Of a stretch of 64,000 nt of DNA, positions 1 through 64,000 are shown one piece after another (within the stretch, counting starts at the first letter, position 1; every line of letters begins with the position of its first letter). This DNA is from Aestuariibacter sp. Lineage in GTDB: Bacteria > Pseudomonadota > Gammaproteobacteria > Enterobacterales > Alteromonadaceae. The notes beneath the pieces were generated by a model. The model worked only from the letters and a program-made list of their open reading frames with translations, was not told where the DNA came from and did not search any database. The position numbers and the translations under genes were made by a program. The stretch is taken from NCBI GenBank assembly GCA_017794925.1, contig CP051238.1, positions 4,120,185 to 4,184,184 on the forward strand, given 5' to 3'.

Positions 1-252
1 AGAATTGAACAGATGTGCTTTTTGCCAAACATTAGACATGGTGTCTTGAACGAGCTCCATGGCAAGTGCTTCATTACCAAGTTGTTTCAATGCGTAAGAA
101 CGCAAACGAGGGGCAAAGTAACCAAAAATACGCGCAAACGACGCCTTGCATCGCGTTTCAGCGACCTTAACGAGATATTGCGACATTTCTACCGCACACT
201 CTTTAGGTTCTAATGCGCTATTTTCATGTTCCAATGGAATTCCAACTAGCAT
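1..252 (-). CDS. ECF RNA polymerase sigma factor, ChrR-associated type (ECF11/RpoE2-like); N-terminal part, runs off the window start
   Basis: Manual translation from ATG at 252: MLVGIPLEHENSALEPKECAVEMSQYLVKVAETRCKASFARIFGYFAPRLRSYALKQLGNEALAMELVQDTMSNVWQKAHLFNS..., open to base 1. This is sigma region 2. RBS-like ACAGGAAC upstream. Lon-N/cfa/DUF1365 neighbourhood. Not in the ORF track. Confidence 0.85.
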   Translation of the reverse strand, partial: MLVGIPLEHENSALEPKECAVEMSQYLVKVAETRCKASFARIFGYFAPRLRSYALKQLGNEALAMELVQDTMSNVWQKAHLFNS

Positions 253-284
253 AGTTCCTGTCCGTAATTCTCGATTATATAATG

Positions 285-312
285 TTTACAGACAAAACTG
301 ACAAAAGGATCA
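285..312 (-). promoter_or_regulatory. ECF11-type promoter upstream of the sigma gene (autoregulatory)
   Basis: Minus strand TGATCC(312-307)-N16-TGTAAA(290-285). Confidence 0.7.
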
Positions 313-319
313 TTTTATT

Positions 320-895
320 TTAGCGCACCAACTCACTAATGTAACTTAACACTTTGTCGCAATTTTTCTCCCCTAGAAACGCTTGCTTGTTAGCAGCGTC
401 CACTGGGAGCAGCTCCAGCCATCGATAGATTACCCACATTGGGTCTGAAAATTTTAGCTCAGGATACAACCGCGCAATCTCGGGGTATTTATCATAAATC
501 AGCTCAAGCTTGTCTCTTAGAGGGGATATCTTTTCATCTTCTACAACACACGCCCAATCATGAAGATCTTTACATTCGCCAACTCTGAGGCCATCGCTCT
601 CAGTACTTATGTCACTGACACTTACACAACATACTCCTTCGACGTTAATGCCAAGCAATCCGTCTTCAAGTAGGTCAAAGTCCACAATTTTACACAGCGT
701 CCCGATAGGAAAAATGTGCTGATTTGCTTCCTGACTCCCCCGGGAGTTCAACATACACAGCACGAAATACCCGTTACCCGCGCATGCTTCTTTCACCATG
801 CGAACGTAACGGGGTTCGAAAATGCGCAGCGCCATGTGCCCGCCAGGCAACAAGTGAGCAGATAATGGAAACAATGGAATGTTGTGGTAATGCAT
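320..895 (-). CDS. Lon protease N-terminal (substrate-binding) domain-only protein
   Basis: IPLFPLSAHLLPGGHMALRIFEPRYVRMV and IGTLCKIVDF motifs; 191 aa; no AAA+ or protease domain. Confidence 0.85.
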   Translation of the reverse strand: MHYHNIPLFPLSAHLLPGGHMALRIFEPRYVRMVKEACAGNGYFVLCMLNSRGSQEANQHIFPIGTLCKIVDFDLLEDGLLGINVEGVCCVSVSDISTESDGLRVGECKDLHDWACVVEDEKISPLRDKLELIYDKYPEIARLYPELKFSDPMWVIYRWLELLPVDAANKQAFLGEKNCDKVLSYISELVR

Positions 896-926
896 AAGCC
901 TTACATTCGTTAATTAATCGAATATC

Positions 927-954
927 ATTACGCGAGTTTAAGCAGTTTGGATCT
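927..954 (-). promoter_or_regulatory. ECF11-type promoter upstream of the Lon-N gene
   Basis: Minus strand AGATCC(954-949)-N16-CGTAAT(932-927). Confidence 0.65.
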
Positions 955-1010
955 GCTTATTATTGAAAATGCTTACACTTGATTCGAATTATTTAACATG
1001 CGATAAAAAG

Positions 1011-1038
1011 TGATCTGTTACTGTTTATCGTCTGTATT
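1011..1038 (+). promoter_or_regulatory. ECF11-type promoter upstream of the SnoaL-SDR-cfa operon
   Basis: TGATCT(1011-1016)-N16-TGTATT(1033-1038), 28 nt before the ATG at 1067. Confidence 0.6.
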
Positions 1039-1066
1039 TATGGCAAACAATTCAAGTGATTAAGTC

Positions 1067-1498
1067 ATGTCATTTCAAACACGCTTCACTCAGTTTTATG
1101 CCGATCTCGCCAGCGTCGATATAGATGAACTCGATACTGTGTATCATAAAGATGTTACGTTCAAAGACCCGATTGCATCTCACTCGGGCATCGATAGCGT
1201 AAAGCGGTACTTCTCTCATTTGCTTGACGCCACTAAGCACTGCAAGTTTGATATCCACAACTTCACAGAAAACCAGGGTGATAACGCACCTTATGATGCG
1301 GTCGTGGAGTGGACTATGCATTTAACCCTGAACAATCAGTCTTCAAGCATAGCCGTAGACGGAGTGTCACTACTGAAACTGGAAAATGACCTCGTGATTT
1401 ACCACAGAGACTACTACGACATGGGCGAAATGGTCTACGAACATATACCCGTTCTCAAACAAGCCATTCGATATATTAAGAAGCGACTGACACGATGA
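1067..1498 (+). CDS. SnoaL-like / NTF2-fold protein
   Basis: YHKDVTFKDPI...GIDSVKRYF, EWTMHL, GVSLLK...HRDYYDMGEMVYEHIPVL pattern. Confidence 0.85.
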   Translation: MSFQTRFTQFYADLASVDIDELDTVYHKDVTFKDPIASHSGIDSVKRYFSHLLDATKHCKFDIHNFTENQGDNAPYDAVVEWTMHLTLNNQSSSIAVDGVSLLKLENDLVIYHRDYYDMGEMVYEHIPVLKQAIRYIKKRLTR

Positions 1499-2208
1499 AA
1501 ACGATTCTGGTTACCGGTGCGACATCAGGAATTGGCAGAGCTTTCACACTGCATGCTGCCAGTGTGGGATACAATGTCATTGCATGCGGCAGAAATGAAA
1601 CCGCCTTGACCGAACTTAGCAGTAATAAAAATATTTCAACGTTAAAGTTTGACGTCACCGACCTCGACGAAACCAAACATAACCTTTCCGAAATCAGCTT
1701 TGATATCGCCGTATTAAACGCAGGAACCTGTGAATACGTGGACTTGCCCGACTTTTCTCCCGCTATGTTCAAGCGTGTGTTCGAAGTCAACTTTTTCGGC
1801 ATAGTCAACTGTATTCACGCGTTACTACCCTCCTGCGGAAAAGGAGCACAGTTAGTCATCATAGACTCCATGGCGAGGCTGCTTCCTTTCACTCGCAGTG
1901 AAGCCTACGGAGCCAGTAAAGCCGCGGTTCATTATTTGTCGCAAAGCCTGAGCGTAGACTTGCAAGCAAAAGGCGTTATTTTGCAAAGCGTATCGCCCGG
2001 GTTCGTCGAAACTCCGTTAACCGACAAAAACGATTTCGAAATGCCAATGAAAATAACGGCAAAAGAAGCCGCGGAGACTATGCTTAAACGGATCGAAGCG
2101 AAACAACGAACAATCTACTTTCCCGACACCTTTGGCTGGATTTTACGTATTCTCAGTCATTTACCACAGCGCGTTAAACGCTGGCTGTCTTCCAAATTAC
2201 AACAATAA
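1495..2208 (+). CDS. Short-chain dehydrogenase/reductase
   Basis: TGATSGIG Rossmann motif, NAG, catalytic YGASK; ATGA overlap with the upstream gene. Confidence 0.92.
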   Translation: MKTILVTGATSGIGRAFTLHAASVGYNVIACGRNETALTELSSNKNISTLKFDVTDLDETKHNLSEISFDIAVLNAGTCEYVDLPDFSPAMFKRVFEVNFFGIVNCIHALLPSCGKGAQLVIIDSMARLLPFTRSEAYGASKAAVHYLSQSLSVDLQAKGVILQSVSPGFVETPLTDKNDFEMPMKITAKEAAETMLKRIEAKQRTIYFPDTFGWILRILSHLPQRVKRWLSSKLQQ

Positions 2209-2220
2209 CGGCATTATATT

Positions 2221-3483
2221 ATGGCTAAACGCATCGCAATTATTGGTACCGGCATTTCAGGCCTGACTTGCGCTTATCTTCTCAATCGCCAGCACGACAT
2301 TACTGTATTCGAGGCAAATGACTATATTGGTGGCCATACCGCGACCAAAGATGTGTCAGTTAATAACAAGGATTACGCCATCGACACAGGCTTCATCGTC
2401 TTCAATGACTGGACATACCCGAATTTTATAAAGCTGATGACCCGACTTGGTGTTGATTATCAGGAAACCGAAATGAGTTTCTCAGTCCATCACGAAAAAA
2501 CCAATATTGAATACAACGGTCACGATCTGAATACCCTCTTCGCACAACGTCGCAATCTGCTGCGTCCGCGCTTTTGGCGGATTGTGCGCGACATTGTTAG
2601 TTTCAACAAAACGTGTAAAGCGGTCATTGAAAATAACGAGCCGGTTGAAGGCATTACCCTCGCCGATTTTATTTCGAAGCATGGCTTTAGTGACAGTTTC
2701 AGTGAACATTACATTTATCCGATGTGCGCGGCCATCTGGTCAGCTAGTCTTGAGCAAACCAAGGCATTTCCCCTTGCCTTCTTTTTAAAGTTTTTTAATA
2801 ACCATGGTTTGTTGAACATCACTGACAGACCGCAGTGGTTCACGATCAAAGGGGGCTCAAGAGAATACATAAAGCCACTCACAGCAACGTTTGCAGACAA
2901 AATCAAGCTAAACTGCCCGGTAACCAAAGTACGTCGGACAGAAAAAGGGATTGAAGTGACCAGCCAGCAAGGTGACATCACCGTGGTGGATGATGTGGTA
3001 TTTGCCTGTCACAGTGATCAGGCACTACGTATGCTTGAATCGCCGACAGATGAACAAAAAGCAGTGCTTGGTGCCATTCCTTATGCCGATAACGATGTTG
3101 TGCTACACACAGATACAGAGCAGCTCCCGAAACGAAAACTAGCCTGGGCAAGCTGGAATTACCGGTTAAATGGAACAGCAGAGGAGCAAGCCAGGCCCGC
3201 AGCTGTGACATATAACATGAATATCCTGCAACGATTGACGACACCAACGACCTTTTGTGTCAGTTTAAACTCCCCGAAAATCGACCAGGAACAGGTATTG
3301 GGACAATACCGCTACGCGCACCCACAATTCAGCGAGACCATGGTCGCCGCACAAAATAAACGTCAAAGCATCTGTGGTGTTGATAACATGCACTTCTGCG
3401 GCGCATACTGGTACAACGGATTTCATGAAGACGGCGTACGGTCGGCACTAGACGTTTGTAAGCGATTTGGAGAAGAGCTGTAA
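2221..3483 (+). CDS. FAD-dependent oxidoreductase (COG2907-like; UfaD-like fatty acyl desaturase candidate)
   Basis: GTGISG dinucleotide motif, DTGFIVFN...YPNF, GAYWYNGFHEDGV. Confidence 0.88.
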   Translation: MAKRIAIIGTGISGLTCAYLLNRQHDITVFEANDYIGGHTATKDVSVNNKDYAIDTGFIVFNDWTYPNFIKLMTRLGVDYQETEMSFSVHHEKTNIEYNGHDLNTLFAQRRNLLRPRFWRIVRDIVSFNKTCKAVIENNEPVEGITLADFISKHGFSDSFSEHYIYPMCAAIWSASLEQTKAFPLAFFLKFFNNHGLLNITDRPQWFTIKGGSREYIKPLTATFADKIKLNCPVTKVRRTEKGIEVTSQQGDITVVDDVVFACHSDQALRMLESPTDEQKAVLGAIPYADNDVVLHTDTEQLPKRKLAWASWNYRLNGTAEEQARPAAVTYNMNILQRLTTPTTFCVSLNSPKIDQEQVLGQYRYAHPQFSETMVAAQNKRQSICGVDNMHFCGAYWYNGFHEDGVRSALDVCKRFGEEL

Positions 3484-4220
3484 TGGAAAGCGCCTTATAT
3501 ACCGGTAAGGTATTTCACCAACGCTTCAGACCCACCAAGCATGCCTTTACCTATGGCATTGCAATGATGTGGCTACAGTTGGACGAGGCTAATCAACTCA
3601 CTCATACCGTAAAAGGGTTTTCAAACTGCCATCGAGCTGCCTTTGAGTTCCGGCGCAGTGACTATTTAGGCGACCCAGCCGTCCCCCTTAAGCAAGCAGT
3701 TCTTGCCCGTATGAATGAACTGAACAACGACAATAATGAGCTGAGCGGTGACGTTTTTCTGTTGGGGCAGGCCCGGCACTTTGGATTGTATTTCAGTCCG
3801 GTAAATTTTTACTTTTTACGCAATAAACACTCTGGTGTGTTTACCCATCTTCTCGCTGAAGTGAGCAATACCCCCTGGAATGAGCGACATCACTATCTGG
3901 TCGATTTGGCTGTCCAGGCTGACACTGAAAAAGTCTTTCATGTCTCTCCATTTAACCCCATCGACATGATTTACCGCTGGCATGTGCAACAACCTGCCGA
4001 CACCTTTTCAGTGGGATTAAGTTGCTACAAAGGCAACAAACATTTCACCGCCATGATGCATTTAGTGCATCAACCATTGAACTCAAAGTCGATTATGAAC
4101 GTAATCAAAGCTATACCTAATATGACACTTAGAACTGTCGTCGGAATCTACTGGCAAGCAATTAAGTTATGGATAAAACGCACACCAGTATATTCGCATC
4201 CGATAAATAGTCAGGAATAA
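3483..4220 (+). CDS. DUF1365 family protein (UfaO-like)
   Basis: HQRFRPTKHAF, FSPVNFY, AEVSNTPWNERHHY, KVFHVSPF, IYWQAIKLWIK. Confidence 0.9.
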   Translation: MESALYTGKVFHQRFRPTKHAFTYGIAMMWLQLDEANQLTHTVKGFSNCHRAAFEFRRSDYLGDPAVPLKQAVLARMNELNNDNNELSGDVFLLGQARHFGLYFSPVNFYFLRNKHSGVFTHLLAEVSNTPWNERHHYLVDLAVQADTEKVFHVSPFNPIDMIYRWHVQQPADTFSVGLSCYKGNKHFTAMMHLVHQPLNSKSIMNVIKAIPNMTLRTVVGIYWQAIKLWIKRTPVYSHPINSQE

Positions 4221-4223
4221 ACC

Positions 4224-5477
4224 ATGGCCAACACTGAATCAGCTATTTACCCTACCCTCACTTTTTCTTCGTTTGATAAGACGTGTCGTCAGATTTTTAT
4301 TTCCGTGATGCAGACACTGCCTGAAGGCTACCTGGTCATTAAAGAAAATGACACTGTCGTTGCACAGTGTGGCAACGTCGACAGTGACTTACATGCAGAA
4401 GTCAATATCCACTCGCCAAAGACGTACAAAAAACTGCTGTTTGGCGGTAGCGTTGCGTCAGGCGAAACCTATACCGATGGGATGTGGAGTAGCCCTGAGT
4501 TGACCAACGTGATCCGCTTGTTTGCCAGAAACCTGCCGACCCTTGACCGTTGGGAGTCTCGCTTTAGCTGGCTAACCTTCCCCCTCGATAAAATTATGCA
4601 CTTAAAGCGCCGTAATACCCCTGACCAGGCTAAAAAGAATATCGCTGCGCATTATGATTTGGGGAACACGCTTTACACACATTTTTTAGACGAGAGTATG
4701 ATGTACTCATCGGCAATTTACCCTGATCCCAATGTGTCGTTGGCGGATGCCCAACAGCACAAACTCAAAACAATCTGCGATAAATTACAATTAGACGAGA
4801 GCGATCACCTTGTCGAGATTGGCACAGGATGGGGCGGACTTGCGGTCTTCGCCGCCAAACACTACGGCTGCAAAGTGACTACCACCACTATATCGGAAGA
4901 ACAGTACGCCTACGCCACCGAATGGGTGAAAAAAGAGGGGCTTGAAGCACAGGTGACGCTCCTCAAGAAAGACTACAGGTTGTTGGAAGGCAAGTTCTCC
5001 AAACTAGTTTCGATAGAAATGATTGAGGCGGTTGGAAAACCGTACTTAAATCAATTTTTTACCAAGTGCGCCAGCTTGCTCAAACCAAACGGTTTGATGT
5101 TGTTACAATCAATTATTATTGACGACCGCCGCTATGACTCTTATCAAAAAGGCGTGGACTTCATTCAAAAACATATCTTTCCAGGGGGGTTCCTGCCCTC
5201 ACAGCTCACCCTGAATGATCATATTAAGCGCGCTAGCGATCTGTCTATCCGGGATTTACACGACATCGGGTTGGATTATGCTACTACGCTTAGAGACTGG
5301 TTCAACGCGTTTAGCGAAGCGAAACCCGCCTTAGCGAAACATGGCTACGATGAACGCTTTGCTCGTATGTGGGAGTACTACCTGAAGTATTGTGAAGGGG
5401 GGTTTCTGGAGCGCACAATCAGTACCGTTCAATTGGTTTTGAGCAAACCTCGATTTGAAGCAAAAATGGCCCGATAA
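4224..5477 (+). CDS. cfa: Cyclopropane-fatty-acyl-phospholipid synthase family SAM methyltransferase (CfaS/UfaM-like)
   Basis: NIAAHYDLGN, MMYSSAIY, EIGTGWGG, SIEMIEAVG, IFPGGFLP, MWEYYL..CEGGF. Confidence 0.92.
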   Translation: MANTESAIYPTLTFSSFDKTCRQIFISVMQTLPEGYLVIKENDTVVAQCGNVDSDLHAEVNIHSPKTYKKLLFGGSVASGETYTDGMWSSPELTNVIRLFARNLPTLDRWESRFSWLTFPLDKIMHLKRRNTPDQAKKNIAAHYDLGNTLYTHFLDESMMYSSAIYPDPNVSLADAQQHKLKTICDKLQLDESDHLVEIGTGWGGLAVFAAKHYGCKVTTTTISEEQYAYATEWVKKEGLEAQVTLLKKDYRLLEGKFSKLVSIEMIEAVGKPYLNQFFTKCASLLKPNGLMLLQSIIIDDRRYDSYQKGVDFIQKHIFPGGFLPSQLTLNDHIKRASDLSIRDLHDIGLDYATTLRDWFNAFSEAKPALAKHGYDERFARMWEYYLKYCEGGFLERTISTVQLVLSKPRFEAKMAR

Positions 5478-5492
5478 CGGGCCATTTTTTTT
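5462..5492. terminator. Probable bidirectional rho-independent terminator between cfa and pomB
   Basis: AAAAATGGCCCG-ATAA-CGGGCCATTTTT followed by more T; convergent genes. Confidence 0.8.
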
Positions 5493-5498
5493 AAGATA

Positions 5499-6443
5499 TT
5501 AGCCTGCAGTGGGCTGTTCCAGCACAGAAATCGGTTTGGAGCGAATGGGTTCACCTTGATTAATGTTAATTTCCACACGCCGATTTCGCGCTCGCTCTTC
5601 GGCAGTGGTCGGTTGCTCAACCAGTGGTAATGTGGACGCTTTACCTACTACCGACATTCTGGACTCATCAAACCCTGTTGCTAAACGCATTTCCTCTGCC
5701 ACCGCGACAGCGCGTTGTGCAGACAAGTCCCAGTTAGAGCGATACAACTCATTGGAAATTTGCTGGCTGTCACTGTGACCAGACACCTCTATTTGACCCG
5801 GCATGTCTGCCAGAATCTCGCCTATTTGGCGAATGATCGGCTTAAACTGCGGCTGGAGGAAAGCCGAGCCCGCTGAAAAAGAGCCATTTTCGCGTATACG
5901 AATAGTGATTTGTTGTCCTAGTGACTCCATTTCTATAGAGCCATCAAGTATTTGTTTTTGCAGTTGCTGAGCCACTTTCTTCATCATCTCAGCCACCTGT
6001 TCCTGATTGGCAGCTTGCTGAGTAGACGCAGACTGATCGGTCGATGTTTGTTGTGACTGGCCGCCGCGTTGGGTACCGCGTTGCTTTTGTCGGCCACCCG
6101 CAGAGTCTTCATCACCCGCCTGGAATTCAAGCATCTGCTGTGTCATATCAATGGTTTGCTGCTGAATGGTATCAATAGGCGTAGGGTCCGGTCGTCCGGG
6201 TCTGAATTCCATGGCAATGACACTGGTGCCCTTTGGAATATCTTTCACTTCTATTTTGTTCTGCACACCAAAAGCAAACTTCATGGAGCCGGCGATTTGC
6301 TTAAACTTCAGCACATCCATTTCCGAGAATGCCAGCAACAACACGAAAAAGCACATCAACAGTGACATCAGGTCCGCAAAGGTCCCCATCCACGCGGGGA
6401 GACCTTCGGGGGGGCATTTTGGGCATTCTTCTTCCTGAGCCAT
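5499..6443 (-). CDS. pomB: Na+-driven flagellar stator protein PomB
   Basis: CPKCPPEGLPAWMGTFADLMSLLMCFFVLL TM with the critical Asp; OmpA-like C-terminus (SNWDLSAQRA, NRRVEI). Confidence 0.93.
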   Translation of the reverse strand: MAQEEECPKCPPEGLPAWMGTFADLMSLLMCFFVLLLAFSEMDVLKFKQIAGSMKFAFGVQNKIEVKDIPKGTSVIAMEFRPGRPDPTPIDTIQQQTIDMTQQMLEFQAGDEDSAGGRQKQRGTQRGGQSQQTSTDQSASTQQAANQEQVAEMMKKVAQQLQKQILDGSIEMESLGQQITIRIRENGSFSAGSAFLQPQFKPIIRQIGEILADMPGQIEVSGHSDSQQISNELYRSNWDLSAQRAVAVAEEMRLATGFDESRMSVVGKASTLPLVEQPTTAEERARNRRVEININQGEPIRSKPISVLEQPTAG

Positions 6444-6448
6444 CGCTG

Positions 6449-7213
6449 CTACTCTTCTTCTGCACCGGCACCGCGTTTACTCGCTGCCAGATAGTTCTTC
6501 AGAATACCTTCAATTACCCGCGGGTTTTGACCGTCTGCAATACCCACTATGCCATCAAGAATAAGAGATTGGTTGAGTTTTTCTTCGCCCAAACGATTTG
6601 ATAGCTTAGCGGCAATTGGCAAACAAATAACGTTAGCCAAAAACGCACCATACAGTGTTGTTAACAATGCAACCGCCATGGCGGGACCAATGGCTTTCGG
6701 GTCATCCATGTTTGATAGCATGGCAACCAAGCCAATCAGCGTACCGATCATCCCCATGGCAGGCGCAATATCTCCCAGACCTTTAAATATAGACACACCA
6801 AATTCATGCCGTTCAGTGGTCATAGATATGTCTTTCGCCAGTGTTTCTCGCACCACATCAATGTCGTGTCCATCCACCAGCATATCAACGCCTTTTTGCA
6901 TAAACGGGTTCACAATTTCCGCTTCTTCCAGTGCAAGGAATCCGCCCTTGCGCGCAGCATCGGCCATTTCAACCACTTTTTCGATCAGCTCTTCCGGCGT
7001 ATCAATTTTGAACATAAATGCTTTTGCTGCAATTTTACCTGCGCCAAAGAATTGCCCAAGCGTAAACTGAGACATAACAACGAATAAGCTACCGCAGAAT
7101 ACGATAAGTACTGACGGGACATCCACAAACATGCTGAGGTCGCCCCCAAGGATCATGGCCATCACAATAAAGCCAATTCCACCTAACATGCCGATTAAGG
7201 TTGCTAAATCCAC
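6449..7213 (-). CDS. pomA: Na+-driven flagellar stator protein PomA
   Basis: MDLATLIG, ARKGGFLALEE, PAMGMIGTLIGLV, VALLTTLYGA. Confidence 0.95.
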   Translation of the reverse strand: MDLATLIGMLGGIGFIVMAMILGGDLSMFVDVPSVLIVFCGSLFVVMSQFTLGQFFGAGKIAAKAFMFKIDTPEELIEKVVEMADAARKGGFLALEEAEIVNPFMQKGVDMLVDGHDIDVVRETLAKDISMTTERHEFGVSIFKGLGDIAPAMGMIGTLIGLVAMLSNMDDPKAIGPAMAVALLTTLYGAFLANVICLPIAAKLSNRLGEEKLNQSLILDGIVGIADGQNPRVIEGILKNYLAASKRGAGAEEE

Positions 7214-7353
7214 TTGTATCCCTCAATTCATTTATTGTGTTTGATGCGTTCTGATATGTGTAACTATAGCTGCTAATTTTTGCAGCAGCATGTCGGAGCC
7301 TCTTAAATGTTAATCCAACAACATCAACGCTATCTGATTGGTTTTCAGTCATT

Positions 7354-7361
7354 CTATCGGC
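7354..7361 (-). promoter_or_regulatory. Possible sigma-28 -10 element for pomAB
   Basis: GCCGATAG on the minus strand (7/8 match to GCCGATAA); the -35 match is poor. Confidence 0.35.
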
Positions 7362-7542
7362 AGATAAAAAATTTTCTACACCGGAAATTGCTTGTTTGCG
7401 CAATCAGCCGCTTTTTATTTTCGCCATGCATTTAGTTTGCACCCTATAACGGGAAAATATTCCGGGCGTGACTGCAAACTATTTGACCCGTCTGCGCCCC
7501 TCGGTTAATGTGCCCCTTTTATCAGGTCATAGAGAGATAACC

Positions 7543-7791
7543 GTGAGCGACAAAGCCTCCGATACGTCCCCGACATTTGAACAAACCCTGACTGAGCTTG
7601 AACAAATCGTCAACGAAATGGAACGTGGCGACTTGCCTCTGCACGACGCACTAAAAAAATTCGAACGCGGTGTGGAATTGTCGCGTCTTAGTCAGCAAGC
7701 ACTGACCGAAGCAGAACAAAAAGTAAAAATACTCACCGAACAAGGTAACGGTTCAGCACTTCAGGATTTTACCCCTGACGACGAGCTTTAA
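7543..7791 (+). CDS. xseB: Exodeoxyribonuclease VII small subunit
   Basis: TFEQTLTELEQIVNEMERGDLPLHDALKKFERGVELSR; GTG start at 7543 preferred over the track start at 7468. Confidence 0.95.
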   Translation: MSDKASDTSPTFEQTLTELEQIVNEMERGDLPLHDALKKFERGVELSRLSQQALTEAEQKVKILTEQGNGSALQDFTPDDEL

Positions 7792-7792
7792 T

Positions 7793-8683
7793 ATGTCCCT
7801 GCAATCCATTCAACAAACGGTTCGTCAGCAAGTAGACGATACGTTAACCAGTCTCATTAATGCACTCCCCGATCATGCATCAGAACTAAAAGCGGCCATG
7901 CATTATGCGCTCACCGTCGGTGGCAAACGTATGCGCCCGCTACTCGTGCATTTGACCGGTAACATGTTGGATTTGCCGAAAGCTGATCAACTCACCATCA
8001 GCATGGCAATTGAGTGTATTCATGCCTATTCACTGGTTCACGACGATCTCCCCGCCATGGACGACGATGACCTCCGCCGGGGTCAGCCAACCTGTCACAT
8101 TAAGTTTAACGAAGCCACCGCGATCCTGGCCGGAGACGCATTACAAACACTGGCTTTTAGTATCCTGGCTGAACAACCGCTTAGTAACTTTGGTGACAGC
8201 CAGCGGGCAAAACTGATTGCCAGCCTGGCAAAAGCATCAGGTTATCTTGGCATGTGTGGTGGACAGGCCATCGACCTGGCTTCGACGGGTAACCAGATAA
8301 CCGTTGATCAGTTAAAGCAACTTCATCGTTTAAAGACTGGCGCATTACTCACAGCGTGTGTCGATATAACCTGCATAGCTAGCGAAACAATCAGTCAAGA
8401 CAGTCATGCATTGTTGTGTCGCTACGCCGAGCTAATCGGCCTGGCTTTTCAGGTACAGGACGACATTCTTGATTTAACTGCGAGTACCGAAACACTGGGT
8501 AAACCCAGTGGTTCTGACGTCGCATTGGGCAAAAATACGTTTCCTTCATTACTCGGTTTAGACGCTGCCCGACAAGAATTGGCAAAATTGCACCATCAGG
8601 CGCTTCAAGCCTTGGACGGTTTGCCCTACAATACGGACTACTTAGTGGCGTTTACCGACTTAATGGTTAATCGCGACCATTAA
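7793..8683 (+). CDS. ispA: Farnesyl diphosphate synthase
   Basis: [34 protein letters not shown]. Confidence 0.96.
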
Positions 8684-8717
8684 TTCGCCAGACAGATACA
8701 GTATAAATATAACCAGA

Positions 8718-10583
8718 ATGACTTTAGATTTAGCGCACTATCCCACGTTGGCCCAAGCCCGTTCTCCGGAAGCACTTCGCAAGTTGCCTCAAGAAAAACT
8801 GCGAACCCTTGCCGATGAACTACGTCAGTACTTACTTACCTGTGTAAGTCAGTCCAGCGGGCACTTCGCATCCGGGCTGGGAACGGTAGAGTTAACCGTC
8901 GCCTTACATTATGTATATAACACGCCTTTTGATCGACTGATCTGGGACGTGGGTCACCAGGCTTACCCGCACAAGATCCTTACCGGCCGTGCCGAACAAA
9001 TGTCGACGATTCGCAAGAAAGAAGGATTACACCCTTTTCCGTGGCCGCCAGAAAGTGATTTTGACACCTTTGCCGTAGGCCATTCTTCGACCTCGATCAG
9101 TGCGGCTTTAGGTATGGCCATCGCTGCTGAGAAAGAAGAACTGGGCCGTAAAGTCGTCGCCGTGATCGGGGATGGCGCCATGACAGCAGGGATGGCATTT
9201 GAAGCGATGAACCATGCTGGTGACATAAGTAAAGATATGGTGGTCGTGCTTAACGACAATGAAATGTCGATTTCGGAGAACGTTGGCGCGCTGAACAGTC
9301 ACCTGGCCCGCTTGTTAACGGGTGACTTGTTTAACAGCATACGCGACGGTGGCAAGAAGTTATTGAGTAATGTTCCGCCTATTAAAGAGTTCGCAAGCCG
9401 CGCGGAAGAGCACATCAAAGGTATGGTGGTTCCCGGCACGATTTTCGAAGAATTAGGCTTCAATTACATTGGCCCTATTGACGGCCATGACATCAATGGT
9501 GTGGTCGACACACTTCGCAATATGCGCAAGTTTAAAGGCCCTCAGTTGCTGCACGTGGTAACGAAAAAAGGCAAAGGCTACCCGGAAGCCGAAAAGGACC
9601 CGATAAAATTCCACGCCGTACCTAAATTTAACCCGGCGGATCAAACACTGCCTAAATCTGCCGCGTCCAAACCGACCTACTCCGCTATTTTCGGAAACTG
9701 GTTGTGTGATATGGCGAAAGCCGATCCCAAGCTGATGGCGATCACGCCAGCAATGCGCGAAGGTTCAGGCATGGTTGCCTTTTCTCAGCAGTTTCCTGAG
9801 CAGTATTTTGATGTAGCGATTGCCGAACAGCACGCAGTCACGTTGGGTGCTGGTATGGCAAAAGAAGGTCTGAACGCCGTTGTGGCAATTTATTCGACCT
9901 TTTTGCAGCGCGCTTACGACCAGTTAATCCACGATGTCGCATTACAGAATTTACCCGTCCTGTTCGCCATTGATCGCGCCGGTATCGTTGGTGCCGATGG
10001 CCCAACACACCAAGGGGCTTTTGATATTGCGTTTTTACGCTGTATTCCCAACATGATTGTCATGACACCGGGTGACGAAAACGAATGCAGACAAATGCTG
10101 TATACCGGCCATATTGCCAATCAGCCCGCAGCGGTTCGCTACCCGCGCGGTGCAGGCAAAGGCATCACGCCAGAGGCAGAGATGACAGCATTACCCATTG
10201 GTAAAAGCCGAACGTTGCGGGAAGGCAAACGTATTGCGCTTCTCAATTTCGGTACCCTGCTACCCTACGTAGAGAAAGCTGCTGAACAACTGGATGCGAC
10301 ACTGATCGATATGCGCTTTGTGAAGCCATTGGATACCGACATTCTCGATACACTTCAGCAAAACCATGACGTGCTGGTCAGTATTGAAGATGGCTGTATC
10401 ATGGGAGGCGCGGGCAGCGCGGTGGCCGAATACCTTCTGCTAAAGCAATACAGCACTAAGTTACTGCAGATTGGTTTACCAGACAGCTTCATCCTGCAGG
10501 GCACACAAGAAGAAATGTATGCCGAACTAGGGCTTGATGATACAGGGATAGTTAAGCAAGTTAGCGCATTTACAAAAGCATAA
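8718..10583 (+). CDS. dxs: 1-deoxy-D-xylulose-5-phosphate synthase
   Basis: [39 protein letters not shown]; xseB-ispA-dxs synteny. Confidence 0.98.
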
Positions 10584-10609
10584 GTAACGTAACTTTCCCG
10601 ATGAAAAGC

Positions 10610-10638
10610 AAGGGTATGTGAACACACATACCCTTTTT
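10610..10638 (+). terminator. Rho-independent terminator of xseB-ispA-dxs
   Basis: AAGGGTATGTG-AACA-CACATACCCTT-TTT. Confidence 0.8.
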
Positions 10639-10733
10639 CGTTTGAACACCCCAAAAGCGTAGATTTTATTTCTACCGATAACTGTGCCTATACTAAGCAA
10701 AACAGGCATTTTGTAATTAGTAGACAAACGAAA

Positions 10734-11621
10734 ATGATAATACGCGCCCTTCTGTTGTCCGTACTCCTTTTTCCCGCAACAAGCCGGGCTGAAAATCCCA
10801 ATCTATGGCAAATCCTGACGTATAGTATTAATCGTAACAACACGCCACTGGACTTTAACCAGTACGACTCTCCAATGTACATCGAGCTCTATCCGGAACT
10901 CTATGTCAACGTTGAGCGCTACGTAAGAGATGACTTTTCCTGGCGGACGAGACTGGAAATGACCAGCCCCAAATCCTTTAACGTGAATATACAGGACTCG
11001 TTTTTAGATGATATTGAAGTCACCAATGATGAGTTAATTGAGCATGTTGGTGAACATGCACTGAATTACTTTAAGAATATTTATTGGAACGCCGACGAGA
11101 AACGCAAGAAACTGGAATACATCATCCCCGACGCGCATAAGGCCAGTTTTAAAGCACTGTATTACGATGAAATAGGCGCTGATATTGTAGTAGTCAGTCA
11201 GCCATATGTCGTTGGCGTGTCAGACCCGGTTAACTATATCCGTGCAACTTCTGACCCTCGGGTGAAAGGACAGAAAAAACGATGGTGGGTATCAAAAGTA
11301 GACTACGGCTCTTTCGTTAAAAAAGGAACATTCCTCGCGTATGACACACAAACAGGTGACATTGTTCGCAACTGTCAGTACAAGGTAGAGATACCGATTG
11401 AAGACAAAAATGTGTTTGCAGAATTTACTCACGCAGGAAACTGGAATTTCGACGAAGTTGCGGCAGTTGGAGAAAAGCCCGCCAGGCACCTTAATAAACC
11501 CAAAGGACCCAAACAAAAGCAATTTACCCAAGCCCATGAAGACTATCTGCGTCGGCTATACGCGCAGGCTTTCTCCGCTTCTTTAGAACAATGCCCGCTT
11601 TTTAAGCACTATCAACGATGA
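10734..11621 (+). CDS. Hypothetical secreted/periplasmic protein
   Basis: 295-aa ORF filling the dxs-pgpA gap; Sec-like signal MIIRALLLSVLLFPATSRA; no family recognised. Confidence 0.75.
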   Translation: MIIRALLLSVLLFPATSRAENPNLWQILTYSINRNNTPLDFNQYDSPMYIELYPELYVNVERYVRDDFSWRTRLEMTSPKSFNVNIQDSFLDDIEVTNDELIEHVGEHALNYFKNIYWNADEKRKKLEYIIPDAHKASFKALYYDEIGADIVVVSQPYVVGVSDPVNYIRATSDPRVKGQKKRWWVSKVDYGSFVKKGTFLAYDTQTGDIVRNCQYKVEIPIEDKNVFAEFTHAGNWNFDEVAAVGEKPARHLNKPKGPKQKQFTQAHEDYLRRLYAQAFSASLEQCPLFKHYQR

Positions 11622-11633
11622 TGCTTACGAACC

Positions 11634-12116
11634 TTAGCTAATCATTAAAAGAATCGCGTGGAGGCTCGCACAGGCCATCAGGCCGGCAATAATATCGTCT
11701 AGCATGATGCCGAGCCCGCCACTGACATATTTGTCTACCGGGCCAATTGGCCAGGGCTTAACAATATCGAAGAAGCGAAACAATAAAAAGCCAGCGACCA
11801 GGGTCCACAGCGTCAGAGGTACCCACATGAACGTAAGCAGAATACCTGCAACCTCATCCCATACAATGGAGCCATGGTCGTGGACCTGCATATCTTCTGC
11901 GGTTTTCCCACACAGATATATCCCCACAATGCTGGCAATAACCGCGACCACCAGAAGTGCATAACCTGGCATAAACAAAAATGGGATAAGAAGTGGCATC
12001 GCCGCGAGTGAACCAAAGGTGCCAGGCATAACAGGAATCAGTCCACTGCCGAACCCCAGCGCTAAAAAATGCACCGGATTTTTTAAAGAAACGCGTTGCC
12101 GAAGCTGTTTATCCAT
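11634..12116 (-). CDS. pgpA: Phosphatidylglycerophosphatase A
   Basis: GFGSGL..MPGTFGS, HDHGSIVWDEVAG, FRFFDIVKPWPI, GIMLDD. Confidence 0.96.
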   Translation of the reverse strand: MDKQLRQRVSLKNPVHFLALGFGSGLIPVMPGTFGSLAAMPLLIPFLFMPGYALLVVAVIASIVGIYLCGKTAEDMQVHDHGSIVWDEVAGILLTFMWVPLTLWTLVAGFLLFRFFDIVKPWPIGPVDKYVSGGLGIMLDDIIAGLMACASLHAILLMIS

Positions 12117-13083
12117 TGTCGAACTGATGTTCGTAGCCGCTGGATGCCGGCAAAGAATAACGCTCGTCGTACAGGCGCAAATCCAGTTGTCCGGCGTGAC
12201 CGGTAACCTGACCTATACAAACTGCTTTTACGTTAGCATTTGCCAGTGATGTTTCCAGGTTTCCTCGTTGCTCTTCATTCACCGTGAAGACCAACTCGTA
12301 GTCGTCACCAGCGGTCAATGCATAGCGATAGGCGGCTTGCGCGCCAACTGACTCAAACAACGCTGCTGAAATCGGCAGTCTGTCGACATGCACAGTAGCA
12401 CCGCAGTTTGACGCGTTCAAAATATGCTTTAAATCGGAGACCAATCCATCTGACACATCAATACACGCATTTGCTGTGCGACGAAGTGCCGTCCCCGCCA
12501 TGACGCGTGGCGTGGGGAAATAATGGCGATTAATCAGATAGTCACGATGACGATTCGGTACAGTGATTTTTTCTTGCAGGATATCCAGACCGGCACCTGC
12601 ATCACCCAACGTACCCGTCGCATAAATCCAGTCACCCGGCTTCGCCCGACTGCGGCGCAACTCATTTTCTGGTGGTATAAACCCCTGAGCGGTGATAGTC
12701 ATCGCCATTGGCCCCGCTACCGTATCGCCACCGATTAACTGAACGGAATAATACTCAGTCAGCTCGTACAACCCACTGGCAAACTCTTCAATCCAGCTCT
12801 CGTCACAATGAGGCAGCGACAACGACAGGCTTATCCATGCAGGCTCTGCCCCCATGGACGCCAAATCACTCAGATTAACCGCTACGGCCTTGTAGGCAAC
12901 AGAGCGGGCTGGCGCGTCAGGGAGGAAGTGTACACCGGCAATCAGCGTATCAGTAGTGACCGCCAGGTGTTGATTATCAGGTACTTTAGCAACAGCACAA
13001 TCGTCGCCAATACCGACCAGTACGTCTTTGCGCGTGTGTCCACCCTGCGCAAAGTATCGTTTTATAAGATCAAATTCTTTCAC
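12109..13083 (-). CDS. thiL: Thiamine-monophosphate kinase
   Basis: MKEFDLI, GIGDDCA, NLSDLASMGAEP, IDVSDGL, GDDYELVFT. Confidence 0.96.
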   Translation of the reverse strand: MKEFDLIKRYFAQGGHTRKDVLVGIGDDCAVAKVPDNQHLAVTTDTLIAGVHFLPDAPARSVAYKAVAVNLSDLASMGAEPAWISLSLSLPHCDESWIEEFASGLYELTEYYSVQLIGGDTVAGPMAMTITAQGFIPPENELRRSRAKPGDWIYATGTLGDAGAGLDILQEKITVPNRHRDYLINRHYFPTPRVMAGTALRRTANACIDVSDGLVSDLKHILNASNCGATVHVDRLPISAALFESVGAQAAYRYALTAGDDYELVFTVNEEQRGNLETSLANANVKAVCIGQVTGHAGQLDLRLYDERYSLPASSGYEHQFDNG

Positions 13084-13143
13084 AATCGTCGATGCAACAT
13101 CTTTAGTGAATCACGATAAAACGCAGCAGGCGGGAAGGCTCCG

Positions 13144-13566
13144 CTAGCCACGCTCGTCAGGGCGCAATGAGCGAACAGCCTTGTCCAGCGCACCATTTAC
13201 GAATTTATGGCTCTCTTCAGCACCAAATGCCTTAGCCAGCTCTATCGCTTCGTTAATAACAACCTTGTATGGGACCTCAACGAGCTGAGTAAGTTCAAAG
13301 GTTGCCAAACGCAATATTGCTTTTTCAATTGGATCGAGTTCTTCGGGAAGACGACCAAGGTACGGACGAATCTTATCATCCAGTTCAGCCGCATGTTTAA
13401 CAACACCACGGAGTAACGATTGGAAAAAGCGCATATCAACTTTCTTCATATCGTTGCTGGTCGCAAGCGCTAGCTCGACCTGCTCTACAGCATTGTTGGT
13501 CATTTGCCAGGAATAGATACCCTGCAGGGCAAGTTCACGGGCACGACGGCGAGGAGATACTTTCAC
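13144..13566 (-). CDS. nusB: Transcription antitermination factor NusB
   Basis: RRRARELALQGIYSW, VVINEAIELAKAFGAEESHKFVNGALD. Confidence 0.97.
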   Translation of the reverse strand: MKVSPRRRARELALQGIYSWQMTNNAVEQVELALATSNDMKKVDMRFFQSLLRGVVKHAAELDDKIRPYLGRLPEELDPIEKAILRLATFELTQLVEVPYKVVINEAIELAKAFGAEESHKFVNGALDKAVRSLRPDERG

Positions 13567-13577
13567 AAATTGCCCCT

Positions 13578-14054
13578 TTACGCCAAACCGTCAAGTGCAG
13601 ACATCACGTTGACCATTTCTAATGCGCCAAGTGCAGCTTCTGAACCTTTGTTTCCGGCTTTCGTACCAGAGCGTTCAATGGCTTGCTCGATTGAGTCAGT
13701 GGTAATTACACCAAATGACACTGGAATACCGAATTCCAGAGATACCTGAGCAAGACCTTTGTTGCATTCACCCGCCACAAAATCGAAGTGAGGTGTACCA
13801 CCACGGATCACTGCACCCAGTGCAATAATCGCATCAAATTTTTTGGATTCAGCAAGCTTCTTAGCAGCAACAGGTAATTCATAAGCACCCGGTACACGCA
13901 CCAGGGTCACATCATCGTCACTCACTTCACCGTGACGTTCAAGTGTATCCAGCGCACCTTCGAGTAAGCTTTCTACAACAAAACTGTTAAAACGTGACAC
14001 AACAATGGCAAATTTTTTACCTGTTGCGCGAATATTACCTTCGATTACCTGCAT
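13578..14054 (-). CDS. ribH: 6,7-dimethyl-8-ribityllumazine synthase
   Basis: [42 protein letters not shown]. Confidence 0.97.
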
Positions 14055-14126
14055 AGCCTAAATCCCGTAAGTGTCCCGTGTGAAAAACGGCGCGAAGTAT
14101 ACCACAACAGCGCCAAAACCCAATCG

Positions 14127-15227
14127 TTAGTCGTGAATATACTCAACAACTTCCAAACCAAATCCCGACAGGGCGTGATATTTGATTGGCTTGCTCAATA
14201 AACGCATTTTCTGTACGCCCATTGCCGCTAAAATCTGGCTCCCTACCCCCACGGTGCGGGACGATCCTTGCCAATTCTTACCCACGGGTTGTTCACCCCG
14301 GTCTTCGGCGGCGAATCGACGTAGTTGAGACTCTAAATCCTCTTCCTTACCCAGTAAAACAAGTACACCGCCTTCAGACGCAATTTGCTGCATGGCATCC
14401 GGTAATGTCATTGAGCGGGAGATACCGCGGGTAGAACCCAGTAAATCACTCAGCGTATTGTGTAAATGCACGCGCACCAGTGTTGGCGCTTCAGCCCTGA
14501 TTTCACCTCGCTTTAACGCAAAGTGTAGCTGATTATCGATAACATCTTTGAAAGTATGCAGTTCAAAGTCGCCATACTGTGTGGGTAAATTACAGCTCGC
14601 AACCTTCTTAATGGTGGTTTCATTTAGGTTGCGATACTCAATTAAATCAGCAATGGTACCAATTTTAAGATCGTGTTCTTTGGCAAACGCTTCGAGTTGC
14701 GGACGGCGCGCCATGCTTCCATCGTCATTCAGGATTTCAACAATGACCGCTGCAGGTTCACAGCCAGCCAGTCTGGCTAAGTCAACACCCGCCTCTGTAT
14801 GGCCGGCACGGTTCAACACGCCCCCTTCTTTCGCTATCAGCGGGAATATATGCCCTGGCTGAACAATGTCAGTTGCCTTGGCGTCCTGTGCCACTGCCGC
14901 CAGTACCGTTGTTGCCCGATCTGCGGCTGAGATGCCTGTTGTCACACCTTCTGCCGCTTCAATGGAAACCGTGAAGTTGGTAGAAAACTGCGCTTCGTTT
15001 TTATCTACCATCAACGGTAAATTCAAACGCTTACAGCGCTCGGCGGTCATTGGCATACAAACCAGTCCCCGGGCGTGCTTTACCATAAAATTAATTGCTT
15101 CCGGCGTCACATGTTCGGCCGCCATGATCAGATCACCTTCATTCTCGCGATCTTCATCATCCATCAGGATGACCATTTTACCTTGTTTAATATCTTCAAG
15201 GATGTCTGCAGTGGTATTAAGTGCCAT
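14127..15227 (-). CDS. ribB: 3,4-dihydroxy-2-butanone-4-phosphate synthase fused to a degenerate GTP cyclohydrolase II-like domain (RibBX)
   Basis: [25 protein letters not shown]; the C-terminal domain lacks the Zn-binding cysteines. Confidence 0.93.
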
Positions 15228-15247
15228 ATTCGTTCTTTTGTGTAGGG

Positions 15248-15913
15248 TTATCTTTTTAAGTAGCCGTTTTCAGCCAAAAATGCCAGGCTGATATCGGACT
15301 GTTTTTGAGGTTCTGCGGCCTTGTCGCCGAGCATCAACCGCTCCAGGTAACGGGCAATCACATCGACCTCAAGGTTAACGCGAGTGCCAACCTGGTAATG
15401 ACGCATTACGGTTTCCTGTAAAGTATGTGGAATAATCCACAACATAAATTCACTGCCGTTGACTTTATTTACCGTCAGACTCACACCGTCAACGGTAATA
15501 CTGCCTTTATGAGCAATATATTTAGCCAGGTCGTCTGGGGCTTTAACCCAGAACTCGATGTAATCACTGTGCGTAATGACCTTAGTGACCGAGCCCACAC
15601 CATCCACATGACCTGACACAATGTGCCCGCCAAATCGGCTGTTAGCTTGCATCGCCTTTTCAAGGTTAACCTGCATGCCAGGTTTGTATTGAGCAAAGCC
15701 AGTGAGGCGAATCGTTTCAGCAGATACATCTGCACTGTAATGATTAGGGCTGTAGTCAACAACGGTTAAACACACGCCATTCGTTGCGATACTGTCACCC
15801 AGTGCGACATCTGTCATATCCAGCTTGCCAGAGGCCACTTTCAGGCGAATAGCATCACCTTTGTCAGCCATAGATTCAATCGTGCCTAGCGCTTCTATAA
15901 TGCCTGTGAACAT
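15248..15913 (-). CDS. ribE: Riboflavin synthase (alpha chain; ribC in E. coli nomenclature)
   Basis: MFTGIIE N-terminus, [38 protein letters not shown]. Confidence 0.97.
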
Positions 15914-15917
15914 GTGG

Positions 15918-17066
15918 TTATCCTACAGCAGAGTGTGTGTCGGGTGAGACGACCCGGTATGTCATTCGAATGTCTTCAGCTATATGTCTGAGATCGGTCA
16001 TTTTCAAGTGCGGCGCATCATTTATCTGTTGATAATCTGGTAAGGCGAGCATTGAAATACCCTTGTTACCCAGTACTTTGGGAGCCTGATATACAATAAG
16101 TTCGTCGACTAAACCGTCAGCCAGTAATGCACCCGCCAAACCTGCGCCTGCTTCTACCCAGATTTCGTTCAAGCCTCGCCTTCCCAGTCCGTCGAGCAAC
16201 CATGGAAGAGACACTTTGTTAGAACTTGCATCTATTTTCGCCGAAATAACGCTGACATCGCCTGAAAATTGCTGCTCAGATTCGCCTCGGACCACCAGCA
16301 AAACCGGGCTGCCGTCGTTAAACATGGCCAGGTTTGGCGATAATTGATGCTCAGTATCTATGACCACCCGCAATGGCTGGCGACATTCTGAAAGTGGGTA
16401 ATGAGTAAACTGAGCCTGTTCAGGTCTGACTAACAAACTCGGATTGTCGGCTTTCACCGTGCCACTGCCAGTTAGCACAGCGCAGCTCTGCGCACGAAAA
16501 CGCTGCACATCCTGACGCGCAGCCGGGCCAGTTATCCATTGGCTAGCACCGTTAGAAAGTGCAATCTTTCCGTCCAGGCTGCAAGCTAACTTGGCACGAA
16601 TCCAGGGGCGGCCAGTGGTCATACGTTTTATAAAACCTGGATTTAATGCCTCGGCTTGCGAGGTCAGCACACCTTGCGTCACTGATATACCCGCATCCTG
16701 CAAACGCTTAATCCCCCGGCCACTAACCAATGGATTAGGATCAGTCATCGCTACCACCACTCTGGCGACGTTAGCCTTCACTAAAGCCTCAGCGCAGGGT
16801 GGTGTCCGGCCGGTATGACTGCAAGGCTCTAATGTTACATAGGCTGTTGCACCCCGGGCATTGTCTGCCGCATGTCGCAGGGCATGTACTTCGGCATGAG
16901 GGGTACCTGCCTGCAAATGTGCGCCTGCACCAATCAACTGATTGTCTTTAACAATAACGCATCCAACGCGAGGATTGGGGGACGTAGTAAACAAGCCTTG
17001 TTTGGCTTGCCTGATGGCAAGAGCCATCCAATATTCGTCAGTGCTACTAACACATGAAGTGGACAT
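15918..17066 (-). CDS. ribD: Bifunctional riboflavin deaminase/reductase
   Basis: PNPRVGCVIV, HAEVHAL, TLEPCSHTGRTPPC, SLDGKIA, EAGAGLAG. Confidence 0.97.
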   Translation of the reverse strand: MSTSCVSSTDEYWMALAIRQAKQGLFTTSPNPRVGCVIVKDNQLIGAGAHLQAGTPHAEVHALRHAADNARGATAYVTLEPCSHTGRTPPCAEALVKANVARVVVAMTDPNPLVSGRGIKRLQDAGISVTQGVLTSQAEALNPGFIKRMTTGRPWIRAKLACSLDGKIALSNGASQWITGPAARQDVQRFRAQSCAVLTGSGTVKADNPSLLVRPEQAQFTHYPLSECRQPLRVVIDTEHQLSPNLAMFNDGSPVLLVVRGESEQQFSGDVSVISAKIDASSNKVSLPWLLDGLGRRGLNEIWVEAGAGLAGALLADGLVDELIVYQAPKVLGNKGISMLALPDYQQINDAPHLKMTDLRHIAEDIRMTYRVVSPDTHSAVG

Positions 17067-17071
17067 GGGAG

Positions 17072-17521
17072 TTAATCCCCTAGTCTGGCTATCTCTTCAC
17101 CAAACTCTTTGATGTCTTCGAAAGACCGGTATACGGAAGCGAAGCGCACATAGGCTACTTTATCGAGCTCTTTCAAGGCATCCATGATCAGATTGCCCAA
17201 CAGCTCGCTTTCTACTTCCCGTTCACCCGTTGCGCGAAGTGTTGATTTCAACTTTAAAATACACTGCTCAACTTTTTCGGTGCTAACCGGACGTTTTTCC
17301 AACGCGCGCTGCAAGCCAGCTCGAAGCTTGTCTTCGTTGAAAGGTTCGCGGGTACCATCACGCTTTATCACTCGAGGCATGACCAGTTCAGCGCTTTCAA
17401 ATGTCGTGAAACGCTCGTGACAATCTGCACACTCACGGCGACGGCGTACCTGATGCCCCTCTGCGACTAAACGAGAGTCAATGACTTTAGTTTCTTCGGC
17501 AGAACAAAAAGGACAATGCAT
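17072..17521 (-). CDS. nrdR: Transcriptional repressor NrdR
   Basis: MHCPFC...[17 protein letters not shown]; start at 17521 gives 149 aa. Confidence 0.97.
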
Positions 17522-17580
17522 GGTGAACTCCGGGGTGAACAAAGCTGGTGGCGAACACCACCAGCTCGTCTTTCAGTTTG

Positions 17581-18837
17581 TTACGCGTATACCGGGAAGC
17601 GTGAGCACAGCTCAACCACTTCGCTTTGTACACGTTCAACAACACTTTCATCACCCATGTTGTCCAGGATGTCACAGATCCAGCTTGCGACCTGCTGTGC
17701 TTCTTCAACTTTGAATCCGCGGCGGGTAATCGCTGGCGTACCGATACGCAGACCACTGGTAACGAACGGTGAACGCGGATCTTTAGGAACCGAGTTTTTG
17801 TTCACAGTGATGTTTGCACGGCCAAGGGCTGCGTCTGCATCTTTACCTGTGATGTCTTTATCGATTAGATCCAACAGGAACAAGTGGTTGTCAGTGCCGT
17901 TAGACACGATTTTGTAACCGCGGTCCTGCATTACCGACACCATGGCTTTTGCATTGGTCAGTACTTGTTGTTGATACTCTTTAAACGCCGGCTCCAGTGC
18001 TTCTTTAAACGCAACGGCTTTAGCAGCGATTACGTGACAAAGAGGGCCACCCTGGTTGCCCGGGAATACAGAGCTGTTGAATTTTTTGTACAGTGTTTCG
18101 TCGCCACAAGCAGACAAAATCAGACCGCCACGAGGACCTGCCAGTGTTTTGTGCGTAGTCGTGGTAACAACGTGTGCGTGTGGCAGTGGGTTCGGATAGA
18201 TACCCGCCGCAATCAAACCTGCAACGTGTGCCATATCAACCATCAGGTAAGCACCCACTTTGTCCGCAATTTCGCGGAAACGTTGCCAGTCAACAATACC
18301 TGAGTAAGCAGAGAAACCACCGATGATCATTTTTGGCTTGTGCTCAAGCGCTAACGCTTCAACCTGATCATAATCGATTTCACCGGTTTCTTCGTTCAGG
18401 CCGTACTGAACTGCGTTGTACGTTTTACCTGAGAAGTTAACGTGTGCACCATGTGTAAGGTGACCGCCTTCAGATAAACTCATACCTAATACCGTATCAC
18501 CTGCGTCCAGCAATGCCATAAATACAGCAGAGTTAGCTTGTGAACCTGAGTGAGGCTGAACGTTCGCGTACTCAGCACCGAACAGCTGCTTCGCGCGTTC
18601 AATCGCTAAGTCTTCTACGATGTCTACGTATTCACAGCCACCATAGTAACGCTTACCAGGATAACCTTCAGCGTACTTGTTGGTCAGTTGAGAGCCTTGG
18701 GCTTCCATTACTCGTGGGCTACAGTAGTTTTCAGAGGCAATTAGCTCAATATGATGTTCCTGGCGTTGATTTTCTTTATCAATCGCTGCAGCTAATTCCG
18801 GATCAAAATCGGCAATGGTCATTTCGCGCGGTAACAT
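17581..18837 (-). CDS. glyA: Serine hydroxymethyltransferase
   Basis: [41 protein letters not shown]. Confidence 0.98.
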
Positions 18838-18978
18838 GGAGGCTCCTTACTGCGTAATTTGGTCGCATATCATTCAGAAGGGCATATTCTAGTCATTTTC
18901 CGACCTATGTATACTGCTTTATGGCCGAATTATGACAAAACCTTCAGTTCAGTCAGGTTGACAGTTGTAAACCTGTGT

Positions 18979-20004
18979 TTATTTCTGTTGTTCCAGCTGT
19001 TTGACTCGATCAAACAACTTGTCTAACTGGCGAGCACGCACGGCGTTCTTACGCCACTCACGGTTGCTCATAGCAGGTTGTCCCGATGAATATACACCCG
19101 GCTCTTTAATGTCGCTGGTTACCATGGTGAAGCCGGTAATTTGTACTCGATCGCAAATGGTTAAATGCCCATTAACGCCGCAGTGCCCCGCAATAATCAC
19201 GTACTTACCAATATGGGTACTACCTGCAATACCTGTTGAACCGCAAATACAGCTGTGGTCGCCAATGATGCAGTTGTGTGCAATTTGTACCTGGTTATCA
19301 ATAATTACGTTTTTGCCAATAATCGTGTCGTCTAATGCACCACGATCAATCGTGCTGGAAGCGCCAATCTGACTGTCATCGCCGATCACTACTGAACCCG
19401 TTTGCGGGATCGGCAACCATGTACCCGCATCGTTGGCATAACCAAATCCATCTGAGCCAATCACCGATTGACTATGAATACGGACGCGCTTGCCAATACG
19501 AACACTGTGATAAACAGTCACATTCGGATGAATAACGGTGCCAGCGCCTATTTTACATCCTTTACTGATAACGGTATTCGCACCAATGACGACGTTATCA
19601 CCTAATTCAACATCATCTTCAATAACACAATGAGGCCCCAGGGCGACGTTGTTTCCTAACGTGGCAGTTTTCGCGACTACAGCTGAGGCATGCTGCCCCA
19701 CTGCAACGCCTGGTGTGGTATCGAATAATTGTGCAATACGAGCAAAAGCAGCATGTGGATTCTTGTGCACCAGAGCAGGTATTGGACAATCTGTCGCATC
19801 ATTTGGATGCAAAATCACAGCACCCGCCTCTGTTTGTTGCAGCTGAGAGCGGTATTTACTGTTGGTTAAAAATGAAATCAATGTATTGGTTGCACCACTC
19901 AACGTGCCTACACCACTCAGCGAAATCTCTCCATTTCCCTGTACATCTCCCCCCACCTGCTCAGCCAGTTCGGCGAGCGTAAACACCTTGGGTTGTTGTT
20001 GCAT
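18979..20004 (-). CDS. lpxD: UDP-3-O-(3-hydroxyacyl)glucosamine N-acyltransferase
   Basis: TLAELA, ISFLTNSKY, hexapeptide repeats, IGSDGFGYA, IDNQVQIAHNC; start MQQQPK at 20004 gives 341 aa. Confidence 0.95.
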   Translation of the reverse strand: MQQQPKVFTLAELAEQVGGDVQGNGEISLSGVGTLSGATNTLISFLTNSKYRSQLQQTEAGAVILHPNDATDCPIPALVHKNPHAAFARIAQLFDTTPGVAVGQHASAVVAKTATLGNNVALGPHCVIEDDVELGDNVVIGANTVISKGCKIGAGTVIHPNVTVYHSVRIGKRVRIHSQSVIGSDGFGYANDAGTWLPIPQTGSVVIGDDSQIGASSTIDRGALDDTIIGKNVIIDNQVQIAHNCIIGDHSCICGSTGIAGSTHIGKYVIIAGHCGVNGHLTICDRVQITGFTMVTSDIKEPGVYSSGQPAMSNREWRKNAVRARQLDKLFDRVKQLEQQK

Positions 20005-20184
20005 GAAACTTCCTTTCTGAATAAGGCTGACTCTCTTTCGCGTAGTGTACAAAAAAAATGGCTTGCTGGCTGCGCTGGCATTCAAAAAAATGCACCACTA
20101 ATCGTGTTTTCAAGCTGACTATCGCTACCAACTCCCTTCGTCTTTGATTACAATAGCGCCTTTGTTATTGAGTCAGGACATCGC

Positions 20185-21852
20185 ATGTCACAATACGTAT
20201 ACTCTATGCACAGGGTGGGCAAAATTGTTCCTCCCAATCGTCAGATTTTAAAAGACATTTCACTGAGTTTTTTCCCCGGCGCCAAAATTGGTGTGCTGGG
20301 TCTGAACGGTGCGGGTAAATCTACCCTGCTACGCATCATGGCAGGAGTAGATACCGAAATTGAGGGTGAGGCCAGACCTCAGCCTGGTATTAATATTGGT
20401 TATCTTCCACAAGAACCCCAACTGGATGAAAGCAAAGACGTTCGCGGTAATATTGAAGAAGCTGTCGCTGATGTTGCTCACGCTCTGAAGCGGTTAGACG
20501 AAGTTTATGCTTTATATGCCGAGCCGGACGCTGACTTTGATGCTCTTGCCAAGGAACAAGGTGAGCTTGAAGCCATCATTCAAACTAAAGACGGTCACAA
20601 CCTGGAAAATGCGTTAGAACGTGCAGCCGATGCGTTGCGTCTGCCGCCCTGGGATGCCGATGTCAGCAAACTATCCGGTGGTGAGCGCCGCCGGGTCGCG
20701 CTGTGCCGTTTGTTACTCGAAAAGCCAGATATGCTGCTGCTCGACGAACCGACTAACCACCTTGACGCAGAATCCGTTGCCTGGTTAGAACGCTTCCTGC
20801 ACGATTATGAAGGCACCGTGGTGGCCATTACCCACGATCGTTACTTCCTCGACAATGTCGCGGGCTGGATCCTGGAACTTGACCGTGGCCATGGTATTCC
20901 ATGGGAAGGTAACTACTCCAGCTGGCTCGAGCAAAAAGACGCGCGTCTGGAACAAGAAGAACGCGCAGAAAATGCCCGCCAAAAATCCATTAAGCAGGAA
21001 TTGGAGTGGGTGCGCACCAACCCCAAAGGTCGTCAGGCTAAAAGCAAAGCCCGTATGGCTCGCTTTGAAGAACTGTCCAGCGGCGATTATCAGAAGCGCA
21101 ACGAAACCAACGAACTCTTCATTCCACCGGGTGAGCGTCTGGGAGACAAAGTTATCGAAGTGCAAAACCTGAAGAAATCCTACGGAGACCGGGTACTCAT
21201 TGACGACATGAGCTTCACCGTTCCCAAAGGTGCAATCGTTGGTATTATCGGTCCTAACGGTGCGGGTAAGTCCACATTGTTCCGTATGTTAACCGACAAA
21301 GAACAGCCTGATAGCGGAACGATCACCATTGGTGATACGGTAAAAATTGCCAGCGTTGAACAGTTCCGCGACCACATGGATGGTAACAACACTGTATGGC
21401 AGGAGCTATCTGATGGTCAGGACATTGTGCGCATTGGTAATTTCGAACTGAACAGCCGCGCGTACTGCAGCCGTTTTAACTTTAAAGGCACCGACCAGCA
21501 GAAGTTCATTAAAGACCTGTCGGGTGGTGAGCGTAACCGGGTTCACTTAGCAAAATTACTGAAAGCCGGCGGCAACGTATTGCTGCTCGATGAACCAACC
21601 AACGACCTTGATGTAGAAACACTGCGTGCATTGGAAAATGCGTTGTTGGAATTCCCTGGTTGTGCCATGGTTATCTCGCACGACCGTTGGTTCCTTGACC
21701 GGGTTGCGACACACATTCTGGACTACCGCGACGAAGGTAAGATCAACTTCTACGAGGGTAACTACATGGATTACGAAGCCTGGCTAAAAGCCAACTTCGG
21801 ACAGGATGTGGTAGAGCCTCACCGACTGAAGTACAAACGCATCAGCAAATAG
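20185..21852 (+). CDS. ettA: Energy-dependent translational throttle ABC-F protein
   Basis: Two ABC domains, FFPGAKIGVLGLNGAGKST, ELEWVR...GRQAKSKAR; 555 aa. Confidence 0.97.
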   Translation: MSQYVYSMHRVGKIVPPNRQILKDISLSFFPGAKIGVLGLNGAGKSTLLRIMAGVDTEIEGEARPQPGINIGYLPQEPQLDESKDVRGNIEEAVADVAHALKRLDEVYALYAEPDADFDALAKEQGELEAIIQTKDGHNLENALERAADALRLPPWDADVSKLSGGERRRVALCRLLLEKPDMLLLDEPTNHLDAESVAWLERFLHDYEGTVVAITHDRYFLDNVAGWILELDRGHGIPWEGNYSSWLEQKDARLEQEERAENARQKSIKQELEWVRTNPKGRQAKSKARMARFEELSSGDYQKRNETNELFIPPGERLGDKVIEVQNLKKSYGDRVLIDDMSFTVPKGAIVGIIGPNGAGKSTLFRMLTDKEQPDSGTITIGDTVKIASVEQFRDHMDGNNTVWQELSDGQDIVRIGNFELNSRAYCSRFNFKGTDQQKFIKDLSGGERNRVHLAKLLKAGGNVLLLDEPTNDLDVETLRALENALLEFPGCAMVISHDRWFLDRVATHILDYRDEGKINFYEGNYMDYEAWLKANFGQDVVEPHRLKYKRISK

Positions 21853-21869
21853 TCTGACACCACACAACG

Positions 21870-21905
21870 AAAAGCCTCGAACCACAAATGTCGGGGCTTT
21901 TTTTT
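21870..21905 (+). terminator. Rho-independent terminator of ettA
   Basis: AAAAGCCTCGA-10nt-TCGGGGCTTTT followed by a T run. Confidence 0.8.
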
Positions 21906-22034
21906 AACTAAATCAATATGGAAAATGTGTGAACCTCTCCCCATTCACCTTCTGCTAAACTTAAGTTTATAATAGTGTCATAGATTACAGTTTATACTGA
22001 AACCAAAAAGCCTGAGCCTGATTATCCGGAGTCC

Positions 22035-22445
22035 GTGATGTCTGAAGAAAAACGTCAGTTTCAACGTTTACCAATCAATATGCATGGTCAGTTAAATATT
22101 GCTGAGCACACCTACACAGTTCAGGTGCTTGATCTGTCTTTGCAGGGGGTCAGGGTGCGCTTGGACAATGACATGTCGTTAGATATCAGTCAGCCACTCA
22201 CCTTAACTATTCAAGCGAATGAAGACAGTCCGGAAATGACATTATTCGGACAGATTACACACGTGCAGCATGATACCGGCGACACCGCAGCGACCACCGT
22301 CCTTGGCATGCAACTTACCCATATATCACTGGATGATTTAGCGACTCTGCGCCGCGTACTGTTACTCAATAGTGGAGAGCAGGATATGGACACTCACGAA
22401 CTGATGATCCTGCTCGACCGTATTGCCGAAGCGTTGCCCGGTTAA
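22035..22445 (+). CDS. Single-domain PilZ protein (c-di-GMP receptor)
   Basis: RQFQR (RxxxR) and DLSLQG (DxSxxG). Confidence 0.88.
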   Translation: MMSEEKRQFQRLPINMHGQLNIAEHTYTVQVLDLSLQGVRVRLDNDMSLDISQPLTLTIQANEDSPEMTLFGQITHVQHDTGDTAATTVLGMQLTHISLDDLATLRRVLLLNSGEQDMDTHELMILLDRIAEALPG

Positions 22446-22459
22446 GCATAAGTTACAAT

Positions 22460-23827
22460 CTACTCGAGGGCTTCGAGCGCCTCGCTCAATTTTGTGACCG
22501 GAATAACCTTCAAACCATTAATCGCTTGCTTGGGTGCATTGGCCTTCGGAACAATAGCCCGCTTAAAACCATGTTTAACCGCTTCGCTCAAACGTTCGCT
22601 GCCATTGGGCACGGGACGGATTTCGCCCGCCAAACCGACTTCACCAAACACAATCAAATCACGCGGCAGCGCTCTGTTTCTGAAACTGGAAATCATCGCC
22701 ACCAATAATGCTAAGTCAGCGGCGGTCTCTGCGACTTTTACGCCTCCCACCACATTAACGAACACATCCTGATCATTCATCTGAACGTTTCCGTGTCGGT
22801 GCATAACAGCCAGCAACATAGCCAGTCGATTCTGTTCCAAACCAACGGTCACACGGCGAGGATTGTTTAATGGTGAATAGTCCACCAGCGCTTGTATCTC
22901 TACCAGCAACGGGCGAGTGCCTTCCCAAATTACCATGACCACTGAGCCGGGCGCCTGGTTTTCGTTTCGACTTAAAAAGATCGCCGAAGGGTTACCGACT
23001 TCTTTAATGCCTTTTTCTGTCATGCCAAACACGCCCAGTTCATTGACGGCGCCGAAGCGGTTTTTGTGACTTCTCAAAGTACGGAAACGGCCGTCGCTCT
23101 CACCTTCCAGCATCATCGAGCAATCGATACAGTGCTCCAGTACCTTAGGACCGGCAAGGCTGCCGTCTTTAGTCACGTGACCGACAACAAACATAGCGAT
23201 ATGATTCTGTTTCGCAAACCGGGTTAAGTAGGCCGCACTCTCCCTGACTTGCGATACGCTGCCCGGCGCAGACTGGACATCACTTACATGCATAACCTGA
23301 ATGGAGTCGATAACCATGATCTGTGGCTTTTGTTTTAATGCCAGGTCACAAATCAATTCGACATTGGTTTCTGCCAGCATCATGAGCTTGTCATCGGGCA
23401 AACCCAAACGTTTGGCACGCATGGCGACTTGCTGTAACGACTCTTCCCCCGTGACATATAACGCCGATTTTGTTGCAGCTTGTTGACACATGACCTGCAA
23501 CAATAATGTGCTTTTACCGGCACCAGGCGACCCGCCAATCAGAATAGCTGAGCCTGGCACAATGCCACCGCCTAACACACGGTCAAGCTCTTTGAAGCCA
23601 GAGCCAAATCGGGGTAAGTCTTCAACATTGATCTCATTGAGTACCTGAACCTGACTGGTCGTTTGTCCTGCGTAACCGGTTAAACTTCCTCTGGAAGCGG
23701 ATTTCGCCGGGCTAACTACAAATTCAGAGATCGTGTTCCAGGCTTTACATTCTGTGCACTGTCCCTGCCAGCGAGGAAATTCAGCACCACAGTCGGAACA
23801 AACAAAGGCAGTTTTTCTTTTGGCCAT
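22460..23827 (-). CDS. radA: DNA repair protein RadA/Sms
   Basis: CSDCG...WQGQCTEC, GGSPGAGKST, KNRFG, EVGLAGEIR. Confidence 0.98.
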   Translation of the reverse strand: MAKRKTAFVCSDCGAEFPRWQGQCTECKAWNTISEFVVSPAKSASRGSLTGYAGQTTSQVQVLNEINVEDLPRFGSGFKELDRVLGGGIVPGSAILIGGSPGAGKSTLLLQVMCQQAATKSALYVTGEESLQQVAMRAKRLGLPDDKLMMLAETNVELICDLALKQKPQIMVIDSIQVMHVSDVQSAPGSVSQVRESAAYLTRFAKQNHIAMFVVGHVTKDGSLAGPKVLEHCIDCSMMLEGESDGRFRTLRSHKNRFGAVNELGVFGMTEKGIKEVGNPSAIFLSRNENQAPGSVVMVIWEGTRPLLVEIQALVDYSPLNNPRRVTVGLEQNRLAMLLAVMHRHGNVQMNDQDVFVNVVGGVKVAETAADLALLVAMISSFRNRALPRDLIVFGEVGLAGEIRPVPNGSERLSEAVKHGFKRAIVPKANAPKQAINGLKVIPVTKLSEALEALE

Positions 23828-24020
23828 AAAATAGGTTGGTTTCCTTAGGGATACGTATTAATCTGGGAAATAAGACAAAGGAATTTACATTACCGTTGCG
23901 AATGAAAAAGGAAGGCGCATACCGCATTCCTATTGATTTCCCGTTAATAAATATCAAGCGCTTGCCGATATAAACGGTAATATAACAAAATCCATCAGGG
24001 TACACAGCAAGACCAAGGAT

Positions 24021-26543
24021 ATGAATCAGGATTTATCACAATATGCGTCGGTCATTGAGCAACTAAAACCAATGGTGAAAGAACCTGAATTTAATCAGGT
24101 TTTACAGCAAATTGCGTCGCACGTTCCAAAAGAAAAACGCTTCCTGATCAAAATGGAGGTGAAACGCCTCGCTCGCCCCTGTCTGAGGGCTATCGACTTA
24201 CGCGGACAAGTTGACGGCCAGTGTAAACTCTACGAATACAACGGTATAAAGCACTATCTGGACGATGTTGCCATCGAAGTGTTCGAGCAGCAGGTCCGTA
24301 TTTTTGGTTTGTATTGTTTTGGTGTGTATGAAGCCGTAATGGCGACTGAAAATAATTACAGAGTGATCCGCGAAAAAGCCGAAGCCCGCAACGAAAAAGA
24401 ACAAGACGTCACAGAAAAACCCAAAAACAGTATCAGTCAGTTTGATGTGATCAATATTGGCCTGCTTGAATATGCCAAGCGAAACGAAGAGCGAATGAAT
24501 TTCGCAGTGGCACTGGAAATCTTTACGGAAACCAATAATAGCCTTCGCGCTACCAGCGTCGATGTATCCGCTCACGGCTTGAAGATTAAACTGTCTAAAG
24601 AACAGTTATTTAAACCCGGTGAGAAAATCGGCGTTTATTTCCGCGGCTTAGAAACCGAGTATTCACTGGATAAAAAACAGGCGATAAAATATCAGGTCGT
24701 CAGTATATCAAGAAAACAGGAACACCAGTTTCTGCAAATGAAACGCCTGGCAGACGCCCCCAACCCGGCTTTTGATCAGTTTATTGATAAATTCATTCAC
24801 GGCAATAAACGACGCTACAAAGTAAACATGGACAACACGGTTGATGCCATCATCAACAAATCCTGTGAGCAATATTTCTCGCCAAGTTGCCCTACTCTGC
24901 CTATTTACATTGATGTAAATGATGGCCGTGCGCTTCCTCGTTTTGCCATGGCTAACGAGCTCAACCGGCATATTCTAGGTTACTGGAATGACGAAGAAGA
25001 CGAATTACGCCTTGGGTATTTACTTAATCAGGAACGCATTCAATACCTGCTAGAAAGCAAAGAAGATGTACCTACGTTGTATATTTATTGCTTTAACCAT
25101 ATTCAAAACAACAAGGTGTATTTTTACTCCGCCAGCCATATCGATCTGGCCCGACACGAAAAATTACAAAATCTGTTTCTTGGCTTCGGAGCACGAAAAG
25201 TCAGCTGGCGGGTCTTTAAAATCAGTTTGAGTAGTATGTCACCTACACAAGCCTACGCCCCGCTGTCTCTGCCAGATGATGTGGGTACAAAGGTGAAACG
25301 CCAAAATGCTAAGCCCGCACCGCGTTTAATGGCTAAGCTCAAAAACCTGGCGTACATTGCCCAGGTAACAGACATTACCTCTGATGCAGAACAACTGTTG
25401 TATAGTCAGATCAAGCTGGATCGCAGCCAGTTAAAAGCACTCAAGCTGTTTGGTCATGCCCGAAACCGTCCGCCATTTCCTGTAAAAGCATTTCGCTACA
25501 AGTTCCACGAGCAACGCATGGAAACCCGCTATTTGCTCAGGACCAGCGTCAATTTACATGCACGGGGCCAAACAATCAGCGGCGTCAGTGAAGATATTTC
25601 GATTAACGGGCTTCGAATAGAAATTGAAGGCGAATACCACGGCGACATGAACATGCGGGTTATGCTGGCATTCCCTAAATTGCAGGAACTGACCAACAAG
25701 TTCGATGTGTCTAATTTGCAATACCGGGTGGTTCACGTGAGTGGTGATAAGAATATTCTTCATTTGCGTACTGTAGCCGGAGAAGATGGCTTATCAGCAC
25801 GTACTTTTTTCGCTGAATTAATAAAGAGCAACAAGTCCTCTCTAAAAACCTACCCTGATGAAGAAGAAATTCCGGGTATCGGCCATGCCTTGCGTTGCAT
25901 TAATGCGAAAAACCCGGCCACCCTGGCATTTGTGCTAACGAAGTCAGGAGGCCGCTATCATCCCCAGGTTGGCGTACTGGGTGAAACCAGCCCAAGGCTT
26001 CGCAACTTATGCGGGCATTTTGCGGAACAAAACAAACTCAATCTGGAAGTGTTTTTCAGAGACCGTCACCTGGATGCGCCTTTCATCCAACAGGCAATCA
26101 AACAGGTTAAAACAGAACATCAGCCCGTTATGCGTGAACTCTTTGTGGCATTTAAACCTGCGGAGAAAGATCCCAGGGCCGCTATTGATGCGCGTTACGA
26201 ACACAGATTCAGCTCCCACGACGCGCAAAAGCAGTTTATTACCGACACGTTGAAAGACGGTCAGTTCATTGCAATGTCGATATCGGTCACCACAACAGGA
26301 AAACCCGACCTCGAAATGCTACAGTCTGAAATCAACTATATTGGTGTGTATGCCATTCACCGGGCTAAAGAGTTGGAAGAACGGCTCTGGAGTATTGGCG
26401 CTTGTGTCCACGCTGTTGATATTACCGACCAGGTTTTGTTGCGATTCGGTTTTGATTTAAAAGTTATCGAAGCGAATTATCAGACCCCAAGCCAACATGC
26501 AATTGAGCCCAATGGGATCAAAGCCCTGCTAAAAAGCGGATAA
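24021..26543 (+). CDS. Large tandem-PilZ protein (probable Vibrio PlzC-like)
   Basis: Two intact motif pairs, RNEER/DVSAHG and RMETR/DISING; lies between serB and radA. Confidence 0.85.
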   Translation: MNQDLSQYASVIEQLKPMVKEPEFNQVLQQIASHVPKEKRFLIKMEVKRLARPCLRAIDLRGQVDGQCKLYEYNGIKHYLDDVAIEVFEQQVRIFGLYCFGVYEAVMATENNYRVIREKAEARNEKEQDVTEKPKNSISQFDVINIGLLEYAKRNEERMNFAVALEIFTETNNSLRATSVDVSAHGLKIKLSKEQLFKPGEKIGVYFRGLETEYSLDKKQAIKYQVVSISRKQEHQFLQMKRLADAPNPAFDQFIDKFIHGNKRRYKVNMDNTVDAIINKSCEQYFSPSCPTLPIYIDVNDGRALPRFAMANELNRHILGYWNDEEDELRLGYLLNQERIQYLLESKEDVPTLYIYCFNHIQNNKVYFYSASHIDLARHEKLQNLFLGFGARKVSWRVFKISLSSMSPTQAYAPLSLPDDVGTKVKRQNAKPAPRLMAKLKNLAYIAQVTDITSDAEQLLYSQIKLDRSQLKALKLFGHARNRPPFPVKAFRYKFHEQRMETRYLLRTSVNLHARGQTISGVSEDISINGLRIEIEGEYHGDMNMRVMLAFPKLQELTNKFDVSNLQYRVVHVSGDKNILHLRTVAGEDGLSARTFFAELIKSNKSSLKTYPDEEEIPGIGHALRCINAKNPATLAFVLTKSGGRYHPQVGVLGETSPRLRNLCGHFAEQNKLNLEVFFRDRHLDAPFIQQAIKQVKTEHQPVMRELFVAFKPAEKDPRAAIDARYEHRFSSHDAQKQFITDTLKDGQFIAMSISVTTTGKPDLEMLQSEINYIGVYAIHRAKELEERLWSIGACVHAVDITDQVLLRFGFDLKVIEANYQTPSQHAIEPNGIKALLKSG

Positions 26544-26591
26544 AAACCACTGCCGAACGATCTCAGGAATGATAGACAGGGAATAGAGTAG

Positions 26592-27212
26592 ATGCTGACT
26601 TTTAAATCCTTTACCGGCGATGAAATCACGCAATACCTCAATGAAGTCGCAAGATTACGCATACAAGTCTTTAGAGATTACCCCTATTTATACGACGGCG
26701 ATACTCACTACGAAACCCGCTATCTGCAAACCTACATCCAATCTCCCCATAGTCTGATTGTGCTGGCTTTTGACGGAGAAAAAGTGGTTGGCGCATCCAC
26801 CGGATTACCGTTAACCCATGAAACCGCTGAAGTGAAAGCCCCATTTGAACAAGCAGGTTTCGATATTGACACTCTGTTTTACTGCGGAGAGTCAGTCCTG
26901 TTACCTGAATATCGCGGATTAGGTGCTGGCGTCACTTTTTTTGAATACCGGGAAGGCTACGCAAAACAGGTGACTGGCGTGACACATAGTTGTTTTTGCG
27001 CCGTAATGCGTCCAGCCAAACACCCGGATAAGCCTGACGACTTCATCCCACTGGATGCCTTCTGGAAAAACAGGGGCTATTACCCATGTCCTGAGTTAAC
27101 GACAGAGTTTAGCTGGAAAGAAGTACATGAAACAAATGAATCCACCAAACCTATGATGTTTTGGATGAAAAGTTTAGAAGCAGGCACATCCAATACAAAA
27201 AAAGCCGGCTAA
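26592..27212 (+). CDS. GNAT family N-acetyltransferase
   Basis: RLRIQVFRDYPYLYDG, YCGESVLLPEYRGLGAG, FWKNRGY. Confidence 0.88.
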   Translation: MLTFKSFTGDEITQYLNEVARLRIQVFRDYPYLYDGDTHYETRYLQTYIQSPHSLIVLAFDGEKVVGASTGLPLTHETAEVKAPFEQAGFDIDTLFYCGESVLLPEYRGLGAGVTFFEYREGYAKQVTGVTHSCFCAVMRPAKHPDKPDDFIPLDAFWKNRGYYPCPELTTEFSWKEVHETNESTKPMMFWMKSLEAGTSNTKKAG

Positions 27213-27234
27213 GCGATTAACGCTTGCCGGCTTT
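27201..27234. terminator. Bidirectional terminator between GNAT and serB
   Basis: AAAGCCGGC-T-AAGCG-ATTAA-CGCTT-GCCGGCTTT. Confidence 0.75.
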
Positions 27235-27250
27235 CGTATTTGATATAAGT

Positions 27251-28267
27251 TTATGCACTTAAATAAGCCAGCATCGCATCCAGTCCCGAATAGCGTATCG
27301 CGGCATCTGCCTGCCCATTAACTATAGGTTTGGCTTCAAAAGCGACCCCTAGAGCAGCCACTTCCATCATTTTCAGGTCGTTGGCACCGTCGCCCATAGC
27401 AACAGTTTGATGCATAGGAATCCCCCACAGCTCAGCCAGCTCTTTTACCGTTATCGCTTTCACTTCCGCATCGACGATATCGCCAATCACTTTACCAGTC
27501 AGTACGCCGTTGTCTTCTGCCAAAACATTGGCTCTGCTTGCATCAAGCCCAAGGCGCTCTTCAAGGTAGCCTGCAAAATACGTAAACCCACCTGACGCGA
27601 TAGCCACTTTCCAGCCATTTGCCTTCAAGGTTTCAAGCAAGTTAGACAGTCCTGGCATTAGCGGAATACTGTTCCGGATTTGTGCCAGTTGACTTACCTT
27701 CACGCCATCAAGACAAGCAACTCGAGATATCAGGCTGTCTTTAAATGCCAGTTCTCCCCGCATAGCACGCTCTGTGACAGCTGCGACCTTATCACCCAAC
27801 CCGGCAAGTTTGGCAATTTCGTCTATACACTCAATTTGGATCACCGTGGAATCCATATCCATAACCAATAACCCGGGTTCAGATAGCTTTGGCGTGGATT
27901 CCAACAGCGCAATTTCACAGTGGTGTTGTTCCGCCGTTTTGGCAATTACTTCTTTTACAACATCTTCATCATCACAACTATGCTGAACAGCAGCCACAAC
28001 CACAGTATGATTTAATAATTCATCGAATGGGTGCAGTGAAAAACTATGTACACTCAGTGCTGCAGACAAGTTTTGCTGTATATCAACAATCTGCTGAAGG
28101 GTAAGTGCCTGACTCTGGATCACTAATCTGGCATCAGTACTTCGGCCCTGGACCTGTTGTAACTGTGCTGAAGATTGATCCCAACTTAGATTCTGATACT
28201 CTGCTAACACAGAACGAAGGAAGGCGGCACAGTTTAGTGCGGGCTCAGCGATAACGTGTGGTTGCAA
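27251..28267 (-). CDS. serB: Phosphoserine phosphatase
   Basis: HAD motifs MDMDSTVIQIECIDE, ASGGF, GDGANDL. Confidence 0.95.
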   Translation of the reverse strand: MQPHVIAEPALNCAAFLRSVLAEYQNLSWDQSSAQLQQVQGRSTDARLVIQSQALTLQQIVDIQQNLSAALSVHSFSLHPFDELLNHTVVVAAVQHSCDDEDVVKEVIAKTAEQHHCEIALLESTPKLSEPGLLVMDMDSTVIQIECIDEIAKLAGLGDKVAAVTERAMRGELAFKDSLISRVACLDGVKVSQLAQIRNSIPLMPGLSNLLETLKANGWKVAIASGGFTYFAGYLEERLGLDASRANVLAEDNGVLTGKVIGDIVDAEVKAITVKELAELWGIPMHQTVAMGDGANDLKMMEVAALGVAFEAKPIVNGQADAAIRYSGLDAMLAYLSA

Positions 28268-28371
28268 AATGGCGGGTCCTGTATGACTAACAACAAAATT
28301 TGCCCAATCCTAACGGATCATCGCCGCAGGTGAAATCCTTCCACTATAATAAATTCAGTGTTTTTCGCTAT

Positions 28372-28809
28372 ATGACATATATAAAAACGGCATTCCATCC
28401 GTCTTTGCGGATACTCACAAAACTGTCACGTCGCGCCTGGTTATTTGGCTTAACGACATTATTAGTCGCTTTTATTGTGAGTATGGTATTTATTTCGCCT
28501 TCAACGCCCGACTCTCAATCCGAAAAACTCGCGCGCCATTATACCGCGTTGTTAGCCATGGACGTACTGGCCAGAAACACCGAAGCTATCGCTTATACCT
28601 TGTCAACGGTAATGCTCGAGGAGTCCGTCGTAGCAGCCGCTGTATTTACACCAGAAGGTGAACGCCTTGCGCAAAGCGGCAGCTTCAAGCCTGTACCCGA
28701 GTTAATTAACGACGATCCTAGCCTTAAAACAGTGTTTAATCCCATCGTTAATAATGACGAAACGGTGGGCTACTTATCGATCATCTATCGCCCAAATAGC
28801 GCGTTATAA
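28372..28809 (+). CDS. YtjB/Smp (AhpA)-like membrane protein
   Basis: Single N-terminal TM followed by a small periplasmic domain; divergent from serB as E. coli ytjB is; ATG at 28372 preferred. Confidence 0.65.
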   Translation: MTYIKTAFHPSLRILTKLSRRAWLFGLTTLLVAFIVSMVFISPSTPDSQSEKLARHYTALLAMDVLARNTEAIAYTLSTVMLEESVVAAAVFTPEGERLAQSGSFKPVPELINDDPSLKTVFNPIVNNDETVGYLSIIYRPNSAL

Positions 28810-29546
28810 GTATTGGTTGTAACGGTATCAATGTGAGTGGCAGGGGTCTGCTTTAATTCAGCCAAAGCCAGACAGATCTCAGGTAAAAAAACCGGCGAAT
28901 TACGTTTACCCTGACGGCCTTGCAAGGGCATATCCGGCGCATCCGTTTCCAGTAAAATACGATCTAACGGTAGCGAGGCCACCGTTTGACGGGTCTTTTG
29001 GGCTCTTGGGTAAGTAATCGTACCGCCTACACCAATAACAAAGCCCAGCGCTATATAGGCGTTCGCGACTTCCGGGCTGCCAGAAAATGCATGTACAACA
29101 CCACCATGCTGAAAACGGCAACGCTTCAGTGATTCAATGAGCAAATGATGAGATTTACGATGATGCAGTATCACTGGCAGTTGATAATGACTGGCCAGAC
29201 TGAGCTGGGATTCGAAAAGTTGTTGTTGTTTCTTAACTGACGTATCTAAAGTGGCATCAATACCAATTTCGCCAACCGCGACGAGCGCACTTAAAGGCTG
29301 TTGGAGTAACGAATCCAATTGTTGCAATGCGGACTCAGCGTCATCTGGCAGGAAATACGGATGCAGACCAAATGCAATATCCAGTTCGGGGCTCTTCATC
29401 GACATATCGGTTTGCCTTGCCCAGCCTGCTACTGTCGTGCCTGGTACCAAAAAGCGTTCGACACCTTGTTGTTTGGCGGCCCCTATCACCTCTTGCCAGT
29501 CTTCATTAAAGACAGGTAAATCCAAATGGCAGTGTGAGTCTATCAT
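28785..29546 (-). CDS. TatD family hydrolase (YjjV-like)
   Basis: MIDSHCHLD, VGEIGID, LHHRKSH, GVVHAFSGS, LETDAPDM. Confidence 0.94.
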   Translation of the reverse strand: MIDSHCHLDLPVFNEDWQEVIGAAKQQGVERFLVPGTTVAGWARQTDMSMKSPELDIAFGLHPYFLPDDAESALQQLDSLLQQPLSALVAVGEIGIDATLDTSVKKQQQLFESQLSLASHYQLPVILHHRKSHHLLIESLKRCRFQHGGVVHAFSGSPEVANAYIALGFVIGVGGTITYPRAQKTRQTVASLPLDRILLETDAPDMPLQGRQGKRNSPVFLPEICLALAELKQTPATHIDTVTTNTYNALFGR

Positions 29547-29567
29547 CGCCGGCGGGGAATAACCTGA

Positions 29568-30206
29568 TTAAGGCATGAGTCGTTGCGGCGACCACCCGGT
29601 CTCAGCATCATACCGATATTCAAAGCGGTCATGTAATCGGTGTTCTCCCCCTTGCCAGAATTCAATCTGAGTGGGCTTCACCTTAAAACCGCCCCAAAAG
29701 TCCGGCAGGGGGATATCTTTGTTGGCAAATTTATCTTTCATTTGTTTGAACTGCGTCATCAGCAATTCACGACTTGAAATGGGCTGGCTTTGTTGTGAAG
29801 CCCAAGCCGCAAGTTGTGAGTCTTTGGGGCGAGACAAAAAATATTTGGCGTTCTGTGCGACCGTGAGCTTTTCAGCGACACCACAAATCCTGACCTGGCG
29901 CTCCATGAAAAACCATGGAAAGTGCAGTGATATCTTTGGGTTATCAGCGAGTTCTTTGGCTTTGCGACTACCCAGGTTGGTATAAAACACGAAGCCGTCC
30001 TCGTCATAGTCCTTGAGAAGGACAATACGCTGAGAAGGTTGCCCGCTGGCGTCAACAGTTGCCACCGTCATGGCAGTTGGATCGGGTATCTTAGCGTCAA
30101 TGGCTTCACCCAGCCATTGCTTAAACAAGTCAACGGGATGAGAAGTCAGCGCCTCTTCAGTGAGTCGCCCCATGGTGTACTGACGTCGCATATCGGCAAT
30201 TGACAT
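29568..30206 (-). CDS. pdxH: Pyridoxine/pyridoxamine 5'-phosphate oxidase
   Basis: RIVLLK, FYTNLGSRKA, WGGF, IEFWQGGEHRLHDRF. Confidence 0.97.
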   Translation of the reverse strand: MSIADMRRQYTMGRLTEEALTSHPVDLFKQWLGEAIDAKIPDPTAMTVATVDASGQPSQRIVLLKDYDEDGFVFYTNLGSRKAKELADNPKISLHFPWFFMERQVRICGVAEKLTVAQNAKYFLSRPKDSQLAAWASQQSQPISSRELLMTQFKQMKDKFANKDIPLPDFWGGFKVKPTQIEFWQGGEHRLHDRFEYRYDAETGWSPQRLMP

Positions 30207-30227
30207 AGTCTTCTCCTGTCGCGGTGC

Positions 30228-31163
30228 TTAATCTTCGCCGTATCCGAGTGAACGCAGAGCACGTTCATCATCAGCCCAACCAGATTTCACTTTGACCCAA
30301 AGTTCTAAAAATACTTTATTGTCGAACAAACGCTCCATATCCAGTCGAGCCTGTTCGCCGATGGTTTTAAGGTGCTTTCCACCTTTACCAATAACCATGC
30401 GTTTTTGGGTTTCCCGCTCAACCAGAATTAACCCATTTATTCGGTATACGCCGTTTTCCGCTAACTTAAACTGCTCAATTTCAACGGTAGTGGAATAAGG
30501 CAGTTCATCGCCAGTGAATCGCATTAGCTTTTCGCGAATAATCTCGGCCGCCATGAAGCGACTGGACCGGTCGGTAATATAATCTTCCGGAAAATAAAAT
30601 TCGCTCTCAGGCTGACGTTTACGCACCAGCTCACGCAGCCGATCAACTTGTTTGGTTTGTTTCGCGCTCAGCGGAATGATTTCTTCAAAATCGTGCTTTT
30701 CCTGTAGCACCTGTAAATGTGCAATCAGCTCATCCGGGTTAGACACTTTGTCTTGCTTGTTCACTACAAGAATGCACGGTAATCCTGACTGCTTTACCTT
30801 TGTCAGGACCATATCGTCGTCATTGTTCCAGCGCGTCCCTTCAACAACGAATAAAATCAGACTCACTTCGCCCAGGGAACTCGCAGCGGCACGATTCATC
30901 AATCGGTTAATCGCGCGTTTTTCTTCACTGTGCAGGCCGGGTGTATCAACATATACCGTCTGACAGTCACCGTCGGTATCAATACCCAGAATACGGTGGC
31001 GAGTGGTTTGGGGTTTACGAGAAGTAATACTGACCTTTTGGCCCAGTAATCTATTTAACAAAGTGGACTTGCCTACATTGGGTCTGCCCACAATAGCCAC
31101 TAAGCCACAACGCGTATGGCCTTCAGATGACTCTGGTAATTCAGGCTGTTCAAAATCAGTCAT
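30228..31163 (-). CDS. era: GTPase Era
   Basis: [19 protein letters not shown] domain MVIGKGG. Confidence 0.98.
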
Positions 31164-31839
31164 TCATTAATGTCTCTAATGCCAGTTTAGCGGCTTGTTG
31201 CTCTGCTTTCCTGCGACTGCTACCCACGCCTTCCAATGGTGTGGCCAGATTAGCGACCTGACAATGCACCACAAAAGTTTGCGCGTGATCTTTACCGGTG
31301 ATCTCAACAACTTCGTACAGAGGCAAAGGTAACCTGCGAGATTGCAGAAATTCCTGCAACCGGGTTTTAGCATCTTTAGGATGTTCGTTTGGATCCAGTT
31401 TATTGATGCGACTCTTCCACAGATGTAGCACAACCTCTTCCGTTTGTGCCAGACCGGCTTCAAGATAAATTGCACCAATAATCGCTTCCATTGCATCTGC
31501 GATAATTGAACTGCGGCGATGACCACCGCTTTTTAACTCCCCCGGGCCAAGGTTCATCAGTTCACCCACATCAGACTCTCTGGCCAGTTCTGCCAGTGTG
31601 TCCCCTTTAACAAGGGTAGAACGCATGCGGGTCAACTTACCTTCCGGTACATTTGGAAATTTGTCGTAAAGTTCTCTGGCGATAATCATGCCCAGCACGG
31701 CATCCCCAAGGAACTCCAATCGTTCATTGTGTTGTTTAGCGGCACTTCGGTGTGTCAGAGCTTGTTTTAACAGGCCTGCATCTTTAAATTCATAGCCAAT
31801 TTGGCGCGACAGCTTTGCGTATGGGTTAATCCCTTGCAT
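31156..31839 (-). CDS. rnc: Ribonuclease III
   Basis: [12 protein letters not shown], ds[15 protein letters not shown]. Confidence 0.98.
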
Positions 31840-32741
31840 TACTGAATGCCACCTACACGGCTAAAACGCACACCGGATGGGATCCAAGAAGGAACCCAAC
31901 TGCTGGCTGGACGTTCAAATTCAAAACTAATCCAGATTGCCACAGCTTTACCGACCAGGTTTTCGTCTGGTACAAAGCCCCAGAAGCGACTGTCACGGCT
32001 ATTGTCACGGTTATCGCCCAGTACAAAGTATTCACCTTCCGGCACAATCCACTCGTTCATTTTTGTGCCTGGCTGAGTATAAAATTCTCGTGGGCTTGCC
32101 TCGCCAGTGGGATGCTGCAGAATGTCATGAGGAACTTCGCCCAATTGTTCAGTCATGCGCTTTAGTGGCGCAAGATGCTGCACAAATTCACCGCTGCTCA
32201 CAAATTCCTGAGGCATTTCCTTAAAGTCAGCGCACTGACTGCCGGTGTCACAGGCCGGTTTTATGTAAATTTTCTTGTTGCGGTACACGACGGTGTCGCC
32301 TGGTAGACCGACTACTCGCTTAATAAAGTCGACATTGGGATCTTCAGGGTATTTAAATACCACAACATCACCGCGTTCAGGTTCACCGGTTTCAATAAAC
32401 TTGTGGCGGAAAACCGGATCTTTCAATCCATAGGCATATTTTTCAACCAGGATAAAATCGCCGACTAACAGCGTAGGCATCATTGAGCCAGATGGAATCT
32501 GAAATGGCTCATATAAGAACGAACGCAATACCAGTACAAAAGCAATGACCGGGAAGATTTGCTGGGCAGTATCGACTACATAGGGCAGTTTATCATCTGG
32601 CTGGAGCGCAGATTCGCCCAAACCAGACACCGCAACGCCGCGCTCGCGACGTCTGGGACCAAAATAAATAGCGTCCAGTAACCAGATTAATCCTGAACCC
32701 AATGTCAGGATCACCAGCAAAATCGAAAAATAATTAGCCAT
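31839..32741 (-). CDS. lepB: Signal peptidase I
   Basis: EPFQIPSGSMMPTL, FIKRVVGLPGD, GDNRDNSRDSRFWG. Confidence 0.98.
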   Translation of the reverse strand: MANYFSILLVILTLGSGLIWLLDAIYFGPRRRERGVAVSGLGESALQPDDKLPYVVDTAQQIFPVIAFVLVLRSFLYEPFQIPSGSMMPTLLVGDFILVEKYAYGLKDPVFRHKFIETGEPERGDVVVFKYPEDPNVDFIKRVVGLPGDTVVYRNKKIYIKPACDTGSQCADFKEMPQEFVSSGEFVQHLAPLKRMTEQLGEVPHDILQHPTGEASPREFYTQPGTKMNEWIVPEGEYFVLGDNRDNSRDSRFWGFVPDENLVGKAVAIWISFEFERPASSWVPSWIPSGVRFSRVGGIQ

Positions 32742-34537
32742 TACTTAGATACCTTAAGTACTGCAAGGAAGGCATCCTGTGGCAATTCCACGTTCCCTAC
32801 CTGCTTCATCCGTTTTTTACCTTCCTTCTGCTTCTGCAACAGCTTCTTCTTACGGCTCACGTCACCACCGTAACACTTGGCGATAACGTTCTTACGTAAC
32901 TGCTTCACTGTGCTTCGCGCAATTACATGGTTACCAATCGCTGCCTGAATAGCAATGTCAAACATCTGGCGTGGGATTAATTCACGCAGTTTTTCGACCA
33001 ATTCCCGTCCGCGATACGGCGCATTCTCTTTGTGTGTGATCACAGCAAGTGCGTCAACCCGCTCACCGTTAATAAGAATATCCAGTCGCACCATGTCAGA
33101 CACCTGGAATTTCTTAAAGTTGTAATCCAGTGATGCAAAACCGCGGCTGGTAGACTTCAGACGGTCAAAGAAGTCCAGAACCACTTCCGCCATGGGCAAC
33201 TCGTAGGTCACCGCTACTTGCTTGCCGTGATAACTCATATTGGTTTGCACACCGCGCTTCTCGATACATAAGGTAATGACGTTTCCAAGAAACTCCTGTG
33301 GTACCAGAATGTTGGCCTCAACAATAGGCTCACGCATTTCTTCGATGTCATTAACCGCAGGGAGCTTGGACGGGTTGTCTACCTGAACAGTCTCACCATC
33401 GGTTTTCAGTACTTCATAAATTACCGTTGGTGCCGTGGTGATCAGATCCAGGTCGTATTCACGCTCCAGACGCTCCTGAATGATCTCCATGTGCAACATA
33501 CCCAGGAAGCCCACACGGAAACCAAAACCCAGTGCAGCAGAACTTTCTGGCTCGTAGAACAATGATGCATCGTTCAGGCTGAGTTTTGCCAGCGCGTCAC
33601 GGAAATCTTCGTAGTCATCAGAGCTAACCGGGAACAGACCGGCATAGACCTGGGGTTTGACTTTCTTAAAGCCTGGCAGAGGTTTGTCAGCAGGGTCTTT
33701 GGCCAACGTGATAGTATCGCCAACCGGCGCGCCGTGGATTTCTTTAATACCGGCAATGACAAAACCTACTTCGCCGGCTTTCAGTACCTTGCGTTCCAGT
33801 GCTTTAGGGGTGAACACACCGATTTTGTCCACCTGGTGTACCTGACCATTCGACATAATTTTAATTTTGTCTTTAACGCTTAACTCGCCTTCTACGATAC
33901 GTACGAGTGATACAACTCCCTGATAGTTGTCGAACCAGGAATCAACAATCAATGCTTTTAGGGGGGTTTCCAACTCGCCTTCCGGCGGTGGAATTTGCTT
34001 TACGATAACTTCCAGCACGTCTTCGATACCAAGACCGGTTTTAGCTGAACAGCGCACCGCATCAATCGCATCGATACCGACGATATCTTCGATTTCTTCG
34101 GCTACGCGCTCCGGCTCGGCTTGTGGCAGGTCAATTTTGTTCAGGATAGGCACCACTTCCATATCCATATCGATGGCTGTGTAGCAGTTGGCAACGGTTT
34201 GCGCTTCAACGCCCTGCCCGGCATCAACTACCAGCAATGCGCCCTCACAGGCGGCTAGCGAACGAGACACTTCATAACTGAAGTCCACGTGTCCGGGCGT
34301 ATCGATAAAGTTCAGTTGATAGGTTTCGCCGTCGCGGGCTTTATAATCCAGCGTTACGCTTTGCGCTTTAATGGTAATTCCCCGTTCTCGCTCCAGATCC
34401 ATTGAATCCAGTACCTGAGCAGCCATTTCGCGATCCGACAAGCCGCCACAATGTTGAATAAGGCGATCTGACAACGTGGATTTTCCGTGGTCGATATGGG
34501 CAATTATCGAGAAGTTTCTGATGTGCTTATGTTGCAT
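32741..34537 (-). CDS. lepA: Elongation factor 4 (LepA)
   Basis: [29 protein letters not shown]. Confidence 0.98.
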
Positions 34538-34733
34538 AATGCTTGGAAATTACCTGCAAAAAATTAATGAAATGCCTGAACTGTCGCCATTATTACGCTG
34601 GCTGAACAAGGCGGCGCGACGCCTTGCCTTATTGAATCAGACACGTATTCAAGGCTGCGGATTTTACCTATTTATTGAGCTAAAAGCGAATGAACTAGGC
34701 AACAAAACGTGATATTGACCAGCAGAAGGCGGT

Positions 34734-35189
34734 TTACGATTGTACCTCAACGTCTACATGGCTGATTTTATTTACAATCACTGGCTCATAACGCCCATTT
34801 CTTTGACGTTGTAAACGAGACGATACCCACTGAAACGTCAACCAGGTTAACCCTGCTGATAAGGCAAAAACGATTAACTCATGCAGACTTGAAAATTCGG
34901 CAAAGAGGACAGCACTGCCAATTAAAACCAACAATGGCACCACATACATCATCCAGGACGCAGACAACAGATGAGCTTCCGGAATCCCCAGGGTAACCTT
35001 ATCACCGGGTTTCAAGGGTATTGGTGAGACCAGTTCAAAGGTCTGCTGCTTAGGCGAGAAGGCTTTTGCGACAGCGCTGGTACCGCAGTCTTCGGCGGCC
35101 TGACAACTGCCGCAGGCCGTTTTAACCGATGCACTCACCGTGACCCTATCCCCCCTAACAGCCACAACAGTGGCGGTTTCCGTGATCAC
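34734..35189 (-). CDS. rseC: RseC/MucC (SoxR reducing system) protein
   Basis: ETATVV, CGSCQAAEDCG, C-terminal TMs; operon position. Confidence 0.92.
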   Translation of the reverse strand: MITETATVVAVRGDRVTVSASVKTACGSCQAAEDCGTSAVAKAFSPKQQTFELVSPIPLKPGDKVTLGIPEAHLLSASWMMYVVPLLVLIGSAVLFAEFSSLHELIVFALSAGLTWLTFQWVSSRLQRQRNGRYEPVIVNKISHVDVEVQS

Positions 35190-36262
35190 CCGTTGGCTCC
35201 GGATGCTCTGATCGAATGGGCAACTTCATACGCTGTCTTTGGTGGAATCTTGCCGATCACGGTGATTTGCACCTGACCATTAGTCAGCGACAAAAAGGTG
35301 TTGGTAGAATTGCGTAATAATACATCGGAATCCAGTGATTCCTGTGCAGGTTGTACATACACAGAGACATCAACCAACCCATCACTGAATAATTTGTACT
35401 CTACCACCTGCCCGGTTAAAGCAAGACGACGTGTTTCGCGTTTCACTTCCTGCATACCCAAGGGTAAAAAGCCCACATCCCATTCATGACGACGGGATTG
35501 CGGTGTCATGGCAACCGCCATTGGCAGGGCTTCCGGGTTGATCCTGTTAAAATACTCTGGCGGTGTTTCGGATAAATTCACACCGGTTACCTGAACCTGT
35601 TCAAGTAACGCCCCTTGTAAGTCCACCATATTGAGTTTTAACAGCATACCGGTTTCTTCATCCAGCCATAGCTGATAGTTGTAGCGATTATTATCGCGAC
35701 TAACAATGCGTATTTGCTGGGCAGCACGGCCTGAAACGCGAGTACGGCCTATGGTGATGAACTGGTACCCTTCCGTAAGCTCAGTAGGGTTGTAAAGCAA
35801 ATCGCTGGGAACGGGACCTGCGATCGCCGTCGCGTAGATACTGTATGGCTGGACATCAGGTTCAAACACACTGACTACGTTGTCCATTCGGATCATTTCC
35901 TGTCCGGGGCCATTTTGTAAATTGAGTTGTTCTACCTCTGTACCATCTTCCAATATGGCATGACGCCACAGGTAAGGAATCACTTCCTGTCCAGGCCGGG
36001 TAAGAACAAAAGAAACTTCAAAATTACGGGTACGATTTGCTTCGGCCAACCGCGCTAACCATTCTTCCGGTGAATAAACCGTTGGTACCGATCTTCCTGA
36101 CTCAGCTTGCTGTGCCGATGCCATGTCGGGCTCAGGTGCACCAGCTTGACTTGTTTCAGTTTGTTGTGCAAACAGCGCGGGAGAAAATGCTGCTGCGCCG
36201 ACCAGAAACAACAAACGCACGGTAGAGACCGTGCGTTTGATTCGATAAATCTTTGAAAACAT
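35186..36262 (-). CDS. rseB: RseB/MucB periplasmic negative regulator of sigma-E
   Basis: LNLQNGP, GRTRVSGR, SDGLVDVSVYV, IGKIPPKTA. Confidence 0.93.
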   Translation of the reverse strand: MFSKIYRIKRTVSTVRLLFLVGAAAFSPALFAQQTETSQAGAPEPDMASAQQAESGRSVPTVYSPEEWLARLAEANRTRNFEVSFVLTRPGQEVIPYLWRHAILEDGTEVEQLNLQNGPGQEMIRMDNVVSVFEPDVQPYSIYATAIAGPVPSDLLYNPTELTEGYQFITIGRTRVSGRAAQQIRIVSRDNNRYNYQLWLDEETGMLLKLNMVDLQGALLEQVQVTGVNLSETPPEYFNRINPEALPMAVAMTPQSRRHEWDVGFLPLGMQEVKRETRRLALTGQVVEYKLFSDGLVDVSVYVQPAQESLDSDVLLRNSTNTFLSLTNGQVQITVIGKIPPKTAYEVAHSIRASGANG

Positions 36263-36270
36263 ATAAAAAC

Positions 36271-36855
36271 TTATGGCTGATTAGGATTATCTTCTGCCGT
36301 CTGTCCTGATTGCTCTTCTGCGCGTTTCAATTTTAATTGTTGTTCGTGATCAGCGATCAGCGCATTAATCTGACGGCGCTTTTCAAGCAACGCTTCCATA
36401 TCATTGTTGTTAGGAAGCGTTTGGCTTTGTTCCAAACTCACTGGCGCAAGTCCAGCTTGTGGCGTACCGTTGGTTTGGAAAGTCGTAAACGGCTCGGTCG
36501 GTGCAGGCTGATTCATTTGTTGAACACCCAGTATTACCGCTGCCGCAACAGAGGCTGCTACCGCGAACTGACCTGACTGACGCATGAATGGCACAATCTT
36601 ATTCACACCCGGAATAGATTGCCATTTCGATTTAGGCGCCAGTACAGTGGCTTCATTTTCCAGCGCGGCGGCGACCTGAGCAGTAATGTCAAACTCAGGC
36701 ATTACTGTCGCTTCTTTACGAAGACCACTGCGAATAACGTGATAACTACGCCATTTAGCCTGTAGTTCACTATCGTTTTTCACGCTGTCGATAAACTCAG
36801 CTTCGTTGAGTTCACCGTCCATAAAAGCCGATAATTTTTCGTGTTGCTGCGTCAT
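36271..36855 (-). CDS. rseA: Anti-sigma-E factor RseA
   Basis: EKLSAFMDGE, WRSYHVIRSGLR, single TM FAVAASVAAAVILGV. Confidence 0.93.
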   Translation of the reverse strand: MTQQHEKLSAFMDGELNEAEFIDSVKNDSELQAKWRSYHVIRSGLRKEATVMPEFDITAQVAAALENEATVLAPKSKWQSIPGVNKIVPFMRQSGQFAVAASVAAAVILGVQQMNQPAPTEPFTTFQTNGTPQAGLAPVSLEQSQTLPNNNDMEALLEKRRQINALIADHEQQLKLKRAEEQSGQTAEDNPNQP

Positions 36856-36950
36856 AAAGTACGTTTTCCTGGTGCTACCTAGTTGCTATTCCCACAACCG
36901 GCTACCGTTTCAAATTCTACTGTACATCAAAAGTGGCAAAATGCCTACTT

Positions 36951-37529
36951 TCACGACTCCAGTAATGGTTGAATGACCTTATCAATCGCTTCCCTAGCCC
37001 TGAATATCCGGGAACGAACCGTTCCTACCGGACAAGCCATCACGTTTGCTATTTCTTCGTAGCTAAGCCCTTCTATTTCACGCAGCGTAATCGCCATACG
37101 CAAATCATCGGGCAGTTTTTCCATCGCCCGAAACAAAGTTGCTTCAAGCTCATCTGACAGTAAAGAACGTTCAGGAGATGATTGCTCCTTTAACGCATCA
37201 CTGCCGTCGTAATAGTCAGCTTCTTCGGCATCAACATCATTAGCTGGCGGCTTTCTGCCTTGTGCCACTAAATAATTTTTAGCACTGTTTACCGCTATGC
37301 GATACAACCAGGTGTAAAATGCACTGTCACCCCGAAAGTTGGGCAATGCCCTGTAGGCCTTAATAAATGCATCCTGCGTGACATCCGCCACGTCACCGGT
37401 GTTTTTTACATAGCGCGAAACCAGATGCATAACTTTATGCTGATAGCGCGTTACTAACAGGTTAAACGCATTCTTATCGCCTTGCTGGACGCGTTCAACC
37501 AGTTGTTGATCTGTAATCTGCTCGCTCAT
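36951..37529 (-). CDS. rpoE: RNA polymerase sigma-E (RpoE/AlgU)
   Basis: MSEQITDQQLVERVQQGD, FRGDSAFYTWLYRIAVN, CPVGTVRSRIFRAREAI. Confidence 0.98.
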   Translation of the reverse strand: MSEQITDQQLVERVQQGDKNAFNLLVTRYQHKVMHLVSRYVKNTGDVADVTQDAFIKAYRALPNFRGDSAFYTWLYRIAVNSAKNYLVAQGRKPPANDVDAEEADYYDGSDALKEQSSPERSLLSDELEATLFRAMEKLPDDLRMAITLREIEGLSYEEIANVMACPVGTVRSRIFRAREAIDKVIQPLLES

Positions 37530-37582
37530 TCGAGCTATTTCTCCTACCTAACTAAACTCAAACAGCTCATGCAAGCAAATGA

Positions 37583-37609
37583 GTAGACTGCGGGGTTTGC
37601 AAAAAGTTC
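37583..37609 (-). promoter_or_regulatory. Sigma-E-dependent autoregulatory promoter of rpoE
   Basis: Minus strand GAACTT(37609-37604)-N16-TCTAC(37587-37583), matching the GAACTT-N16-TCTRA consensus. Confidence 0.75.
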
Positions 37610-37755
37610 GCAAAGTTTGTGATCTTTTTTTCAATCGATGAGTTATTCAGGACGTAATAGATTGAAAAAGCGGCCTGAATCCGCGTTTTCCTTTTACGTT
37701 TGCCCCGACTTTTATTAGACTTGCCGAAAATCACGCATTGTGACCGTAACCGCCC

Positions 37756-39456
37756 ATGAATTCAAATCCATCTTCTTCACAACCGTCATTATCTTCATCT
37801 GACGCAGCTGAGCTTTCACCTGGCTGTGAACACAAATGTGACGTTCTTATTATCGGCTCTGGTGCTGCCGGCCTAAGTCTGGCACTTTCACTTGCCAATT
37901 ATTGCCGAATCATTTTGTTGAGTAAGAGTGATTGTAACGAGGGCTCTACCCGTTATGCCCAAGGCGGAATTGCTGCAGTATTTGATGAGCGCGACTCGAT
38001 TGAATCCCATGTTGAAGATACCTTGGAAGCAGGCGCACATTTATGCGACGAAGATGTTGTTCGCTTTACGGCCCAAAATGCCAAATCGGCCATGGAGTGG
38101 TTGATTGCCCATGGCGTCCCCTTCGATCAGGAAAAATCTGAAGACGGTGAAAACCGCTATCACCTGACCCGTGAAGGTGGACATAGCTTCCGCCGTATTC
38201 TGCACGCTGCCGATGCAACCGGCGAAGCCTTGCAAATTACCCTTAACGAGGCGGTTTCCCAGCACCCGAATATCCATATTTTTGAGCGCTACAACGCCAT
38301 AGATTTAATTAAAAGCAAAGAAAATTCGAACAGTTGCAAGGGTGCATATGTGTGGAACCGTCGTCGCGAGCAGGTAGAGGTTATTCGCAGTCGCTTTGTT
38401 ACTCTGGCAACCGGGGGCGCGAGTAAAGTCTACCAATACACGTCAAACCCTGACGTGGCCAGTGGTGACGGCATTGCTATGGCCTGGCGCGCAGGGTGTC
38501 GGGTTGCCAACATGGAATTTAACCAATTTCATCCGACCTGTTTATTCCACCCACAGGCGCGTAATTTCTTGATAACCGAAGCATTGCGCGGCGAAGGAGC
38601 AAAGTTAGTCAGACCCGACGGGACGCCCTTTATGGAAAAGTTCGACCCAAGAAAAGAACTTGCCCCAAGGGATATTGTTGCACGCGCCATCGATTATGAA
38701 ATGAAACGGCTTGGCGCCGACTGCATGTACCTGGACATTAGTCACAAACCAGCCGATTTCATCGTGAAGCATTTCCCGAATATCTATCGCCGTTGCCGGG
38801 CACTGGGAATCGATATTACCCGTGAGCCTATTCCGGTAGTCCCCGCTGCACATTATAGCTGCGGTGGTGTTATGACTGATCTCAATGCAAAAACCGATCT
38901 GGATAATGTGTACGCCATTGGCGAAGTTGCGTACACCGGTTTACATGGTGCCAACCGAATGGCATCCAACTCACTACTGGAGTGTGTGGTATTTGCACGC
39001 TCAGCAGCTGAACATATCTTGTCCAGACTGGATGAACCTACCAGCAATGAATCCATTGCCCCCTGGGATGAAAGCCAGGTCACAAATTCAGACGAAGAAG
39101 TCATAATTCAGCACAACTGGCACGAGCTACGCCTGTTTATGTGGGACTATGTTGGCATTGTTCGCACTAACAAGCGACTGGAGCGCGCGATGCGTCGTAT
39201 CAAATTATTAGAGCAGGAAATCAGCGAGTATTACTCTAACTTCCGAGTTAGCAATAATCTGCTTGAGCTGCGCAATCTGGTTACCGTCGCCGAACTCATT
39301 GTGCGTTGTGCTATGCAGCGTCAGGAGAGTCGGGGTTTACACTACAATCTTGACTATCCAACACGTGCGGAATCTGCCACTCCCTCGGTACTCGTGCCGT
39401 TGAAGCGGTTAAGCAATCCGGAACCTGGCAATTTAACCGGTGGATTTGACCAATAA
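37756..39456 (+). CDS. nadB: L-aspartate oxidase
   Basis: [44 protein letters not shown]; divergent from rpoE. Confidence 0.97.
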
Positions 39457-39486
39457 GCCACTGGTGTAGCAGGGACGCGCCGTATT

Positions 39487-40230
39487 ATGGAACAATCCGT
39501 AACTTTTTGGTTGGTGGCCATTACCGGCGTTGTGCTTACCGGTATATCCAAATCCGGGTTTGCCGGCGGCATTGGTATGGCAACAGTACCTGTCTTGTCT
39601 CTGGTTATGTCTCCCGTGCAAGCAGCAGCGATCATGTTGCCACTGCTTGTACTGATGGACGGATTCAGCCTCAAAGCCTGGTGGGGTCATCAGAATAATC
39701 ACTACCTTTGGATACTTATTCCCCCAGCCATTGCCGGTATCGTTACCGGTTACCTGTTGTTTGAATACCTCAATGAAGGGATGCTCAAACTAGTATTGGG
39801 GATAATGTCTCTTCTGTTTGCTGTATGGGGACTAAGTAACGGCATGCAACGCGTTAGATTCGGTTCCCGACTTGCAGGCCGGGTGTTTGGTGCGATCGCA
39901 GGTTTAACCAGCTTCGTCGCCCATGCAGGTGGACCACCGGTCAATATTTACTTGTTGGCCAAGAAATTACCCAAAGAACAGTTCTTGGCCACAGCAGTCA
40001 TATTTTTCGCCGTTATTAATGTAATTAAACTTATTCCCTATGCCCTGCTCAACCAGTTTAATTATGACAATTTGCTTATTGCGGGTTTGCTAATGCCATT
40101 CGGTTGGATAGGCGTTCGACTAGGACTGATAATCCAACGCAAAATAAACGATGCGCTGTTCTATCGTATTATTCTGCTACTACTGCTGGCTATCGGTATT
40201 AAGCTCGTTTCTGACGCCATTGGCTTGTGA
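39487..40230 (+). CDS. Sulfite exporter TauE/SafE family membrane protein
   Basis: GISKSGFAGGIG, SFVAHAGGPP, multiple TMs. Confidence 0.9.
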   Translation: MEQSVTFWLVAITGVVLTGISKSGFAGGIGMATVPVLSLVMSPVQAAAIMLPLLVLMDGFSLKAWWGHQNNHYLWILIPPAIAGIVTGYLLFEYLNEGMLKLVLGIMSLLFAVWGLSNGMQRVRFGSRLAGRVFGAIAGLTSFVAHAGGPPVNIYLLAKKLPKEQFLATAVIFFAVINVIKLIPYALLNQFNYDNLLIAGLLMPFGWIGVRLGLIIQRKINDALFYRIILLLLLAIGIKLVSDAIGL

Positions 40231-40234
40231 TTGC

Positions 40235-41107
40235 TTATTTTTTAGTATCAGTCACTTGACTGTGTAATGTGCCGCAAAGATAGACTGTCTGGTCAGATTG
40301 CGCAGTGTCGTTCACTACGGCAAAACTGTAACTATCTTCTGTTGTTTGCCCTACAATCGCTTTGGCTTTTCCCGGCAAAAACAAAGGGCGTTTAAACTGG
40401 ATATTGATTTGCTGCCCCGTTAAGCAATGTGAATTCTCCATATCCGTAATCACGCGAGCTGCCGTCCACATGCCATGTGCAATCGCACGTTTAAAACCAA
40501 ATATTTTGGCGCTAAGCTGACTCAGATGGATGGGGTTGTAGTCACCAGAGATGCGTGCGTAGCGGCGAATGCCCCGTCCCGTTGCATTGATAGGCGTCAG
40601 TTCACCGCCTTCTTCTGGAAGTGGTATGTCGTCCTCATTCCATTCAGGCAACCCCGTTGCAGAATACTTGGTTCTCGCTAAATAGGTACTCGCGGCAGCA
40701 TAAACTGGCTTACCACGTTGAGATGCGGTAACGAGCACTTCAAAGGCGTAGCCGCGTCGATGCTGAAACACCTGACCAAATCGCACGATAAGTTCACAAG
40801 GAATATCGGCACGACATTGCGTGTACTCAGAAACGCTGTTGCTGATATGAACCAGACCCAGCATAGCAAAAGGACTTTGCGGGCTGGTAATGAGTTTGAG
40901 TTGAAGGGGCAATGAGCGAACCTGCCAATACAGCGGGTGCATCGTGTCCTCATTCCGCCATCCTGTGATGTCACAGTATTTTTTATATCGACGATTGTTA
41001 GGTAACAGATTTTCCCACAACACTGGGGCTCGCTGCAGGCTTTCCACGTCCCCAGCAGAAAAAGAACGGGCTTTTTTAAAAGCCGCTTGAACATACAGTC
41101 CTAACAT
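40235..41107 (-). CDS. MaoC-like (double hot-dog) acyl dehydratase
   Basis: YARISGDYNPIHL...GFKRAIAHGMW hydratase motif; PFAMLGLVHISN. Confidence 0.88.
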   Translation of the reverse strand: MLGLYVQAAFKKARSFSAGDVESLQRAPVLWENLLPNNRRYKKYCDITGWRNEDTMHPLYWQVRSLPLQLKLITSPQSPFAMLGLVHISNSVSEYTQCRADIPCELIVRFGQVFQHRRGYAFEVLVTASQRGKPVYAAASTYLARTKYSATGLPEWNEDDIPLPEEGGELTPINATGRGIRRYARISGDYNPIHLSQLSAKIFGFKRAIAHGMWTAARVITDMENSHCLTGQQINIQFKRPLFLPGKAKAIVGQTTEDSYSFAVVNDTAQSDQTVYLCGTLHSQVTDTKK

Positions 41108-41533
41108 CTAATTCAATCCTTGGCGGTAAATAACACGGGCAAGTCGTCGATAATGCCTGTCGTCGAGTTGATCCGGCCAAACCCACTGAAATCGCCTTTT
41201 GTTGGCATGCTGTTCCTGCAACATGACGAACAACGCAAAAGGTGTCAGTCGCGAGCGATTATCCAGCACCCAATTTTCAGCATCTTTAGCATGGATAGCA
41301 TTGCGTTCTGACCACTTGCCGCCTTCACTCAACGTAACAAAGGTCGTTTTCACGGGAAGCCTCTGATAAGGACGGATGATGGCAGCAAACACGATTGCAC
41401 TCAACAGCCACAGCCAAACAGCATCAGTAGTCAATATAACAAGCAAAACGACAAAACTAAATTGCCCCCACGGCCAAACGTAGCGATACCCGGACGACCT
41501 TATTGCAAAGTTATACTTTAACTCGGTTAACAA
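41108..41533 (-). CDS. YgfX-like membrane protein
   Basis: Two N-terminal TMs and a C-terminal WPDQLDDRHYRRLARV; directly downstream of sdhE. Confidence 0.7.
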   Translation of the reverse strand: MLTELKYNFAIRSSGYRYVWPWGQFSFVVLLVILTTDAVWLWLLSAIVFAAIIRPYQRLPVKTTFVTLSEGGKWSERNAIHAKDAENWVLDNRSRLTPFALFVMLQEQHANKRRFQWVWPDQLDDRHYRRLARVIYRQGLN

Positions 41534-41762
41534 TGGTACTTACCATTTTGGCTAACTCAGGGTCATTGCATTGTTGATGTCCCATAAACCACGCAAAGAG
41601 GTCTGGGTCATCACAGGTAAGCAAACGCTCAAACGTTTCCTGATCATCATCAGAAAGATCGTGAAAAGCCTCTTCTACAAAAGGCTGCAGCAGTACATCC
41701 AGTTCCAGCATGCCGCGTCGGCATGCCCACTTTAAACGTGCATAGCGTTTTTCAGTAAACAT
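41511..41762 (-). CDS. sdhE: Succinate dehydrogenase flavinylation factor SdhE (YgfY)
   Basis: RLKWACRRGMLELD, LLTCDDPDLFAWFM; ATG at 41762. Confidence 0.96.
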   Translation of the reverse strand: MFTEKRYARLKWACRRGMLELDVLLQPFVEEAFHDLSDDDQETFERLLTCDDPDLFAWFMGHQQCNDPELAKMVSTIVNRVKV

Positions 41763-41963
41763 AGTGCGTGTTAATTCCTGTCTTCGTTCAGGCGGCAAAT
41801 ATACCACGGTTGCGTGGGGGTTGATACTGGACGAAAGTCACCGCAGATCAATATGGTACTCTACGGTTCGGCACAGTCCTCAGGCAAATGCTTATATTTT
41901 GCCTTGAAGTTAATAAAATCTCCCCCACTATAGTGGTTCAGTTACTATTTCAGCAGGGTATAC

Positions 41964-42932
41964 ATGCAATCTATCGATCACCTCAGTGAACTGGAGAGCA
42001 ATTTCGCGATTCCTCATGAGCGTAGCGTTTTGTTGATATCAGGCGACGATGCCAGAACGTTTTTACACGGGCAAATCACTGTCGATGTCACCCACCTTGA
42101 AAATGGGCAGGTACGCAGAACCGGTCACTGCGATCCAAAAGGCAAAAGCTGGAGTGTGAACCTGATCACACCTGTAGATGATTCCCTGCTCATCACTGGT
42201 CATGCGGTTGGGGTGGATGCCTCTCATGCACAATTTAAAAAGTTTGGGGTGTTTTCAAAAATTTCGATGACAGACGCCACATCTCGCTACACGAGTTATT
42301 TTGTACGCGGTGACAAAGCCGAATCGGCAGTCGCGTCTGTTTTTGGTGAACTCCCCTCGTCCCCCATGACCTCTGTGAGCAATGACGCAGGCATCTGTAT
42401 TCGCCTGGATTTGCCAGACAATGGCTTATTGGTACTCTGCAATGCAGAGGGTATCGATAAATATAAACAGGCATTGAGTGATGCGGATATTACGCTTTAT
42501 CAGCCGAGCATATTCGAAGCCCTGCAAATACAGGCTGGGGTACCTGAAATCACCCAGCCGGAGTTGGTTGGCCAGTTTGTGCCACAGATGATGAATTTAC
42601 AGGCGTTAAACAGTATCGATTTCAAAAAAGGCTGTTACATGGGCCAGGAAGTAGTTGCACGCACACGCTATTTGGGCAGAAACAAGCGTGCAGCTTACAT
42701 TTTTCGCACTAAGCAGGCCGTTGACAATATTGAACAAAAGCAACTGGAAAAACAACTTGGTGAGAACTGGCGCGGTGGCGGAACTGTGTTAAAAGCCGCC
42801 ACGTTAGGTCAGGAAAGCTGGATTCTGGCGGTATTGAGCAACGATACCACCGCTGAGGATACGTTTCGTCTGGCGGAAAATCCTGACGTACGGTTGATCC
42901 ATTGCGACTTGCCGTATAGGCTTGAAGAATAG
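41964..42932 (+). CDS. ygfZ: Folate-binding protein YgfZ
   Basis: KGCYMGQEVVAR signature, FLHGQIT. Confidence 0.95.
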   Translation: MQSIDHLSELESNFAIPHERSVLLISGDDARTFLHGQITVDVTHLENGQVRRTGHCDPKGKSWSVNLITPVDDSLLITGHAVGVDASHAQFKKFGVFSKISMTDATSRYTSYFVRGDKAESAVASVFGELPSSPMTSVSNDAGICIRLDLPDNGLLVLCNAEGIDKYKQALSDADITLYQPSIFEALQIQAGVPEITQPELVGQFVPQMMNLQALNSIDFKKGCYMGQEVVARTRYLGRNKRAAYIFRTKQAVDNIEQKQLEKQLGENWRGGGTVLKAATLGQESWILAVLSNDTTAEDTFRLAENPDVRLIHCDLPYRLEE

Positions 42933-42975
42933 CGCACCAGTAGGTGCTTCTACACCCTCAAAACAAGGTAACATT

Positions 42976-43461
42976 ATGCAAATATCTGAAAACAGTGTAG
43001 TTGTAATGCATTACACTGTGAGCACGGAAGACGGCACAGAGCTCGACACCTCTCGCAACGGCCAACCTCTTGCAGCACTGTTGGGCAGTCGCTTTCTGAT
43101 TAGTGGTCTGGAAGAAGCCCTGCAAGGCAAACAAGCAGGAGATAACTTTTCGGTAACGATTGGGCCGGAAAAAGCCTATGGCGAACGATTAGACCAACTC
43201 GTGCAAGAAGTGCCTTTGTCAATGTTTAATGATTTGGAAGTGGAAGTGGGAATGTCATTTCGCGCGACCACTGACCATGGTGAGCAGTCGGTGATCGTGG
43301 TCGAAAAAACTGACGACCAGGTAACAATTGACGGCAACCATCCTCTTGCGGGTATTACCCTGTCTTTCGAGGTAGATGTGATCGAAGTGCGCGAGCCAAC
43401 GGCCGACGAATTACAACATGGTCATGTTCATGGACCAGGTGGCTGTGGTCACAACCATTAA
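42976..43461 (+). CDS. slyD: FKBP-type peptidyl-prolyl isomerase SlyD
   Basis: MQISENSVVVMHY, DGNHPLAG, His/Cys tail HGHVHGPGGCGHNH; ATG at 42976. Confidence 0.93.
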   Translation: MQISENSVVVMHYTVSTEDGTELDTSRNGQPLAALLGSRFLISGLEEALQGKQAGDNFSVTIGPEKAYGERLDQLVQEVPLSMFNDLEVEVGMSFRATTDHGEQSVIVVEKTDDQVTIDGNHPLAGITLSFEVDVIEVREPTADELQHGHVHGPGGCGHNH

Positions 43462-43477
43462 GACATCTGCTTAAATA

Positions 43478-43514
43478 ACAAAAAAGGGGCGATATGATAT
43501 CGCCCCTTTTTTGT
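43478..43514. terminator. Bidirectional terminator between slyD and glnB
   Basis: Perfect 18-bp inverted repeat ACAAAAAAGGGGCGATAT-G-ATATCGCCCCTTTTTTGT. Confidence 0.85.
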
Positions 43515-43529
43515 AGCCAGTCAGCTAAC

Positions 43530-43874
<345 letters not shown>

Positions 43875-44708
43875 TTACTCATCGTAAATAGTAGGAATAG
43901 GTACACGCTTGTGCTGCGTTCTCTGATAAATATACAACAATTTCTCAGAGACTTCCGGTGCAACATCCTTGCCTTCCAGGAAATCGTCAATTTGATCGTA
44001 GGTCAGCCCCAATGCTTGCTCATCCGCTTTTTGTGGAGACAAGCTTTCTAAATCAGCCGTTGGTGCTTTGTGAATAATTTTGGCAGGGGCACCAAGATGT
44101 TCCGCCACCTGTCGAACCTGGCGTTTACTTAAACCAAACAAAGGTGCCAGGTCACACGCCCCATCTCCGTACTTGGTGTAAAAACCGGTTATGTTTTCGG
44201 CCGAGTGGTCAGTACCCAGCACGAGACCGTCTACCATGCCGGCGATTTCATATTGAATCACCATACGCGTTCGAGCTTTAACATTGCCTTTTACGAAGTC
44301 TTGTTTGCTTTCGTCCGCAGGCAGCAAACCAGCTGGGGCTAGCGCTTCGCAAGTTTGTGCATGAATGGCATCGGCGCCAGGCTGAACATTTACAGCAACT
44401 GACTTTGTAGGCTTAATGAAGTCAATGGATGCCTGAGCATCTTCTTCGTCAGCCTGAACCTGATAAGGAAGACGCACTGCAATAAATTGATAGGCTTCAT
44501 GATGTTCCTGATTAAGTTCATCTACAGCCAGCTGTGCTAATCGCCCAAGCGTACAAGAATCAATACCGCCGCTTATTCCCAGTACCAGTGAATTCATGCC
44601 TGATTGCAGTAAATGCTTTTTAATAAAGCCAACACGGCGGGTTACTTCATAATCGACATCTATAGCCGGAAGCACCTTCATTTCATCAATAACGGCTTGT
44701 TTGTCCAT
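43875..44708 (-). CDS. nadE: NH3-dependent NAD+ synthetase (no glutaminase domain)
   Basis: [44 protein letters not shown]; 277 aa. Confidence 0.96.
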
Positions 44709-44918
44709 GAGTCAGTCCAATTGCGCTTTTTCAAATAATTACAGTCTACGTTAAATGTAGGGCGTTTGTCAGCTTAGAAAAGTCACCAAAGTCTATGAAA
44801 TTTCACGCCTTAGTTGCTATCGGTTATACGCAAAACATACCAAAGTGTCTATTATCATAAGCTTGACGTCATTACATACGTTACACTACCGAGTATCAGA
44901 TTATTTTTTAGGCTCAGT

Positions 44919-45461
44919 ATGCGCCAGGCGGGATACACTTTACTTGAACTGATGGTAACTATTGCCGTACTCAGCATTGTTATTGCTGTGGTAGTGCCTG
45001 GTGCCCGGGATTTAGTCAATCACAGTCGTTTGAGTAGTGAAATAAATGAGTTAAGCAGTATGGCCCGCCTAGCGCGGTTCAAGGCCATGGACGAACAGTC
45101 AAATGTCATTGTGTGCCCGACCAAAGATTACAGCAGTTGCTCAACAAACTGGACATACGGAAAAATGGCGTTTGTGGATATTAACGACGATGGCTCGCGC
45201 AACAGCAACGAAAGTATTCTGGCTTCTACCGAAATAATGAATGGCAGCCTTAAAATTTTTGCACCATCACAATCACTGGTTTTTGACCGGCGCGGCGGCG
45301 CAAATGTAACCACCACCATTATATTATGCGACAGTACGCTACAGGCCTCTGCTGCTGTAGGCTTAATTATTAATGGATACGGCAAAATTGCCATTGCCGC
45401 TGACAGCGATGATGATGGCATCAAGGAAAACCACGCGGGCAACAAGTTGGCGTGTTCATAA
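44919..45461 (+). CDS. GspH/FimT-family minor pilin (FimU-like, set A)
   Basis: MRQAG|YTLLELMV prepilin motif with E5; VIVCP, FDRRG; ATG at 44919. Confidence 0.9.
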   Translation: MRQAGYTLLELMVTIAVLSIVIAVVVPGARDLVNHSRLSSEINELSSMARLARFKAMDEQSNVIVCPTKDYSSCSTNWTYGKMAFVDINDDGSRNSNESILASTEIMNGSLKIFAPSQSLVFDRRGGANVTTTIILCDSTLQASAAVGLIINGYGKIAIAADSDDDGIKENHAGNKLACS

Positions 45462-45572
45462 GCAAGACATTCATTCCATTTCTCATCCAAACAGGGCGTT
45501 AATCTTTAATGCGAACAGCAAACATTCAGCGCTGTTCAAATTGCACGGATAGCGCATTACCCCGCATCTTTA

Positions 45573-45914
45573 TTATTGAGAGCCGACAACTTTGCCACAG
45601 GTAGGGTGCCAGCTTAACACAGTCACCTCACCGTAAATTTCAGCACTGTCTGCCATTTCCTGATGGTATAAACGAGTAAGCATTCCGTTGTTTTCTTCAA
45701 ACGTACAGGTGGGTTGGAAAGCGTATTGCTGCGTTTTTTCGAGATAATCATCAAACGCATTTTGATAGCAGGCCAGCTGTTCAAATTGCCCTTCAAATAC
45801 CGGAGAGTAAAAGTAATTATCACCTTCAATTGATTGAGCATAGCAATAGAAAAATTTTGCATGACTATTGAAAGACAAACTGTATAAAAAAGCGAAAAAG
45901 AAAAGAGGTTTCAT
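45573..45914 (-). CDS. Hypothetical small secreted protein with 4 Cys
   Basis: Signal-like MKPLFFFAFLYSLSFNSHA; 113 aa from ATG at 45914. Confidence 0.7.
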   Translation of the reverse strand: MKPLFFFAFLYSLSFNSHAKFFYCYAQSIEGDNYFYSPVFEGQFEQLACYQNAFDDYLEKTQQYAFQPTCTFEENNGMLTRLYHQEMADSAEIYGEVTVLSWHPTCGKVVGSQ

Positions 45915-46560
45915 TAGGCTTTGTCGAATCAGTAGTAAAGCCGATTCTGATACTGGAAATTTTGAATACAAATCAAAAACTTGGAAAATAGTGACTTACC
46001 TATTGGCATGCCTTGTAAAACACATGGGCATATCCCAAGCCTACTATCCAATATAGATGTATATAAGTGACTTACTACTCCATTTACAAAATGGTATTAG
46101 CGCTAGCTTAATAACACTAAACCACTGTCTTATTTATATATTTTTAGAGTTGTAGCGAAAATCCCTGAGACTCAGCACCCGGGCTACAGACGGTTTAACG
46201 CACTTTCAGCTCATTAAAACAAAATAAAAAATGAAAGAATACAACAAGCATTACAACAATTACAAAAAGAACAACGACCAGACGCTTTTACACGGCACAT
46301 CTGCCCATACAGGTTAAGCCACGCTAAAACAGTAGACAAAAAACCCAATATCAGTCACTTAAGTTTAAAACAAAAAGACAAACAAGAGTATTTCAAGCAT
46401 AAACTTGTATAAAACCTAATCATCCAATACAACCATTTATCAAAAAAATACTTGGTATTCGCGATTATTTTTCGAAAAAATGTAATTTATTACGTATGCT
46501 TTCATGTATCATTACAGAAAATTTTGTACCCTTAATCCAGAAAAAGCGTGGTGAATAACG

Positions 46561-46710
46561 ATGGCACAACAAGACAGCAATGCTCTGAACAATTCATATG
46601 ATGATAACGCAATCCAGGATCGTTCAATTGTTGAAGAATTAGCTGATGCAAAGAAAGAAATCAACGATCTGAAAATGCAGATTATGTGGATGGAACGTCA
46701 TTACGAATAA
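46561..46710 (+). CDS. Small 49-aa hypothetical protein (below the ORF-track cutoff)
   Basis: Manual translation MAQQDSNALNNSYDDNAIQDRSIVEELADAKKEINDLKMQIMWMERHYE*; heptad-like C-terminal half; AT-rich promoter-like DNA upstream. Confidence 0.6.
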   Translation: MAQQDSNALNNSYDDNAIQDRSIVEELADAKKEINDLKMQIMWMERHYE

Positions 46711-46860
46711 TAGTTTACGGCTAACGGCATTGATCCGCTGATAGCAGAAAAGGAACGGGTTTTAGATAATTAAACAAATTAGCTTCAAACACCGTTTGCG
46801 CATGATTCGATGTGTATTTAAACACGAGGAATCGCAATTTGTTAACAGCAGCCGGTATAT

Positions 46861-46909
46861 AAAAAGTAACTGAGTGGCAGCTAGTACGCATTAGCTGCCT
46901 GTAAGTTAC
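46861..46909 (-). terminator. Terminator-like hairpin on the minus strand
   Basis: GTAAC-5nt-GGCAGCTA-8nt-TAGCTGCC-5nt-GTTAC followed by TTTTT on the minus strand. Confidence 0.6.
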
Positions 46910-47081
46910 GACCTGAATCTACACGTTCATCCTAACTCTGCTTGCCATGTCGGACTGATGTAATTATGTGTCGTTTGGTGTGTACCTGTCTGGTTGCATC
47001 TCTCTCCCTTCAAAAATAGACGAACGATCACACCGGTGTTGTCGAAGTTCATATAGACGAAAATTCAGGTATGACAGTGCA

Positions 47082-47405
47082 CTATGCTTGTTTTCGTTTC
47101 GCTTTCATAAACAAATAGAGGTAAGAAGCCATTGCGCCGGTGCTGTAGGACAATACGAGCATGCCGTATTCGTTATTTGCAGTGAAAAATAACGACAGAC
47201 CGATAAAAAACGCAACAAGAAATAGCCAGACCGTTCCTTCAGCCTGAGCATTCTCATCACCAAACATATATTCCATGAAAGGACAAACTACACCACAAAG
47301 GAAGCCCAAGGTAAATTCAGACTCAGGGAACAGAGGTTCAAGACCAAAGGCAATCAGCAGGGATATAAGCAGTGCAACACGACTACGGGTGTAGTGACTC
47401 CACAT
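47082..47405 (-). CDS. Hypothetical small multi-pass membrane protein, last gene of the PilY1 operon
   Basis: 107 aa, about 4 hydrophobic segments, basic tail KAKRKQA; starts 9 nt after the pilE stop. Confidence 0.65.
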   Translation of the reverse strand: MWSHYTRSRVALLISLLIAFGLEPLFPESEFTLGFLCGVVCPFMEYMFGDENAQAEGTVWLFLVAFFIGLSLFFTANNEYGMLVLSYSTGAMASYLYLFMKAKRKQA

Positions 47406-47414
47406 CCTAAGTAA

Positions 47415-47876
47415 TTAGCAAGACCAACAATATTCACTGGCTGCCAGACTGCCGTCGTTGTTCTTGTCCCAGGCTTTCCGTCCGTCACTGAATATATACA
47501 GGTTACCATCGCCAGATTGAGCGGTACCACTTACAGGTATGGCGCGCAGTTCAAAACTATTGCCATCTGTACTGACACTGGTAATCGACAGGGTGTACTT
47601 TTTATCTGAAGCGGGTTCAGTAGAGGGTGAGTGGGTAGCATAAATGGCTGGCGCGCCTGTATTCCCCCCCCCACTGGCTGCACCATTGTAGCTGAATGTC
47701 GTGGCGTAATGTCGCTCCATTGCTGCAGCCAGGCTCATTAAGTCAGCTTTGGCAGTACCGCGATTTGTGCTAACCATCATTGATTGGTAAGACGGGTAAC
47801 CCACCGCGGCAATAATGCCCACAATGACAACAGCAATCATTAACTCGATTAAGGTAAACGCGTTTTGGCGTTTCAT
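47415..47876 (-). CDS. pilE: Type IV minor pilin PilE (set A)
   Basis: MKRQNA|FTLIELMIAVVIVGIIAAVGYPSY...ERHY; ATG at 47876. Confidence 0.92.
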   Translation of the reverse strand: MKRQNAFTLIELMIAVVIVGIIAAVGYPSYQSMMVSTNRGTAKADLMSLAAAMERHYATTFSYNGAASGGGNTGAPAIYATHSPSTEPASDKKYTLSITSVSTDGNSFELRAIPVSGTAQSGDGNLYIFSDGRKAWDKNNDGSLAASEYCWSC

Positions 47877-47877
47877 A

Positions 47878-50800
47878 TTATTGCTCCACTTCCGTCGACC
47901 AACTGCCTCGCATGACGCGTTGGTACCGACCAAATATATTCTGACTCAAACATTCGAATGCAGAGGTACAGGCTTCTTCATTCCCCTGATCATCAATAGG
48001 TACCACTGCCGATACGCACTCTGTCCCCAAGCATATAGTGGGATTAGACGCGTCTTCAATCAATATTTTAGTATCAGGAGCGATACCCGTTTGAGTCAAT
48101 GTAGCAAATCGATCGTCATTAGTAAGGTCGCCGTCAGCGTTTAAGTCCCCCGCCGCGTTTCCATCCAACAAATTAACCAGGTATGCACGGCTGTTACCGG
48201 CAGGTGGCGCACAGGCGCTGGTGCTGCTGGCTGCTGGTACATAGGTGGTAAAGAAGACTTTGTAGTTCACGATAACCGGCGACGATAAGACTTTCTCACC
48301 TGACGTTTGAAGCTGCAGGAACCATCCTTGTTTAGACGCATAATCGCTAATGGCAACACTACGCGTCGCGTCATCACTTGCGGTCAGGGCATGACTGGTG
48401 GCATCAAATAAATCGCTTTCGGTTATCGTACTGGGGAACGTAAACTTGCCACTCGTATCCAGCGTAAATACGCCAGTGTCCTTGATCATATAGAATCGGT
48501 CGTTAACTACCTGATCCAAAGGATTCGCACGCCAGCCGCTGCCAACCACAACGGCATAAAAGTTCTGACTACCCAACGTGACTTCAGATACGTCAACGCC
48601 GTAATAGAAATGGCGATTGTCACCATTTGAGGTTCCAGCCAGATCTGCAATCCGTTGCCCTTTTATGAAATCGCTGCCTGACTTTCCGTTATAAACGTCG
48701 AACCGGAAAATCTGTCCGCCCATATCTGTCGCATACAGGTGGTCGGCAAGACCGTCATTATCGCGGTCAATTGCCGCAATATGGCCGGGAATGGAGTACA
48801 TCATTTCGGTAAGATTTAAGTCAGCACCAGCGTTTGATGCTTCCCACAGTAAGGCACCAGTATCTGCATTAAAGATCATTACCGTATTACCCACGGTGTC
48901 AGGCGTCCGTGTTGGGTGTGTATCTTGTCCAACATCGTAACCACCGCCAACGACCATCACATTGTAAACTGAGCCACCTATATTCATTTTTGTAATGATG
49001 GGGCGGGACCAGGTCTGCCCAAGATTCTCTAGACCGGTACTGCCTCCTTCGATGGTAAATACCAGGCTTGGCGACGTCTTCGATGTAATATCGAACACAT
49101 AATAATTTCGCCCGCCGCGGCGCATACCCACATAAAGGTATTTTTTATTATTAAATTCACGCAACACCATGTGACCATCGAGTCCGTAGATATGCTGATA
49201 GCTTGATGCATCCTGGTAAAAGTCTTTTGCGTTGGCCAGCATGTCTTTTGGCGCTACCGCAAAATACTCATAGCCCGTATCTGCGTCAAAGGCATGCAGA
49301 TAGCCATGATTAGTGGCAATGTAGATAACGGAATCATTGGTACCATAGTTCACGATGACCGGCTGTGAGTGAATAGGATCGCCCATTTGTAATCGCGCCT
49401 CAGTCAGATCTCCATCGCCGTCATAGTCGCGTAAATCTATGCCTCTGCTCCACTGTAAAAGTTGCGTTCTAAGGCCGCTAGGATCACTCTCAGTATCCGT
49501 ATCCATATCGGCCGTTGAAATGGCCGAGTTGTTTTCGTGAACCTGGTTGCTACTTTGAATGATGCTACCGGGACCATCAAAAAAGTAGATATTTCGACTA
49601 CCATAAAGCAACGAGGCGGCCCCACCTTCACGGACATCTGCGCCATCCAGCGTCGGTGACCAGTAACTGTGTGAGCTGTCGGCAAAAAAGCCGGTGTTTT
49701 CATCAATGGCCACTAATCCGTTTTGATCGAACACCTGGTCACCCGAGATACGGTATTTCTTCAGGTTGCCAGGCCAAAGCGTTCCCTCTGCAGGCTTAAA
49801 TAACGCATAATACAATTCGTCCTGGTGAGTCAGACGGTTTAGCTGGTTTACCGCCACACCAGGAGAAACGAACGTGGCATTAACGTCTTTAACGGAACGC
49901 AAAATCGTCTGGAAAGCGGTTAATAGATCTGTACTGTTGCTGGCAGTATAAAAACCACCACCACTGTTTAGTGCTAACCGGTACAAGAAGTTATTCGCCG
50001 TATTATTTGCAGCGAACCCAATGGTGTGTGTAGTGACTTTTGAATTTATCACTGAACTTGCCGACTTACTAATGTTGGACACTAGGTCCAACCCACACAA
50101 CTCTCCTGAGCTGGCAGACTGACAAGATGAACTCAATAAGCTCTGAATCTTTGACGCGCTGTGATTACTGTTAGCTTCGCCGTCTGATAACAACACGATA
50201 TGATTGTTAGTTTGACACTGTAAGTCCTGAACAGGGCTGATATAGGTGGCAGGAGCTGGTATATATTCGCCAACACACGCGCTGTCCCCCAGGTTTGCAT
50301 CGGTACAACCATACGGCTGTACAGCATCACTGCCGGTATAGGAGTCTCTATGACTGACCCGAGTATTTCGTCTCACTGTTGACGATGTATCTGAGCGTCC
50401 ACGAGAGAGCCCGTAATCGACATTCATACCGCCATAATATAGTGACGCTTCGTACAGGGTATCAACAATCGGTGTATACCCACTGGCAGCCAAATCGTCC
50501 ACTTTACTGATTAATAAATCCCGAACCGTCAATGAACTTCCCGCCTGAGCGTTGCCACTGAATTCAACGAAAAGTCTCGGCGCCTGGGATGGTTTGCCCG
50601 TATAAGAATAGGCACCACGAATGTCCGTAAAGTTACTCAGCACAAAGCCAACAGCATTCCCTGCCTGCCAGCCCCCACGCCCGACAATGGCATTTAAAAT
50701 ACTGCTTATGTCGACCGTTTGATAACTGCGATTACGACGGAATTTAGGCATACTCCAGGTGACACCCGCCGTCTTTGCTACGTTCTGGAGGTCATTTTTG

Positions 50801-51948
50801 CTATGAGATCGGAAATTACTGATGTCATCCGCATCGATCCCCTGTATTAACATGGATGCCCCGCTACCATAATCTGAATCGTAAGCGGTAAACTCCAGGT
50901 ACGCAGAGGAAATTGTTGCGCCCTGAGGAATATTTAATTCTTCAAAACGCAGCCCTATAAAGTTGTTAGCGTCACTACGGAACGTTAATTCCTTTCCGGT
51001 TGATTCATTGCCCTTAGTATTCTCTTCTACGTTGTCATATTGATCAGTTATCTGATACTGGGAGCTGTCGGCTATACACCCGGTGGCAGTCGCTTGATCG
51101 TACTCAATAATCAACTGCGGCGCATTCCCCGTTCCATCATCATAACCAATAACCTTACGTGAGCTGGCCGTGCTATTGCCCTGGGCATTTAACAATAACG
51201 TTAATGCGTTTCCACCACACCAGGTAGATAAGTCGATAACCTCCTGAATGACTGGCGTGATATCAGGAGAACTGACTTCTTCGCCATAAGATGGGAATTC
51301 GTTTCCCGTACTCCAGTCTACTGAAGCAGTGGTTTGTGTTTTGGACGTAATAGCGCTACTACCCGTTGTAAGTGCAGAAGAGTTTCCGATGCTTTCTCCG
51401 GCAATGGTAATAGTGGTATCCGCAATGTTATAAGCCGCAGAAGTGAACTTCAGATACGCGGAAGTGATAACCGCCCCTTGTGGGATATTCAGGGATTCAA
51501 ATCGAAATGCTGAGGTTACCGGCGAAGTGGAATAACTGATCACCACCTGATTGGAGGTGGTATTTACACTCGAGCTCATTTCATATCCATCATTCTGTGA
51601 GCTCTGAGTAGATGTACTCATTTGCACATCGACCGTCTGGTTAATATTCGTCACAGGATAGAGGATCGGGCCGCCGTAACCCGAAAAACGCATTAGGCCT
51701 GCATTAATATTCGTTGCCCCTGACAGTGCGGCTTTCAGGGCATTTTGCACCCTTAGCATACGTGATTCAGAGCCTCCATCCATTGACCCCATACTGCCCG
51801 AGGTATCCATAATAAACAGTACATTTGGATTGTAAGTTTGCGCACTGCTTGACGTCCCAATAAAAATATCCAGGTCGTCTGCTACCGCGACATTAAGAAA
51901 CGTAATTAAAGAAAAGCTGCACAACCAGCTAAAACGACGAAATTTCAT
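47878..51948 (-). CDS. pilY1: Type IV pilus tip adhesin PilY1/PilC
   Basis: Signal peptide, vWA MIDAS DTSGS, C-terminal beta-propeller (MGDPIHSQP, TNHGYLHAFD, GQTWSRP, DRDNDGLADHLYATD). Confidence 0.93.
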   Translation of the reverse strand: MKFRRFSWLCSFSLITFLNVAVADDLDIFIGTSSSAQTYNPNVLFIMDTSGSMGSMDGGSESRMLRVQNALKAALSGATNINAGLMRFSGYGGPILYPVTNINQTVDVQMSTSTQSSQNDGYEMSSSVNTTSNQVVISYSTSPVTSAFRFESLNIPQGAVITSAYLKFTSAAYNIADTTITIAGESIGNSSALTTGSSAITSKTQTTASVDWSTGNEFPSYGEEVSSPDITPVIQEVIDLSTWCGGNALTLLLNAQGNSTASSRKVIGYDDGTGNAPQLIIEYDQATATGCIADSSQYQITDQYDNVEENTKGNESTGKELTFRSDANNFIGLRFEELNIPQGATISSAYLEFTAYDSDYGSGASMLIQGIDADDISNFRSHSKNDLQNVAKTAGVTWSMPKFRRNRSYQTVDISSILNAIVGRGGWQAGNAVGFVLSNFTDIRGAYSYTGKPSQAPRLFVEFSGNAQAGSSLTVRDLLISKVDDLAASGYTPIVDTLYEASLYYGGMNVDYGLSRGRSDTSSTVRRNTRVSHRDSYTGSDAVQPYGCTDANLGDSACVGEYIPAPATYISPVQDLQCQTNNHIVLLSDGEANSNHSASKIQSLLSSSCQSASSGELCGLDLVSNISKSASSVINSKVTTHTIGFAANNTANNFLYRLALNSGGGFYTASNSTDLLTAFQTILRSVKDVNATFVSPGVAVNQLNRLTHQDELYYALFKPAEGTLWPGNLKKYRISGDQVFDQNGLVAIDENTGFFADSSHSYWSPTLDGADVREGGAASLLYGSRNIYFFDGPGSIIQSSNQVHENNSAISTADMDTDTESDPSGLRTQLLQWSRGIDLRDYDGDGDLTEARLQMGDPIHSQPVIVNYGTNDSVIYIATNHGYLHAFDADTGYEYFAVAPKDMLANAKDFYQDASSYQHIYGLDGHMVLREFNNKKYLYVGMRRGGRNYYVFDITSKTSPSLVFTIEGGSTGLENLGQTWSRPIITKMNIGGSVYNVMVVGGGYDVGQDTHPTRTPDTVGNTVMIFNADTGALLWEASNAGADLNLTEMMYSIPGHIAAIDRDNDGLADHLYATDMGGQIFRFDVYNGKSGSDFIKGQRIADLAGTSNGDNRHFYYGVDVSEVTLGSQNFYAVVVGSGWRANPLDQVVNDRFYMIKDTGVFTLDTSGKFTFPSTITESDLFDATSHALTASDDATRSVAISDYASKQGWFLQLQTSGEKVLSSPVIVNYKVFFTTYVPAASSTSACAPPAGNSRAYLVNLLDGNAAGDLNADGDLTNDDRFATLTQTGIAPDTKILIEDASNPTICLGTECVSAVVPIDDQGNEEACTSAFECLSQNIFGRYQRVMRGSWSTEVEQ

Positions 51949-52520
51949 TACTGAGCCTCCGTTGAAGGGCCAAATACTGCAACAGTCAGCGTGTTTGCTT
52001 TAGTAACCCGCTTTCCTTCAATTTGACCGCAACCTCGAATAACAAATACGTGGCAGCGCAATCCTCCGCTACCAATAACATTACTGGAACCCCGACATGG
52101 ACGTTCAATAACAAATGCAGTTCTGGACCAGCTGTCTACATCAGGTTGTGAATGGAACTGACCCGTTGAAGTATGTTGCTGCCCTTTAGACAAACCGCTG
52201 GCCGTCAACTGCCTGTTTGTCCAATCAGCACTGTTCGCACAAGCCAGGTCCGAATTCGCCGGATCAAACTGATTCCCCTGTCGGGCGGCGGTAAGTGGGT
52301 CATCGATGAGATCATCTGTTAATATAGTGTCGTCTTCCGATTCAAAGATGACACCCGCAATAGCCGCTTCTGCAGCATCAAAAGCCAATCCCTGTGCCTG
52401 CACCGAACTTGCCATCTTGGTTTGACTTACACTGCTGCTCACCGCAGCCACACCTAACAAGGTAACGCACAATAAAAAAACCAGAGCGATAACCAAAACC
52501 ACGCCTTGTTGCGACTTCAT
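51948..52520 (-). CDS. pilX: Minor pilin PilX (set A)
   Basis: MKSQQG|VVLVIALVFLL, no E5, AFDAAEAAI. Confidence 0.9.
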   Translation of the reverse strand: MKSQQGVVLVIALVFLLCVTLLGVAAVSSSVSQTKMASSVQAQGLAFDAAEAAIAGVIFESEDDTILTDDLIDDPLTAARQGNQFDPANSDLACANSADWTNRQLTASGLSKGQQHTSTGQFHSQPDVDSWSRTAFVIERPCRGSSNVIGSGGLRCHVFVIRGCGQIEGKRVTKANTLTVAVFGPSTEAQ

Positions 52521-53365
52521 AACGCAGCACTCCCCACGTAATTCAGGCTGTTTCGCAATGCCACAGACACAGCAAAAACCTGATAATAATGTTTAACATC
52601 AAGCGTTAATGGCGCTTCCGAGAGTAACCGAACCTGATTGGTTGCCGTATTCTGAATATTTGTCGGGTCGCTTTTCAGCAATAATTCAATGCGAACACTC
52701 ACGACTTGTTGGTTGGCAAGCCGTGCGGCGGCAAGTTGACTGGCATCGACAAACCGGACGACCTGACTGTTGTTGTTATTTACGTCTTCAGACAAGCCGT
52801 ATTCCACCTGAAAACTTGCGACATTATCGAGAATGACGACTTCACTGCTTGGCGTACTATTTCCCACCAGGCCTCGCAAATAGCGACCGCTGTAGCCAAT
52901 ACATTTAAGCTGGTCCCCATCGACAAAATAGCGGTTAACCACATGCATTTCCTGGGGTGCGACCAAACTAAACTTATTGCCGGTGCAGTCTTCACCAGCG
53001 AGTAAATTAACGACAATCTCATCACTATTTGTTGTGCTGCCCTCGCTGCTACCGACCGTTGCCTGAGCATTGTAATCACCGGGCAATGCAATTGGCTGAC
53101 TTTGAACAAAACTGGCTTCCAGCAACAAATCTACCGAATTGTCTACACTGGACACGGTGGTGTCGTACCGGCCCGCTTCCATTAACTCTTCTTGCAAACG
53201 CATGGATATATAGCGGCCGGATTCTTGTACTCCAGCAATCGCCTGATTTAACGTATTGGTTGCGCGGGTGCTCACTAGCACCTGAATAACACCGACGGTT
53301 AACACCAACCCCAGTAGCATGGAGATCATTAACTCGACTAAGGAAAAACCTGACTGTGCTTTCAC
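52517..53365 (-). CDS. pilW: Minor pilin PilW (set A)
   Basis: GTG start, VKAQSG|FSLVELMISMLLGL, ESGRY, NVASFQVEYG, VSVRIELLL, VALRN. Confidence 0.9.
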   Translation of the reverse strand: MKAQSGFSLVELMISMLLGLVLTVGVIQVLVSTRATNTLNQAIAGVQESGRYISMRLQEELMEAGRYDTTVSSVDNSVDLLLEASFVQSQPIALPGDYNAQATVGSSEGSTTNSDEIVVNLLAGEDCTGNKFSLVAPQEMHVVNRYFVDGDQLKCIGYSGRYLRGLVGNSTPSSEVVILDNVASFQVEYGLSEDVNNNNSQVVRFVDASQLAAARLANQQVVSVRIELLLKSDPTNIQNTATNQVRLLSEAPLTLDVKHYYQVFAVSVALRNSLNYVGSAAL

Positions 53366-53982
53366 AGTGTGATCTCCTTGATGACACACGCCCTATTGGT
53401 ACTGCCGGTAATAGCACACCGGGAGTCAGCCTGAACACTGTTTCCGGTACTGGATTTCACCGGCCAGCTCACGGATATACTAATCAGGGAGCCAGAAGAA
53501 CATAACTTAGCATCACCTGTATCGCGGTCGTTGCAAGTCACACTCAGCCACATATTCGGATTGCTACGCACAGCCTGGCAGCTGGCTTCCCAGCCAGTAA
53601 AAGAGGCCAGATCGTTGACGGAGCACTGGGCTCCTCTGCAGTTTGGGATACCTGCCGGTAACGTAAGACATAAACACTGATAATTGTCGGTGCTGGCGCT
53701 ACACGTCACATTCTGAAAGTTGTAAACATTGTCGTTCAGAAATGCATCGTCAATTTCCCAACCATCGTCGGTAGTGGATGGCTCAGCTACCGCAACAAGT
53801 TGTTCAGCGACATAGCGGGCAACCAGTTCCCCCTGACTCCGGCTAACAGACTGCACATTGTTGAATGTGCCGGTAAACTGCAATGACGCCACACCCAGCA
53901 ATCCCACTGACAGCACGAAGAGACTCACTAGAATCTCCATCATACCGACACCGGTTTGGGTTGCTGGACGTTGTCTTATCAT
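53362..53982 (-). CDS. pilV: Minor pilin PilV (set A)
   Basis: QTG|VGMMEILVSLFVLSVGLLGVASLQ; ATG at 53982 preferred. Confidence 0.9.
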   Translation of the reverse strand: MIRQRPATQTGVGMMEILVSLFVLSVGLLGVASLQFTGTFNNVQSVSRSQGELVARYVAEQLVAVAEPSTTDDGWEIDDAFLNDNVYNFQNVTCSASTDNYQCLCLTLPAGIPNCRGAQCSVNDLASFTGWEASCQAVRSNPNMWLSVTCNDRDTGDAKLCSSGSLISISVSWPVKSSTGNSVQADSRCAITGSTNRACVIKEITL

Positions 53983-54262
53983 TTCTGATACCTGTTGTGT
54001 TCTGCCTGACCGCATTTTAATTAGCCTGCATTCGCGCTGTACCGACATGGATGTCCTGCTTAGCGTCAAAACATGCACCATTACGTACTAGCATAGTAGA
54101 TAAATTCGCCGAAAATTGCATGGGATTAGGGTAGCTGTGCAGGCTGTTTCGTATAAGTTTGAATAACTGTCTTCAATTCGTTCAAAACCTGTACCCATGT
54201 ATAGCTGTGTTATCGGAAGCGCATAGGTATTGTTTAGCTTCAACAGCAAGCAAGGGATCATT

Positions 54263-54784
54263 ATGCAACAAACAGAAGCTGGCAGGTCGCTGATTGAGCT
54301 GCTGATATGCCTGACTGTTCTATCGATTCTACTTGTCAAAGGTGTAAGTAGCTATGCGTCAATGCAAAAACGCCAGCATCTGATTGGAGCAGCCCAGGAC
54401 AGCTATTTTTTTCTGCAGCGAGCAAGAAGTGAGTCCATTCGCAATAACAGAACGATTTATGTTGTCATCCAACCATTAGGAGCTAGTTGCCTCGGGCTAA
54501 GTGAGCAACCCGGTTGCCAGTGTAATACCAGCCAAAGTTGCGTTATCGACCAACAACAAAACGTGCTTTACTATTCAGCATACCCGAGTGTCACCTTAAC
54601 TAAGGTGTCCTTCGGTAACCCACCCCAAAGTCGCTTTTTACCGCCGCGGGGGATGGCAACCGGATTTGCAGGTAGCCTGCAACTTACCAACGGCGAGCAC
54701 ACCTTGAAAGTTCTGCTAAGTAATATGGGCAGAGTTCGTATTTGCACAACAACACCGCCCTTTTCCCCTTTTAAAAGCTGTTAG
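54263..54784 (+). CDS. fimT: GspH/FimT-family minor pilin with C-terminal GRxR motif (set B)
   Basis: MQQTEAG|RSLIELL, LQRARSESI, C-terminal SNMGRVRIC. Confidence 0.85.
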   Translation: MQQTEAGRSLIELLICLTVLSILLVKGVSSYASMQKRQHLIGAAQDSYFFLQRARSESIRNNRTIYVVIQPLGASCLGLSEQPGCQCNTSQSCVIDQQQNVLYYSAYPSVTLTKVSFGNPPQSRFLPPRGMATGFAGSLQLTNGEHTLKVLLSNMGRVRICTTTPPFSPFKSC

Positions 54785-54898
54785 CGATGAAAGTGGATCG
54801 CAATCATATCCAGAACTGATACTATGTGCGCCACCTTTGCCGCCGATGTCTATACTCAAAATAGCAGACGTTTGCGCCTTTTATTATCCGGAATCACT

Positions 54899-55447
54899 AT
54901 GGCACTCAAAGCGACCATTTTTAAAGCTGATATATCCATATCGGATATGGACCGCAATTATTATAACGATCACAATTTAACGATTGCCCGACATCCCTCA
55001 GAAAACGATGCCCGCATGATGTTGCGTATTATTGCGTTCATTGTTAACGCCCACGAGCGGTTACAATTTACCAAGGGGTTGTCTGACGACGACGTACCGG
55101 ACCTTTGGCAAAAAAGCTTCAGTGATGAAATTGAACTATGGATTGAGCTCGGTCAGCCTTCTGAACAGCGCATTAAAAAAGGCTGCAATCAAAGCCAACA
55201 GATGATGATTTATGCCTATGCCGATAACAGCTTTGATGCCTGGTGGAAGAAAGAACAATCAAAGTTGCAGACCAGAAACAACCTTTCAGTCTTCACTCTG
55301 CCAGCTGAACTTGCCGATTCCCTTGAAAGTGTGGTTCAACGTTCAATGCAAATTCAGGTCACCATTCAGGACGGGCAAATGTGGTTGACGGTGGAAGGTC
55401 CTGATGTCACTGAAAGCTTAGAGGTTGCCATTGAAAAGTGGCTATAA
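54899..55447 (+). CDS. yaeQ: YaeQ family protein
   Basis: MALKATIFKADISISDMDR, ARHPSENDARMMLR, FTKGLS..DVPDLW, LWIELGQP. Confidence 0.93.
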   Translation: MALKATIFKADISISDMDRNYYNDHNLTIARHPSENDARMMLRIIAFIVNAHERLQFTKGLSDDDVPDLWQKSFSDEIELWIELGQPSEQRIKKGCNQSQQMMIYAYADNSFDAWWKKEQSKLQTRNNLSVFTLPAELADSLESVVQRSMQIQVTIQDGQMWLTVEGPDVTESLEVAIEKWL

Positions 55448-55499
55448 ATGATGTCTCTCGTTATTAACTACTGTCGGGACATGAATCTGTTACATCGAA

Positions 55500-56084
55500 T
55501 CAATTAGACGCTACTGAAAGCCCAACATAGGGAATAGGTGCAACATAGGGGTTTAGCGCAACCCCGGCTCTGGCGGCCAAAATCGGGGCAATCACACCTT
55601 CAGCTGTAACTGTGTTTAGTCTGCCATGAAAGTTAGTCCAGCTCACCGTCACGACGACATGTTTAGCTTGAACAGATAGCGGAAGCGATCGTTGAGTAAG
55701 GGAAAGCTGACTGCGTGTTTGCCAACTGTCTGGCTGACCGTCACCGCTGGTATCAACGAAGAAGAGAGCCGTTGACTGCCAGGAACGTTGAAACCTGACC
55801 GAGGTTACTGCACTCACGGGATAAACGATTTGTCCGCCGTTCATCTGCCCGCCTTTATTTGACGCAATACTCCGGAAGTCATCAGTGGCCGACGTCGGTG
55901 ACGTCAGCCACTGAAAGTTCGCCAGATCGTCCAGTTTTTCCTGTGCAAGAAAACGAGCATGTGTCCGCAATGTCTGCTGCTCATTCATATGTACAAGATG
56001 GGTTTGCAACGTGATCAACCCTGCCCCTGACAGAGCAACCAATGATGTCGCAATAAGCAATTCTACGAAAGAAAAGCCTCGCAT
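55500..56084 (-). CDS. PilV/PpdC-like minor pilin (set B)
   Basis: MRG|FSFVELLIA, AQEKLDDL, VTVSW. Confidence 0.85.
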   Translation of the reverse strand: MRGFSFVELLIATSLVALSGAGLITLQTHLVHMNEQQTLRTHARFLAQEKLDDLANFQWLTSPTSATDDFRSIASNKGGQMNGGQIVYPVSAVTSVRFQRSWQSTALFFVDTSGDGQPDSWQTRSQLSLTQRSLPLSVQAKHVVVTVSWTNFHGRLNTVTAEGVIAPILAARAGVALNPYVAPIPYVGLSVASN

Positions 56085-56093
56085 ATCTTGTCC

Positions 56094-57230
56094 TCAGAAA
56101 TCCCGCCAGCTACCCGGAATAACGGTCGCTCGGGTAAATGGCTTTTGTTGCAAATTGTTCAGCGCGTTTTTATCGTAAATTACCGTCGTTTTTGTACTTG
56201 CTGTATCGACTAATTGATTAGCCACCAATGCACCGTGGATGACAGCACTGTTATTTGAGGAAATATGGAACGGCCCATTTTTCGCTGTTGTAACGGCCCA
56301 AAACACCAATCCATGAATTGAGACACCAGCCTGAAGTGTCAGGCTACCATTTACAACAACCAGCAACACAGGCTCAGCCGAGCTTCCCAGAGTGACACCC
56401 GGCGCAACGACGCAATCGCCGTGTACCCAAATGAAACCTGAAGTTTGGGAAGATAGCGAAGAGCAATCAGAGGTTCTTATATTGGCCTCTTGCTCCAACA
56501 CTGCTACATCACTGGCGTTTAGATTAAACACATAGAGCCACAAGTCCGCAGGAAACGTTTTGTTGTTATCCAGGACGTCACTGCCAAATACTCCCGAATG
56601 ACTCAGCGTATTAATCCCACATCCAGTTAGGCTGATCTGGCCAGGATGACATGTTTCCAAGCCTATGGACCGGCTCACAATAGGCGCAGTCCAAAGTGCC
56701 AGCGCTTTCCCCTGCCCGAGTCCATCATTGTTAACTCCGACAACGAAATGACTGCTCTGGGTCATCCCGGCAGACAAAGAAGTGAGTCCTCCACCAATCA
56801 TGACAGGTGCCGGAGGTACACGTGCAACAATGGGGTAAATCACCGCACTCGCTACCACGTTTGCGTGGGTCAACCCGTCTGAAGTGGTGCCTTTCGAGCT
56901 TATTGATATAACGCGCTGCAGTGATGTTCCCGCAGGTACTGGCTTGTCGGTTGTCTGCACCACGAAATGACTGCCAGATGAAAGCGTCCCTCCTGTTCCG
57001 GTAGATGACCAGTCCGGTTTTGCCTGCAAGGTTGCCAGTGTATGATTAAGCCCCTTGTTGGCTGCATTCAGCGCAAGTTTTCGACTCTGCACATTGTTGA
57101 GTATTTGTAACTCTATGGACTTCACTCTGCTGACATAAGCGGTAACCAGTGCGGCCAGTATAAGTAAAAGCAGTACTGCGCTGAGCAGCGCCATCCCCGA
57201 ACTTTTAAATTGCAGATGGCTACCCCACAT
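56094..57230 (-). CDS. PilX-like minor pilin with a large C-terminal domain (set B)
   Basis: SSG|MALLSAVLLLL, no E5, ALNAANKGL; 378 aa. Confidence 0.85.
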   Translation of the reverse strand: MWGSHLQFKSSGMALLSAVLLLLILAALVTAYVSRVKSIELQILNNVQSRKLALNAANKGLNHTLATLQAKPDWSSTGTGGTLSSGSHFVVQTTDKPVPAGTSLQRVISISSKGTTSDGLTHANVVASAVIYPIVARVPPAPVMIGGGLTSLSAGMTQSSHFVVGVNNDGLGQGKALALWTAPIVSRSIGLETCHPGQISLTGCGINTLSHSGVFGSDVLDNNKTFPADLWLYVFNLNASDVAVLEQEANIRTSDCSSLSSQTSGFIWVHGDCVVAPGVTLGSSAEPVLLVVVNGSLTLQAGVSIHGLVFWAVTTAKNGPFHISSNNSAVIHGALVANQLVDTASTKTTVIYDKNALNNLQQKPFTRATVIPGSWRDF

Positions 57231-57840
57231 GATTTCTCACCAGCACCGTTTTAATGTAGGTTTGCGATAGTCCGGAATTGGCTTTTAAGTGCCCTGATAG
57301 TCGAATTGCAATGCGGGTAACGGGCACCCCGTTATGATTCACTGTGGTAGGTTGAAAAGACAGTTCAGTGACAACGACAACATCGTTATCGGTTATATCT
57401 TCCCATCCTTTGGTTTGACAACCAGCGCCGACCTTACGCACTTCTATGGTTTTGTTTTGCAGCCGGTAACCAAACAGTTCGTTCGGATATTGTGTGTCCA
57501 GCACGCCATTGCTGTTTGCATCATAACGAAAAGTGACACAGGAGTTAGCGGGCTCGCCTGAATAGGCACCAAATAACAAGTGTTGGCTGAAAGCACTGCC
57601 AACCGCGCCGGGTTGTAATATCTGCTGCGTATTGCCGTTATAGCCTGCTCGCTGGAGATCAGATTGTATCAAGGCAAAAACATTGCCCAACTCTTCCGTC
57701 AGCCGCGCGTTATTGAGCAGGTGATTATTCAGACTGACTGAACCTGCTACCAAACTGGTAAGCGCAAGCATTGCCCCACTGCCAAGCCCCAACACGATAA
57801 TGAGCTCGGGTAAGGCCATTCCCTGCCAATGTCGTCTCAT
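57220..57840 (-). CDS. PilW/PpdB-like minor pilin (set B)
   Basis: WQG|MALPELII, IQSDLQRAGY, SCVTFRYD, FGYRL, VLVRN. Confidence 0.87.
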   Translation of the reverse strand: MRRHWQGMALPELIIVLGLGSGAMLALTSLVAGSVSLNNHLLNNARLTEELGNVFALIQSDLQRAGYNGNTQQILQPGAVGSAFSQHLLFGAYSGEPANSCVTFRYDANSNGVLDTQYPNELFGYRLQNKTIEVRKVGAGCQTKGWEDITDNDVVVVTELSFQPTTVNHNGVPVTRIAIRLSGHLKANSGLSQTYIKTVLVRNHVG

Positions 57841-58004
57841 ATCGTCATTCGCTCAGTTATCCCTTCATGACGTCAGTTTGCACCACGCGATACCTGAGCA
57901 ACACTGTCCCTGTTGCCGGTTTTTCGAAAGCCCGACCAAAGGACGTTGGATACCCTGGTGCATTTGGCTAGTCTTGAGACCCTGACTGACAAAGGATTGA
58001 TGGG

Positions 58005-58379
58005 ATGAGACACGACACGCAAACAGGGTTTACGTTACTGGAATTAATGATAGGACTGCTTATTATCGGTATTCTGAGTGCCGTCGCGATGCCTGTCTAT
58101 CAGGAGCAAATTCGAAAGGTACGCAGGGATGCAGTAAAAATGCAGTTGTTGAGTTTACATATCGACCAGCAGGCATATCGCCTTCAAAACCCCACGTTTG
58201 CCACTGGTCAGAAACTGGTCTTGCCGTTGTCGGACTTCTATCAGTTCTCGGTGGCGAATGTGTCTTCACAAACCTTTGTTCTTACCGCAAAGGCACTCGG
58301 CACGCAAAAACAGGACAAGGGATGTGTAAGCTTAACCATCGATCAGTCGATGACTCGTCAACCCAGCGGTTGCTGGTGA
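58005..58379 (+). CDS. pilE: Type IV minor pilin PilE (set B)
   Basis: QTG|FTLLELMIGLLIIGILSAVAMPVYQEQIRKVRR, FVLTAKALGTQKQDKGC. Confidence 0.9.
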   Translation: MRHDTQTGFTLLELMIGLLIIGILSAVAMPVYQEQIRKVRRDAVKMQLLSLHIDQQAYRLQNPTFATGQKLVLPLSDFYQFSVANVSSQTFVLTAKALGTQKQDKGCVSLTIDQSMTRQPSGCW

Positions 58380-58406
58380 ATGTAGTTTTAGGAAGGTTGT
58401 AAAGCA

Positions 58407-58436
58407 AAACAGGTTAGCGAGTTAGCTAACCTGTTT
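58407..58436. terminator. Hairpin between convergent pilE(B) and ispH
   Basis: AAACAGGTTAGC-GAGTTA-GCTAACCTGTTT, overlapping the ispH stop codon. Confidence 0.7.
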
Positions 58437-59366
58437 GATACGCAGTTCTTTCGGTACCGCAAATTCAATGTTTTCTTCGCGGCCCGGGCGCTCAGACGCC
58501 GTTACGGCTCCCCAGTCCAGCAAACGCTGAATAACGCGTTTTACCAATACTTCAGGGGCTGATGCACCGGCAGTGACACCAATGTGCTCCACGCCGTCCA
58601 GCCACTCTTTCTGAATACAAGCTTCATCTGCAATCAAATAGGCCTTTGCACCGATTTTCTCTGCCAACTCACGCAATCGATTAGAGTTTGAGCTGTTTTG
58701 TGCGCCAACCACCAATAACACCTGACAATCCTGAGCCAGTTCACGAACCGCATCCTGACGATTTTGTGTGGCATAACAGATATCGTCTTTGCGTGGCCCT
58801 TCAATTTTCGGGAAACGCTGACGTAGCGCATCGATAACGTCTGCGGTATCGTCTACCGACAGCGTTGTCTGACTGCAGTAGTAAAGTGCATTGGGATTTT
58901 TTACTTCCAGCGTGGCTACATCGTCGCTGGACTCAACCAAATAAATGCCGCCTTCCGGATTGTCGTACTGACCCATTGTGCCTTCCACTTCCGGGTGACC
59001 AGCGTGACCAATCAGAATACACTCGGTACCCCGTTTACTGGCACGGGTGACTTCTAAATGCACTTTTGTGACCAACGGACAGGTAGCATCAAAGACTTTT
59101 AAGCCACGACGCTCTGCTTCTTTGCGCACTGCCTGAGACACACCGTGCGCAGAAAAAATGACGATGTTGTCATCTGGCACTTCGGTAAGCTCATCGACGA
59201 ATATCGCGCCGCGTTCTTTCAGGCCATCAACCACAAACCGGTTGTGGACCACTTCATGACGCACATAAATCGGTGGCTGAAAGATTTCCAGCGCGCGCTC
59301 AACAATGGTTATGGCTCGGTCAACACCGGCACAAAAACCTCGCGGATTAGCTAAGTGAATTTGCAT
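58422..59366 (-). CDS. ispH: 4-hydroxy-3-methylbut-2-enyl diphosphate reductase
   Basis: [50 protein letters not shown]. Confidence 0.98.
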
Positions 59367-59383
59367 ACCACAGGCTCCTTGGC

Positions 59384-59836
59384 TTATGCGTTGATCACGT
59401 CAATGATTTCAACATCAAACACCACGGTTTGTCCAGCAAGAGGATGATTAAAGTCCACTGTGACTGAATCACCTGCCACACTGCGTACAATACCGGGCAC
59501 TTCGCTGCCGTCGGGTTGTGCAAACGCAATAATAGTGCCGGGTTCAATGGCCATCTCGCCACTGAAACGACTCCGGTCCATATGATGAATGTTGTCTGGG
59601 TTTGACTGTCCGAATGCGTCATCCGGGCCCAGCTCAAAGGACTTTTTATCACCAGCTTTCAAACCCAGCAAACAGGCTTCAAAGTTCGGTGTTAAGCTGC
59701 CGTCGCCCATAACTAATTTTGCGGGCTTCTTATTAACTCGCGTACTGTCTGCCGCGGAGCCGTCTGATAACTTCAGGTCAAAATGCATAATAACCTGACT
59801 GCTTGGGCCAATGACCGGTAAGGCTTGTTCGCTCAC
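59384..59836 (-). CDS. fkpB: FKBP-type peptidyl-prolyl isomerase FkpB/SlpA
   Basis: [20 protein letters not shown]; lspA-fkpB-ispH synteny. Confidence 0.94.
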
Positions 59837-59839
59837 GGT

Positions 59840-60364
59840 TTATTTCTCACTTGCTGATTGGGTTGTCGTATCGCTGGTGCTGTCTGATTTGTTCGTTAAC
59901 ATGTCCCAAATCAATAATGCTGCACCAACGAAGATTGCGCTGTCGGCTAAATTAAATGCCGGCCAGTGCCAATCATTTACGTAAAAATCCAGAAAATCGA
60001 TGACATAGCCATGCACAATACGGTCATAAACATTACCGATCGCACCGCCTAAAATGAAACTAAAGGCCACCGGCAGCAGCTTTTGTTGCTTGGGCGTTTG
60101 CTTTAACCACCACAAGATCACCGCACTGACGGCAATGGCGATGGCAGTGAAAAACCAGCGCTGCCAGCCACCTGCGCCATGCAGGAAACTAAATGCCGCA
60201 CCGTAGTTATGCACGTAGGTGAAGTTGAAGAACGGCATTACCTGAATAGACTCATACAAGTCCATTTTGGCCATTACCTCGTATTTACTCCACAGATCCA
60301 GCAGCACAGTAACAGCACTGATCCAAAGAAAACGCAGCCCGGTTTGGCTTACCACATTAAGCAT
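59840..60364 (-). CDS. lspA: Lipoprotein signal peptidase II
   Basis: [36 protein letters not shown]; ATG at 60364 overlaps the ileS stop. Confidence 0.96.
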
Positions 60365-63179
60365 AGTGACGTACTTCTCCGTCGCCATCTACGTTCGTCA
60401 CACAGCGGCCACACAGCTCATCGTGACCTGCATGTGAGCCTACATCTTCACGGTGGTGCCAGCAGCGAACACATTTTTCGCCAGCCGTTTTGGCCACACT
60501 GACAAACAAACCAGACACATCGGTCTTCTCAGCGTCGTTAGTTTTTTCTGTAGAAGCTTTCACTGTCGCGCCCGAGGTGATTAAAACGAAACGCAGTTCA
60601 TCACCTAACAGGTCCAACTGCGTTTTTAATGCTTCATCGGCATACAAGGTAATATCGGCTTCCAGTGAGCCGCCTAGTACCTGTGCTTTACGCGCTTGTT
60701 CCAACGCTTGGTTAACCGCATCTTTCACGGCCATGATCTGTTGCCAGAAATCATCGTCCAGTGCGCCGTCCTGAGTAAAGCTGTTGAAGCCGTCATACCA
60801 GGTTTCAGTGAACACGAACTTGCCGCGCTCACCCGGCATTTCCTGCCAGATTTCCTGAGCAGTAAAACTGGTGATCGGTGCCATCCAGCGAACCAATGCT
60901 TCTGCAATGTGGTACAGCGCTGTTTGGCATGAACGACGCGCAACACTGTCCTGCTTAGCGGTGTACTGTCTGTCTTTGATGATATCCAAATAGAAGCTAC
61001 CCAGATCAAGCGAACAGAAGTGCGTGAGCTTTTGCGATACCACCAGCAGGTCGTAGCGCTCATAAGCAGCAACCAGCTCTTCCTGTAACTGCTTGGCACG
61101 GGTGACCATCCAGCGATCCAGTGCCACCATATCCTGTTCAGCAACTAAGTCAGTAGCAGGGTTAAATCCATTCAGGTTAGCTAGCAGGAAACGGGATGTG
61201 TTACGCAAACGGCGATAGTTATCGGCGGCGCGTTTCAAAATTTCATCTGACACCGCGATTTCACCGCGGTAATCCGTAGAGGCAACCCACAAACGCAGGA
61301 TGTCTGCTCCGAGTTTGTTAGTCACTTCCTGAGGCGCAACCACGTTACCCAAAGACTTGGACATTTTCTTGCCCTGGGCGTCCACGGTAAAACCATGGGT
61401 CAGCACTTGCTTGTATGGCGCGTGACCATGCATCGCAGTAGATGTCATTAAAGACGACATAAACCAGCCGCGGTGTTGGTCAGAACCTTCCAGGTACAAA
61501 TCAGCTGACGCCGGGATATCGTCGCGACAATCCACAACAAAGAAATGTGTCACACCTGAATCGAACCATACGTCCAGCGTGTCAGTTACTTTTTCGTATT
61601 GGTCCGCATCACTACCCAGCAACGCCGCATCGTCGATATCCCACCAGGCCTGAATCCCTGAGGTTTCAATGTCCGCCGCAACTTTTTCGATTAGCGCAGA
61701 GGTTTCAGGGTGCAGTTCACCCGAAACTTTGTGTACGTAAAGTGGAATTGGCACACCCCAGGTACGCTGACGAGAGATACACCAGTCAGGTCGACCTTCT
61801 ACCATTTTGCTGATGCGGTTTTCGCCCCACTCCGGGATCCACTGGGTATTGCGAATTTGTTCTAACGACTGCTCGCGTAAACCCAGCTTGTCCATGCTCA
61901 CAAACCATTGTGGCGTGGCACGGAAAATAATCGGCGTTTTGTGACGCCAGCAGTGCGGATAGCTGTGCTCATAAGCCACATTCAATACCAGATTGCCATG
62001 CTCGGCCAGGGTATCGATAACCGACTGGTTCGCTTTAAACACATGCTGACCCGCAAACAGCGGCGTATTTTCTAAATACACCCCGTTGTTGCCAACCGGG
62101 TTGTACACTTCAATGTCGTACTGCTTACACACGTTAAAGTCGTCTACACCATGTGCAGGCGCAGTGTGAACACAACCAGTACCTGACTCGGTTGTGACGT
62201 GGTCGCCCAGCACGATAAGTGACGTTTTATCCAGGAAAGGATGCTGTAAGCGCGCTTTATCCAGCACACCGCCAATGCACGTTGCTATAACGTTAAACGC
62301 TTCACTGCCGTAACGTTTGGCACAACTTTCTGCCAGGTCACTGGCTACAATCAACCAGTCAGACGCGCCTTCCAGCGCGATAAGCGCATACTCTAACTCT
62401 GGGTGCAGACTCACGGCCAGGTTGGCAGGCAAGGTCCAAGGGGTTGTTGTCCAGATAACAACGCCGGTGTTGTGCGCTTTTAAATCGTCTTCGCTAACGC
62501 CGAAGGCTTTAGCAAACACGTCGACGTCTGCCAACGGAAATTTCACATCGATGGCGGGCGACGTTTTGTCTTTGTACTCAACTTCCGCTTCAGCCAGGGC
62601 TGAGCCACAGTCGGTACACCAGTGAACCGGCTTAAAGCCTTTTTCCAGGTGACCGGCTTCAATGATTTTGCCCAGTGCGCGAACAATATTGGCTTCTGAC
62701 GCGAAATCCATCGTTTTGTATGGCTTATCCCACTCGCCCAGTACACCCAGACGTTTAAAGTCTGCCATCTGGCCATCGATTTGCTTTTGCGCGTAGTCGC
62801 GGCACTTCTGGCGAAACTCTGCGGCACTGACCTTCACACCAGGTTTGCCGACTTTCTTCTCTACCATCAGTTCGATAGGCAGGCCGTGACAGTCCCATCC
62901 CGGCACATAAGGCGCATCGAAGTCAGACAGAGTTTTTGACTTAACAATAATGTCTTTGAGGATCTTATTCACCGCGTGACCAATGTGAATATTTCCATTG
63001 GCATACGGGGGGCCGTCGTGCAGCACAAAAGGCGTTTTACCGGCTTTGGCTTCACGAATTTGCTTATACAAACCTTGCTTTTCCCAGCTTTTCAGCATTT
63101 GGGGTTCACGTTGGGCAAGGTTTCCACGCATCGGAAACTGAGTTTCCGGCAAATTCAGTGTGGCTTTATAATCACTCAT
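60357..63179 (-). CDS. ileS: Isoleucyl-tRNA synthetase
   Basis: [20 protein letters not shown]-terminal Zn motif KCVRCWH...LCGRC. Confidence 0.98.
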
Positions 63180-63229
63180 AGCGTTTGTTATTTCCGTCCG
63201 CGTTATCGGGAGGTTCCCGTTTCAGACCT

Positions 63230-64000
63230 TTACAGGTCGGTATTCATATTCAAAATCCGCTGTGCCTGGGCAACATCGCGGGCAATCTGTTGTTGTAGTG
63301 CTGACAATCCGTCGAACCGTTGTTCATCACGGATTTTTTCTACCGGCACTACCGTAATTCGCTGACCATACAAATGGCCTTCAAAATTAAAAATATGCAC
63401 TTCCAGTTGCTTGCGCTGTCCGTTTACCGTGGGGCGAGAACCAATATTAGCCACCCCCGTATACGCTTCCCCGGCAATGTTCAGCTTTACAGCAAACACG
63501 CCTGTTATGGGGGTTTGACAACGGTTTAACAAGACATTGGCGGTTGGAAAGCCGATAGTTCGGCCTTTCTTTTCGCCATGTACCACGCGCCCACTGATAA
63601 AAAACGGGCGGCCTAACATCTCTGCAGCGAGGTCAAAGTCACCGTCGGCTAACGCCTCTCGCACCGCTGTAGAGCTAATTCTGCAGTCCTGCATCCGAAA
63701 GCTTTGCGTGCTAACGACATCAAAGTCAAACTCAGCGCCCGCTGCTTGTAGCATGTCGAAATCGCCCTGCCGCGCTTTTCCAAACCGAAAGTCATCGCCT
63801 ACTACCAGAAATTTCACGCCGAGCTTACCAACCAGCCACTTCTGAATAAATGACTGAGGCGACTGGGCAGCGAACTGGGCATTAAACCGAACACACAACA
63901 AGCGATCAACCCCTTGTGCTTTTAACAGTTGGTATTTCTCTGGTAGCGGACTAATTCGAGCGGGGGCAGTATCCGGCGTAAATACTTCTTCAGGATGCGG
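63230..64000 (-). CDS. ribF: Bifunctional riboflavin kinase/FAD synthetase; 5' end lies outside the window
   Basis: Frame open to base 64000 (PHPEEVFTP...), VGDDFRFG, ISSTAVR, GRTIGFPTAN, LEVHIF. Confidence 0.96.
   Translation of the reverse strand, partial: PHPEEVFTPDTAPARISPLPEKYQLLKAQGVDRLLCVRFNAQFAAQSPQSFIQKWLVGKLGVKFLVVGDDFRFGKARQGDFDMLQAAGAEFDFDVVSTQSFRMQDCRISSTAVREALADGDFDLAAEMLGRPFFISGRVVHGEKKGRTIGFPTANVLLNRCQTPITGVFAVKLNIAGEAYTGVANIGSRPTVNGQRKQLEVHIFNFEGHLYGQRITVVPVEKIRDEQRFDGLSALQQQIARDVAQAQRILNMNTDL

Follow-up and report, generated by a model that had tools for sequence, protein, structure and literature searches.

The interval 44919-58379 of the window (the whole 64,000-nucleotide stretch of DNA that was analysed), from an Alteromonas-type marine bacterium, contains two complete core minor-pilin sets, A and B (Table 1). 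All eleven pilin-type genes have intact ORFs and lie where an earlier note on this DNA had placed two complete, different tip kits in one locus. Set A is composed of fimU and pilV-W-X-Y1-E. Set B lacks PilY1; it comprises a W-X-V operon, a divergently oriented pilE and a solo fimT whose product bears a GRVR motif. In each kit exactly one pilin, the cap, lacks Glu5, and three or four others bear it. The genes ispH-fkpB-lspA-ileS adjoin set A; the minor-pilin locus of P. aeruginosa has the same neighbours.

The fimT of set B is divergent from pilV(A) and is not in an operon with W-X-V(B); it is a stand-alone paralog adjoining both kits. The W-X-V operon is separated from fimT(B) by yaeQ, which is present in a single copy in the genome and was not found at the corresponding locus in any relative examined, including the sister genome G039. 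This gene is probably a passenger that lies outside the kit. The earlier note had treated set B as one FimT-W-X-V-E set; its genes are as described, but fimT is solo and yaeQ is interposed.

Table 1. Features of the double minor-pilin locus. Positions are those of the window; the letter in parentheses gives the set.
Feature	Position	Strand	Evidence and remarks
fimU(A)	44919-45461	+	PF12019 (GspH) 42.8 bits, cut-off 21; N_methyl
pilE(A)	47415-47876	-	N_methyl and PF16732; starts directly 3' of the pilY1 stop
pilY1(A)	47878-51948	-	1356 aa; PF05567 34.1 bits; VWA and VWA_2
pilX(A)	51948-52520	-	190 aa; PilX_N, PF14341 41.2 bits
pilW(A)	52517-53365	-	PF16074 60 bits; N_methyl
pilV(A)	53362-53982	-	TIGR02523 42.3 bits, E 9.6e-11; curated cut-off 52.2
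pilV(A)-fimT(B) divergent intergenic region	53983-54262		280 bp
fimT(B)	54263-54784	+	PF12019 (GspH); PpdA model NF007800 73.7 bits, full length; cut-off 158
yaeQ	54824-55447	+	PF07152 245.7 bits; separates fimT(B) from W-X-V(B)
pilV(B)	55500-56084	-	194 aa, pilin module only; weak TIGR02523 match
pilX(B)	56094-57230	-	378 aa; PilX_N in distant homologs; structure model
pilW(B)	57220-57840	-	PpdB model NF007848 90.7 bits, full length; cut-off 120
pilW(B)-pilE(B) divergent intergenic region	57841-58004		164 bp
pilE(B)	58005-58379	+	N_methyl; PF16732 54.1 bits

The PilW, PilX_N and PilY1 domains of set A are found in consecutive genes, each over its cut-off, and the position of pilV(A) is kept by its orthologs in relatives. 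PilX(A) is a short capping pilin without Glu at +5. PilY1(A) combines a vWA N-terminal part with a PilY1 propeller; the genome has no other PilY1 match. FimU(A) falls within a FimU clade (100/100 support) together with 13 orthologs from relatives. Its C-terminus is G-K-I-A; the GRxR motif is confined to the FimT of set B, as had been claimed, and none of the 13 orthologs has the second basic residue. In gene content, in the pilV-W-X-Y1-E order and in its GspH-type FimU, set A resembles the fimT-fimU-pilVWXY1Y2E locus of P. aeruginosa. It differs in that fimU is convergent with the operon and separated from it, and in that a second, PilY1-free kit occupies the same interval. No pilY2 was recognised in set A.

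In its W-X-V order and its PpdA and PpdB model matches, set B is of the FimT-W-X-V type without PilY1, in agreement with the earlier description. Both matches are full length and below the equivalog cut-offs, so that FimT(B) and PilW(B) are family-type homologs and not equivalogs; a homolog of PilW(B) is named "prepilin peptidase dependent protein B" in one source. PilX(B) has no Pfam match. In its AF2 model (pLDDT 84.7), residues ~131-355 match the solenoids of ice-binding proteins (Z 11-12.5, rmsd 3.1-3.4 Å, 165-170 residues aligned), and the model also matches Thermus thermophilus ComZ (PDB 6qvi; VIA Z 10.2, 268 residues aligned; Foldseek probability 0.99) and AFDB clusters of long "PilX N-terminal" proteins (probability 1.0). 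The mature N-terminus, M-A-L-L-S, has no Glu at +5. The model thus identifies PilX(B) as a predicted capping pilin with an inserted ice-binding-like β-solenoid, of the ComZ and cyanobacterial PilX type.

PilV(B) aligns to residues 1-~195 of the PilV proteins found in relatives (681-705 aa), stopping at the point where the C-terminal module of the latter starts. This module of ~500 aa is present in the PilV of the closest relatives and missing here, and tblastn found no remnant of it. In relatives fimT-W-X-V form one operon, whereas in this genome fimT lies outside it; the region 57841-58004, where relatives have their in-operon fimT, holds no trace of such a gene. With both the in-operon fimT and the PilV module missing, kit B looks reduced in this genome. 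Among the B-type sets examined in relatives, nearly all have a divergent pilE partner beside them; the exceptions are the set of the sister genome G039 and the second set of genome L032, next to which no pilE was found. The G039 locus differs downstream of pilW(B).

At the sequence level FimT(B) resembles the FimT DNA-receptor minor pilins: it is GspH-type and has a C-terminal G-[R/K]-x-[R/K], here GRVR, 15 residues before the C-terminus. The G-R-x-R motif is kept in 5 solo and 13 B1 FimTs and is absent from 14 FimUs and 7 B2-operon FimTs. Phylogenetic reconstruction places the solo FimTs as the sister clade of the B2-operon FimTs, and the FimT encoded within the B operon of the sister species has no second basic residue. 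Two C-terminal cysteines of FimT(B) are conserved (C161 nearly invariant, C173 invariant), suggesting that the D-region is probably disulphide-stapled. The N-terminus, G|RSLIEL, has Arg at +1, and the solo-FimT orthologs of the sister species have Gln or His in place of Glu5; efficient incorporation of FimT(B) is uncertain on both counts. In complex predictions FimT(B) docks on PilW, PilX and PilV of set B with a score of 0.81, against 0.38 for the best control (partner pLDDT 82; runs agreeing in at least 97% of contacts), a result that may reflect likeness only, because minor-pilin complexes have already been solved, and that does not discriminate between kit B and kit A as the partner. Of 80 solved complexes 58 reached that mark, as did 2 of 110 mismatched pairs. 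The solo FimT(B) might join kit A as well.

The genes pilA-pilC-pilD, pilMNOPQ (pilM at 330563) and pilT/pilU are encoded outside the window, and a GAF-domain PilB-like ATPase is encoded elsewhere in the genome, which accords with the earlier observation that major pilin and ATPase genes are absent from the window. The PilB model cut-off is reached by no ATPase in the genus, nor in any named control genome. The genome has three secretins, two of which belong to the T2SS and MSHA loci, systems with their own pseudopilins. This leaves a single secretin and platform for the type IVa pilus (T4aP), in agreement with the single machine of the earlier proposal. comEC and comEA, whose absence the earlier note would have taken as a refutation, were both found, along with dprA; most named control genomes match these three genes, so their presence is weak evidence. 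No report that Alteromonas is naturally transformable was found in the literature. The regulatory part of the earlier proposal fared less well. Its four promoter regions are merely intergenic gaps, in which a sigma-70 scan returned no more sites than in shuffled sequences. Control by tfoX and CRP finds no footing either: three promoter regions, both divergent gaps included, contain no CRP-N or CRP-S site at up to two mismatches, and the genome encodes neither a full TfoX nor a TfoX_C domain, its one TfoX-type product being a 108-aa TfoX_N protein.

PilW of set B was found in all 60 sampled genomes of the genus and a PilY1 ortholog in 53 of them. The seven genomes without a PilY1 match all carry two B-type sets, and every sampled genome of the genus has at least two kits. 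The combinations vary among species (A+B1, A+B2, B1+B2 and A+B1+B2). PilY1 has no match in the families whose PpdB matches are strongest; judging from the sequences, either kit can apparently exist alone elsewhere. Between this genome (G000) and G039, protein identity is 54-77% for set B and 92-95% for set A, and dN is 0.17-0.41 and 0.03-0.05, respectively. dS is saturated, and dN/dS could be computed for pilV(B) only (0.13). The set B ORFs are intact in 5/5 cases here and in 4/5 in G039, where no pilE(B) was found. Intact ORFs despite saturated dS, together with the low ratio for pilV(B), indicate that set B is under constraint.

Set B shares its PilY1-free W-X-V order with the FimT(VC0858)-PilW(VC0859)-PilX(VC0860)-PilV(VC0861) set of V. 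cholerae and with ppdA-ppdB-ygdB-ppdC of E. coli. In V. cholerae, where the order is FimT-PilW-PilX-PilV, a G-[R/K]-x-[R/K] motif is required for DNA binding, and the G-R-x-R of FimT(B) is like that of V. cholerae FimT (PMC12040237). Unlike these sets, set B has a solo fimT, sub-cut-off model scores, a co-resident PilY1 kit, and no full TfoX or CRP-S site. PilX(B) resembles ComZ, a competence pilin (PMC6561018), in being modelled as a pilin fold with an inserted β-solenoid, but the two share only ~12-13% identity and the solenoid of PilX(B) is shorter. Legionella pneumophila combines a PilY1-type minor-pilin locus with an orphan FimT that acts as DNA receptor in transformation (PMC8897410). 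FimT(B) is likewise stand-alone and GspH-type with a C-terminal GRxR, and differs in its two conserved C-terminal cysteines, its Arg at +1 and its position adjoining both kits. Alteromonadales FimTs were already included in the survey of that study (PMC8897410).

Alternative core complexes on one machine are known from two other groups. Synechocystis has Com and EPS core minor-pilin complexes, serving competence and adhesion/motility, respectively, and its PilX is an ice-binding-like β-solenoid pilin for which a filament-capping role replacing that of PilY1 has been proposed (2026; PMC13759059). The present locus is similar in having two distinct FimT-PilW-PilV-PilX sets, probably for one machine, and a solenoid PilX. 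It differs in that the solenoid is found in one kit only and PilY1 in the other, whereas cyanobacteria have no PilY1. Proteobacterial PilX has been described as small (PMC13759059), to which PilX(B), with 378 aa, is an exception. Myxococcus xanthus has three alternative minor-pilin/PilY1 clusters with one major pilin and one machine, and clusters 1 and 3 are each alone sufficient for the same function (2020; PMC7541494). Multiple complete kits beside one major pilin and one machine are found there as here, but PilY1 is part of every M. xanthus kit and the three share one architecture, while the architectures of A and B differ.

These features make it fairly likely that A and B are two complete alternative kits of core minor pilins that prime and tip the single T4aP machine of the genome. 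Kit A would be of the Pseudomonas type, with FimU-PilV-PilW-PilX bearing a large vWA/propeller PilY1, plus PilE. Kit B would be of the Vibrio/enterobacterial type, with FimT-PilW-PilX-PilV and PilE, the ComZ-like solenoid PilX as cap and a GRxR FimT. We infer that the kit that nucleates assembly determines the tip of the PilA filament, in which case the cell could make both PilY1-tipped pili and solenoid-capped, FimT-bearing pili. The latter would be the better DNA-binding candidates, and set B may plausibly take part in DNA uptake. That Alteromonas and neighbouring families make two kinds of pilus with one T4aP machine, the solenoid/GRxR kind being a true competence pilus, is a tentative reading that we consider less likely than not.

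The earlier note went further and proposed a strict division, with a transcriptional switch between kit A pili solely for adhesion and surface sensing and kit B pili solely for DNA uptake. In gene order and PpdA/PpdB matches set B belongs with the competence minor pilins of V. cholerae (PMC12040237), GRVR is found solely in FimT(B), PilX(B) resembles ComZ (PMC6561018), comEC, comEA and dprA are in the genome, and Synechocystis follows exactly such logic (PMC13759059). We nevertheless consider this division doubtful. By analogy, the Legionella orphan FimT, a DNA receptor despite a PilY1-type locus (PMC8897410), argues against it, as do the solo fimT(B), whose promoter region is common to pilV(A), and the missing second basic residue in the B-operon FimT of the sister species. 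Full TfoX and CRP-S sites were not found, the three competence genes match most named control genomes, and species without kit A must run all T4aP functions on B-type kits. The variation in kit content among species, the faster divergence of set B and the sufficiency of M. xanthus cluster 1 or 3 (PMC7541494) would also be expected of interchangeable kits that provide tip diversity, for example for escape from pilus-specific phages or grazers or for attachment to different surfaces, and have no special part in DNA uptake. This is rather unlikely: the kits differ beyond sequence, in architecture (PilY1 versus a solenoid PilX), and conservation of GRxR in B1 and solo FimTs but never in FimU points to a kit-specific property. 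The losses in kit B, the inserted yaeQ and the atypical FimT N-terminus might also suggest a decaying, non-functional remnant, which is very improbable given the intact ORFs, the pilV(B) dN/dS, the confident PilX(B) model and the predicted four-chain complex.

Publications on Synechocystis (PMC13759059) and M. xanthus (PMC7541494) have already established the principle that one machine can use alternative tip sets, and the designation of the locus as an undescribed system is not supported. What goes beyond the papers cited is the combination of a Pseudomonas-type and a Vibrio-type kit in one locus, the occurrence of two or more kits in each sampled genome of the genus, and the predicted ComZ-like solenoid on a proteobacterial PilX. 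If the pili made with the two kits differ in function, Alteromonas would offer a tractable proteobacterial model of priming-complex re-tooling and a candidate for natural transformation among the major marine copiotrophs. If the competence-pilus reading is true, an abundant marine genus would be naturally transformable, and the cyanobacterial "Com versus adhesion" dual-priming logic would extend to Proteobacteria. Nor is the double kit peculiar to this one genome. Sequence comparison indicates that the layout is real and conserved, and the A+B arrangement beside ispH recurs in another family.

The window (G000:C1:4120185-4184184) is part of a single 4.74-Mb contig (47% GC), and its nadE-ispH interval contains eleven pilin-type genes and three others. 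The nearest named homologues are from Alteromonas species. Set A is of the Pseudomonas type with PilY1, and set B is of the Vibrio/enterobacterial type without it.

Genes of the nadE-ispH interval and its borders (window positions). Letters in parentheses give the minor-pilin set.
Feature	Position	Strand	Remarks
nadE	43875-44708		border of interval
fimU (A)	44919-45461	+	GspH fold
two ORFs without family match	47082-47405 and 45573-45971		downstream of pilE (A)
pilV-pilW-pilX-pilY1-pilE (A)	53982 to 47415	-	tight operon
fimT (B)	54263-54784	+	GspH fold
yaeQ	54824-55447	+	between fimT (B) and W-X-V operon
pilV (B)	55500-56084	-	W-X-V operon
pilX (B)	56094-57230	-	W-X-V operon
pilW (B)	57220-57840	-	first of W-X-V operon
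pilE (B)	58005-58379	+	divergent from W-X-V operon
ispH-fkpB-lspA-ileS	58422-63179		border of interval

Set A proteins match established families: PilV TIGR02523 (E 9.6e-11), PilW PF16074, PilX the PilX_N domain, PilY1 PF05567 plus VWA, and PilE the ComP/PilE Pfam family. W, X and V of set B have no Pfam match. FimT(B) and W(B) align over their full length with the PpdA and PpdB models of NCBIfam at 73.7 and 90.7 bits, both under the equivalog cut-offs, and a metagenomic homologue of W(B) carries the source name "prepilin peptidase dependent protein B". A PilX_N domain is found in distant homologues of X(B). V(B) matches PilV weakly and can be aligned to the pilin module in the larger PilV proteins of relatives, one of which matches TIGR02523 at E 1.8e-9. 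Homology searches with PilX(B) and PilW(B) returned few matches because of the word index of the search, and PDB sequence searches with FimT(B), FimU(A) and PilW(B) found no more than matches to the N-terminal helix. Each kit has a single pilin without Glu at +5, PilX, as would be expected of a cap. Within the window only FimT(B) carries the G-R-x-R motif (GRVR); in FimU(A) an acidic tail follows G-K-I-A. The set B identities, the single Glu5-less PilX per kit and the restriction of GRVR to FimT(B) together confirm the earlier note's account of two complete, different minor-pilin sets, the second in W-X-V order without PilY1.

In the predicted structure of PilX(B), a beta-solenoid (residues ~131-355) is inserted into a pilin fold of helix and sheet (AlphaFold model from 26 sequences, pLDDT 84.7). 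VIA-align superimposed the model on ice-binding-protein solenoids (Z 11-12.5, rmsd 3.1-3.4 Å over 165-170 residues) and on the Thermus competence pilin ComZ (Z 10.2), and its pilin part on GspI/EpsI-type pseudopilins (Z 7-9). ComZ was also the top Foldseek match (probability 0.99), and AFDB clusters named "PilX N-terminal domain" matched with probability 1.0 and TM up to 0.67. The PilX(B) cap is thus ComZ-like in predicted fold (PMC6561018).

Loci were mapped in 20 genomes of the genus (21 regions, two from one genome) and at three loci from other families. In these, as many as three kits occupy the nadE-ispH interval: A, B1 (pilE and fimT-W-X with a small V) and B2 (pilE and fimT-W-X with a V of 681-705 aa, adjoining ispH). 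The window contains A and B2. Compared with the closest outgroups, its B2 kit has lost the operon's own fimT and the ~500-aa C-terminal module of PilV, and tblastn found no remnant of either at the window's locus. The module is also missing from the sister genome, G039. In relatives (loci L029:6642-8726, L011:6809-8893, L012:11741-13858 and L036:15740-17785) the large PilV consists of the pilin module and this C-terminal module, which has a conserved CCRDHHDT motif, no Pfam or NCBIfam match and no usable ESM Atlas match. The AF2 model of a 694-aa PilV was too poor for a fold search (pLDDT 57). One possibility is that the module is an adhesin for the pilus tip that has become fused to a minor pilin.

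W(B) homologues are present in 60/60 other genomes of the genus and PilY1 in 53, one of which has a remnant alone. The seven genomes that lack a PilY1 match each have two B-type copies, and therefore at least two kits occur in every genome sampled. The arrangement extends to another family of the same GTDB order, where ileS-lspA-fkpB-ispH is followed by pilVWXY1E, fimU, pilE and fimT-W-X(374 aa)-V(681 aa). An order-wide search with NF007848 at E ≤ 0.001 gave mostly helix-only matches, so full-length matches alone were used. Among 151 genomes sampled across the order, PilY1 matches are absent from the coded families that match PpdB most strongly, and several other families have matches to both.

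Phylogenetic reconstruction places fimT(B) in a clade of stand-alone FimTs seen only in the window's sub-lineage. The B2-operon FimTs form the sister group of this clade (98/98 support), and FimU is distant from it (100/100 support). The G-R-x-[R/K] motif occurs in 5/5 stand-alone and 13/13 B1 FimTs, and in none of the 7 B2-operon FimTs or 14 FimUs. The N-termini of the stand-alone FimTs are unusual for assembled pilins: orthologues in sister species (L011:6286-6804, L029:8739-9260, L030:11724-12251) have Gln or His in place of Glu at +5, and the window's FimT(B) keeps Glu5 with Arg at +1. Mature W(B), X(B) and V(B) were predicted as a four-chain complex with FimT(B) as partner; the score was 0.81, against 0.38 for the best control, with partner pLDDT 82 and at least 97% contact agreement between runs. 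Of 80 solved complexes 58 attain this mark, as do 2 of 110 mismatched pairs. The predicted interface includes R157 and R159 of GRVR and stretches of W(B) and X(B). Minor-pilin complexes have already been solved, and the prediction therefore shows likeness, not proof. FimT(B) may fit kit A as well.

The genome has three secretins: one in the T2SS locus, one in the MSHA locus and one downstream of pilM. A PpdD-like pilA is directly followed by pilC and pilD (G000:C1:2075627-2078287, the window's contig; locus L025), with no pilB between them. pilT/pilU are present. The only PilB-like ATPase besides GspE and MshE is a 739-aa protein with GAF, MshEN and T2SSE domains (G000:C1:415870-418089; L024), encoded next to a 7TMR-DISM GGDEF gene and kept in 25/25 other genomes of the genus checked. 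This protein is a possible extension motor gated by c-di-GMP or by a ligand. Assignment of set B to the MSHA or T2SS system was rejected, because each of those loci has its own pseudopilins. Away from the MSHA locus the genome has three orphan genes for MshA-like pilins (G000:C1:2006543-2007061, 3491272-3491763 and 4515204-4515695).

These features best support a reading in which A and B would be alternative priming and tip complexes of the genome's single T4aP machine, and this part of the earlier note stands. The note went further and proposed a strict split, with set A for attachment and set B dedicated to DNA uptake. Set B may be such a kit, since its type and gene order match the competence minor pilins of V. 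cholerae, in which the FimT motif is required for DNA binding (PMC12040237), and its PilX cap resembles ComZ (PMC6561018). comEC and comEA, whose presence the note left to a check, were both found, as was dprA. However, Legionella has a PilY1-type minor-pilin locus, and its orphan FimT is the DNA receptor in transformation (PMC8897410); fimT(B) likewise stands alone and has a promoter region in common with pilV(A), and species with only B-type kits must rely on these for everything. The suggested tfoX/CRP control also found no backing. The only TfoX protein has 108 aa and TfoX_N alone (G000:C1:1159266-1159592; L026:2267-2593), a search of the whole genome gave no TfoX_C domain, and none of the three promoter regions has a CRP-N/CRP-S site with up to 2 mismatches. 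A sigma-70 and terminator scan of the DNA gave no more than shuffles give and is therefore uninformative. We found no report of natural transformation in Alteromonas.

Nor is the principle undescribed; the note had named the locus its best candidate for an undescribed system. In Synechocystis, alternative core minor-pilin complexes act on a shared machine, one in competence and one in adhesion or motility, and a solenoid PilX was proposed as a replacement for PilY1 (PMC13759059). Three alternative kits with PilY1 are known from M. xanthus (PMC7541494), a Xylella study (PMC9956873), to which PMC12040237 attributes DNA binding by FimT3, reports that paralogous T4P genes have neofunctionalised, and Alteromonadales FimTs with GRxR were already in the list of Braus et al. 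(PMC8897410). In the literature we found no description of a single locus that combines kits of the Pseudomonas and Vibrio types, of at least two kits kept in every sampled genome of a genus, or of a proteobacterial PilX with a ComZ-like solenoid.

The two sets diverge to different extents between the window's genome and G039 (L028, G039:C1:9000-28999). Set A proteins are 92-95% identical with dN of 0.03-0.05, and set B proteins 54-77% identical with dN of 0.17-0.41. By this measure set B is evolving fast. dS is saturated, and dN/dS was computable for one set B gene, pilV(B); its value of 0.13 indicates constraint on this gene, and constraint on the other set B genes is suggested by their intact ORFs. 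Diversifying pressure on the B kit, or exchange of its alleles, would fit the divergence.

Downstream of pilW(B), G039 has a different region, without pilE(B) or ispH. yaeQ, a single-copy gene, occurs in the pilin locus of this genome only, among G039 and the other relatives examined, and it probably lies there incidentally. Between the two ORFs downstream of pilE(A) is a 1.1-kb stretch of 37% GC (45972-47081), in which no remnant of a deleted B1 set was found. The flanking ORFs are orf132, with a signal-like N-terminus, and orf107, a membrane protein. orf107 is kept after pilE(A) in G039 (61-63% identity), in the place where other genomes have pilY2-like small genes or the B1 kit.
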